A stretch of DNA of 64,000 bases, taken from positions 65,224,001 through 65,288,000 of the forward strand of contig OZ296659.1 of NCBI GenBank assembly GCA_965655095.1. Direction: 5' to 3'. This document shows positions 1 through 64,000 of the stretch, one piece after another; the stretch's first letter is position 1, and every line of letters begins with the position of its first letter. Source of the stretch: Haplodiscus bocki. Taxonomy: Eukaryota. A program made the position numbers and the translations under genes. The notes under the pieces were generated by a model. That model worked only from the letters and a program-made list of their open reading frames with translations, was not told where the DNA came from and searched no databases.

Positions 1-1299
1 TTGCCCGCCTACAACTGCAAAACACTGGTGAACATACCAGACGACCAAAAGACGCCACGCAGGCTGATTTGGTTCCGGGACTACCTCCGACAGGTGGCTA
101 TGAAGACACTTTTTAGCAATGGATGTGTTCTCTAGATCTCTATTTGCCGACCCAACAACGAGTCAGGATGATAAAAGAAAAACCAAAGTCAAAATTTACA
201 TCATGACCAAGCAAGCCTACGTACCAACTACATTAATTTCAGAGCAGCGATCAGCTTTTGTATCTCAAGTGAAGAAAGATGTAGCTGAAGTTCTTAAAAA
301 TACCCAATAGCATGCTACAACAATGCACGCACAGACACCTGGAATGCTTCAAAGAACACACACCTCACTCAAAAAGGCACTAAAATTCAGAACTGACGAA
401 GGAGATCAATGTGGCACAAACTCTGAACATTGAAGTCCTAAATTACAACAAGCCCAACCATGCAAGCATTGGGTGTGAACATAGTAGAAGGTTCCATGGT
501 CGCATTCCGTATGATTTCCTTGATTGGAAAACAAGAATTTGTTGACAAAAGACACCCACACGAAGTTAACAAGTCGTGCAAGACATTCTCAAACAAACAA
601 AATTGATTTTCTGAGACGCTTGAAAGAATGCCAGGCAAGCCTACGTCAAAACCATAACGTACTACGCGAAAAAGCAAGTATCTCGAAACTGAGCGAATGA
701 GATTACGTGTATGTCTTACAGCTTGAAGCAGATCATCAAGGAAGTAAACTTTCCTTCACAGATTTTTGCTGGATAGGTCCCTATATCGTTGAAACGGCTT
801 TCCCAAAGAACAATGTTTTCGTACATGAAATCAGAACGGCCAATACGCAAGTGCTTTATCGCATGATACTTCGCCCATTCACGCCCATACAACCCAAATC
901 CGACGAACAAAACACATCAAAAAACAGAAATCTGACCCTGAAGTGATCATTATACATGATGATTTATACGCCAGAGCATGGGAGTGTGATTACCAAAAGC
1001 CTATTTTTGAAAATGACCGAGGTGAACTTGACATACCTAAGTCAACAGAATTTACAGTGCAATCTAATTTACTGAACGATGGAAGTTGTACGATTCCAGA
1101 CACCATACAGAGAACGTTTCCAGAAGTTTTTCCTCAAACCGAGGGGATGCATGACGGAATGGATACCGATCATGATGCTAAATATACATGGGAGACGAAT
1201 TTGGAGGATAACAACACTAATTCGATCAAACCACGTGACAAGAAATACGATATGGGTTTCAACATGAAGCTGAACTGGAATGACGACACCAGATACTGA
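1..1299 (+). pseudogene. Gypsy pol integrase core and C-terminal GPY/F region, frameshifted
   Basis: DLVPGLPPTGGYE...MDVFSRSLFA...IMTKQAYVPTTLISEQRSAFVSQV (rve core) and WIGPYIVETAFPKNN (GPY/F motif). Colinear with the integrase of element E2 (IDLLSQLPPSGGYE..IDVFSRY). Several stops and frameshifts. Confidence 0.88.
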
Positions 1300-1499
1300 C
1301 AATTTTCCATCTCATGAGAAATTTCCCCGTAAAAATAAAGAATGCTCAAGGAGCATTTCCGAAGACGACACCGAGAAATTCGCAAATCTGGATTTTAAAG
1401 TATACGGAACACCTGCTGCTTAAACCTAGTTTTTTGGGGAAATTCCATGACACTAAACTAATTTTCTACTCAAACTCAGTAACCACATCGAAGATTCGA

Positions 1500-4400
1500 T
1501 CTAATGTTTACAATGAACTAAACATTACAAACTGCAAACAAATATATACAACTAAAAAGCCGTCTGAGTTAGCGACGGGACTTTTGCATTGTGGGAGCAG
1601 AACGCCGTTCACGATGACGTATATGGGTCTTGGCTCCTTCAAAGCTCTTGTACAGAGCTGCCGCGAAACTTGGTAATACTTCCAAACAGGTGCGCTTGCG
1701 TGTGGTGGAAGGAGGACTGTCAGCCACCAAAAATTTGTCCTCCTGAGAAACAGACTACTGGTGTTTTCTGTTTTTTCCCTTGAAAGGACTGGGAGTGCCA
1801 CGGCTACTTCCTGCAAGACCTGGATCGTGTGGCTCAGCCAAACTGAATGGGACACCCCAACTTCAACAATGCTGGAGATGCGCTCTCCAGAACTCCGAAT
1901 GGGTTCGGCGATGTCAGAGAAAGCCACACTCTCCGGAGCAAAGTCACGCACATTAGTGTCTTTTGCAATCCTGTGCCGAACCAAAACGTCATGTCGCCAA
2001 TGCTTCAAACCAACAAATTTAGCGCGGGAACGAAGACAAACACTCTGCCGAGCATCAAGGAAACACGGTTACCGATATCAGCAGCTGAAGCATTTACAGG
2101 ATTGAGCATGCTGATCTCAGACGCTGAATCAAAACTGCGCTGCTCAAAATGACAGTTTTCGACGTAGTCCTGCTTGCGAGCAGCTGTAGAGCTCACCTCG
2201 TGGGCAGAATTGGCCACGAGACCCAAGTTCACAACGCTAGGACAGAGTGGACTTTTGGCTGCTGCGCGTTCAGAGCAGTTGATTGAAAGATCTAAAACAA
2301 ACCGAACTTCAACACCAAAACTACCTCTGACAGCCTCGAATTCATGGATGATACTCACAAAGGATATCATACAGGTTCTGGCGAGCATGAAAATTAGTCT
2401 TGGAGACACAGAAGGACAGGATGTGACGCATATCAGGACGCTTCGTCGTGGTATGCTGTTCCAACTGCCTCTGCTCTCTGGAAAGGTTGAAACTCAGCCT
2501 TAGACGACCCTAGCACAGATCTCTTTATCCGGTTTTTTTCCAAAAACTCAACAAGCTGATGTCCCAAAAAAAATCAATTTCGCCATTGATGATTCCGGGG
2601 CTGAGGCAAGTCAAACCTTGACCAGTGAGAGATCGCGCAGCTGCGGTAGATGAAACATTCCGCACAAGATCATCGAGGAACTGACAAGAGTTTTTGCAAA
2701 ACTCGCACTTGAGTTGGACTTTCTTAAAGCTATTTGTGTGCAGGTGCCTTCCAAGAAATGCTCTTCCTCAATCCGTGGAGGTGCGGAATGTTTAGACAAA
2801 ATGAATGCCTCCCATTTCTCGATGATTGAAAGCGAACAACTAGACTTGAATTTTTTGGAGCAGACAGTAAAAGAATCAGGACACTTTTCGAAAAGCAAGA
2901 TAGGTGTAGTCAGCACTCCGGATAGTTTCGTAAGTTTCCCATTAGAACGCCTGACTGAAAGAAGTTTGAAGGAGGAGTGCTCCTAGAGTTTTCCTGGTTC
3001 ACTCCGTGTCCCCCAAAACAAAAGGAGGAACAGACTAGGAACGGTACTACAATTCTCCAAGTCTACATCAACCAACGGAGGAAGAAAGAAAACAATGATG
3101 GAGTATTGATAGAAACCCCCATTTCTGCCCAGTACGAATTTGAGGAGAAAACTAGTGTGGATACTAGAATAGTCCCAGTAAATCCCAGCAATTCCTGAGC
3201 CAGACACAAAATAAACATGACCTGATGAGCTAAGTGCGAATTCAGCTAGCATATTTCCAAGATCAGATGGATGGGACGAATTTTGATGAGACCAATCTAA
3301 TCGACATAGGGGTAGCCGTCAATGCTTTTCTCTTAAAAAAATAGAATCAGTGTGAAGAATCCAAAAAGTTGGAATAAAAACAAAATAATGTGTTATAATA
3401 TACCGCAAGATGTCTTCATTGTCCTTTTTCTCAGTCTTTTTCACTCTTTCAAAGAAGAGGCAATCGTAGGCCAAACACCCACATTGCTTACATTGCTGGC
3501 CACCACGACAGCTCTGGCATTGTAAAAACTCCAGTTATCAGGATTTTCCTCAGGGCTGTTCACCAAATCATACAGTCCCTGTTTTCAGCCCCCTTGTCCC
3601 AGGTGAGCACAAACAACCACGAGTGGAGACCTCGTTCTTCAAATTCAACGCTGTACCGGTTGTGGGTTTGATTCAGTCTACTGATTGACGTAGGTTGCCA
3701 GGAAATATCTCATTTAAAATGAGTGACCAAAACGGGGGCAAGTAAGAACAAGGGGAACCTAGAAATAACACGGATATTTTTCGAAGCCAACGAGCACTTC
3801 CTCTCGTGACCAGGGAACTTCAACGTCCTTTTTACTGGCATTTAGCGTGAAGTCGCTTGACAGCCTCTCCACGAGCTCATGACCGCCTCTGAGTTGCACG
3901 ATTTCTATCAGGGACAACACTTCTGCCAGCGCTGAAAGATTTGGGCCCGCAGCACCACTCTGGGTGACCAACAAGTCTTCCGTGAAAACAAGCTCACGAA
4001 CTTGACTCATTATTGGAGTCTTCTTCTCGCGCTGACGACCAAGTTCAGCAACTGAGAGCAGGTTGCGCTCAAAATCAGGTACACTTCAACCAAGAGCCTT
4101 GAGGCTCAGACGCTGTTATCGCCGGAAAAGACAAGTTCCCTGGAAAGGCCAAAATAACTCATACGGCCCAAGTGTCACAACGGAAATATCCTTGCCACAA
4201 ACTTGGCAACAAAATAATTTGCCTTCCAGCAGCATCCGTAGGTCTGGTAGCGAAGACGCGTCCCATTTCCTCGCCAGCATATGATTTCTTCATTTTGTTA
4301 GTCTTTTTGTTCGAGATCTTTCTTGCCAGTGACTCCCTGACAAAGCTTGTCCAGAAAATCATTTAAAGCTGTGAACATAACAGAATCATATCACATCTCG

Positions 4401-5400
4401 AACCAGGATGCTCCGTAGCGGATACGGAAAGATACTCACTGCTCATTAGAGGATCCAGTAACTGTGGCTTGTCCTCCTCACAGACTGACCGGCAAAGTGA
4501 TACGAGCTGATGACTGGGAGCATATGTCATTAGTGCTCGTAGAAGCAGGATCTGCAGTAAACTGGTCTACAATAACAAAAATTATTGGAATCACGATCAG
4601 GTGAGGAAACAAACTGGAAAATTCCACCAAAAGGCCAAAACAATACACTCATTGAAAGCCAGAAAATTGTGACTCCGATCAGGACTCGATTAGGGGGACC
4701 TCGGAGATCACTGTCTTTGGCGAGAGGAAACAACGGCCTCCTCACAAAGGCTTTTTTCCTCCGAACCTGACTCTAACTCTGAACAACAATCAAAACTTTC
4801 TCAAGGCCGGATTTCATCGGCAAGTCCTCGTCAGCACCTATGGACAAAGACGTTGCAAAGACGTGAATGCAAAATTAATTTATTTGTTATGAAAACGAAC
4901 TTTCGGAGATATCCATGGGGCCATCTTTTTTGGAAGCTCTGCTTTGCACCTTATCTTCAGAGATCGCTCCAGCAAACCTCAGGTTGTGACCCAAACGTTT
5001 GAATGAACTTTGCTCGGGAACGCTCTGGGCAAGCAGCAGGGTTTCCAGATGAATCATACACTAGAAAACATTAAAGTTATGATGCCATCTTCAATAAATA
5101 GTGAGCACGGAAAACTTAGCTCAAAAACATTACTTGGTGGCGAATACGCACAGCGACGATGAGATAAAACAAAGATTACACAAGGGATGTCCAGAGGTAA
5201 TAACCACCCCACACGAGTCTCACATGAGGGCAACACTCACAGATTCCCTGAAAGTGAACCCCTCAGACTCCTCAACACAAAGCACCGGGGTACTACTCCC
5301 AACCACATACACATAATCTTGTGCTTCACTAACGTCAACAGCAGCACTCTCTTTAGCCATTAATGCAAGAGAAGGTCATCTCCATTCTCGTTTTCCTCTT
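1500..5400 (-). pseudogene. Decayed antisense ORF(s) of unknown function carried inside E1 between integrase and PPT
   Basis: Chain of minus-strand ORF pieces (1508-2008, 2005-2409, 2611-2916, 3759-4010, 4530-4745, 5054-5236) in a GC-richer block. Local similarity to the equivalent block of E2, e.g. shared GAGGTCCCCCT preceded by AF-x-x-x-P codons. Confidence 0.5.
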
Positions 5401-6576
5401 CATAGGGACTGAAGACCGCACAAACTAATTAGCTGTAAGGCAGACAGTTTCGTTCCGCACTCGCTCTGGGCACGCCTTTCTCACCCTTCTTCAAATTTTT
5501 CCAGCTTTTCAACAACTGGGACGTCAACGGGATTAGGGAAAAGTTCTCGCTTGCCAGCTCCAGCAGCATGACGATCAGATTCATCTCGATTTGAAACGAC
5601 AACCTCGGCAAAAACAAAACTTTACTCCGTATTGAATGACATGATTCTTTCCGCTCAAATGGAAGCACGTGGCTATCAAGCTATTAGGCTATCAGTATCT
5701 TACCTGATGGATTCACGTTTTTTGTTCATAAGATTCAATCATTCCAACTATGACTGATTTGTCTGCCACCAGTCATATGAGCATGATTTTTCAAGGAGAT
5801 GATGACGAAACTCGAAAGTTCCTCATTCATAATTTACTTTCCCTGAATTGCCTTAAACACATCAACTTCAGCTATACTGTCAAGTACTCAACTTTATCAT
5901 TTCCAACTTCTACCGCCGAAACATCAAAGCATCTCTCGCCTGATAAAGCTTGCCAAATACCTTTTTGTTCTTTTCATCACTTTTTGCAGTCACTTCACCA
6001 ATTTCAGGAGCTAAGGCAAGCTTCGAGTCAATTTTTTGGATTCCCCTTCTTTTGACTCAGATGTCTATCTTGTAGAGTGGTTGTGGAGAGAACCTTGCCC
6101 AACTAGAAAGAACACCCCAGAGGTTCGCAACTCCATTCAGTTGTAGGGAGCATTGGCACGTAAAGTATTCACGATCTCCTCCATAGCATCTCCGGAGCCG
6201 CAGATTGTGACACGTGAGTCAAGCTCAAACGCGCCTTTAATCCATTATGGCTATGGCAGACAGCAACCGGATTTTGCCCGTCGCCTCAATCTGCCCAAGA
6301 ACCATTTCAGCTTGATGTAGCCCATAACTCCTTCAGCTAACACGGAAGCACAATGGCGCCCTCCCGCACTTGATCACAAAAGAAACAGTTTCATGTTTCC
6401 AAGATATCAAATTCATCAAAGATGGTCAGTTCAGTGAATGCTTGTGAAACGTTCTCAGACGTGGGGACCGTATATTCAGATAAAAGCCGATTACTATCTG
6501 TCGCAACGATCCGATCCTCTACGTTGCCGCCACCAAGAACTTAGAAACAAAATGTGGGCCTGGAATTGTCATCTCT

Positions 6577-6589
6577 AGGAAAAAGGGAG
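6577..6589 (+). other. Polypurine tract (plus-strand primer) of E1
   Basis: AGGAAAAAGGGAG directly abutting the LTR start TGTCGCAG. Confidence 0.8.
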
Positions 6590-8699
6590 TGTCGCAGTAC
6601 ACTTTCGAAGCCTGCGTTCAACTTTTTCAACAGAAAAGACACCCCAGGACTCAGAATAAGCTTACACTGTCACATTTATTCTAAGAAGTTTTCAGGAGCA
6701 GTTTAAGTTACCATACATGTATACTGATCCGTATTAATTACGGTCCCCCCAATGAACTGATCTAGACAAGGATAGAACCGTTGCGGAACAAACGAATAGT
6801 CATAGAGCTTTCCTTTCAGAATGGTCTATTTTTCTCATATTCCTAATTTTTAATTACAAATCTACTCTAACGGATGCGCGAATCCTTAAGAGACAGTCCA
6901 ACTTTTCTTCGATTCTGGTTTGCACTACTTGAGGGCATTTTACGTCACTTTTCGTTGAAAAAAACTACTCTCAAATTTTTTTTATGAAATAGTCTCAAGC
7001 CACTTTTACCGGGTGTTAATAAATTAACTTTCTGTGTTTTCGATTGTTCTTGACCGAAAAAATCTAAAGATACCAATTCCTCCTCAATTGAAAATCAGCT
7101 GCATTGGTTCGAAATTGAAGAAATTCTGGAGAAGCAAATATCTATTTAACGATCACCTTTTTATTTCAGTCCTAAAACTGGTTCCGGTTAACTTTATGAA
7201 ACTTCACAAGTTATCGTTTGTTAGGATCTAATCGAAGTTCAAAATATTTCATTTGATAGCCTTATATGTGACCTAGCTGCTGAAGTGGCGAGTAAATGTT
7301 TGTACCGCAAATATTTACCTGAGAGATAAGATTCTGAAACGTTTTCAGTGAATGATGACTTGCCAAAGTTGAATTTATCATTCTTGAAGCAAGTTAGTTC
7401 TTTTGTTCACATTGATGATATGAGTAAAACTGAAGTAATGTAACATTGACAAAACACCTGTAATTAGATTCAAATAGAATCCTGGTGCCGTTAAAGGTAC
7501 ATAAAAGTTGAATAAAAACTCTAGCCTTGTCAGAAAAATGGATTTGATATTTGACCCAAGGGGATATGATTTGTGTAAAATAAATATTTCTTGCAATAAA
7601 GGCGTGTGGAGTGAATCAGCCAGGAACAGTTGAGGCTGCAGACTGTCGGGTCTGAACAATTCTAGGAGTTTATGCCAGCGGTGACAAAAAGAAGGTGCTC
7701 TTCTACAATCTCATTAAGAGCGCCAAGAAGTTTATGAAGTTTATATTCTTTGATGCTCCAAAAAAGTAATGAGAACAAAAACAGAAGAAATTGTCAAGTG
7801 CGCCTGTCCACTACATTGTGGGGTTTGTGGGTTTGTAGGGTTTGTTTCTCATTGAGCGTTGTATTGGAAACAAAACTGGTTTCAATTTTTGAAAGTAGCC
7901 CAAATTAAATTTCTAGCCTTTGATGACTTGAAACGAAGTCAATGAGGGCCAACTTGAGAAAATTGCGCAGAGACGTTGAAAGCCCATGGCGTGAGTATTT
8001 TTTCCCTCTGTGTTCCGTCGCTACTAGTCCGGTGCCATGACAACCAATTCAATTCGTCAGCTATGGCGCGGCTCTGTACTGATTACGGAGTGAATCCGTT
8101 TTCACTCCTAGTTTGAGCACAGCTTCAGTGACTTTAACTGACATTTTTAGTAGCTACGTAAGTTCTCCGGAGACTACTTATACCCGCTCGTTTAAAGGAA
8201 AAGTAAACTGAAGGTGCTACCAGTTTTTCCCCAATTTTTACGATGATTTTCTGATCCACCAATGAGAGACTGGAAGTAAGAAGCCATCATTTTTTTCTTT
8301 CGACTTTAATTTTTTTCATTTTCTTCAACTGTGACAACGCTGAGGAGAGAAAAGAAGTAAGCAGCAATCAACAGGGATTATCATGAAGATCATCCTAGGA
8401 TCAACCAGGCTCGAAACATAAATTTTCCTAGAATCGAGGAAAATTATATTACTCCGGCGTCAGGAGAAGGTTTTCAGAATTTCAGTAACACGCAAAGTTG
8501 CATTTTGGGGGCCCTATCACGCCTAGATAAATTCCTCTGAACCAACAAAACTGGATTCGCTCCGGACACGCTCTGGATTCAGCTCGGACTTTAAGAGGAG
8601 AAAACCAGGGATCGAATGAGGACCTTTCCCAGAATACTGGAATAGGAATCTCTATGAGGCAGTCCTCACAGGATTTACGCCCAGCAAATACCTCTTACA
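6590..8699 (+). repeat. 3' LTR of E1 (LTR family A, ~2.1 kb) containing a decayed Gag N-terminal ORF at ~8331-8699
   Basis: TG...CA termini. 6590-6850 aligns with 30595-30830 and 7950-8699 with 30940-31869. Encodes TTLRRE(K)RSKQQSTGIIM..-like frameshifted homolog of MATHRKKRKLAA. Confidence 0.78.
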
Positions 8700-9192
8700 C
8701 CAGGCATGTTTCAAAATACTATTCTGAAGATAACTTTTCCAGATATGATTTTTTGAACTTGCATATATGGAGTGAATGGTTCTCCGATCCACTGGCGTTG
8801 TCCAGTTCAGATTTTGGATTTATTAAACTATATCAAGATAACTTATTTTCTTTTTGAAACAATTCAAAGAATCCAGCATTGCAGCGTCAAAATGTTCTTC
8901 TGAATTTATCACTATTGTTGAGCAATGTAACAAGCGACATCCCAATGTTATGGATGATTCATGGAAAACCATCAAAAACTCATAGAACATCATCACTTTC
9001 ATTTTGTTTGTTTTCTTGAAATTTTCCTATCTCTTTATCGAAGGAGGAGTGGGTGGTAAAGGGCACTTTACAGTCTTAATAAACGTTAGTGTAAATTTGA
9101 ATTGAAAAAACTCGTAAAGTCCTAAACTTTTCATTTACTTCGAACGATATGTTCCTTTAACACTCGGAAAAGCCTCTTTGAAAATGTGATAT

Positions 9193-11236
9193 TGTGATGA
9201 GCGCGTGTTTCCCGGTCAATCTTTCTTTCATTGACCGATAAATCACCTGCCTCAATGAAATTCTTACCACGAGTCTCATTGATACTATTGAAGTCTGTGT
9301 TCGAGTTCAACCTAATTGAGACGGTTATTTGATGGCCTTTGGCATCTCCTGAGAAGAATCTCTGGTTGGGATCAATTACGGTTTTTCCTGGATCCCGTCC
9401 AGAAAACGCGTCGACTGATTTCATGACTAGTTCTAGTCTATTTATCGATGAACAATCCATTGCGGCTAAGATTGAGTCATCTGTTTTGGCCTCGATCGTT
9501 GCCACCGGTTTGTCTACTTCGCTGCTTAATCTGTCAGTAACAATCTCTAAAGTGCTTGTCAATTCATTGGAGAGCAATAAACTGGGACCGAGTTTCTTCA
9601 ATTCCTTGAAGGTACGTTTTCACCTTTTGCAATTGTTCTAATTTCCACCCATTTGTTGTGATTGCCTTATCATCTCATAAAGTCGTCGGCAAGATCACCT
9701 ATTTGGATGAGAAGCCTTCTTTTATGCTGCCTTTTTCGCCAAGTGGAAACTATTACAGCATTTGAATTCAATCGAAATTGAAAGTGTTTCAATTGAAGAA
9801 ATTGAGAGGTAAAACAGGTTCAAAGACAGCAACAAAACAGTTGGAGTCTTTTCAGATAGAACTTGTCGTTACTCTCACACACAAAAGGTATGAAATGCTA
9901 CCGTTGGATCAGTCGGTCGTCGTATCTCCTTCGTTGATTTCCAGTTGGGCATGCAATCAGAGTATGTTGTTCATTGACGTCACAATAGCAACTAAATTTA
10001 TAACTGTGACTAGTTTCAAAGTTAATTTACCGCATTTCTTCGACGTCATTGAACATTCGCTATAAATAAGAATTTAGTGGGAAAACACTAATAGGGTATA
10101 GGTATGTTTTCTCTGAGAAACTTCAACTTTTCATGGAAATAGCATGTTTTAGGTTGTATTTGCATCAACACACGATTAATTGTTGGTCCTGAGGTTTAAG
10201 AGGGGGTCACAGTGCACTAAAAAACATTCTGGGCCTCAAACTTTGATTTGGGCCAAATTGGCCATCTGTTAGCTGAGTTTTCTGATTTGACTACATCAAA
10301 CACCGGCCTAAAAACTTGTTATGACTTTTTTTGAAGATAGCGCCAACATAGCCAGATATCATTAAATACTTGGACTTTGGTGTTCCTTGAGTCTTTTCAT
10401 GTAATATAAAAGTTTAGTATGGTTCGTTCGGTGATTGAAATCAGTTACGTAGGTTAGTTTTTGAAATAGATATAAGTCTTGTAAAAAATACTAGAATAAA
10501 TTATGTCAAAGGAGGTCAAACAACCTACTCAAGACCTGATGTTTAGGTTGCCGATCAGTTTTTGTATTGTCTATTGCTTGCCTTTCTTCTCAGAACCTTG
10601 CTTTTACATTTATCAAATTTTCCCTGCCAAAAATTTAAATCAAACTTCTTTAGGATGTATTAAACTTCATGTAGGGATGTTTTGAGAATATTAAAGCCTG
10701 GCTTTTGAAATCAACTATTCAAGTCAATAAATACAAGAAAACGCGATTTTGACGTTTTTTCTGTCTTCTATAAACTTCTGCAGCATCATGAGTTGTCTTT
10801 AATTTGCTTAGACTGAGGCCATTCAAAGGACCGGCTGCTGACTTGTTTTGCTGCGCTGCTTTATTTTGGCCTGTCAAATGGCAGCCAGGGAAGAAAACTT
10901 TGACCTTGTACTGGTTTAATACTCCTCAAACGCCATTAATGAATAGAATGATGTGATATCGATTTATTAGCTAAAAAGTCTAAATTAGGCCCGATAACTA
11001 GTTGTTTACACTCTAAACTGCACTTTTGAATGCTTCGCTTTTGCGTAGACTTTTTAGTTCGTTACATGGACTCCCCATACTTTCCATTTAATTTTGTGTA
11101 TACATGTATATAAATCCAAGGCTTTACTTTCGTAAAAAGTATAATAAGTAGTACTGCAGTTGATTGTTTATACTCCCATCTTCACCCAGAAACAACGGCA
11201 AACATCCTTGCTTGGACTTGTTGCTTGGATGCCACA
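9193..11236 (-). repeat. Solo LTR of family B (diverged relative of the E2 LTRs), ~2.04 kb
   Basis: Minus-strand start TGTGGCA (11236) and end ...CTCATCACA (9193). Its ORF 9131-9601 (ELVMKSVDAFSGRDPGKTVIDPNQRFFSG...DRETRAHH) aligns with 41353-41673 (ELVFKPTNASSVRSVAGTVLDPDQRDFSG...DRQSLTHH); 10820-10950 aligns with 42910-43040. No convincing TSD. Confidence 0.78.
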
Positions 11237-11725
11237 AGTGATGTCGAATGTTTGTCCGCCGCAGTCGGCCGCTTTCGAACGGTATCAAAAAGAATATATA
11301 GTAGTTGAGTTTTTTTATACAGTGAGTGCAAAAAATTTTGAAGTAATTTTTATCTTTAGGAAAAAGTAAAATGTTAGATATTTGATTCTTTTTGAAAAAG
11401 TCAATGGCTTCATAGGAGCAGAAGCCTCACAAGATTTTTATGGCGTTTCCGGTGATACGTTCATTTGTTGGAAATGTTTCTTATCTATGGATTTTTTCAA
11501 ACCTCTAAAGAGATCTTTTCCAACAGTTACTGAACTTCGATGGAGAGATTGTGATCTACAACAGAAGGAAACACAAACTGTAAATTTGCAGAACCAAGTC
11601 TGTCTTAACCTTTCCTTTTTTAAGGGCTCCTTCAAACAACGGACAAGTTAGGAGTGCTGATCGCAAAGTTTGACGTTGTTAGATTGGCTTGACCCCAACG
11701 AATTTTGCTTTTTGACATTTCAGTT

Positions 11726-11925
11726 NNNNNNNNNNNNNNNNNNNNNNNNNNNNNNNNNNNNNNNNNNNNNNNNNNNNNNNNNNNNNNNNNNNNNNNNNNN
11801 NNNNNNNNNNNNNNNNNNNNNNNNNNNNNNNNNNNNNNNNNNNNNNNNNNNNNNNNNNNNNNNNNNNNNNNNNNNNNNNNNNNNNNNNNNNNNNNNNNNN
11901 NNNNNNNNNNNNNNNNNNNNNNNNN
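11726..11925. other. Assembly gap (200 N)
   Basis: Run of Ns. Confidence 1.
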
Positions 11926-14887
11926 ACTAGTTTGAAATGTTACCTAAAGAATTGCTCTATTTTTAAACATTGGAATAGAATTCAATAACTTTGCGAACTT
12001 GTGGTTTGTCCTTGCCAGAAACAATAGTTTGAAGTTCAATTCGACAAAATTTGTCACAACTAAAATAACTCATTTGTAAATAGGGACAATTACTAAAATC
12101 AATAATAAATCAGCAATTACACAAATATGGTTCAAAACTGTTTGAGAAAAGTATAATAGAGCAATAGGCCACGTCTGGTTTTCCTTTTTATTGTTATTTT
12201 TTCAAAAATAATTTTGCTTAATGGCGTTTGAGAGTTTTATTTAGTCTTTAAGTCGCTCCTTCTTCCTTTCTGCAAAATTCAAATATTTTCTTTTTTCCAT
12301 TTCTTCTATAAGTTTTCCATTTAAAATTCCTATTTTCTCAATTAAAATTTATGATCTTTCAGTTCGTTTTTTATTCCATTTTTTGATTAATTTTTCCCGT
12401 GTTTTCTACTGCCTTTCAGATTCAATTTGGATTATTGCGTTTTGTCGTTTTTTCTGTGCGTTTTGTATGATTTTTTTTGTTCTTCAACAGCTAGCTCTTT
12501 TTCCTTTTGAACTTCCGGATTATTTCTGATTGTCCCCATAAATTCAGTCATTAGATTATTTGTGAAAACTTCATCAATCATTTCTTCGAGGGACGAAAAA
12601 TTATCTTTATGAAAGTTGGTTTCACGTTCACTTCTCGCCTTTTACAAGAGTTGAGGTTGCAGAGGGCCTTTGGGAGCTCTTTGTTTTTTTAACTTTACTT
12701 CCTTTAGACAGACTGTGCGTATTCATGTCATTTCTGCATCATTTGTTTGTTGGATAAGAAAAACCCAGCTGTTTTGCAAATTTTTGTGTTAATTCAGGGT
12801 AACTAGCTTTTGTTTCCATAAACTTTAGCAAAAAAAGTTGTTTGCTTAGTTGTGGTCTCGAATTTGAGTCCAACTTTGCAGGTTTGAGTGTTGAAGTGAT
12901 AGGTAAATTAGAGCACCTTAATAATGTATAAAACTGAAGGTAAATTGTTTTTCTGTTCGAAAAAAGATGACAACATTCCCGGAAAAACGTCCTTCTCTGA
13001 GGGACCTCACACATTCATTGCAAATGAAACATTTGGAGATCTCAGTTATAATTTTAACCTTTAACAAATCGATCCAACACTAAATGATACAGTACTACTT
13101 AAATTGGTTTGTAAAAAGATTAGCGGAGTCAACATTTTATTTCGTAATCGTTGTGATAAATTGCACTAAATTTGAAGGGACATGTTTTATCTGAATCTCC
13201 TCGCATAATTTTCGATGAAAATGTTGGATGAATTGTTTGTTTTTGTCAGTACTGTCTGACTTATGTTTCTTAGGAAAACAAAAAAGACATCAAATTGAAA
13301 AAATTTCATCAGTCAGTACTCAAAAAAGTCTCCAAGAAACTTTCGTGAGCAGTTTGAAAAAAGATGTCAAAAGTAAGAAAATTGCTGAGCTTTTTTTAAT
13401 AATCGAACTTTTGGTTGGAGCAAGGCGAATTTTGATGAAGGTGTCAATTTTAGGGAAAAAACTAAATGCTGAGAGGACAAAACGTACCTTAATGACTTTA
13501 TTCAAAATCAAAACTTTCTTTCCATCACATGTTTTGATTTGTACAATTTGTCTGCTACCTTCAAATCAGCACTAGATGCAAATCCTTCAAAAAAACACCG
13601 AAGATTAGAGCAAGACAACAGCATTGATTTTTTACTTCCATGTCAAAATTGCATGCAACGTAAATTTAAAATTTAGCTCCAGCAATCTGTCTGCGGGTTT
13701 ACGTATATTAGTTTCATGTTTAACTTACCATTTAGGAAGTTCAATTTTTCTCATCTAAAAAGTGAAAGCGTCACATTTTTGAACATTTCAATTTTGATTT
13801 AATTTCATAGTTTTTCGGTGTGATCAATACTTACACTTCCGTCAAAATGATTGAAAAGAAACGAGAGTTGAAATGATTTTAATCATTCCTTTGATACTAC
13901 TCTTTTTCAATTCATGGTATTTTGACTGGTTAACGTCACCTGAAAAGTTTAATCAACCTATCCACCGTCTCACTAGCAGACAGTCATGGTGGATTAGCTC
14001 AGATTCAAAGGTGTGTCCAATCACGAAAGTAGCTTTAGGTTGACCGGCGAATCAATACAAAAACCCTTTGTTTGGGTTCGTCACCACGAGTGATCAATTC
14101 AGTTAACCACTGAAGTGTTTCTGTTGTGTTTTTACCTTTTCCGTGTCGGAGGCTTATAAAAAAGCATAAGATTTTTCAAAAAGTTTTTTGAACATTTTTT
14201 CTTATAATTGTATTTGTATATGTGTATAAATAGATGGATGCAAAATTTGCTATTTGGTAGATGTTTTTTATGTTGGAAGGTACAGACAATATTTTGGTAA
14301 ATGGTACATATTTTTAAAACGTTTTCCGGGAGTTGATATACAAATGAAATGCTTGGCATAGTTTTATTGGGAGATAATAAGTTAAATTGATTTGGGATGC
14401 TCCTACTTTTTTTTAAAAGACCCCATACCTAAAACGCAGCTTTTGTATCCGCTATTGAGTCTTTGTATTTTGCGATGCCTGAATAGGACTGTTTCAATTG
14501 CAATTTTTTGCTGTTTTCCCAATATCTCGATTCTGTTAATCAGTTTTTGGGGTCTTAAAGAGGCCTTGTTGTCGTCGGCGATCCTGTCAAGTGGCCTATA
14601 TTGAGCCCGTGAACTAAGAGCTTCCGATTTCAAACCTCAAATGTAAGAACCATTGTTGCCTGCCATTAACTGCAAATTTTGTTTGTGGAAAACAACACTG
14701 TCTAACAACTTCATTTACGTTTTTTTCCTTTTGACTAGCTGGTTGGACAGGTTTATATTTGAAAATCTTCGCTCTGAATGTTGAACGACAGCGGGGAAAA
14801 AATTTCCGGCGAATTTCTGTTAAAAGAGAGGCATTTTGTAAATCGCCTTGATTTTTCTAAGAAAATGTCGATGATTTATAATCGGAA

Positions 14888-14960
14888 GTTTTTAAGACAC
14901 GCTGGTAACCTTGGCTAATTTTCTAAGAGACGCTGGTAACCGCTGTTAGTTTTCTACGAA
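14888..14960. repeat. Short degenerate tandem repeat (~31 bp unit, TTTTCTAAGAGACGCTGGTAACC core)
   Basis: ACGCTGGTAACC occurs twice 31 bp apart, with weaker flanking units. Confidence 0.6.
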
Positions 14961-15384
14961 GTCTCGGGTTTTCGTTTTTTCCCGCCGATCTGCCGCTATT
15001 GTAGAAATTTATCAACCAAGTTTTCGACCCCAGTCTTCATTTGAATCAAGCTAAAAAAACTTCCGATTGTGAAAAAGCTATTTTCTTCACTTTTTTCAAT
15101 AATATAATTGACGAGCAACCTGTTATGTAGAAAAACTTGTGAGCAAATAAACCAACTTCGAATCTAATTCGTGGATTGTTATCGAATGTTTTTGGAAGAT
15201 CATCCATAATTCATGGAACCTGATCAGTGACTCATGGAGTACTTTCCATGGTTCGTGAAATCTTACCACTGATTCAATAACATCACAATGATTTATGGCA
15301 TATCATTCATGATTAATGGAATATCTTTCATGCGTCGTGAACTATTGTGAGAACGAAAACAAAGAAAAAAAACCAAAAAATCAA

Positions 15385-16600
15385 GGTGACGTACAGCGTG
15401 AGGGTCTGAAATCACTATGTGAGGCAACCTATTTACTGTATCATCCATTTTAGAATGAGGATCATTCTGAGGACAGTCCTCTTTACCTTCCTAGTTTTTC
15501 CTGTTAGTGTCCTGGGAAGGCCACGAAAAGGTTTCGGATTGCAGCCGGACTACTGACTTGAGAAACTTGTCTATTTTGACTGTGCGCCTAAGATTCGGCT
15601 TTTTGTGTTTCTAAATTCCTGAGATATCTTTCTGATAACCCTACCTTCATTTTTCTCGGATAGCTCCGCGATGTACTCTTTTTTATTTGTGGGAGCATCT
15701 GTGCCTCTCGACAAATTGTTCTTAGGATGCTTCTTTTGACTTTCTCTGCTGACTGCAGGTAATTTCTTCTTGTTCCTTATTTTAGCCATTGGGAAAAAAT
15801 CATCAACTTTGAAGACTGATTTGACTTTTTAGTTCATTTGTAATATTCAATTGGGAGAAAAAATGTTAACATCTGCTTTTTATAATTGGTACGGAAATTC
15901 ATAATTTAACGACTGGTTAATAGCATCAGTACAATTTTTCAAATCTTTGTTTTGTTTTTTCCCTTTTAGAATTTTTCTTTTGCGGGAATCATGTTTGTTT
16001 ACACGCCAATTCAACTTGAAAAACAGGGAGAAAACTGTAATTTTTCATACTGAAGATACATCAAAGTAAATTGCCGACTCAAGCCCGAAAAAAACATCTC
16101 TCCGTCCATTTTACTACTTTTAAGTTGTGTCCATTCCATCTTTTGACGCAAAAAAATAGTAAGAGCTTATCTGTCGCGAACGTACGTCAGAGTTGTTATT
16201 CCCGAAGCGACATTTTGTTTCCCAATGTATTTGCATCGGATAAATCTTTTCAATAATTGGGAAATGAAAATTGTTGAATTTCAACAACTGAAACAATAAA
16301 TACAAAAATCGCATGTCAAAAGCATGATGGCTCACTTGAAATGGTAGTTAAAACTGAGTAGAAACTAAGAAAGTTCCTAGTCTGTTCTTCATTGGTACTA
16401 CTGTGTTCCACAACAGGTCTCTACTTACAAGTAACACTGTTAGTAGCAGCTATTGGTAATGGTCGATCTAGGCAGCGGAACTGAAATCCGTATTCTGCCA
16501 CACTAGCGGTTGAGTGAATTCTTCCAGGAAAACACCAGACTAGTGACGACGAAACACGTTCGGAACGAACAATCGTTCCTGGAGTCTCTAATATTGTCAT
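15385..16600 (-). repeat. Partial/solo LTR of family A with Gag N-terminal ORF remnant (15571-15789)
   Basis: MAKIRNKKKLPAVSRESQKKHPKNN...EYIAELSEKNEGRVIRKISQEF aligns with 31462-31671. 15900-16050 is reverse-complement homologous to 31240-31370 (TTGGCGTGTAAACAA, ATTGTACTGATGCT). 5' end not found. Confidence 0.78.
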
Positions 16601-16937
16601 TCAGCTGTGTTGTCTGGTTTATTAATTGATAGCATCAATTCCACTGTTTGCGTTGTGATACTGCAGGTCAGTCAGTTTAGAGTTTTAAAGGTGCATATAG
16701 AACCAAAAACCCGCAGACTTCGGACTTTTGCCGCGACATTTGTTCTTATGAGAATATCAGTTGAAAAATTTTTTCTTCAATTTTTTTTCTGCAAAAAACA
16801 TGTAAAATTTTTACTATTCACTTGGTTGAGCTTTTATAGCAGAAAGCTGTTCAAAACGATAAAAATTTCTGATGCAAATATTTCAAAACTTTCGTTTTTG
16901 GAAATGTTGCAACACTAATTTGTGAAACTAGTGTAGA

Positions 16938-16977
16938 TTGCATTTTGTGCATTTTGTGCATTTTGCGTTTTGTGCAT
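16938..16977. repeat. 9-bp microsatellite (TGCATTTTG)n
   Basis: ttgcattttgtgcattttgtgcattttgcgttttgtgcat. Confidence 0.8.
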
Positions 16978-17499
16978 GGGTTAATGCCTTCAAATTAAAA
17001 AATTTCGCGTGTTCTTGTTTGAATTTTTTTTTGAAAACTTGAAATAAGTGCCAGCCTTGATTACTATTTCACGTCGAGATGTTGTTCCGAAATTGAAATA
17101 TCAAGCTTTCTCATTGGACTTTGTTCTCCACTCAATTGACAACTCAGTGGTATTTACTCTACGCATACTTTCTCGAGCGGAAAATCTACTATTTAAGCTT
17201 AATCACAGAACTCGAGCTTCGGATTGGGAATATCTGCTTAGACCTTGACCAGGTTTTCTTACGCTTTCGAGTTTTTAACAGCTTTTGTGAGTGAAAAAAC
17301 TTCGAGTCATTTTTACACCCGAAAAGTTCTTCGGTTCTTTTGATTAGTTTGTCTCAACTATGTTTTCAGTTTGAAGTTCTTTCAGCATTATCGAATTTTT
17401 TATGTTTCAAATTAACTGGAAATATCCGACAAAGCCCCAGCGCTGAAAATTTTAATAAAAAATTAATTCTTAAAAAAGTATTTTTTTTTCGGAAGAACT

Positions 17500-20400
17500 T
17501 CCTAAGACAACCGCAACGAAGTTCTTTCCCGGGCATCACAGAAACAAAAAATCAATTCTGAAAAAGGTTTGCATCTCAATCATTGTAGCTTGAAACTATC
17601 CAGAAAGCGCTTTTGGATTTGATAATTTTGGATATTAAACCAAGTTTCTACGAGAATACCGGCCGGCTTTCTCTTCCTTCCATCAAGGTTGCAGCAGACA
17701 ACCTTCGATACTATACTTGTCACATTATTCGAATTAAACTAATTCCAAAACCAGAGGCAGAATTCTTTTCACCAAGGTATCCAAGGACAGCTTTCTATTT
17801 GTACAGGTGTGTTCGTGACTTTTAGGTTCGATATTGTCATTGTTTATTGCATCGAAAACTTGGTGCGCTCAGAATGCCAACGAGTGCACTTGTTTTTGGG
17901 TTTCCTGCACAATCTCACTCAACAGTTTCCGGAACTACCGACTTGATTTTTGTCAACAACATATCAATCAACAACTTTTTCTGTTAATGTTTTCTTTAGA
18001 TTGCATTATCGTCTGTGCTCCTTGCATAGAAATGTTGATGGGCCGAAGAGGCTAAAAAATGTAACTATTGCTGATTTAATTGCTACTTCCTTCAAAATTA
18101 ACTTTGGGATATTAATCTGACAATGGAAAATTATTCCTCTTCAGAAGAATTGTTGATAGTCACATCTTCGGTTTTGTTTTATCGCTCACTAGCTTTATAG
18201 GCCATAAAAGTCCAAAAGAGCAAAAACAGTCAATTCTGATGATTAGTTAAGGACCTTGTTCACTAGAATTGCCGGTTGGTTTTATTCAGTCATGTCAATA
18301 CGCAGTCACTTCTGTGTAATGATTTTTAGATAGAAACATCCTTGTTGCATTCATTGAAGCAGCAACCTGACAGGTGGAAAATGGCAACAAATTTAATCCA
18401 TAGAATTTCTTGTCGATGCTCTAGTTTAGGTTTCTAAAAAATTACCAGTTGGATTTCCACCAACAAGGTTTCTACCAACCCAGTTCTATATTTGTAAATT
18501 TTTCTCCTGAAAACATTGTCATTTTATTCGCAGCAATAGCCTAAATTGGCAGCAACTATAAAAAGTAAAAATTTATCTCGACATTCAGTTTCACAATTCA
18601 GGGTTTGCATTGAGAATTTGCTATGTGAACACTTTGGATTAACAATATTTTTCTTTTCCATATTATATTCAATTCAGTAGTCGAAGTTGTTTTCCTTGTC
18701 TTGGAAATGCTCATGTTGTGCAGACTTCGTGTCTGCAGAAACGTTAGAGGTGTGCATCAAAATTGTTTCACATGGCACCTCGGTAGTGGGTTGGAATTCC
18801 GCTATCGACCATATCTTTCAAGCTCTTTCAGATACTCGGTAACACGTTTTTTAAAGGCAAAAACAGGGTTTTCTCGACAAAGTTCTTGATAAGGCGGCTC
18901 TCTTTTTTTGCAAAACTACCCCTTCACCGAACTTGAGGAAAACAAATCGATTGTTCTTTTTTCAAGTTTGAGAAATTTTTTATTATTTCCGTACAAGAAT
19001 TGATAAAAAAGTCTATATATACTTTGGAAAGTTTAATTAAAAAATTAAAAAAGCACTTAGTTGTACAATTTTTCAGTTCTCTTGGTATCAGTTTTTTCAC
19101 AATCTTGTTTTTTCCAAGGCCAATTTTTGCAAATTTAATTCGCTAAAATAGTGGGTGTAGAGTATCGCTCTGTGATTTCCTCACTGCGATAATGCGAAAA
19201 ACTCAATAAGTATTGAACCCCCTTGTTTTTAAAACTATTATTCCTGCAAAAATATAGTGTTTAGGTGTTTGATCTTGGACACAATTGAAAAATTTTTCCT
19301 GGTGGATTTTTTCTGTGGGAGAATTTTCGATTTTGCACCCTGCATCAGAGTCCATGGAGTCCATAAATTACAAAAACGGCTTCTTATATTGATTTACTTT
19401 GATATTCAAACTGTTACTTTTCGAAAGTTGATGCTTATATCGTTCCAAAATGGCATTAATCGAAAATTTGATAACTGTAGAGCAAGATTTGTTTGACGTT
19501 TGAGAACACAATCTTTCTGCTCCTTCCATTAGCATCTTGGTAGTCAGAAAAAACCATATAAAATTTGTTTGTAAAAATATGTCTCGATATTCAAACTCAA
19601 GTATTTTTAGTAACAGGTTTGATTCCTTCCAGTAAGGTCTCAAACAAAAACTTTTTTATAGAGGACGATTCACTTCAGAAATCATTTCTTTTTTTGTCCT
19701 TGCATTTGAATACCGACAGTCCGAAACTTCCAGAAAAAATCTAGTTTGAATTTAAATTGATTTTCTGGCTCATAATTCCTAAAACCACAGCCTTCGTTTG
19801 TTCCATCAAGGTCTTTATCAAAAATTGTCCAAATGCAAAGATTCCTTCGATGGTGATTGTGTTAATTTTTTCCCTTGCATCAAAATTCTGATAGTCCAAA
19901 ACTGAAAAACGATTGATTTTTTTCTTGATGTTGACTCTATAACATCCCGATAACCACAGTCTGAATTTTTTCCGTCAAAGTCATAATCGAAAAACTTTCA
20001 AATGTAAAAAAACTTTGCGATGGGAAAATTGCCGATTTCCTTTGCACAAGTACCATGATAGTCCAATTTTTTCCAACAACCGTAACTGCAAATGAACTTA
20101 CCGCTAAATAGTTAATTGTTTGGTAAAACTTACGCGCATTTCTTCCACTATGTCTCATCCAAATTTTTTTGCTTTTGGCGGACCAATTAATTTCAGAGTT
20201 ATGGTTTTCGTTCCCTATGTCGACATTCTGATAGTCCAAAAATTCCGAAAGAACTTCTTCATCATGAGGTATCTGGACATTCAAAAAATTACTTCTCCGT
20301 AACAACAGCCTTGAAATTCTACAGCAAATCTCCAATCAAAGCTTTGTATTTTCAACCAACTGCTCAATTTAAAAATGATTGATTTTGCTCCGTACATTGG

Positions 20401-23400
20401 TACCTCCATAGTCAAAAAATTAAAAAAGTCCTGTTTTCATGATTTATCTAAACCTTCAAACTTTCATTTCTCTCTGAAAACAGGCTGAATATCTTCCAAC
20501 ACATCCCAACTGAAAACTTCAAACTCTCAAGCCAATATTCGATTGAAAACTCAGTGATTCTTTCTTGGATTCCAATTCTGAAACTCCCAAAGTTTCAAAG
20601 AAAGTTTTTCATATTAAATTTTCTCGATATTGAAACTCGTTTTTGTCAGTAATTAGATGCTTCACTTCCACCACCAACATCTTAATCGAGAAATTGAGTT
20701 TGTAGAGGGGTATTAGATGAAAAAATGATTACTTTGTTCCCTGTATCAGAAACTTGATAGTCAGAAAACTCCAAAAAGTGCTTCAAATTTTGACTCATCT
20801 CTGCATTCGAAGTCATATTTCTCCGTAACTACAGGCTCCATTTCTTCCACCAAAGTGGCAATTGTAAGATTTCTGCTTTTCCAGGAGTAAAAATTTTCGT
20901 GCCCATTTTTTGCGATCCTTGCGATGGAAATCTGATAGTCCAAAATGGTCATAAACTGTTTTCATTAAGGAATCTCCTCAATTTTCTGATTTTCTAATTC
21001 GTGTTTCTCAATAAGAAAGCTTCTTATTTCAGTTGGAAGCTTTGATTCGGAATTTCTAGTAGTAGAATCTTGATGAATCAGAGTTGCCAGTAACTGCTAT
21101 TAGTCTTGACATACCTCGATTTTCAAATTTATTTCCCTTCATTTGCACTTGTTTTTCTTTTTCTATCCTGTTGTCAATCGATGATTTTATACTTTAGGTG
21201 GACTTTTTGCTTCTACAGATCCTACAGTTTTTTCTTTGCATCGGAATTGGAAATCTGATTGGTCAGGTGCGGCAAAAGTGCATTTAGTTGGGAATATCTG
21301 GATGCTCCAACCGATCCTGCTCAAATACTGGAGGTTTCAATTCTCCCAGCGAGGTTTGATTCGCCGCTGTCAGGCTGTTAGATGACTCCTTGACTGAACA
21401 ATCTCTGTTTTTGTTTCGTACTTTGAAATCTCGATAAGCCGAAAATGCAGAAGAGATCCAATAATAATGTAATTCAGTTGATTTTCGAACTGTCAATTTC
21501 CTCTAAAACTACCGGTTTGAATTCTTCCATCAAAGTCTCTACTGACAATTTTCTTTTCTGGAAAATCGGTTCGTTTTCTGAATCCGTCTGTTGTATGTTC
21601 AGTAAATCATTTCTCTGCCCCTTTGACGGAAAATATCGCAGTGCGACTGCACCTTTTGTTTTCTTTCTTTGATTAATCGAAAAGAGTCAGCTGGTCATGT
21701 TTTTCGTCATTCAGATTCAATTTTTCCCTAGACTACCACCTACATTCCTACCGTCAAAGTCTTGATCGACATTTTCTGTGTTTAGGAAAATTTTAGACAA
21801 TAATAGAACATTTGTATGTAACCAACATGTATCTTCGAAAATATCGGTAGTTTTTTTCGTGAATGAGTGACCTAATCTTCCAAAAGATCAGAAAAGTTGA
21901 ACAGTCATGTTTTTTGTTGATTTCTAAATTTGAATTTCTCCAAAACCATAGCAGGCACCCAATAATTTAGTTGACAATTTCATTTCGCAACAAGGTAAAC
22001 GGTCTTCGCCAAACAGCTCTACCAGCAAAAATTTCGCTCGTCAATCAACTTCACGTTCAGCCAAAACTAAAAGTGGGAGTTTTTGCTTCAAGGCCTCAAT
22101 CAACGTCATTTCCTTCAGAAATATATTTTAATTTTGTCTCGAAGTTAGGCCGTTCTAACGAATACTGGATAGACCGAAAAAAGCTGTTTTTAATATTCTC
22201 CTTGTTTTCAATTTTAATTTACTCTAGATCTACGGAATGAAAATCATCCACGATGACTTCAATATACTGTTCTCTCGGTGTAGTGTTTCGTTTGGATAAA
22301 AGTGTTTTCAGTTTTTTCTTTCATTCAGTAGTCTAATTTGTCCACATTGCCAAAGTCTACATTTACTTTCGATTGTTTTGGTCAAGTAAAGTCACATCGC
22401 TTCATAACATTTTGTGGCCGTATAATATCAATCAAAGTGTCTGCGGACAGCTTTTTTGTGAAGGTCTTTTTGTCTTTGGTTTGTCTATTCTTTGCAAGAA
22501 TTGTTTCATGCAATCCAGATCGAAATCAACCTAATTTCAATTTCCGCCAAAAACTAAGGATTGGATACTTTTTACAAGTTTTCGATCAACAGGTCCATTT
22601 TGAAAAAGAGTTTTTCCCAATATTTTTTCAACTTTGCTCCAAGCATCAATATGGAATTAGTAATAATTCTCCTCGAGCTTCCCACGTGTCCTTCTGAAAA
22701 GCTACCCGCTGGATTTTTCAAATTAGACTCGACACATTTTTAGTTGTAAAGAACTGTCTTGAGAAAACACAATCATGGTTTTTAGTCCCTGAATAGAAAT
22801 TCTTGCTCCGAACATACCAGTGCTGTCATCAGCAAAAAATAATTTCACTCAGTCTCTCTAAATTACTGGCTGCAGTTCCTCAACCAACGTCACCATCGAC
22901 TGTTTCTTTTACGTAGAAGCAATTTATTCTGTAAAGTGCTCTTCTTTCGAGTTTTCGAAGACCTATTCAGCCAATTCTCCAGTTTTACTCGTCATGAGTT
23001 TTCGTTTACCTCCAGAACTGCACTCAGTTGACTGCCATCAGGATTTTAATGAACGTTTTTTTTTGCATGTAGAACGTTACCGACAAATAAATTGTTGACT
23101 TTGTTCCTGGAACAAGTGGTCAACCTTTCTATTATCTTAAAATATGCCTGCAGTTTCGATTTATATCAGTATTCAAACTCAAGTCAACCCATAACTTCCA
23201 ACTACAGCGCATCCATCAAGTTATGACGCAGAATTTTGTATTCCTGTGAGGCCTTCATGTAATAAATCCTTCGCTTTTTTGTAAATCAGTAACTGCATGC
23301 AAAAGCACCTGTACTTCATCTCCAGATATGTTGATTTAGAGTTTCCGTTCTGTTGAAGACTTTTCATAAATAATTTGTTTGGTTCCTTCCATCGAATCTG

Positions 23401-25100
23401 AGGGCCTGAAAATGGCAAAAAGTTTTCTCGATGTTCAAGCTCATTTCTCTTCAAGATCTCCGAGCATGTTCATCACCAAGAATTACTCAAAACTAGTTGG
23501 CTATTGATTGAAATGTCTTCCTTGAATTTATCTTCTTAGACCAAGTTTGTGAAAAAAAGCTGGTGCCGTCGACTTCTCGCAACATTTATACTCAAGTTTC
23601 TGCAAAACAACCAGTCGTAATTCATTTACAAAGTAGTTTATTGGGGAGTCCGATTGGTGAAAGGTACGTTTTTTTCATGATCATTAGTTTTTTCTGCGAA
23701 ACTGGAACGTCAGAAGGCAACGTAGTCTAAAAATGCTATTAGTATCAAATGTCTTGTTTTCTACATTGAGACATATTTGAATCCAAAACATTCAAGGAGG
23801 TATCTTCCATCCTTGTACTCAACCTACAACTTGCTGCGTTTCGAAAGCTTTCCGATGACATTACAATTTCTCTTTTTGCTTTGAATCTTCAATCGACAAG
23901 CTGCAAGTGCCAAAATGTTTCACCAGGATTGTTTTTCTGGATAATACAAATCACGTTCCTCCAAAACTTGCGGCTGCATTTCTTCAATCAAAATGGAAAA
24001 ATTCGGTAGCTGTTCATCTGTATGGTGAATTTGTTGTTCAAATCTTTGACTGTATTCCTTTCATCGGAAAATTGATGGGCTGAAAATGCAAGAAGCAGTC
24101 TTTGATGATTTTGTACGATAACTAAGTTCATGTTTATGCAGAACTGCTGGTACGTTTTCTTTTTTCAGTATCTCAGTCGATAATTTCCTATGCCTAGAAA
24201 GATTCTTTGATTATACTTTTACTGACCGCGAATAAAAAGTTGACGCGCCAAAATTTCCAAAACGTGATAATAACGTCGAGTTTTCGTGTTATTGAAGATC
24301 AGATTTCTCGCGCAATACCAGCTGAATTTTTTCACTCAAGGTGTCAACCGACAGCTTTAATTATGTAGTACGTGTTCTAAACGTTTTATTCTAAGTTTCA
24401 CAGTTTGCCTGAAATTGGCAATTGGCTGAATGAGCCATAAAGTGCGACCAATAAAAACCTTTCTCAACTCCAATTCCAATTCCTTTTTCTGAGCGAACAA
24501 CTGACTGATTGTTCCACCAGATACTATATCCTAAACATTTTCATTCAAAAGCTTTTTCCATAGAGGCTTGTGTTTTGGCTTTTTCTTTGCATTAGAAATT
24601 TTAATATCAGAAAATGTCAAAAAGACGAATTTGTAGTATTTTTCTCGAGGACCAAGTTTTTGTTTCCCATTTGTCTGCTGGGATTCTTCGCAAAAGGTCT
24701 TTCTCGTCAGCTGTTTGTAGAATGTTTTTCTATTGCGGTTTCTTTCATAGGAAGTTGTTTTTTTTTCAGTCGACTTTTATAAAATCCGCGGTTTTGCTAA
24801 TTTCTTATGAAACGTGATTTCCTGTGCGTGCGAGCTTTCGTTCAATTTTGCTTTGCTGCCGTTCTCATTTTTATTTTATTTTATAGGGTAGATATGGTTG
24901 CAGGTAGCAATCTAGAGTGCTTGTATCTCATTGCCTCAAGTCAGAACAAAATCAAAGTTTTTACGTATTTTGATTTTTCAACCAATTTGTTCCTTTGGAC
25001 ACTTAGAAGTTAATATCTGGAAATTTACTTCTTCTGCAGCTATTTTGCACAAGTTTTCCTCTCAGAAGATCGGAAAAAGCTTAAACTCTTTGCTTTTTAG
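17500..25100. repeat. Highly degenerate tandem array, ~175 bp unit (clearest 19330-20950); possibly a dead repeat-protein gene
   Basis: Motif CCNTGCATC..ATTCTGATAGTCCAAAA at about 19340, 19520, 19700, 19873, 20039, 20214, 20390, 20563, 20739 and 20916. Companion motifs TCGATATTCAAACT and TCCATCAAAGTC..GACA recur out to ~24350. Confidence 0.7.
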
Positions 25101-28100
25101 ATAGTTTCTGAAGTATATGAACTATTAAAACTACTTCCTTCTTCGTATAGCTTCAAATTAGGATTCCACCACACACTTTGTGACTGTCTCTGCGGTTCAT
25201 AACAAAATTTCCAAAAAACGCAAGAACCGTTTAGTTCAATTTTTTTACCGTTCCACTTGTGTTAATATCAGCAAAACCGTGTTAAAGTTCATTCTTTCCT
25301 CTTTTACCCACCCACCTAACAAAACTTGTAGCGTAGAGTTCAGTCTTATCTTTATAAGCATACATTTTTCTAAAAAATTTTTCTACGCAATGTGAGGTAA
25401 TAAACGCTGAGGTATTTAAGTTTTTTAACGAATCTTTTGCATCTTTTAGCCAAGTTCTGCTATCTTTGCTTAAATTCTTGCTTTCTTGCCCACCAAAGCA
25501 CCTTTTCAAACAAATTTTACTCAACGTTAAGCTTTTGCCGCAACCGCTTTACTCCGAACAGTTAAGATCCCTTTCACCGTGTCTCAAGCATCAGTTTTGT
25601 CTAGCTAAGTGTGTGAAAGGTATCTTCCCGCATTGTTTCAGGAAGGTTCGCACTTCTGCTTTTCCAATCATTTTTTGAACAACACAACCAGCCTGAATCA
25701 TTGAAGAACATTGAATTCTGGGATATGTTTCTCAAATTGATTTTTTAATTCAAAAAAGTTGTCCCCTTTGGGGCTCTAATTGAGGTCATGAATGATGAAT
25801 TTTGCAAATTTTTCGGAATTTGTGCACTTTTCTCTTTTATATAAACTTTCTGACTGCTTGTCTTGTACTTGTAAATAGAGCAGAACAAAACAGAAGAAAA
25901 GCAACAGAAAGTTATCCTTCTTTGTCGTTTTTCAATGTCCTAGTTGTCGTCTTTACGCTTCTGCATTCCGTAAGTACTTTCTGGCTACTATTCCAATCTA
26001 TTACGATGCAGAATAACTGATCTAGCCAAATACATCAAAATCAAGCGGAATTCTCAAATAGTTAGATTATTCAGAAGTCTAAAGATTTAAAGAAACAAAA
26101 AGTATAAATTTTTACCACTTTTGCAAAAAATTGATATTTAACTCCCAGCTCTCTTTTTTGGAAACACATCCACTGAAAACAGCTGCTGACCAATTCATTG
26201 TGAAATTTTGGAATTAATACTAGTTTTTTTCCAGCGAAGAACGTGTTTTTTCTTTTTTTCTTTGGGTAAGTAATGCAACTAACTTTGTAGTTTTGACGAA
26301 AAAATTGTTCTTGTGCTTTCAAATCAACTTCGTCGTGATTATACATCCAATTTTCCTGCAAACAAATCTTTTCAATTTGTTGTCTGATTGATTTGTTTTG
26401 GCGATATAAAGAGAGCCAAACTTTTTTGAAAAACAGCAGTTTTTTATGGAACTTTCATTGTTTTACTCTCCAAAGAAGCTTTTCTGCAATTTTGCAACAA
26501 ATGAGCCATATAAGATAGAAAAAACGTTCTCCTTCTCTGTACAGTATCTCCATGCTTCAGCTCTATTTAATATTTTGCTTTCAAGGCCACGAGTGAAACT
26601 CATTGCGCGCTAGCGCACCCATCTTTTCTTGAAGTTCTTTGTAACGTACCACATAAAAATCGTGGTGCTACTCCGCCTCTTGTTTGATGCTCCATTTATT
26701 TTTGTATCTTTCATGGCTTACTTGCTATTCTATCACTTCCAAAATCGTTCTGGTTGTTCAATCCCAAAATAGCGTTCTAGTTGAATTACAGGGTCTTTTG
26801 TCATTTTTTTATACTCTCCCCATCAATTTTTTCTGAACAAGTGTCGACTGAGAATACCGCAGTGCCGCTTTCCATGTTATTGAGCCTTGCAATAACAGAA
26901 TCATCTAAAAGGGAAACCTAAATGGTGAATAGAAATTTATAACAGTGGCACTGCTAATGGATAGTAGCAAAAGATGCCCCGTTAACAAGGGAACAAAGTT
27001 GATTGATCGACCACGCAACAAATATGCTTTTACAAAACTACCTTGCACTTTCGCTGCAACGTGATTTTGAAAGAGAAAAACATCAATTTCAGGGTTTTGC
27101 AGTTTCATCTTCTATCAGTCTTCCCATGCGAGATGTAAATTTGACTCGTCACTTCCCTGAAAACCTTCTATATTTTTGAATGTGCCCTTTTGGAACTTGA
27201 AGATTGATTTCGAGCCGGCAACTTAGAATAAGACATATTGAACACCAGAAAATGTCGTAATTTCGTCCGTTAGTTTGCATTTTGGGTTAATAAAGACCCT
27301 AGTGAAAGAAGAAACCCAAAACCCAAATTCTATTTTTGGATTGAACTTCGACAAAGAAATTGCAGCCGTAGTTTCTAAAATTGTGCTTGTCAATATCTAG
27401 TAATGTCATTACCAATCGCATATTTTGGCCCATTTATTTCACCAGGGCTGGAATGCAACAAAACCATCTGAGTTCATCGGATTATCTCTCTAAAATAAAG
27501 TTGCCCATTAAGATAATGGTCTAAGAGAGCCATTTTTGGAAAAAGTGACTTCGAGCATGAAGAAAAACTATTAGTATCGGCACTTTTTGGCCTTCTTGGC
27601 CTGCGTGTTTTCCGTTGCAAAGGATAAAACCCGGGATTTTTTTCATCAACTTTCTCATTATAAAATAATGCCACGTGAAACCTTGGTTGTGAAAATCCAG
27701 CCAATCGTTTGTCGTTTTGGAAAGAAATTGTTTTAGGAGCCTATTGTTACTTTGGTTAATGGGGTATCTGATTCATCGATCGCAACTGGAGAGATTAACA
27801 ACGACAGTCTTTCTGTATTTAGGAGTTTTGTCAATTGAGATTTTAAAGGAAGAATTCCAACTTGTAGTTTTGGAAGATGATTGGTTCGATTTTTGAGAGA
27901 AGTGAGTTTTTGTTGCAAATTTTAGCTTGTCTGACATTTCACATTTTCACAACAAGGCTGAAAATCAATCATATTGTTACTGATGCAATTTCTGCAAAAA
28001 TAATTTCATGGGCTGCGACCTTAAAGAAGTTATTACAGCCACAACGTTGGAGAAAAAAGAGGCGGGACAAAAAAAAACAAAATTATTACCATTGGCTGGC

Positions 28101-30594
28101 AACTTCAGGTGTTGTTTGAAATTTGAAAGCCCAAATACGAAACCTGAAAGTGTATTTTTGAATACTATCGAGAAAAAATAGAAATGTCAACTGAGGCGTT
28201 TTCAGTGAATACCTGGTCCTTCGTTTTGCAGAAAGTGCCTTTGAATTTCAAGTAAAATCATTATCTTTTCCAGTTTTTGGTGTTTTTGGTCTATCCGGCT
28301 TCCAATGCAAGGCACTGAGCCCAAGATTTTTTCATATACTAGATTTTCCAGCAAGACCTTTATAGCGGAATTGAAGGTGATACTCTTGGAGATGAAGTAA
28401 TTTGAGAATCAAAAAACTTATATAGAAGTCGCTCTTTTTGGCCTTTTGGTAAACAACGTTTCCCATGCACCAAACGGAATACGCAATAAGTTTATCGACA
28501 ACCTTCTATCTACTTACTAAAACTGTCGATTGGGTTGTCGACAAAAAACCAGCTGGAAGAAAGTCAGTAGGTACATATTCGAAGAAATGTTTTAGAAAAC
28601 AAAAATTTTTTTAAGATTTCATATTGTTGTTTCAAATGACGGTGTAATTTTAAAAAAGTCATTTTTTCCAGAAAATTGAAGATGGTCGAATTGTCTCAGT
28701 TTGGTAAAATGAGTCGCAAAATGAGGGAAATAGAGACTAGTATGTCAAAATTTCTGAAGAACGTCCAAAAAACCTCATGTTTTTTAGCCAAATAATATCG
28801 AGCAATGTATGAATATTTCTGAAACATGAAAAACAAGATGGGTTTGTAAAAGAATTTGGACCCGGTAGGTTCAGGCTACCTAACAACGGTGACATTGTGT
28901 TTATGTAATATACAAGTCGTGTAACAGAAACCTGATATAAGCTTTGTTATCATAAGTATGGACCACAAAGGATCCAGTTCCAGAACTCTTGAATTTTGAG
29001 GTCCTTCTATCCCTGTCGGGTTCCAAAAAGGAAAGGAAAATCGACACACGGATTAATAACATGACTTGACTCTTAGGCTCAGCCTATGGCTCGTAAAGAG
29101 CTAAAGTCACTTCGTAGAACTAAATTCGGCATCTTACTGGTGGTTACTGGAAGCTTACGCACAGGAAAAAAGTGCGATATTCCAAAGAAAGTCAGATAAT
29201 GATAATAAGTTCATAAAAACAAAGTCTATCAGGGTTCAATTTGAGTTTTTAGCCAGTCTGTTCTGGCGAATGACTCTCTGTTTTTATTCTTCTCTGTTAA
29301 TGGGCTTGGGAGCGCGTATTATCAGTCTCCCGCTTTTATAATTTCATATTGCTCATTTACCTGTCCTGCATAACGTAAGCGTTTGCATTTGGCGTTTTCG
29401 AATTTTCTACCCAATGTAAAGGTCGAAAACTGCCTGGCGCTGGCAAATTCTGGAAAAGAAAAGAACTTCTACAACTGATTTGAATAGTTTTCATTCGAAA
29501 AATTTTGACCAAAAATTATAATGCTTCCGGTAATTTAGTTGATTTCGATTGGTCTGTCTCTGTGGCATCTTAACTTTTGTGGATCAGAAAGAGTTATTTT
29601 GCGAAGTACATCAATAATTACATGAATTTAATGAATTGAAAATATTTTAGTTTGCAGTTTATCTTCTACTTTTCCTCGTTTTCTGGGAAAACGATTCTTA
29701 TTGGAACCACTTTCTGCATGGCATGCTCGTAAAAGGACAGAAACTTTTTTGTCGGGTACTTTTTTTCCTTTCATAATTTTTATTCTTTCTCAAATTATCT
29801 TTCCTTTTCATCAGGAAACTGGGGATTTCGATCAATCAAAAGTTGGTAAATTATCTTATTCAAATCAAAAACAGTGATATCTCTTTCATTTCCAGACCAA
29901 ACTGAGGCATTTGTCGGATTAGAATTTCCTTAATGAGGAACGGATATAAAACCAACATGATAGATTCATAAAGTTAAATTGCAAATTTGTTCAAAAATGG
30001 CGAATAGTGTTGAGCATTGACCACTTCAAGAAAAAAATTGAAAAGTTGAAAGAAATCAAGAAAGCTGATCTTTGATGTTGAAATATTCAATGCATCTCGG
30101 GTGGAAAAAAAATGGCACATAATTTAATTTGTCAAGGAACATATTACTAACTTTTTTCGTTGAAAAAGCAATCGTTATTGAAATCAGAGGTTGATTCAAA
30201 TGAAAACTTTCAAGATTAAGATTGTATTTATTTTGAGTGTAAAAATAAAACTTTTAACTTAATTCTCGCTTTATAGTAATTTCAATTCACCTCTACCCAC
30301 TTGAAAAACATCATTCTTCAATCTATCTCTAGCGATTAGTGATAATTCTGTTTCTGTTTTTGGTAAGAATTATTATTTTTTTGCCCCAATTTATAATATG
30401 GAAGAAAATTCTTCCACTTAAAACGCTGATATCGATCATTATTTACGCTGTTTGCAAATTGATCACCACATGGTCGGATTCAACCCAAGAGTCTTCGAAG
30501 AAACATGTATCACAAAAGACTCAACCTTGTTTTGGAATGTCAAACTAAAAATCCACACGTTTCGTGGTGACAACATGAAGTGAGACACCGTTGC

Positions 30595-31869
30595 TGTCGC
30601 AGCACACCTGCGAAGCCTGCGGCCAACCCCTACCTGAAAAAAGACACCCAAAGACTCAGAATGAGAATAAAACTTTTAATTTAATTTTAAAAAAACGCTC
30701 ATCTTTCTTTGCATTAAATTTACATTTGATTCATACCATATACGGATCACCAATGAACTCATCCAGACTACGACGGAACCATTACGGAACATAGGGATAT
30801 TGACAGAAAGGTACTTTTTTTATATTTATTCATTTCGTTGATCTAACATAAATCCACCGTTTAAGTGTAATTAATTCATTTAATGTGCTGAAGTGCAATC
30901 AAAATGACGCTGTAAAAGAAATAAAGCAGTGCTACTGCACTAAAACGTGAAGGACTTCAAGAGTGACTAATTGCTCCGTCCAGATTAGTCTGGGGACGTC
31001 ACAATCACTCAAATCATTAAACTGGGCCGTAATACTGTTCTGAAAATGAAGTAAATCCGCATTTACTCCTCATTTGCGCTTAAATTGATTGACTTGACTG
31101 CCACTACTGATAAATACGGAGATTTTCTGGAGCTACCAGTAGCTATTCGTCTGAATGGGGAATAAACTAGTAGTGCTACCAGTTTCTCCTCAAGCCTGCA
31201 GACAACTACCGTTGAGTGTTTGATTGATGAAAGTACTTTTCCCTAATTGTACCTTAACTTGGCGTGTAAACAATCAAGTTTCCTGCAAGGAAAAGGTATA
31301 AATAGGAGAAATGAATGTACCTAGGAACAACAATTGTACTGATGCTCTTGAACAATAACTGTTTTTTCGAAAAACAAACTCTTCGGTTTCTCTCGACTGT
31401 TATTAAAAAATAAGAGTTACTTCAGCCTTGAAACACTGCTGACTTTTTTCCCTCTTCAAAAATGGCAACGCATAGGAAGAAACGAAAGTTAGCAGCCGAC
31501 AACAAAGATAATCAGGACGATCATCTCAGGAAAAATCAGGCTCGGAGTACAAATATTTCTAGAAATAAGGAAGATTATATTACTCAGATGTCAGAGGAGA
31601 ATGCAAGTAGAGTGACAAAGAAACTGTCCTTGGAGTTCAGTGGGACAACGTTCGCATTTTGGGCGCATTGACCAAACGAGACAAAATTTTTATGAACCCG
31701 CAAACGTGGGTTCACTCCGGACCCGCTCCCGCGACATCCCTGAATTCAAACAAAAAGAACCAAGAAACAAACGCGGATCGTTCAGTGAAGGATCTACACC
31801 ATGAATTGGGTGTCTCTATGAGCTAATCTTCTCAAGATTTCAGATTCAAGCCAGAGGAGACTTCTTACA
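30595..31869 (+). repeat. Solo LTR of family A (~1.28 kb) with near-perfect 5-bp TSD and Gag N-terminal ORF remnant from 31462
   Basis: Starts TGTCGCAGCACACCTGCGAAGCCTGCG (cf. 6590 TGTCGCAGTACACTTTCGAAGCCTGCG) and ends CTTCTTACA. Flanks GTTGC / ATTGC. Confidence 0.85.
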
Positions 31870-31989
31870 ATTGCTGTTTCTCATGTAACTGCGTGGTACT
31901 GTAAGTCTCTATGAAGAAATTAATTTTCCAGCCATATGTAAAATATGGAAGGAAAATCATTCTTTCAAAGAGAACGTTTTTTTAAACCC

Positions 31990-32600
31990 AAATTTTGCCA
32001 AATGATAACATCTCATGCTCAACAACCAATTGGACACTTTCTGCCCGTGAATGTTTTCCACCAACTTGTAGCAAATTTGCCGTAGAATGCGACTGAAGTC
32101 GTAGAAATTTTCAAAAGGTCCAAAAGTTGGGTTTCTCCGCGGATAGACTTTTTTTGGGCGAAAATTGATTTTTTTCAGAAAGTCGGTAAAAGTGGCAAAT
32201 TTGCTGCAGAATTCGTATAATTTGATATAATTTCATGCAAATTTCTTTTCAACCCTAATTGTGTGCTTTTTTGGTGGAAAAACAGAAAGATTTTACATTG
32301 AAAAATTAAGGTTATGTATAATGATAATTTTTAACAAGCATGTTAAACACAATTGGAGGGCAAAACACAGTTGGTTTAAGCACTTAGCGATTGAATTTGG
32401 CGCGCATGGAGTCGAAAACGTTGAAAAATGGAAATTCCTAATAATAGTGCTACAAAATGTTTTTCTTACTTCTAAGTTCAGAGAAAGGGCCGATATTTTG
32501 GCAAACAGGTGAACTGTTTGAGTGTTTACCCAAAAACCAGAAAATTGATTTCTTGGAACTGGCAACTTTTTCACCACCAACTGATAGATTCCCGCCTACC
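31990..32600. repeat. Copy of an unclassified interspersed repeat (other copies ~28560-28900, ~59480-59700, ~60540-60770)
   Basis: TAGCAAATTTGC(C/T)GTAGAA.G.GACTGAA.T.GTAG shared by 32070-32105 and 60627-60662. CCGTTG..GTAGCC is shared in inverted orientation by ~28875 and ~59651. Confidence 0.55.
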
Positions 32601-33799
32601 AAAAAGAAAGACAATCAGCCGTTTACGCACAAAAAGTTGAACAAGAAGTTCAGTGAAGTGTGCATTATCCGACTATTTGATAAGTTTTTCCTTAATTGGA
32701 AAAAATCTTGCAATTTAGATGCTCAAGACACATTCCTCATCAAGTAAAACACAATATTGAGCCACTACCAAGAACGAGGGAAGATCGAAGAAAGACAAAC
32801 AGCCGAAAACACCCAGATATTGACGGAAAGAAGAGAGTTTAAAACTTTTTCAAGATTGCCCCAAACTTTCCCATAACTCCCCGCAAGCGTCCACTGGTAA
32901 GTTTTGAGCTCGGCCACAGTGAGAAAGCCTGAATAAGTCCACGGAAAAGCCAGTATGATTTTAAATTATTGTTCAAAAAGCGTATTTTCAGGACAGGTTT
33001 CTCAACTTGGGAGTGGTTCTTAGACTGAGTCCAGTTAAAGAGTTGTTTTCCGCAAAAATAACCAGAAATAGCCTTTTCTGGAGGATGGTTTTGTAGAAAC
33101 GGAAATATGAGTACGGGCAATTGAGAGGAGTGGAAGGCGTCCCGTCCGAGTGTCGAAACAATTGAACGGACTGTAGAGCACGTTTCTTGATATTTTCAGA
33201 CCTACCACACCATTGCTTGTTGATTTGACGCCCAAAAAACGGGAACGCCGAAAAGTAATCCACTCAGAGGGTCGTTTCCACGAAAATGAAAATGCAGTCC
33301 CAAATTGTTCTGGAGTCGCTTTCGGGCAGTTTGAGCTTAAATTCAGAATTAACATCAACTTTTGAGATCGCAGGGCCATTTTCAGCCAATTGGGACCAGA
33401 AATGACACCCTTGATTCGCCGCTTCAGCAGTCTAGATAGCTGCATTTCGAGGCCTAAATGCTCCCTTTGCTCAGTCACAGTTCACTATCTTCGGACTACA
33501 GCAGCACACCAACTAGCTTGGATCGGAGCTTGAATACTAAAACTTCAACGCATTTGAACGACTCACCATATAGAAGATGCTGAAAAACAGCAAATCACAT
33601 TAATTTCATCTATAAACCTAAAACTACTGTCTTTAAGACCCACAACAATAACCATTGCCAAAACTATCCATCTGAGTTTAGTTGCATTATGAGTGGCCTA
33701 TTGTAAGCTGGCATTTTGTTTTCCAGGCCCTCTGAAGCAGAAGTGACAATTTTTGGTTGCTTTTCTTATTCTGAGAGGTTCAGAATGTTGACAATATGC

Positions 33800-36700
33800 T
33801 AATAGTTATGACATGATTCGGTTTTCCAACTGACGTTTTTCCCAAACCAGATCTTTGTATTTCTTCATCAGCTGTCATCGGTCATCTGCAACCTGCAGAA
33901 GCTGCACAAGAAATCTGGCTCAAAGGTTCATGGTTGTTTATGGTTTTGTGTCTTTCCTTGAGTTCCTGTTCGACCAAATAGGTCAGCAACTCAATGAAGC
34001 TATAGTATCAATCTCTGCCACAAAAATTGAAACTGCAGCAAAATTTCAACAAAAACCACCCCAATTTTTCTCGATATATGTCGATTTTCAAACATAGCTT
34101 TTCTCCTCACTGCTTATTTTACTCATTCTGTGAACGTACAATTTATAGCTTTGAAGTTCCAGCAGCAAGGTAATTTGTAAACTCACTGTTTTTTAAACAA
34201 ACATATTCTGCACCGGTCAGAATTGCCAAAAAGTGATAAATATTTCGCAAGCCGCGATATCCAATTTCATTCTTGATCAACAGCGAATGCATACTTTCAC
34301 CCATCGACGTTCCAGTCGATAAATTTCTCACTAATATTTAACTATTCACTTAAAAGGTCTTTGTTTTTTTCCTGCGTCACCCTCTTGGTAGGTCAGAAAT
34401 GCCAAAAATGCTAAGTGTGTAAACGTAGATCAATATTCAAATTCACAATTCTTTCAAATTAAATGACCCATTTTTGCCATGAGGTTCACAAAAGATAGCC
34501 TAGTATGCGTCACAGACTTTTCGGCCGGAATTTTTTTTGATTCTTCACCGTGCAAAATAATTTTGTGTGGCCCATTTGGCTAAATTTGTCCTATCGGTTT
34601 TGATATTTATTTATCGGTTTTCAAAATGATCTTTCCCCGAAACCAGACCTCTTTATCTTTTTTCATTTGTAAATCGGTCTTTTTCAGTCTGCACAACGTT
34701 CAGAAAATTTTTGATGCAATGATGTTGCTTTTTTACTTTACCTTGAAATGCCGATAGAACGAGTACGCCAATAGGAATATGAAGGAGTTTATTCTGGTAG
34801 AAAAGAATATCAAAACCTGTCATATAAACCTCAATGGACAGATTCTTCTTCTTCAATAACTACCTCGTATTATCTGGACATATCTTCATATAAAAACTCT
34901 TCTGTCCAATCTTTGACATAAATGTTTCAAACGACAGCCTTTTTATTGTCGATGAATATTCAGATGAAAAATATTCAAATCTTCATCGTGAGTTTTATTC
35001 GAGGTCTGACGTTTATTAGATTATGCTTTTCGTCATTGCAAAGGTCTGTTTTCAAACTCATGTTTCACCCAATCTATAGTACTGAACACTCTTGACAGTA
35101 ATCATTCGACATTTTTTCCATTAGGGTCTCAACACACATCCTTTTGTTTATCATTGTCTATTCAGATAAAGATTCATCATTTTTTGAAGTTTATACAGTG
35201 CTTCTTAATTTTGAAGGACTGGCTGAAATATCCTAATAATTATGAGAAAAATGGGTTTTCAAATTGAGGTTTCTCGCAAGCCAGAAATTTTTGTTCTTTC
35301 ATCATTTGTCAATCGATAAATTTAAACTTCCACAAGGTACAGAGGCCTTTGTAAGTTGATTGGTGTTGGATTTTTATATTCCATTGATTTGTTGATAGAA
35401 TGAATAATCTGATAAACTTCTGAAAGTACAGTATGAAAATTTAGCAAAACTCTCAACCAACACCCTAATTTTTCTCATGACTATCTTCACTTGTCTCTTC
35501 CTGTATTGACTTGTCATTTCTTGCTTTTTTGCTTGGTTTTGAAAAATATCGATATTCAAACTTGATCTCCTTTCACAGTGACTGTTTGTTTTCTTCCATC
35601 CAAGCGAACGTCACATCTTATTTTATGAGCAGCATCTCAAAAAATGAGTGGTTTTCAGACAAGCATCAGAAATTGGATGAGCTGAAAGTGCCGAAAATGC
35701 TGTTTGTACTGACGTGCTTCGATTTTCAGATTCGTAATTCTCCGTAGTTAAACAATCAATTTTTGTCAAAAAAACGCAACTGATGGCATGTCAACTGTTA
35801 ATGACTCTTCAGATGGAAAACCATCGGTATTTTACTGTGCTTTGTAAGTTTGAGAGGCCTGATTTGTCAATTTATCCTAAAAGTCTGGACACAAAACTGT
35901 ATTCAAATTGACATTCTTCCCAAATTGTAGCTTTGAATCTTATCAGCAATTCTCTATTGATTTTTTTGCAGGAAGCTCTCCATTTGAGTGAAACCTATTT
36001 TTTGTGAATGATTTTTCGGATGAAAATTTCTCAATTTTGTACCATGCATTTTAAGCGTGAGAGGTCCAACTGCCTAAAATTTCCTAATGGTTATGACAAA
36101 AATCGGTACTCAAACTGATGTTTTTCCGAAGCTGTTGCTTTGATTTATTTCAGCAGATCTCATCCGATCACCTTTTCAAGAAGAGACTTGAATCGACACC
36201 TGGTTATCTGTCAATGACTAATACGCTGAAAAAACTAAGTTTTCCAACATGCTTTTCAAACCTAAGAGACTAAACTGGTTACATTCTGCTTTTAGTATTG
36301 ACATAAATTGATCTCAAATTTGGCTCTTTTCCAAAACTGCACTCTAAAGTCCATAATAAGGTTTCAAACGTTTTTTTAACATGAAGATCTCAATAGACAG
36401 GTTGTAATTTGTTTCAAGAAATGGATGAAAAACTCTCATTTTCTAACCATGCATTGCAATCCTCAGAGGCCCGCTTGTCTGAAATGTCCCAATAGTTATC
36501 ATATACATCGGTTTGAAATTGGTTCTTCTCCCGAACCAATTCTTCGGACTCTGTGGATCAATTGTTATTTGGTTTCAACTTGCAGTAGGTGCACACATCG
36601 TTTTAATTAATGGTTGTTGATTTTAAAAATTACATTGAAACTTGATACACCGAAAAGTTCAACAAATGTGTGAAAGTAAAGTATGAAACTCTGCCATAAT

Positions 36701-39250
36701 GGCGTCATGTCTGTCATTGAACCTCTTGTCTGGTTTTGACATGTTTCGATACTCAACTTAATTTTTCCTCCAGGCTGGCTGTTTAATTTCTTCCAACAAA
36801 ACGAACGTCACAGCTTTCTCTTTTGCAAGCAACATGTTAGTTGAAGTATTCAGTTTTTTTGAGAAGCATCACAATCTGCGTAGACCAAAAACGCCGAAAA
36901 GGGCTAATAAGTTCGGCAAAACTGTGACAACAAATATGCACTTTCATCCATCAAGATCAAAATTGACGCTTTTTTACTGCCAAGTGACTCTTCACTTGAA
37001 GGTTTGTTGTTTTTCTCCTGAGACAGCGTTTTTGTACGCCAAAAAACAAGAAGTGCCTTTTGTTTTCAAAGACTTCAACTTCAGGTTTCAATCTCTCCGG
37101 AAGTAAACTATCAATTTCTGCCATAAAATTTCTGAGCGACAACTAGTATTGGTCAAGGAATATTCGAATGAAAAACTGCAATTTCTTACGGTGCATTCTA
37201 GTCCCAGGAAGCACCTTTGATCAAAAAAGCTATTAATTTTGACAGAAATTGGTCAATCAAACTATTCCTTCTCACGAAAAAAGCTTTGATAATTTTCACA
37301 AGGTCTCAGTTGATCTCTTTTTTAGGATGATCTCAATCGACAAGCTGTTTTTGATCAATGACTTTTCTGATTAAATTTTATTGCTTTACTATCGTGTATT
37401 TTAATCCTGAGAAACCCACATGATTCTTTTGTGCTACTACCAAGGAAACATATCGATATTGAGACTGATATTTCTCCCAAACAAGAAAATTTTAATCTTT
37501 CATCAGCTGTTGATTAGTCATCCTCGTCCTGAACAAGGTGCAGAAGGCGTTTTGATCAGAGTTTTATTGGCTTTTTATCCTACGATGAAAACCTGATACA
37601 CCAAAAAGAGCACCCTGTTTCTGAAAAGGAAGAAAGTTTTCCTGCCATAAAACCTGGCCTGTTTTTTGTGAATGACTATCTCGCCTTGTCTTTACATAGA
37701 TCGATAAGATAATGAAACTTTTTTTGCTTACGCAATGAGTTTTTGATTTCTACTTTCAAAGTGAACGTCACATCTTACAATTTTCGCAGCAACTCATAAA
37801 AGGAATTCAATGATTCTCTAAAAAACAGCAAAATCCTGAAAACCTGAAAATGCCGAAAATGCTGAATTTACTGATATGCTCCTTTTTTCAAATTCATAAA
37901 CCTCTGAAGTCAGACGTTCATTTCCTTCCAGAAATGTCTCAGCAGACGGTTTTTGGTTTGTCAATGACTTTTCTTATGCAAAAAGAACCCAGTTTTTTCC
38001 GTGCTTCATCATTTTGAGAGGAATAAATTGTCAAAATTCTTGAGGACAAAAATTAGTTGCCAATCGTATGTTTCTCTCAAATTATAGCTTTGAATCTTTT
38101 CAGTATGTCGTAATTGATCTTCTTTCCTCAAAAGTGACAATCGACAGGCTAATACTTTTCAATAATTTTTCCCAATGAAAAACTATCGCTTTTTATTGTG
38201 CATTCTAATCCTGAGAAGCTCAGTTGGTTATTTTGGGGTATTAGTTATGACATTAATCGGTCTCAATTGGGTGCTTCTTCAATCTATAACAACGAGTTCC
38301 TTCAAAAGGCGTCTTTCGATCTTTCTACCATTGAAGGTCTCAGCAGACAGACTATCATTTGTCAATGAAAATCGGATGTAACAACTATCAATTTTCAACC
38401 GTGGATTCTAGTCTTCGGAAGTCCAAATGAGTAAATTGCTTCTTAAGTTTTGACATGAATTCGTTTTCAATCCGATGTTTTTCTCAAACCAGATATTTGT
38501 ACTCATTCATCGGTGCCAACGGATCACCTTCAACCTGCACAACATTTACAAGTCTTCGGTTTGTTGGGCTATGGTTTTGTGCTTTCCATTGAAATTCTTG
38601 GAGTCCGAGGAGGCCAGGATTTCTCTGAAAGTAAAGTATCCTTTTCTGCCATTGAGATCGTATCCTACAGCCTGTTTTTTGTCAAAATCAATCTCTTCAT
38701 GTCTTGATATATCTCGGTTTTCAAATCTAGTTTTTTCCACGCGGCTTGTTTTTTCTCCCTTCAAATTGAACGTCCTAGCTTTCTGAATCCAGCAGCATCC
38801 GAGGCAGTGAATTCAATGATTTTCTGCAAGCATCAGTATCTGGATAAACTGAAAACGCCTCAAAAGGCTAATAATTGTAGCGTATCTTGATTTTCAAACT
38901 CAAATTTCATAAACAATAAATGCGTACGTTTTCCCCTCAAACTGGCAATCGACTTTTTTGTGGTAAGTGATTATTCAATTGAAAGGAGTTTAGTTTTTTT
39001 GCGTCGGATTTTTCCGAGCCAAAAAAAGCCAAAAGTGCTCTTTGTTTTGACGTACTTCGACATTCAGATTCGTAACCCTTGAAAGTACAATATCAATTTT
39101 TTTCGTCAACCTACAGCTAATGTTTGACAGTGACCATTGGATTGCATCATTATCGTTCTTCTAATGTGAATTCTAATCTTGATGGGCCCAATCTATCAAA
39201 TTGCGCTGTCAGTCATTACAAAACTCTTTATTCAAGGTGATGTTTCTCCT
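33800..39250. repeat. Second degenerate tandem array related to 17500-25100: ~200 bp unit organised in a ~1.0-1.2 kb higher-order repeat
   Basis: CCNTGCATT.TAATCCTGAGA motif at about 35835, 36040, 36247, 36447, 37188, 37390, 37998, 38195 and 38398. GAACGTC(A)CA at 35606, 36803, 37763 and 38768, each followed ~80 bp later by CTGAAA.(T/C)GCC.AAAA.GCT. Confidence 0.7.
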
Positions 39251-41432
39251 AAGCTAGACGCCCGTAAAGCCCAATAGATTCATGGGGGTCGCTGGTTTCA
39301 AATAATTGTAGCTTCTTCAGAAAAAAAAATGTCATGAACATGTTTCTTGTATCTCGTTTTGCCATACGGCGTCCAAAGTTTAGTACAGGTTTTGTTTCTT
39401 TGCCACAATGTTTACTGACTGAGAAAGGTAATAATAGTTCACACAATTTGGTGCATAATTTCCGGAAAACAAAATATGTATATAAAGCTGTATCACGTAG
39501 AACAATTGGGCGTGAAAAACTAAGTTGAAACATTTTTGGCAAATTTGTTTACGGAAAATTTTTTGTCGTGTGTGAATGTTGTTCTCGCATTCCCGGCTCT
39601 AATCTTGGTCCTGACACTAATGGGTGCCTGAAATTTTTGATAACAAAACACTTTGAGCACTTCGAAGCTTTACGTGGTGAAAACAACAAAAGCGACAATA
39701 GTCGGTTATTTTTCCTAATGAAAGGGCTGACCAACATTTTCACGAATCTCCTTCGTGTCTCCGTCCAAAAATTAAACCATCTTCTACCTAGAATCTAATT
39801 CTTCAATTGTGGGGATATCTTATTTGCTTTCACTTAAACACTCGAAACAGTTTGAAAATTATGCTTGGTCGATTCGTTCCCAGATCCCAAGGGCTCCTGT
39901 CATGCCTCTCAAGGGAACGGGGACGTCTGGGTATTGTTTTTCTGTGAATACTAACAAACGGACATGTTGTATTATTCATAAACTGATCCGTGCTAATTAT
40001 TCATTTCTTTTAAGGTTTCACATTTTTGCACCAAAAATTTACACATTTTGAACCGCAGAGTTGCAATAGTTTACAAAACCACTGTAGACCGTCAGTACAC
40101 TTTCATTAATTGAGATTATTCTGCTTTTTTTAGCCTCAAGACGCTATTAATACTTAATCACTTTGATTATTTAGGGTATGTTGTCAAAAACAAATTTGTC
40201 CTGAATGAATTAGTTGATATTGTTTTAAAAAATAAATTATTTGGAAATTGTCCTAAACTAAACCGATGACATAAGGCAAACAAAAAAGGGGAAAAAGATT
40301 TTCTAAACTATGTCAGCCAAAATTTTACTGTATTCGGTAACTATCAACATAAAAGTGAGATACTGCAAGAAAATTCAGCTTAATTTTACAGCTTTGAGTC
40401 TCATTCGAATTTTTTTTTTTTCAAAATTTAGATTGGAGTGATGTTCTTAAACCTGATTTGAGTGCATGTAATTTCTGAATTTAGCACTTCAAAATTGTGA
40501 ATTTTCAAAGTTAAGTCCAACATTTTGTTTTACCCAGCAACCCAGCAACATTAAACATTTCAAAAAATGAGCTGAAACAGATGTCCCGAACCTTCCTTTA
40601 TCTTTGTTCATCAGATTCCCTTGAATAAACAATTTGGGAAATTTAGAAATATTATAATAAACACTATAACACTCTTTTCGACACTTTTTAGAGTTTCTAG
40701 AAGTAAAGAAGACAATTATGTTGACGTCAAAAATGATTTTCATTTCATATGACATCTGCTGGCGTCTTTTTCCAAACTAAATTTTCTCAAGGCTTTTGCA
40801 CAGGATTTTAAAGGATTACTTGCTTTCTAGTTAGACCCTAGAACTGCGTTTCCGTGGTTTTCGGGCAAAACAATGTGGGAATCGAAACGTTTTAAAGCTT
40901 ACTCGTACTTTTTGACTCTAGAAGTTTTTTGAAACTCCCAGGATCTCCTTAATCATTACCGATACATCGCGACATTTATGTGAGAGTTACCGAGTTTGCT
41001 CAGTTTTTTGTGCTTTTTTTGATGTTGAAAACTGGCGAGAAGTTCAAAACTTCACTCAAAAAATTTCGATTTTCAAAATGAAACTTTTCCTGTAATATCA
41101 ACTTCATCCAGACAGTTGTTTGATTAATTTAATTGCCACTCGGTTACGTAACCGATAGGTAGAAGTGCCAAATGGAGAAAACTGCTCGGTTCTTGGTCTT
41201 TGTAAACATGTACAAATCTTCATTTGCTATTTGAAAGTTGACTACTAAAAGTTTTTGAAATCATTCTACGTAAAACTATCGGTAAAACATAGCTCTGAAG
41301 ATTCTTCCAAAATTGAATGCACTCTTCAACTTTAGATTATGACTTGACGCAATCAAAAGATTTTCAAAAAGAATTCCAACCGAAAGAAGATGTTAATCCT
41401 AAATCTACCAGAACGTAACAAAGAAGAGTGGT

Positions 41433-43342
41433 TGTGATGAGTGAGTGATTGTCGGTCAAAGATCTTCTTATTGACCACCAAATCACCTTCCACGGTAACA
41501 TTACCACGAGTCTCATCGATCTTATTTAAGTCTGAACGTGAATGTATCCTACCTGAAGCGGTCATTTGTTGGCCTTCGACATTACCCGAAAAATCTCTCT
41601 GATCCGGATCCAATACAGTACCGGCAACACTTCGGACTGAAGACGCATTGGTTGGTTTAAAAACCAATTCCACTCAAAGAATCACTAAATTTTCTATCTC
41701 AGTCAATACCGCGTCTTGGGTTCTAGTTTCGAGAGTTGTCATCACATTATCCACTTCACTTCGTACTTTATTAAGAATGTTTTCCTCAAGTGTGGGCATA
41801 TCTACTTGTGGATAATTACTTGCGTTAGATTGTTTGTGTTGTCGGAAGCAGAACCGCTATGTGTTACACTATCTATATTTTCATTCTGAACACCATTTTT
41901 GTTCTGTCCAGTCATATAATGAGTATCTCTTTCACTCAACTGGCTAAAAAGCTTTCGTTTTGCTGTTTCTTCTTCCTGGTAGAGAATATTTTGACATCAA
42001 CAATTGAATTAACCAATAAACTCGATTGATTATACAAACACGAAGGAACAGGGAAAGGATATCAGTCAGAAAAATGAAAAGTGAATAAGTTTAGAGTGTT
42101 TTTTGAAGAATCAACATGTTTTCGTTGTCACTAAAATCGTTTTGTCACTTTCTTGGGTCAACTACCGGTCGCGACTTCTCTCATAAACTCTCATTCGATC
42201 CCCAATCAAAACACGCCGTTTCATGTCGTCACAAATATAACTGCAACTAAAACTGAAGATATAAGGAGCATCAAAGAAATTGTACCGCTTCTTCATGACG
42301 TCAGGCTATGAAAAGCAACAAAACAAAACTGCCCTAATACATATGGTTTTCCTATAACGTAACGTTTCTAGGGAAAATGAAAGTGTTCAATTTTTTGAGG
42401 CTTCAATGAGGTCATCCTAACTAAATAAAATGTTAAAGGGTGTGTTCGTACGCTCTTGGTAGTGTTTTGGGACTGTTTTGGATCTTGAGTCAAAACTGTG
42501 ACGCATGACTGGTGTTTGCCAATATAGCTAAGTCAAAGACTGGCCAACAAAGGTTATTTTGACCGACATTTACACCATAGCCCCAAAGTCATGGAATATT
42601 GGTCAGAATGTGCTTTAACAGCGTCAATATGTTCTTTTCATGTAAAACTAAATTGCTTTACAGTTTCGTTTCCTTAAGTGTAAAATTACATAATTTACGT
42701 ATACGACAGAAATTATAGGAAGCACGTTGAATATATATAATTGATAATTGGTCTTAAATAATTCTGTGTAGGGTAGTTCTATTGAAAAGTTCTTTTTATA
42801 CCCAAAGCCCTTTCATTGTACCAAAACAGTTGCGTACGACGCAATAAAAAACTTTTAATTGGTTGTTTTACTGAGAAAGACGTTATCTATTTGGTAGGTC
42901 ATAAGCCGCTCGAAAAACCGGCCGTTGATTGTTTTTAATTCCTTAAGTTTTTTTTGCGCCGGTCAGAAAGCAGGCAACGCTTGCTATTTTGATCGCGGAT
43001 TAAATTTGAGTGTTAAGCACAGCCATAATTGAGTGAATATGGAATTACGCTTTTGGCGAATTAGAATAGAGTTGCAACAAAATCGGTTGTTAGCGTCCCA
43101 GTACAGTATTTAGATTTGTTCTTGCTTGTTCTTGCTTAAAATTTGCGTCTATCGTATGGATTTACAATACATGTATATTGATATAAGATAGTGTTTCTTT
43201 GAAACATAATATTTATTATTGTTCAATTTTTAGTTGTTGCTTCTGTCTCGGAATAAAGTCAAATATGTTCTGTGCTTTCCGTTGTCGACGTTTCCGCACG
43301 TAAGGTCATATACGTGGCCGTCACCAGCTGCAACTTGCGACA
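41433..43342 (-). repeat. 3' LTR of E2 (family B), containing Gag N-terminal ORF remnant (~41997 to 41433)
   Basis: Minus-strand start TGTCGCAAG and end CTCATCACA; direct repeat of 54323-56245; preceded by an eroded PPT (CAACGGGTG). Confidence 0.9.
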
Positions 43343-44999
43343 CACCCGTTGGGACGAAAGTGAACACGCCGCATTGTGTATCATCTATGAACCCTCGGCG
43401 TTTCACTTGTCGTACCCTAATGCTTCCATGGGGTTGGGGGGTTTGGCATAAAAAAAGGTAGCGGTCTCGTCTTTTACTTGCTCCTAAGGTTTGCCGCAAT
43501 CCAGAAAACCGGGAATATAGTCGTTGTTTTGCAAATGTGAGATTTTGGAGATCTTGTGCAATAGTTGATTTCTCAAGGGGGAGGTATCTTGCGCTGGTTG
43601 AGGACTGGTTTGAATCCAAGGGAAGGGGTTATATTGGGAAGTTATCGAAAGGTGAGCGTTGTCGGCAAAGTTCGATTGGGTGGGGGCCGAGGGAACTGCT
43701 GTTCAGCAGTGCTTCTGCGAGTCTTTGTGCCCAACCTGACCAATCAGCAAAAGTTTCGTCAGCCGTTGAGGAAATGTCAAAAAATTGGGTTTGAAATGTA
43801 CAGTGGGGGGGGGGGGGGGAGGGGGGGCGTGGTGGTTGTGTGCCGTCAAATGTTTCCCCGCGCTGAATGATCACGAGTTGGTTTTTCTGGTTCTTTGCAT
43901 CATAAGAGTTGGCTCTAAAATGTTTTTCGGGGAAGGAGCATGGTGTTGAATCGCTTCCGATAGTTGAAATTTAGACTGGCTCAACAACCATAGTCTTGTC
44001 ATCTTCAAGACCATATTGAGTCGAGTCTTCTGTCCTTTCTTTTCCTTTAAAGTGCTTTAAAGCTTTTTTTGTTCGTGTAATTTCTGAGTTTTTCGAAAAA
44101 TTTATTGAACTGTGAGCAGTTAGAATGTTTGAATGGAATGATTTGGTAATTTTTTGAAGAAAACAATTTTTGAATATTCCCGCGGAAATTGTTGTCCAAT
44201 AGGAGTATCTGATGTGTTTGAGGGAATACTTTGTATTCAACATGAGATTGTTTTGTCATGAATAGGTTTGGCGCCATCTTCACAGCTGTTTTGAAGTAGC
44301 TTTTGATGAAGATTGGGTGAATTGATTGAAATTTATTTAAAGTGATCTGAACTTTTGCTTCGCGCTTGGTCTTTGATATGTCGGTATGACGGTATCAACC
44401 AATCAGAGTTTGTTGGTAAACCTTGAGGAAAATTAATAAAACTGACGGAAGTGAAACGAAGGAAATGTTGTAATTTTCATGTCTTTTAGGGGCTCAAAAG
44501 GTGAAAACTGGCAGACGTGACCGTGCAAAAAATGTTAAATATGTAAACAAAATATTGCAGAATACTGTACAACCATACTGTACAACCACGACATCTTGAA
44601 TTTTGAATTGTTTATTTTGAATTGTTTTATCAACATGATCGTGAAGAGTGTGGATGTTATTTTTGTGTAGTGGAATAATTTGGAATCAATCGTCGAGTGT
44701 GTTTTATCAAGTGGAGAACCTCGATGTTCAAATACAAGCTAGTCAGTATCCAAAGTCAGGTAGCGGTCATTAGTCGGTCAGTTGTCAATTTACGGCCTGG
44801 AATAGAAGAAAAAGTCATCGTGCAGTTTTTGTTGTGTCAATTGACCGGAAGATTTTTTGGAGCCAGTCCCAAAGTAGTAAATATTCTTCTATTGACTCTG
44901 CGAATAGAGTAAGTATTGTTCAGTTTCAATTTGCAACCAAAGAATCTGTAATTGGATCAAGAACTACTTGAAATGTGAAAATTGTTTTTTCACTTGGCC

Positions 45000-47820
45000 A
45001 GAGTGATTTTCTCCTCAAAAAAACAGGTGATTTCCGGTGTCAGGAACGAATCGTGTTTCCGGTATAGGACGTCCATTTGCAAAAATGAGTGAAATTGCGG
45101 GAACATTGCCTCGCAATTTTGTCAAAGTTCTTCATTTAGGTAAGGAATCCAGTTCAGTTGGTGCAGTCGACGAAAAGATGCAGACTAGTGAGATTCAAAG
45201 AGAGACTGGGGCTTTTGCCAAAGTTCCGTTCGCTGCTCTAATCGATTTTGACCCGGAGGTCCCCCTCAGAAATAAGCACTGTTTCAATTTTATGTTGTGC
45301 AAGCAGATTCGAAATATGGCATCCTGGGGAGTGTCAGAGTTGGGCGGCATTTTGAACAAAGCCATCATCTTAGAGCTGACCAAAGATACCGCGATAAATA
45401 TTCTCCCCTAGCTGTTCTCGGAAAGTATACGCGTGTGCTGTATGGAGAAAAGCTGGAGGAGGCTCGGTACAAGTACTTGAATTTTGACGTGCCCGAGCTC
45501 AATCGTAAACGCTTTTACTGTTATGACGTTGTGGAGGGGAAACGTTTTGACTTCTAAAGTGGAAAAGAAAGGGCACACATCCAGTTGCGTTTTTTGATGA
45601 TTCTATTGTGGAATAGAGGAGAGATAAGGGACCTTGAAGAATACTGGACACAAGTGGGGGTGTTGAATGGTAACTCTACCTCGACATCCGGGTTCAGTTG
45701 GGGTCCTGAAAGCATTACTGTAAGTAATTCAACCTCCAGGCAGTAAAAGTAGTGTTGACTTTTTGTTGACCGTTCGAATGGAATTGCATTGGAGTGAATT
45801 GGGTCCTAGGACGGTCAATTAAATAATTTTTTTTCAACATTTTTTTAAGGATTGCTCCATCACTGTTTCCTGTCACTAATGGATCACTTGAAGATCATTT
45901 TGGCTCGGAGCGCGTTGTATTCATTGCTTTTCCGGACTTTACCGAAAATGAAGAGTCTTCACTTGCGATATTGGGAGAGTCAAAGCTTAGTTGACATTGA
46001 AAGTGTTAGATTGTCTCGAGTTGTTCCTGTTGTAAAGGGCGAATTGACTTTGAATGCCCAGTTACAGTCTGCAATCTCTGTGAAACCGCAATTCTTTTCG
46101 TGTCGATGGTGCAGTGTTGAGGGTATGAAAGCACTTGATCAAGATACAGTGCGTCCAGGGGGCGTTCAGTATCCGTTTAGTTAGAAACGTGTGGACATCA
46201 GAAAACTTGCGTGGGACTGCTGCAGATCTTGTTAGTGCGTTTGACTGGCTCTCTGGATGAGATAAGAAAGCACGCCACTTGGCTTTTGAGACAAGTGGGT
46301 CAGTAGTTTTTTCAAGACCTGGTTGTGACTTTTTAGGGTTTCTAAACGGTTATTTTGTAGCCTGTTGAATATCAAGCATTCATTTTGGAGAATTGTCACA
46401 TCTTGGTGGAGGAGATGCTTATTTACTGGGTTCAAATTTTGTATTTTCTTCCGTCAATTGCTCCTTGCCAAGAATCCTAGATTATTATCGGGAAGGTACT
46501 GTGTTTTCTTGATGTTATTTGAACCGCTTGTGTACTACGTTTCGTCTGCTTCATTTTTGTTATTGCAGGGTCAATTAATTGATGATTTTGTACTGGGTGA
46601 CAATTTTTTTATTCTGAGTTGGATTTGTTTCAACGTTTAATGAAGGGCTACCGGGAATGTTTCCGTACAATTCCTGGAGATCGGCGGGAATAGGGCTTCA
46701 TTCTGAATGGGCAGATGATCACTTTCTTCCATCGGGTTCTGCACCGCATTTTGCCCCATCGACATTTGTCTAAGGAGGATGAGTGGGATAACTTGAAATG
46801 CTTCGACTTCCTGGGTGAAGACTCACTGGAAAATGACCAATTTATGCTGAAAGCTTTCCTTCGCGATCGTGCCTTGTCATCCGTTAAAGAGCAAATAAAT
46901 GTGGGGAAAAAGAAAGGGGAAGTGGAACTCACTCTGCTGCAGCCGCTTTCATCAACGCAAACTATAATCCCTTTCACGATGCTTGTCTGGAGTTTTTGAG
47001 GAAAGTATGTGAGGAACTGTTGCGGCAGCCTCCTTGGAAGTCTGATCCTGTTGTTGGTTCTGCCTGCTCCGATTTTTTGTGCCTTTTGAACTCCCTAAGA
47101 TTCAGAACACTGAGTGCTTTAAACAGATTTTCAAAAGTTTTAGTGATCGGCAATGGATTGCAAAAATGTCGGGGCCTGTTGAAGGACTGCTTTATGGAAT
47201 TTGTCAATGACCTGAGACTTGTATATATTGATAAAGCTGGCAAATGTCATGAAGCAGATGATATGATTGCGTTTTTGAGCTGGTGCCCGAACTTAGAACG
47301 GCGTAAACATAGTCGCTTGTTGTCCGAGATGTGCTGTTTGTGTCTGCTACATAGCAGAGTTTGCATCGCTTATGTTGGTTTGGGTTCCGGGAAGCGCCGT
47401 GAGTGAACTGCGGATCTGACCTCTAAAACTTTCAGTTTTCAATGATATTCTATCTCCGCTAGTCAGGTTTGTGGTTTTATAGCAGATCCTCCATTAATTG
47501 CTGCTTGCACTGCTTTGCTGGACGATTTTGGTGATTCTGCCTTGGTGTCAAGCTATGGATTTTTGTGGATTTTATTCAGTGTCAACAGATCTCTTCAAAT
47601 ATTGCAAAACGGCACGAAATTGTTCGATCCCGCTCGGGCCATAATGAGTCAATTGCTGTGTCAAGTACTGTTGTACCCATTGATTTGCCTAAACGAAATC
47701 CAGAAACAGCTGAAGGACCAAAAAAGAAATAAGCAAGACATCGAAAGCTCAGGAAGCGAAAACTTGATTTTGAAAAAGAAAAAACCAAGTGATGGGGCTG
47801 ATTGTTCTCATGATTGAATG
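45000..47820 (+). pseudogene. Decayed antisense ORF(s) of unknown function inside E2 (opposite strand to gag-pol)
   Basis: Consecutive plus-strand ORF pieces 45037-45411, 45297-45557, 45852-46184, 46715-46999, 46996-47406 and 47515-47817. They have globular-protein-like composition (e.g. FMEFVNDLRLVYID..DDMIAFLSWCPNL..EMCCLCL) and are linked by apparent frameshifts. Confidence 0.6.
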
Positions 47821-47999
47821 TACCGAATTGATTGAATTGTTTATTTGCATCTGAAACATTCTTAGAGTAGAGTTTATATACTGCATGTGTTCAATAACTC
47901 TAGATTTCCGAGTAGTTAGAACTGGGATTTAGTCGTAAGTTGTTTTTATCGCCGCGCGTGTTTTTGTCGTCATGAAGATCGTTCGTTTTTGAAGCGGAC

Positions 48000-50900
48000 G
48001 GCATATCATTTATATTCGCGGAGTTAGTATTTTCTGTGGGGTCAAACTATACCTGGGTGCCTTTAATGTGACTTTTGTAAGTTAGTCCAAAATCATCTTT
48101 AGTGAACGCACTTTGACCAACGTCTCGGGAATCTGGGCGGTCGATTACCAAGTCAATGTTAAGATTTTGACTGTTATTAGGTTTTTGGTTACCGAGGTCA
48201 AAGGTAGTATTTTTTTCGATGGTTCTACGTGAGTCAATTACGTTAGGATCCCGGTATGTTAGTGGATTATCTAAACTTGGCTCATCTTCATTTTTTAAGG
48301 CTATAGTGTACTAGTCGTCTTGCGGTAATAACTTTTATTGCAGCGTTGTAATTGTTCCTTTTGATAGGAGTCATGAAGCGGTTGTTCGCTGTTCTTTTTA
48401 CGTAATCTAATTCGGTGTAAACCTTGAGTTTTGATTTTGCTGATTCGTCGAACGAAATAAATATCGTTGGGTAGTACTTTTTCAATCACATAAGGACATA
48501 AGGACTGATCGATGTGCATTCTCGGATTGGGTTTTTTGATACTTGGTAGTCCGTTTTTGGTTGTAGAATGTAATAATGGTTTTTTTTCATGGAGTTGGCG
48601 AAGCTCTAGTTTTTTGTCATATTAACGTTTGCATTAAACTTATGACTGCATGACGTTTTTTTGGTTATGTCGTATAAAATATGCGTTCGTCTAAGTGGTT
48701 CATTGGCGATGTCTATGGTCACTTTTAGGTTAGGATCGAGTTTGAGTCCTAAGTTATGATCAAGTATGTTGTAGGGGACTCTGCCGTGGAACGCCTCTAG
48801 TCGGCTCACATCTCATGATTGTGTAGTAAGACGTTTTTGTTGTTTAAATATACCAAGGACAGAAATTTGTGCCATTATTTTCGGTATTCACCTGATGCCA
48901 CTCTAGGTGAAGTTTTTGTTGTGGCATGTGCTCTTTCTAGGACTCCCATTGTTTTTGCGTGTTTACTGGTTGCGTGTTTCAACGTAATACTCAATACTGC
49001 TGCTATCTCACTAATGACATCCGTATGAAAACTGATCTTTTGTCTGTAATCATTAGTGTGGGTAGATACTCGTGCCTTGTCATGATATCTATGTTGACTT
49101 TCTCTGTGTTTACAGCAGTGAGGGTAGAGACTTGGTATGCAAAAGCGTATCTAGAAAACACGTCTATTGCTCTGCCAATGTTCTCGTAACCTCCACTTGG
49201 TGGTAGTTGTGAGAGTAGGTCTATTTGCATGATACCTTCCCTTCCCATGTGCCATTAGGCACGCTGATTCTTTCAAATATTAGTTTCATGTTATTGATTA
49301 GCTTTTCTTTGATGCATGTTTTACATTGTGATAGCCAAATTCGTACGTACTTCGCTATTGATGGAAAATAGTATTTGCGTTGTAATTCTTGCATCATTTA
49401 GGATATGCCACGATGTTTGCTTAGTGTACCATGGAATGATTTCAAAGGACTGCTAGTAGTTGTGCAGGTACTAATACTTGTAGGTGACTAATCTCACCTA
49501 CTTCGTTGTAGTGTTGTGTTTGAGGTATGTCTTCTTTGAGAAATATGCGTTTTCTATTTCGGGAGTAGTGCATGTATCTTGCATCGTTGATTAGTACTTG
49601 GTCGTCAAATGGTAGTCCGAGCACTTTTTGCTTGAAGTTCGGGAGGGTAGTGTCGGAATCTTGTTCTCTTAGTATTCGTGAGTGTTTATTAAAATGTGCC
49701 CTGTCTATAATTGACAGTTCTTGGGTGGGTCAATGTTGTAGTAGGAAGCTTTCGTTGTGACCGGAGGTTGACTGGATATTGCGTTGCGAAGGTCAGCTTT
49801 GGGCTGCCAGATTTCTTGTTCGGGGACTTCTATTTGGTCATCGTTGTTTTTTGAAGACTGGTACTTCTTGTGATATACCTGTTGATCCTATGTCGACTTC
49901 AATGTGTTTGATACTTATGTCTTCTCGGATTTTTAAGATTGCTTTTTTCGTTTGGGTCAGCTTCAAAACCTGATAGGAATACTGCCGTAGTGTTCATTTT
50001 CCTAAGAATGTGTACTATTGCAAAATTGAACTGCAATACAAAATCACATGCATCCTAAAGTGTTGGCGATTTTGTTTACGTTTGGAGAACTCTTGTGATC
50101 ATTTTCCTGTCAGTCATGATAATGGTGGTTTGGTGGCGCCCCAAAAGATATGTCCAAATTCTCTTAAAGCTAAGCAAATAACTAGAAATTCTTTTGCATA
50201 GAATGTTATTTCGATTTGGAACCGTATAAATGGTTTTGACCCCTATGCGGCTGGTGCATAAGTTTTCCTCACTGATATGTATTTTTGGTTGGGATCGTTT
50301 TCAATTAGGACTGCGTGTCTGGCTGCTTGGAAGCTAGTGCCCGTCATCAGCACTAGTTGTTTGTTTGGAAGCGGGTGTCTAAGGGCAAATTGTCGAAATG
50401 TGACTAATGTGCTGCTCAGCCTTTGGAATCCATTCGTAAGTTCTTGAGTATTACTAATTTTGCCTTCTGCATCAGCGTTTTTAACAATTGAAAAAATGGT
50501 GTAAATATTTCTGCTTGTCTGTGCATGTAATTTCTGTACCAGTTCAAAAATCCGAAGAATCGTTGTAAAACTTTTTTGGATCGAAAGAATTTGACTTCTT
50601 CAAATAAAGTTGTATTTTTGATTTTTTGTGGTTCAATGGTTCGTCCAAGGTAGTCGATTTGCTGTTCTCCAAAGTGGCACTTCGCCATTGTTGTTTTTAA
50701 TCTGGTTTTTGTATGCACGCAAAAACTGTTTTCAAGTTGCAAAATATTTGTTGAGCATCGTTAACTGCGATGCCTATGTCGTTGACGCATTGCGCGGTTC
50801 GGTCCACTTTTTTGACTAGATCAAGATATTGTCGCATAAGGCTGGAAAGTGCTGAAAGAGCTCTGTTGAGGCCTCGGGCCAGTCTTAAATATGCAAAAGT

Positions 50901-52400
50901 TCGAATTGCAAAGTTAAATGCCAGCTTCTGTTTTGATCTCTGCTAGGCCTTTGTAAGCAGTGGTACGCTTGCCAACAATCTAATTTGCAAATTTTTCTTC
51001 CCAACCATATGTTCGGCAGCATCCGGCAGCGTACTGACGGGATGTTATTGTTTATATAGTCGTCAGCGATAACATTATTGATTTTTCTCAAGTTAATAAA
51101 CAGTCGGAATTTTCCATTGGGTTTTCATTGGGCGGAAATATGGCTAGCGAATTTACTAAAAAGTGTTGTGATGATACCATACTTGTGTAACAGAGCTAAT
51201 TCTACCAGTATATCTTCTTTGAGGTTCAGTGGAGCTCGAAGACATTGAATATATCTTGCTCTATCGTCAATGGGTCTCAACTTGACCTTGAAATCTTTAT
51301 TGATGCGGATCTCGAATCGATGCTTGGTAAAAATGTCATCGAATTGGATTAGTAGGTTTTGTATTTTCGCTTTTGTCTGTTGATCAACTATTGAATCTGT
51401 CCAGTCAAAATTGGATAAGAATTGGACACCTGAAATTTAGTTTATTTGGGTATCGAGTCCCTCTAATTCTTCTAAGGCGTATAATTCCGTGAGGATACGC
51501 TTTGGCATAGGTGTCTGATTGCTGGGATTGCTTGGACTCTGCGGTGACTGGAACCAATAGGTCTCAACGATGGTATCTGACCTGGGGATTTAGAGCAAAC
51601 TATTTACATATTGTAGGGCGTTGTCATGGTTATTGTCTAGCAGATATCTGATGGGTGTTGGGTGGAATGTCTGGATATATTCCATCTGTTCTGGAGTCAG
51701 TTTGAGAAGTTAGCGATGTGAGTTGTTTTTTGAGTGTATAAGGGTGACCTTGAAAGATATTGATCTGAGTTATATGTTGCTGATTGTTACTAGATCCTAT
51801 AGCTGGGCAGATAAAAAGCTCGTCGTTGTTTTCAGTTCGTTAGAATGTTTTTAAATTTTTTTGTGTAGATAGGGATTAACTTAAATTATGTTCTGTTTTC
51901 TGGGTTGGGCTATAAATTTCTATGGGTTAATGAGAGGTTTGTTATTGTTTGGGTACGAACAGTTGGCGTCTTTGAGCTGTATGGGAAAGGACGGGAAGAT
52001 AAGAAATCCTTGTCTCATATCCAATACCATGCCATTGAGTTGCAAGAAGAAGAGTCCAGAAAACGGATTGGCTAAGTTGGACATAACTATGAAACGCTCT
52101 ACAAATGTGATGTCACCCACTTCGAATTGCACTTCAATTGCTGCAATAGGCGTTTCTAATTGTCCGTTCGCCACCATGATTTGAAAATCTGGTAAGGGAC
52201 CCTCTTTCTGGATAATTGGGCTGCAATTTCATTGCGTTTTTCAAAGTCGGCCTCTAAGATGGCCTTGGATAGGGAGCTCATATCGATTAGGATGTCAATT
52301 GTTAAATGTATTGGAAAATGCAACATTTCTCTTTTGTTTTTTTTATGATGGTTTGCCGAAAATGGTAGAAAATTTATACTTCCACCGAGGATTGATTTCA
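48000..52400 (-). pseudogene. Gypsy pol pseudogene: aspartic protease, reverse transcriptase, RNase H, integrase
   Basis: PR: IDILIDMSS (eroded DTG) and MVANGQLETPIAAIEVQFEVGD. RT: CKLDCWQAYH, FASRTFAY.RLARGL, CVNDIGIA (eroded YxDD), AKCHFGEQQIDYLGRTI. RH: LVLMTGTSF..YAKEFLVI. INT: H-x-H..CKTC zinc finger, IDVFSRY..ITDK core, SPYVIEKVLPND. Confidence 0.93.
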
Positions 52401-53039
52401 GCTGTAGGGCAGTTTCTTTTATCTATGACTGATTGTTGCGTGGATTGGTTTGGATGAAAAAAAATTGGAAAATGAGATAGTGTTGATGTGCCGGGCAACT
52501 GAGGATTAATTGTCCATCACAGGTCTAGTACCGCGTGTCATATTGTGTTTGACACGTGTGAGTCATCAATGATGTCGTCGTCCTCCATTTGTTCTAATGG
52601 TTTGCTATAGTTATGGCGATATTCTGAATTTTCTTGATCCCATATGTGGTCCTTCCAATATGGTCAAATCCGTATTGGTGCTCTATGAAATTCTCTTCGA
52701 AGACTTCAATTTGTGGTAACGGTCTGAATGTGGAATCAAAGTTTTATGTAGAATCGATTCGGTATTAGGGTAAGGTTTTTTTATTACGTGCAGCTACTTA
52801 TTTCGAATAACTTTGGCTTTTCCCATCTGCTGCTTCCAGACAAAAGATGGTTTTCTATTACAAATAGTTTGTTGAGTTCCATGGTAGTTATTGGGTGTGT
52901 CTGATATGATGTAACTTCTTGTTGTGGTTACATCTGCTCATTGGATTTGTGGATTTGGTAGTTTAAAGAATTTTTTTAATTCGATGGGTGTGTTTTTTGT
53001 TTAGATGTGCTTTCTGTGAGGTTGTCTTCGTTGTCGCCG

Positions 53040-54089
53040 GGCTATGAACGTTCTTTAAAATTTTGTGGTGTATTGATGGCGTTGGGACCGTTCCAAAATT
53101 TCCCTGGTGGATGGTTTGTCCTTTGACAGCGTGGACAAGAGAAGTGTTTTCTAGGTGTGATAGTTTTTACTTTTGGGTGGGGTCCTGTTTTTGTTCTTGT
53201 TTTTTTCCGAAATCTTTCAGAAAAGTCTTTGATTAGATGACACAATTTTTATAGTAACAGCGTAATGTCTTGAAAAGGTCAGGTTTGTTTCCGTTATCCT
53301 TTGTTAACGCTACTGGCTATAGTGGCTATGTGGGGTTCTCCACCATTTTCTATGCTACTAAGTTCTGGTTCTCTTTCTAAATGGGTTACTATCTGGTCGT
53401 ACGTACCTTTTTCGAGGTATCTCGAATTAATTGATCTTTTCAGATGCGGAAGCATTTTGGTGAATAGGAAACTGGCGATCGTTTATTGGGTTTAATCACA
53501 AAATGCTCATTCTGCCTACTCATTTCATCAAGTTCCTCTAAAAAATCGGAAAGTGATTTGGTATTCGGTTCAAAAGTGAGCTTGCGCCACTTATGTTTAT
53601 CAGTTGCTCGTGATTCGAGTTTTACGTATTTCCCTCGAAATACTTTGAATGAGTCCTCAGTTGTTCTTTTGTTGGTAGCATTAATATTGCGAATTGTTTT
53701 CATTGCCTCTTTCCTCGAATGCGCATAAAAATGATTGATTTTTATTGCCTCAGTCTTTCGGTTCTATTTTGAGCATTGCATGGAAGAAGTCCTGAAATTT
53801 TCTTGAAATCCTCGTTTTTGCAGCGAACATTAAGCTGTTTTTGGATGCTGGTTTTAATTTGACAGATGTTTCGGGTCGTTGCTGGGATGCAATTCCAGCG
53901 ATTGCCTCGGGTAATCTGTTAATTGAAGTGTAATGGTCATTAGATGTTCGTTTGTTTTCAAAAAAGGTGATGTGGTGTCTTGTGACAGTTGTCTAATCAT
54001 GTTTTGTGGTTATGTGGGTTCACGGTAAGTTGAAACGGGCCCAGAGAGGAATTCGGGAAATTCTTGTGGGGCATTTTGTCCTGTCGCCT
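53040..54089 (-). pseudogene. Gypsy gag pseudogene (capsid region and zinc knuckle)
   Basis: VFRGKYVKLESRATDKHKWRKLTFEPNTKSLSDFLEEL and eroded CCHC knuckle CPRCQRTNHPPGKFW; located between PBS and protease. Confidence 0.82.
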
Positions 54090-54128
54090 TGTGATTAGTG
54101 TGTGATGGTAGGTCAAGTCTTATGTCGA
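54078..54128 (-). other. Remnant 3' end of the original 5' LTR (54090-54128) plus eroded primer-binding site (AGGCGACAGGAC)
   Basis: Plus-strand TGTGATTAGTGTGTGATGGTAGGTCAA matches the LTR terminus TGTGATGAGTGAGTGATTGTCGGTCAA at 23/27 positions and directly abuts the gag-side sequence. Confidence 0.75.
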
Positions 54129-54322
54129 TGACTACTAAAAGTTTTGAAATCATTTTACGTAAAACTATCGGTAAAACATAGCTCTGAAGTTTCTTCCAAA
54201 ATTGAATGCACTCTTCAACTTTAGATTATGACTTGACGCAATCAAAAGATTTTCAAAAAAGAATTATAACCGAAAGAAGTTGTTAATCCTAAATCCACCA
54301 AAACGTAACAAAGAAAAGTGGT
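54129..54322. repeat. 194-bp duplicate of the external flank of the 3' LTR (41239-41432)
   Basis: TGACTACTAAAAGTTTT...AGTGGT is nearly identical at both positions. Confidence 0.95.
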
Positions 54323-56245
54323 TGTGATGAGTGAGTGATTGTCGGTCAAAGATCTTTTTATTGACCACCAAATCACCTTCCTCTACGGTAACATTACCAC
54401 GAGTCTCATCGATCTTATTTAAGTCTGAACGTGAATGTATCCTACCTGAGGCGGTCATTTGTTGGCCTTCGACATTACCCGAAAAATCTCTCTGATCCGG
54501 ATCCAATAAATTACCGTCAACACTTCGGACTGAAGACGCATTGGTTGGTTTAAAAACCAATTCCACTCAAAGAATCACAAAATTTTTTATCTCAGTCAAT
54601 ACCGCGTCTTGGGTTCTAGTTTCGAGAGTTGTCATCACATTATCCACTTCACTTCGTACTTTATTAACAATGTTTTCCTCAAGTGTGGGCATATCTACTT
54701 GTGGATAATTACTTGCGTTAGATTGTTTGTGTTGTCGGAAGCAGAACCGCTATGTGTTACACTATCTATATTTTCATTCTGAACACCATTTTGGTTCTGT
54801 CCAGTCATATAATGAGTATCTCTTTCACTCAACTGGCTAAAAAGCTTTCGTTTTGCTGTTTCTTCTTCCTGGTAGAGAATATTTTGACATCAACAATTGA
54901 ATTAACCAATAAACTCGATTGATTATACAAACACGAAGGAACAGGGAAAGGATATCAGTCAGAAAAATGAAAAGTGAATAAGTTTAGAGTGTTTTTTGAA
55001 GAATCAACTTGTTTTCGTTGTCACTAAAATCGTTTTGTCACTATTTTGGGTCAACTACCGGTCGCGACTTCTCTCATAAACTCTCATTCGATCCCCAATC
55101 AAAACACGCCGTTTCATGTCGTCACAAATATAACTGCAACTAAAACTGAAGATATAAAGAGCATCAAAAAAAATATACCGCTTGTTCATGACGTCAGGCT
55201 TTAAAAGCAACAAAACAAAACTGCCCTAATATATCTGTTTTTCTTATAACGTAACGTTTCTAGGGAAAATGTTTGTGTTCAATGTGTTGAGGCCTCAATG
55301 AGGTCATCTTAACTAAATATAAGGTTAAAGGGTGTGTTCGTACGCTCTTGGTAGTGTTTTGGGACTGTTTTGGATCTTGGGTCAAAATTGTTACGCATGA
55401 CTGGTGTTTGCCAATATAGCTAAGTCAAAGACTGGCCAACAAAGGTTATTTTGACCGACATTTACACCATAGCCCCAAAGTCATGGAATATTTGTCAGAA
55501 TGTGATTTATCGACGTCAATTTGTTCTTTTCATGTAAAACTAAATTGCTTTACAGTTTCGTTTCATTAAGTGTAAAATTACATGATTTACGTATACGACA
55601 GAAATTATAGGAAGCATATATATATAATGCGTTGAATATATATAATTGATAATTGGTCTTGAATAATTCTGTGTAGGGTAGTTCTATTGAAAAGTTCTTT
55701 TTATACCCAAAGCCCTTTCATTGTACCAAAACAGTTGCGTACGACGCAATAAAAAACTTTTAATTGGTTGTTTTACTGAGAAAGACGTTATCTATTTGAT
55801 AGGTCATGAGCCGCTCGAAAAACCGGCCGTTGATTGTTTTTAATTCCTTAAGTTTTTTTGCGCCGGTCAGAAAGCAGTCAACGTTTGCTATTTTGACCGT
55901 GGATTAATTCTGAGTGTTAAGCATAGCCATTATTGAGTGAATATGGACTTACGCTTTTGGCGAATCAGAATAGAGTTGCGACAAAGTCGGTTGTTCGCGT
56001 CCCAGTACAGTATTTAGATTTGTTCTTGCTTGTTCTTGTTTGAAATTTGCGTCTAGCGTATGGATTTACAATACATGTATTTTGATCTAAGATAGTATTT
56101 CTCTGAAACATAATATTTAATCTTGTTGAAGTTTCAGTTGTTGCCTCCGTCTTGGAACGCCGGAAATATGTTCCGTCTTTCACGTTGTGGACATTTTGAC
56201 ACGTAATGTCGCATACCAGCCGGTAGCAAGCGGCAGCTTGCCACA
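54323..56245 (-). repeat. 5' LTR of E2 (largely overwritten by 3' LTR sequence)
   Basis: Direct repeat of 41433-43342; starts TGTGGCAAG on the minus strand. Confidence 0.9.
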
Positions 56246-56250
56246 GTGGT

Positions 56251-58750
56251 CTCAGACCGTGCCTTGACAAAAGGCGAAAAGACGAGATAAGAAACCACGC
56301 TCACAGACGAAGGATAAAAAGACACTAGCAAAACGCATAAAACACGGACAGCAATAAAAGAATGCAATCAAATATGCGGATTGGAACACAGGAAACAGAA
56401 AAAAAACTAAATTTCTTATGGGCACTGGAACCCAAACCGACACACCGACTGACCTGATCTGAATACCGAGCAAAACAGGAAAAAACAAAACTGACAAATT
56501 GAAAAAACTGTATAATTGATACTGTATACCAAAAAAAGATGTACAAAACCCGAGAAGATTTTTGAGAGCGAAACATCCCGATACAAGAAACACCTTAATG
56601 TCGATCTGAGGATTTGATTGAAGTAGAAAAAGAATATGAAGTTGTTGAAAACAAAAAAATTTAATTACCTCAAAAATCTTAGCATCAACGACAAAGAAAA
56701 ATCTGCGGAGTAATTTTATGAAAGAGAAAGAATTGGATGTACCTAAAACAGTTGAACACAACACCTGCGACACCAATCTCAAACAAGTCAATAGATTGAG
56801 AAAAACCAATCAATACCTGAAACAGCCAAAAACATGAACCGGCAAATATAGTACTCCCAAAAAACTGAGAAAGGATTAAAGAATCTACCGATACAACAAA
56901 CCACAGAATTGGAAACTAAATCAAAATGCCCGGCCAAAGGCTCAACATATCATGATTGCTGAATAAAGAAACATTTTGCAAGCGGAAGTGGCAGATCCAT
57001 GCTGGGGAAAAAAGAAGGAAAAACAATCATTGAAGTAGACGAAACAAGGGAAGCGATACGGACAGATCAGTAAAAAATATGACTAAAAACAGTCATCCAA
57101 CAGACTATTAGATAAAAAGCAATTTGCCAATGATTGCTTAAATGGACGGAGAAAAACAAGATTTCATTATCGATTCCAGATCTCTGCTTACAAAGAAAAC
57201 ATCCAACCAAGAAGATATTAAAAACAAAAACAATTCTACTGAAAGTCAACAAGAATGAGGGTGTGTATAGAAAGGACAAAAGAAAATTCCACCTCAGGTT
57301 TTTGATCGAAGCAAAAAGAGAATAAAGAAAAAATGTGCATTCCATTGACGGAAAAAAACGTGAAGCCAAGCTTCGGAATGAGTTCGTAACGAGATTTCAA
57401 TTCGATGATACAAAGTATATTGACGGAACGGACTGCTCAGAAAACGATGAAGACATATTCGTGGCTTGAAGGATCTCTCAAACGTAATCGAGCGATAGAA
57501 GACAACAAAATCAAACGAAGGAAGAAATTGGGACATTCCCTAATTGAGCAAAAAACCAGAGAAATGCCCTACTTTTTGCCAAAGTACGTAAAGGATGAAA
57601 TGAGCAAGCTACCAAAAATGAGATTTTGGAGAAACACAAAGTGTTGAAGAATATGATTCCCAAGTAAAATCCGAGAGAAAAAACCATTCGTTAAGAACTG
57701 CAACAAACTAAACAACTAAACGACAATGGGACAAAAATAGACGATAGACACCAAAAATGGAAACTATGAAAACAATGAGGCACGGAAACAACAAGATTAC
57801 AAAACGATCCAGTATGAATGTTTGAAAAAGATTCTGAGTTCGCTTCTCTCAAATGAAATAATAGGAAAAAAGGAGCCCAAATTTCGATTTTGCTCGTGAT
57901 TGAGGAAACACAATTTTTATAGATTCAAATATAGATTCTGTTGCTTATCCGATAGCCCAACAATACTCAAGCAACTTATTGATCGAACACTAAGTTATCG
58001 AACGCCAGTTTGACTTCACGCGATAATAGTGGTAAGAAAAGGAGAAAAAAATACCGAAAAGCATGGTTCAAATTCTGACAAGACTAATAGAAGCCAGGTG
58101 TAGAACAGGTGAAAAAATTTGAATCGTTTCCATAGGAAACAACATGGTTGGGACATGAAATACTTAAACACGGAGTTAAACTGCACAAAGAAATAATTGT
58201 AGCAAAATTAGTTTTGGAACCACTCAAGTGCCGCAAAAATTTGAAATCTCCTCTCGGGTAATGTCTTCTACTGCTGAACATTGACGAAGACTTTTCAAGA
58301 AATTTAACCAATTAAATAGTTTACAATTAATACTGAAAAGAAAAATAAACCGGAGCTGGAACAAGAAGGAAGAAAATGTTTTTCTGGAAATGAAAAAAAG
58401 TATAAGCGAAATCCACTATCTCACACTTTTTGCTAGAGACCGAGATAGTTTTGTAACACACGACGCTAGCGAAAGCGGACCCGGAATAACATTGTTGCGA
58501 AAAGAAAAAAGTAATACAGTACGACTGCTTGCTTTCGCAGTTAGATATTTGATTGAAGCCGCAAAATATTATTCGTTGGGAGAGTTCCACTTTTTAGTAA
58601 TTGTGTGGTGATTAGATAATATCACTTTTTGATTATGAGGAAAAGCACATTTATATTGAGACCGCCGAGCCTTAGAAATTTTAAAAATGCGTAACCGATC
58701 GAAAAGACGGTACAATGCTGGACTGACAAGATGACTATATAGATTGAAAA
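56251..58750 (+). mobile_element. Older, internally deleted Ty3/Gypsy relic (E3): gag knuckle, RT end, RNase H
   Basis: CPAKGSTYHDC*IKKHFA eroded zinc knuckle (~56926); WLGHEILKHGVK (~58144); DASESGPGITLL...LLAFAVRYLIEAAKYYSLGEFHFLVIVW (eroded DAS..AFASRYL..AE..YS..E.E RNase H). Strongly A-rich plus strand. Confidence 0.8.
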
Positions 58751-61440
58751 TTTTACGTACTATTTTTTTGACTTCCTCTTTTCGGCCGCGTGACGTAATT
58801 TTTACCAACTTCGAATTCCTTTGCCATACAAAAAATGCCATGAACTCCATTATAAAAAAGAAGATTTGGTTCTTGAAAAATCCTCCGGATTGCTTGCCAA
58901 AATGTGCAAAGTTTTCGATGGTTTCGTGGCTCAGATCGTCCAAATATGAAAGAATCTCATAAATTGTTCGACATGACTTTGCAAACATATGTGCCTCCTA
59001 GACAGCTTCGCGATTAAGGGCAGTGTCAACAAAAAATCGCAATGACAAGAAGAGGCAATTGCCAGCACTATATGTGCTCTAAAGTTTTGCGAAGCCTTTA
59101 ATTATTTCGAGTGAAATATGCTAAAAACATATTTTTAGAGATTTTTGCACAGCGAAAGCTGCCAGAAAAATATCAGACAAATTAATGATTTTACAATTCA
59201 ATACCAGTGCACCTGCCACTATAATGCAACAAATATAGTTTCAGTAATTATAATAATCACATTGATAACTGAATATAGTGTTTTGGATAGCTCCGTGAAG
59301 AATACCATAACCAGATAGAAAAATAAACCTAATAAATCATCAGTAGTTAGCTGCCATAGTTTTTTATATTTCACCAGGCGGAATCGAATCGACATTTGAT
59401 TACTTTTTGTACATCAAGTCAAGAATAATTTTAACATTTGCGTTTTATTATTTTCTACCTGATTTCTAAATTGGAAAAAAAATCTTATAAATCTTTTTCA
59501 CGCTGACAAATTTCATTTTTTTACAACCAATTTGCACATGGCAGACCAAAATTTCGAGTTTTTTTTATTTTAGAAAAAACTGCAACTTTGCTGTGGAATT
59601 CTTTTTCATCTAAAACGCATTTTCAACAAAATCAGAGGATGGTAAAAATCCCGTTGGTAGCCGGGCGTTTTGTTCAATTATTTTTTGGCTAAAATATTGT
59701 CCAAAAATCAAAAAGTTCAGCGCAGTAACCCCAACACTCTATGCACAAGTGCTGAAAATTTCAAAAGTTTCCCGAAGTTTCATACAAAATGCAGCCGATT
59801 ATCTCTCTATTAATCAGTTACCGCCCTAGTTGAACTTGCATAAAAATTTGACCGTTCAGCTGTTGTGTGCTTAATGATGAGTCGGCGTAGGTAGCTATAA
59901 ACTAAATCTGCGTTATTTCTGTTGTAATGTGGGGCAAAAATGTAAAGTTGTCTGTCACTTGTAAAAATTAATTGAGCTGCATTCAAAAACTTGCGAAAAT
60001 TTATTTAGTTTCGCGTGCCAAATTTTGAAAGCACCCTAGAAAACCCCACTTAATTTCATAAAATTCTATGAAGGGACTTGAGAGATATCACTGCAGCAGA
60101 CAAAATTTAGGCATCGAAAGTTTAATATGAATCACCTAAAATCATTCAAAAAGGTGTTTGGTAAAATATAAAACCTTCCAAAACTTCCATTCGCGTTCAA
60201 CTAGGACAACTAGGGGGTAAACCCTGTAAATAAACTGTTCATTTTTGGAACCAAGTTTGCTCGAAATGTCGAGTACCAACTTATTTGCTGCTGCAATACA
60301 CTATCAAACGTTTCAGTAAAGCGATGTTTTAATGTAAACCTCTGGATCATTAACTTCTTGACAAAAATCACGAAAAATGAACAATTTTTTTGAAACATCC
60401 AATACATGAATCAACAAAAAAGAGAAGTGAATTGAGTTGAAATTTGATCAATAAAAAAACTTAGATCTAAGTTTCCAATCTGTTCATCTCCGAACAATTT
60501 TGTTTTCCGCCTTTATTCCAATATGGAAGGTAAAATCATCCACTGAATGAGTGCGTTTTTTTACGTTCAATTGCAGATTGAAAACGTCCGATTGACCTGA
60601 ATATGAAATTTTTCAAGCAAAATTTTAGCAAATTTGCTGTAGAAGGAGACTGAAATAGTAGGTTTTATCAAATACATACGAAATTTGGGTTTGGGCTTTT
60701 TTTAAAAAAAAATTGGGTATTTTGAAAGCAATTAACATATAAGTGGAAGGGCTTTCATTTTTTTCAGAGGTGAATGCAACCTAATTATCTCTTGAGAGCT
60801 TCCTCTTCCATGGATAACTTACGCAAACTCTCCATAAACCTTACCAGCACAATAGAAACGCATTTCAGGAGGAAGCAGGAAATCCTATTGTTGGCGAAGT
60901 TAATGTTAATTAGAGGTCCTGAGTGCCCAACGGTTAAGGAGAATTTCCAAAACTAGCAAAAAACAGAAAAACTGAAAACCGATGATTACCTGTGTATACG
61001 TTCAGAGGATAATTGATAACTAATGTTGTCGTGATCAGGGGCATTCATCGATTGATCGAAAAAATATCTAAAAAAAATAAATGATCGAACAATTATCGAA
61101 ATTATTATTGATCGAATTATCATGAATAATGTCTTGTTGATCATAGAACTATGAATCTTGTGATAATCCACGAATTATGGGTGTTCAACGTTTGATCATT
61201 TAGGGTTTTCTGTGTTTTTTGGCATAGTTCCTGTCGCAAAAAAGTAATATGAAAACCGAGGTGACTCATATATCATATTTTACATCTTTTAGAGCCTTTT
61301 TTTTCTATGGACAACCGACAACCTGGTTCAAAGTCACACCCAAGGTTTAATTTCTTGTTGTTTTTTATTCAACTATATGACAACTTTTTAAAGCATGTGA
61401 AGATAGTCGAGTAATTCATCTTAATATCTAAAGAGGTCAA

Positions 61441-61654
61441 CTAAAAATCGTCGTCTGTTGGGTCGATGTAAGGATCTACAACTTCGCTTTTGGAGTTTCC
61501 GTCTTCCAGGGTACAGTGTGAAATTGTCTGATCACAAGTCTCTGCATAGATTATGTGCGCAGGAGTGCAGTCATCGTAATTGAACTCGTCCGAAACGGTG
61601 ATGGGGCACCAGTAGCCATCATCTGCGGAAGACGAGTCAGCATTTGTACAGTAG
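61441..61654 (-). CDS. Probable 3'-terminal coding exon of a host gene; Cys/Asp-rich extracellular-type peptide, weakly fibronectin type II-like
   Basis: Acceptor TTTTTTTCAG at 61655; open frame YCTNADSSSADDGYWCPITVSDEFNYDDCTPAHIIYAETCDQTISHC...DDDF*; GC-richer than flanks; AATAAA ~72 nt after the stop (61364-61369). Confidence 0.6.
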
Positions 61655-61934
61655 CTGAAAAAAATATTAATTTTTTCCCAATATAGAATGATTTCATGGC
61701 CTTGCATAGTTTTTTAATAAAAATGTATTCCAGCTTGTGAGTTCGCCAAAATGTTTAAAAACCTGTCGAAGGTGTCTTAGTCTTGATAGTTTTGAATCAT
61801 GTTTATTAATTCCTAACTACCTTTTACATTTTTTTATTAACAGTCAATGTATTGGGAATGCAGGTTATTGTACATGCAAACATCGCAGAACATGTGAGCA
61901 TAGTCTTTGACACCACCCCTGGAGAACGGGGGAA

Positions 61935-62080
61935 GGACAAAACAGCCGATTTTAATTGAGACAAAACCGCCGATTTCGAAAATGAGACAAAACCGCCGAT
62001 TTCGAAAATGAGACAAAATCGCCGATTTTAAAGTGGGACAAAACCGCCGATTTTAAAGTGGGACAATGCGGCCGATTTTG
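61935..62080. repeat. Minisatellite, about 6 copies of a 24-26 bp unit (GAGACAAAACCGCCGATTT...)
   Basis: Directly visible tandem copies. Confidence 0.92.
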
Positions 62081-62360
62081 TAAAAGAGAACAAATTGCAT
62101 AAAAATTGTTTCTCTGATAAAAGCGTCTTGGCCTAATTATCGATAATTAGAAATTATATTACCAATTACTATTAGAAACTGAGATACTACTAACTAAATG
62201 CAATTTCCTAAAAATTCAGAAATGGTCTTTTCGGATTCTCTCGGTTCATGCAATTGAGTATCAAGAAAAATCAGAAAATTATATGACGCAAAAATTAAAA
62301 TTGGTTGTTTTTGTAGTAGTTTTTCAGTTTCATTGGCATTTCCTAGGGTGGGTGGCAGGA

Positions 62361-62426
62361 CAAAATACCCAAACTCAAAATACCCAAGCCCAAAATACCC
62401 AAGCCCAAATTACCCAAGCCCAAAAT
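62361..62426. repeat. Minisatellite, ~4.4 copies of 15 bp (CAAAATACCCAAGCC)
   Basis: Directly visible tandem copies. Confidence 0.92.
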
Positions 62427-62594
62427 CATGACTGCATATCTAATTTATTTAAAATATTTTACTACCATTAAATTTTCATAGCCCTGGTATTCAGTAAAGT
62501 TTCTTGGTTGAAAAAGTATTTCTTTAAAATACCACCAAAGAGCTTTTAAGTAAGAATACAAAAAAATATCAAGTGTGTTCATTATCTCACGAGA

Positions 62595-62612
62595 TTCCAG
62601 AACTTTCTGGGA
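62595..62612. promoter_or_regulatory. Distal heat-shock element (HSF site)
   Basis: TTCcaGAActTTCtgGGA: three perfect alternating nGAAn units plus one imperfect, ~250 bp upstream of the TATA box. Confidence 0.75.
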
Positions 62613-62708
62613 GGTAATTCCGGCCGTCAATACCAGCTGTTAGAGTGTAGATTCGTATGTCAGTTTCTGACCGTCGATCTAATAGAATCGTTTTGAGAGG
62701 CGTCGTTC

Positions 62709-62745
62709 ATGACATCATTGTTTAGCCAATCAGATTACTTCGTCA
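62709..62745 (+). promoter_or_regulatory. CRE/ATF-like site and CCAAT box in the sHSP promoter
   Basis: ATGACATCAT (62709-62718), AGCCAATCA (62724-62732) and a CGTCA half-site between the two HSEs. Confidence 0.5.
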
Positions 62746-62811
62746 TTCAGTCAAAAACCAATTCAATTTGACAACGATCAACGCAATCAAATCAAGCTAT
62801 TGTGTCAAATA

Positions 62812-62855
62812 GAAAATTCTCAATTTTTCTAGAACATTCGGTAGAAATATATAAA
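62812..62855 (+). promoter_or_regulatory. Proximal heat-shock element and TATA box
   Basis: GAAaaTTCtc(aat)ttTTCtaGAAcaTTC (62812-62839, five of six in-register units) followed by TATATAAA (62848-62855). Confidence 0.88.
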
Positions 62856-63066
62856 GACGGCCTCATTTATCTTTTATTTCAAAGTTATCAACGTTCTATT
62901 ATTGAAAAACTCAAAGTAAAAAAGTTCACGCATTCTCATAGCAGCTCCAACATTTTGAAAGCACAAAATATATCTGGAAAACAGCGTTATCTGCTTTAAT
63001 CAACCAGATTTAATCAACTACATTTGCTGAAAAATTTTGCTGTTCTTTGATTGCTTCAAAAACACA

Positions 63067-63657
63067 ATGTTGAGCCTATACGGAGATCTTTTCGACCATC
63101 CTCTGTCTCTCAATCGCCGAAGATCACCTCAGCTCTTCACTTTGAGACCAATTTCACGGCAAGCTCCATCGAGGGAAGCCGAGTCCTTACTTCGCTCGGC
63201 CTTACACGACTTCGACCAGTTGGAAAACGAACTCTTCCGAGGATTCCCGGCTGCGGACACTAACGGGCTCTTGAACCGACATTCGTTCAGCGAAGCATGC
63301 CTGCAGCCTCTGCAGTCGGAAGACTCGAAGTCTTGGGGATTTTCTCTGGGTACTTCAGATTACAGCCCAGGGAACTTGAAAGTGGAACTTGACGATCGCT
63401 GTCTGTCTATCAAAGGGTCTCAGCAGACCGAAAGCGAGGATGGAAAACAGAAAGAGTTCAGATCCTTCCAGAGGATGTTCACAATTCCAGAAGACGTCAA
63501 AATGGATTCGATGAAGGTCAAGATGGATGATCAAGGTCGGATGATTGTTCATGGGGAGAAAGAAATCAAAGAGGAGAAGAGAAGTATCAGAGAGATCCCG
63601 ATCGAGATTGCAAAGAAGTCTTCAGTTGAAGGCGCAAAAGAGGCGAATGACGAATGA
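63067..63657 (+). CDS. hsp20: Small heat-shock protein (HSP20/alpha-crystallin family), 196 aa, intronless
   Basis: Alpha-crystallin domain (DYSPGNLKVELDDRCLSIKG...RSFQRMFTIPEDVKMDSMKVKMDDQGRMIVHG) and C-terminal IxI motif (REIPIE). First ATG at 63067. HSE/TATA upstream, AATAAA at 63853-63858. Confidence 0.95.
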   Translation: MLSLYGDLFDHPLSLNRRRSPQLFTLRPISRQAPSREAESLLRSALHDFDQLENELFRGFPAADTNGLLNRHSFSEACLQPLQSEDSKSWGFSLGTSDYSPGNLKVELDDRCLSIKGSQQTESEDGKQKEFRSFQRMFTIPEDVKMDSMKVKMDDQGRMIVHGEKEIKEEKRSIREIPIEIAKKSSVEGAKEANDE

Positions 63658-64000
63658 GACAGAATTTTGCTCCTGAAACTTGAACTGGCAAACTCAAAAA
63701 TAGTTTAATGCATGAAAGATCATGATATTAAATAATTGACTATTAAAGTGCTTTGTCTTGCATCGCTGAATAGTTTCTGCTTTTTAATTGAAGTTTTCTC
63801 TGAAAAACTGGAATTTTTGAATGAAGTCGAGCGAGTCAATGGAAATTCTACCAATAAAAAATCAACAGAAATCTTTAACCTGTGAAGGGGTTATCAATCT
63901 ATTCACCGGGGAATTCCCACTGCGTTGAAATTCCAAACAGACGAAAATAAATAAAAGATCTCAAACAGCCGAATTTTTGTCGTAGCCAATAGGATTTGCG

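What the first reader, a model, noticed from the sequence alone, without database searches (positions are those of the whole stretch)
45000..47820. Homologous antisense cassette in the second Gypsy family (E2): candidate undescribed protein(s)
Seen: six consecutive plus-strand ORF pieces (~2.8 kb) antisense to gag-pol. They include a helical, Cys-containing segment (KSDPVVGSACSDF...FMEFVNDLRLVYID...DDMIAFLSWCPNL...EMCCLCL). Patchy similarity to E1 occurs in the same order: AFAKVPFAALIDFDPEVP vs AFVRRPLFPL..EVP with shared GAGGTCCCCCT; TLNA..GGVQYPFS vs TLNA..GFEKYPCYF. Inference: retention in two families with very different LTRs implies the cassette is ancestral and was functional. I cannot assign a family.
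Basis: partly seen in the sequence, partly recalled or inferred. Interest (0 to 1): 0.75.

Follow-up and report, generated by a model that had tools for sequence, protein, structure and literature searches.

The report
Spliced antisense gene inside Gypsy retrotransposons
This stretch is a decayed copy of an extra gene, conserved by selection, that a large family of retrotransposons carries on its opposite strand; it is predicted to have four exons and likely descends from a DNA-transposon enzyme that lost its cutting ability and would now act as a DNA-binding helper of the element.

The parts
45085..45719 (+). Coding exon 1 of the antisense gene (ATG at 45085). About 1.33 kb is missing at about 45212 (635 nt here against 1916-2055 nt in young copies); a frameshift and a stop
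45283..45370 (+). CxxC...H...H zinc finger, BED/SPIN-DOC-like; frameshifted and degenerate in this copy
45720..45848 (+). Predicted intron 1 (phase 0). Donor GT is present; the canonical acceptor is lost in this copy. Same position in the E1 family
45849..46294 (+). Coding exon 2 (162 aa in young copies; 40 nt shorter here). Predicted helix-strand-strand-strand-helix-strand-helix, RNase-H-like order, low confidence
46295..46360 (+). Predicted intron 2 (GT..AG, phase 0)
46361..46495 (+). Coding exon 3 (45 codons; one stop here)
46496..46568 (+). Predicted intron 3 (GT..AG, phase 0)
46569..47817 (+).
41239..43342 (-). 3' LTR of E2 (ends approximate)
43245..44090 (-). Remnant of a second extra ORF, sense to pol (328 codons in young copies), running into the 3' LTR; no Pfam match
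47894..52967 (-). Decayed pol (protease-RT-RNase H-integrase order shown on a young relative)
53312..54686 (-). Decayed gag; its start lies inside the LTR
54129..56245 (-). 5' LTR of E2 (ends approximate)
1650..5700 (-). Distant homolog of the antisense gene in E1 (E1's pol is on +). Stop-poor frame with synonymous excess; deletions at about 3596 (316 columns) and about 2920
4017..4220 (-). E1 zinc-finger region
3678..3791 (-). E1 predicted intron 1, at the same protein position as in E2 (GT in 3 of 4 and AG in 4 of 4 E1-family copies); ends approximate

Best explanation
E2 carries a decayed copy of a selected antisense gene of this Gypsy lineage, predicted to be spliced from four exons into a protein of about 1,300 aa that likely derives from a hAT DNA transposase without its catalytic residues and would serve the retroelement as a non-cutting DNA-binding accessory factor, most likely one that keeps the element expressed against host silencing. 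SHOWN: the position between pol and the 3' LTR on the opposite strand; open frames and GT/AG sites in young copies; purifying selection in that frame; a colinear homolog with a shared intron in E1; and exchange of the gene as a block between elements with near-identical pol. INFERRED: (1) A hAT element inserted in reverse orientation into an ancestral Gypsy and lost its inverted repeats and catalytic motifs (about 0.6). (2) Its introns survive because the genomic RNA reads the other strand, so they are never spliced before reverse transcription (about 0.9). (3) It is transcribed from its own promoter near the 3' LTR (untested). (4) The protein binds DNA through the zinc finger and the helical domain (about 0.65). 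(5) Its role is anti-silencing or trans-activation (about 0.4) rather than integration targeting (about 0.25) or something else.
Confidence: 0.58

Rival explanations
1. The spliced antisense gene is real and selected but is not transposase-derived: a captured host gene or a new zinc-finger plus helical protein.
For: All sequence-level hAT tests outside the zinc finger are null. The structural hits are within noise. BED-like fingers occur in many proteins (own knowledge).
Against: Two separately folded exons both pick Hermes, in the right order. No longer, single-copy host-like homolog was found (which the tool calls weak evidence). Distant homologs are themselves multicopy (clusters of 20-84 members).
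Confidence: 0.25
2. Same origin, different job: the protein tethers or imports the integration complex (target-site choice or nuclear entry) rather than opposing silencing.
For: Variants are not tied to LTR type. A basic C-terminal tail is seen in the alignment. Nuclear roles are proposed for plant antisense ORFs (PMC7264820).
Against: Integrase is nearly invariant while the gene varies up to 42%, which is hard to square with a tight integrase partner. Insertion-site bias was not tested.
Confidence: 0.2
3. A still-active transposase, or a passenger DNA transposon hitchhiking in the retroelement with no benefit to it.
For: Transposase-like domain order; the genome holds many hAT elements (718 candidates for PF05699).
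Against: No inverted repeats flank the gene in 4 of 4 copies scanned. The by-eye positions of the second Asp and the CxxH motif hold other residues. Selection acted while the gene sat at a fixed place in diverging Gypsy lineages.
Confidence: 0.05
4. One reading: independent insertions or chance ORFs in E1 and E2.
For: Direct tBLASTx is not significant, and the quoted motif pairs are spurious.
Against: Same place and orientation, colinear profile hits, a shared intron 1, and frame-specific selection in both families.
Confidence: 0.03

Closest known systems
Antisense additional ORFs of plant Ty3/Gypsy elements (Retand TRP28/PF04195, maize Grande gene23, rice RIRE2; PMC7264820, PMC11963269)
   Same: Antisense ORF between pol and the 3' LTR, present in most copies and conserved; DNA-binding or nuclear regulatory role proposed, function unknown.
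   Different: No PF04195 match here. This gene has three conserved introns (the word intron occurs 0 times in PMC11963269), a BED-like finger and a likely hAT origin. PMC7264820 says the origin of most plant aORFs is unknown and that similarity to other TEs is lacking.
hAT transposases (Hermes; Buster/SPIN group) and their domesticated derivatives (ZBED, SPIN-DOC, DAYSLEEPER; names recalled, or from search listings)
   Same: BED-like finger, then a predicted RNase-H-like core, a conserved Trp after it, and a helical domain that aligns weakly to Hermes 332-590.
   Different: No TIRs; catalytic motifs apparently lost; a long disordered N-terminal part of about 500 aa; no Pfam hAT hit. It is domesticated by another transposon, not by the host.
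VANC anti-silencing proteins of Arabidopsis VANDAL elements (passages in PMC12859917, PMC13547354)
   Same: Accessory gene of a transposon, captured from another source, diversifying fast among related families.
   Different: Different fold origin (MAIN-like) and a DNA transposon host. Cognate motif arrays and co-variation with the element's non-coding DNA were not seen here. Activity is untested.
Retroviral antisense proteins (HTLV-1 HBZ, as cited in PMC11963269)
   Same: Regulatory protein encoded on the antisense strand, with a promoter near the 3' LTR.
   Different: No sequence or fold relation shown; much larger; no env gene was identified in this element.

Membership tests
Ty3/Gypsy LTR retrotransposon (carrier) | Long direct terminal repeats | tested here: met
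   2.1 kb, 94% identical in E2; 98.3-99.9% in 7 young relatives
Ty3/Gypsy LTR retrotransposon (carrier) | gag, then protease-RT-RNase H-integrase order | tested here: met
   Pfam on a young relative; maps colinearly on E2 at 30-63% identity
Ty3/Gypsy LTR retrotransposon (carrier) | TG..CA ends, primer-binding site, short target duplication | tested here: met
   TG..CA and TGG-starting PBS in 4 of 4 young copies; 5-bp duplication in 3 of 4, the fourth lying in a CA repeat. E2's own outer ends were not resolved
Antisense additional ORF of LTR elements (aORF-3R, Retand type) | Antisense ORF between pol and 3' LTR, kept in most copies | tested here: met
   11 of 11 sister copies; 9 young copies
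Antisense additional ORF of LTR elements (aORF-3R, Retand type) | TRP28 (PF04195) domain | tested here: not met
   No hit
hAT transposase | N-terminal BED-type zinc finger | tested here: met
   C 17/20, C 19/20, H 17/22, H 19/22; zf-BED E 0.023 and SPIN-DOC finger E 5e-4, both below curated cut-offs
hAT transposase | RNase-H-like catalytic core | tested here: inconclusive
   Secondary-structure order fits but pLDDT is 41.5; Hermes is Foldseek rank 1 at E 0.34
hAT transposase | DDE triad and CxxH motif | tested here: not met
   At positions placed by eye: Asp in 1 of 35 after strand 4; no Cys/His pair; C-terminal Glu in only 15 of about 41. The placement is not backed by a significant alignment
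hAT transposase | RW motif | tested here: inconclusive
   Trp 24/26, preceded by Arg 12 or Lys 12 of 27; Trp also present in the one E1-family copy translated
hAT transposase | Helical insertion and C-terminal dimerization domain (PF05699) | tested here: inconclusive
hAT transposon | Terminal inverted repeats with 8-bp target duplication | tested here: not met
   No flanking inverted repeat in 4 of 4 copies
VANC-type anti-silencing factor | Binds arrayed motifs in its own element and removes silencing marks | not testable with these tools
   Needs binding and chromatin data; no arrays seen

The most novel reading that the evidence does not exclude
A retrotransposon lineage domesticated a cut-and-paste hAT transposase, introns included, as a catalytically dead DNA-binding accessory gene. 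It keeps several ancient variants of that gene that are swapped as a cassette between otherwise near-identical elements, as expected of an anti-silencing factor in an arms race with the host: a VANC-like system in a non-plant-type Gypsy element, and a concrete origin for an antisense ORF.
Probability: 0.3. Interest if true: 0.85.

Novelty: new variant of a known kind. Interest (0 to 1): 0.66.

Why it matters
The origin and function of antisense extra ORFs in LTR retrotransposons are stated as unknown (PMC7264820). Here is one with a testable origin (class II transposase), conserved introns that only an antisense position can preserve, over a thousand candidate copies, young copies with open frames, and natural variants up to 42% apart on the same pol background. 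That makes what such genes do directly testable by RNA-seq, DNA-binding assays and variant-against-insertion-site comparison. A class I element domesticating a class II enzyme was not found in nine literature searches. These cover only the open-access library, and Repbase-type annotations were not searchable.

Tried and rejected
Direct E1/E2 tBLASTx: not significant. Pfam on E2-family fragments and on young exons: nothing assignable. NCBIfam: 0 of 6. PDB by sequence: only noise. Search for longer, spliced homologs: none among 8000 candidates, weak evidence. ESM Atlas: all scores under 0.9; Plavaka and Transposase_21 clusters at 0.84 are leads only. Viral fold library: no E <= 0.001, so no support for a viral origin. 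VIA searches with the exon-2 model and the VIA second look for exon 4 did not list Hermes. hhalign and PSSM tests against 7 host hATs: null outside the zinc finger (67-69, 104-106, 110, 111; one search timed out). Three-chain fold of exons 2, 3 and 4: no verdict. Sequencing runs: no RNA holder listed; the four runs cover the introns and show no exact splice joint among the 15 of 125 joints listed, as DNA would, so nothing on expression. Context of distant homologs: alignments too diverse for the search for related loci; P0173 found nothing in metagenome or viral contigs. So whether the roughly 30%-identical homologs sit in LTR elements is open. A possible 5'-UTR intron at 44909-45028: donor-like sequence is shared but the acceptor is not conserved, so it was dropped. 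Earlier scan notes: none. Two paper searches used an acoel host as a guess from memory; no call tests the host.

Full report
CONTEXT. The window lies on contig C12 of a 1.5-Gb genome. E2 is an LTR element at about 41239-56245 with 94%-identical LTRs. Its gag and pol are on the minus strand, and a young relative shows the Gypsy domain order by Pfam. E1 is a second, older element at the window's start, with pol on + and integrase about 40% identical to E2's. The host was not identified.

OBSERVATION. Six + frames of 100 codons or more lie in 45031-47817. A DNA search gave 44 matches (40 of 87 candidates scored). All 11 sister copies fetched hold about 1.3 kb at window 45212 that E2 lacks. Across 12 aligned old copies one + frame is stop-poor (about 1 stop per 100 codons against about 3-12 in most other frames) from about 45.1 to 47.8 kb, with gaps where introns were later placed.

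YOUNG RELATIVES. Protein searches with two natural frames gave 1559 and 1366 first-look candidates; 132 and 150 were scored, giving 133 and 150 matches, mostly in frames of 400-740 codons. Ten were fetched, chosen for long frames or divergence. Seven showed LTR pairs of 98.3-99.9%, one showed no pair, one was old, and one output was cut. Their layout is gag, pol, antisense gene, a second sense ORF, 3' LTR. In L141 the sequence shows ATG, three phase-0 GT..AG introns and a stop: 668+162+45+422 = 1,297 codons. All six splice dinucleotides are canonical in 9 of 9 young copies and in 7-10 of 11 old ones, against 5 of 306 intron-interior dinucleotides shared by 17 or more of 21 copies. All four exons are in frame and stop-free in 6 of 9 young copies. 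In E2 the exons map to 45085-45719, 45849-46294, 46361-46495 and 46569-47817, each with stops or frameshifts. Splicing itself was not observed.

SELECTION. In two unsaturated young pairs dN/dS is 0.03-0.04 for the zinc-finger part, 0.20 for exon 2, 0.17-0.20 for exon 3, 0.11-0.14 for the exon 4 core and 0.28-0.46 for the disordered N-terminus. Pooled pN/pS is lowest in the antisense frame in all 7 segments, in both young and old groups. E2 against its most distant sister gives 0.20-0.36 over the zinc-finger part and exons 2-4; against close sisters it is about 0.4-0.6 for most segments (0.98 for the short exon 3 in one pair), as decay after insertion would give.

E1. A first-exon profile built without E1-family members hits E1 sisters at iE 8e-9 and 2e-7 and E1 at 0.009. 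The stronger E1 hit (2e-9) is partly circular, because that profile holds one E1 sister. Exon-2 and exon-4 profiles hit E1 sisters in order on the antisense strand (iE 0.009; 3e-4, 4e-4, 0.007), with one reversed-DNA control at 0.008; they do not hit E1 itself at iE under 1. Five E1-family copies show a stop-poor antisense frame with synonymous excess from about 5700 to 1650. Intron 1 sits at the same protein position (GT in 3 of 4, AG in 4 of 4).

WIDER DISTRIBUTION. The exon-4 profile finds 961 representatives at E <= 0.001; 150 were shown. Some are 24-30% identical over the full domain and stand for clusters of 20-84 members. The best matches of two of them in this genome are only about 30% identical, so they likely come from other genomes. 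None is named, and their context could not be fetched.

MODULE SWAPPING. Among 7 young copies RT and integrase differ 0-6% in amino acids (pS 0.41 or less). Between subfamilies the antisense exons differ 14-42% with pS 0.71-1.04, and RT and exon-4 distances do not correlate (rho 0.08 over 21 non-independent pairs). Sliding windows confine the divergent block to the gene. In one pair it is 28-42% inside, against 2-13% over the neighbouring sense ORF and spacer and 4-12% over pol. Deeply split variants therefore persist and move between backbones. Gene type does not follow LTR type, which argues against strict cognate-LTR pairing.

MECHANISM. Shown: position, open frames, splice signals, selection, shared ancestry, swapping. 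Inferred: reverse insertion of a hAT into an ancestral Gypsy; retention of introns because the genomic RNA is the other strand; an own promoter near the 3' LTR; a DNA-binding protein useful to the element. I favour anti-silencing or trans-activation (about 0.4) over integration tethering (about 0.25), because fast, deep diversification of an accessory gene on a conserved pol is what conflict predicts. This is an analogy to VANC, not a test.

LITERATURE. [quoted passage not shown] PMC11963269 (passages): 97% of Retand clusters carry antisense TRP28. PMC5408684 (one passage): no antisense coding ORF, intron or transposase is mentioned. PMC12859917 and PMC13547354 (passages): VANC. Other papers were seen as search listings only. 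Nine searches showed no report of a hAT-derived spliced antisense gene in an LTR element; the first returned 0 papers. No supplements were read, and subscription journals and Repbase were not searchable.

VERDICT. The gene and its selection are well supported, its origin moderately, and its function is a hypothesis. Interest 0.66.

Noticed in passing
window 43245-44090 (-); L141:2550-3533 (-): A second extra ORF, sense to pol (328 codons in young copies), runs into the 3' LTR. It is mostly low-complexity with one CxxC and has no Pfam match. It also occurs as distinct variants (2% or 35-39% apart between copies).
   Followed up: partly
L157+L158 (C9:45.71-45.72 Mb): Young element (LTRs 99.9%) whose gag 1-201 is fused in frame to pol 505-1730. 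It lacks the capsid region and protease but keeps the antisense gene with open exons.
   Followed up: partly
L066+L067, L068-L071, L077+L078; matches window 5827-4528 and 3227-2917: High-copy gag-only derivative of the E1 family (1026 candidates; LTRs 93-99.4%) that keeps only two pieces of the antisense region and lacks the zinc-finger part.
   Followed up: partly
window 41434-41793, 54279-54686, 9176-9553: The LTRs contain the start of gag; a further gag-like LTR piece lies at about 9.2-9.55 kb.
   Followed up: no
L074+L075 (C3:13.53-13.55 Mb): Tandem pair of E2-family elements, 98-99% identical, both lacking pol (window 46714-53149).
   Followed up: no
L055 (C3:110.61 Mb): E2-family copy with a 1.7-kb tandem duplication covering exon 1 of the antisense gene, 86% identical.
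   Followed up: no
window 33800-39100: Four or five dispersed repeats of 80-420 nt, 63-75% alike, spaced about 1-2 kb; possibly a local multi-exon or tandem gene array.
   Followed up: no
L159-L166: The genome holds several hAT families with single open frames of 591-641 codons, one with many same-scoring copies (624 codons), and a frameshifted Buster-type element.
   Followed up: partly
window 11726-11925: Run of 200 N.
   Followed up: no
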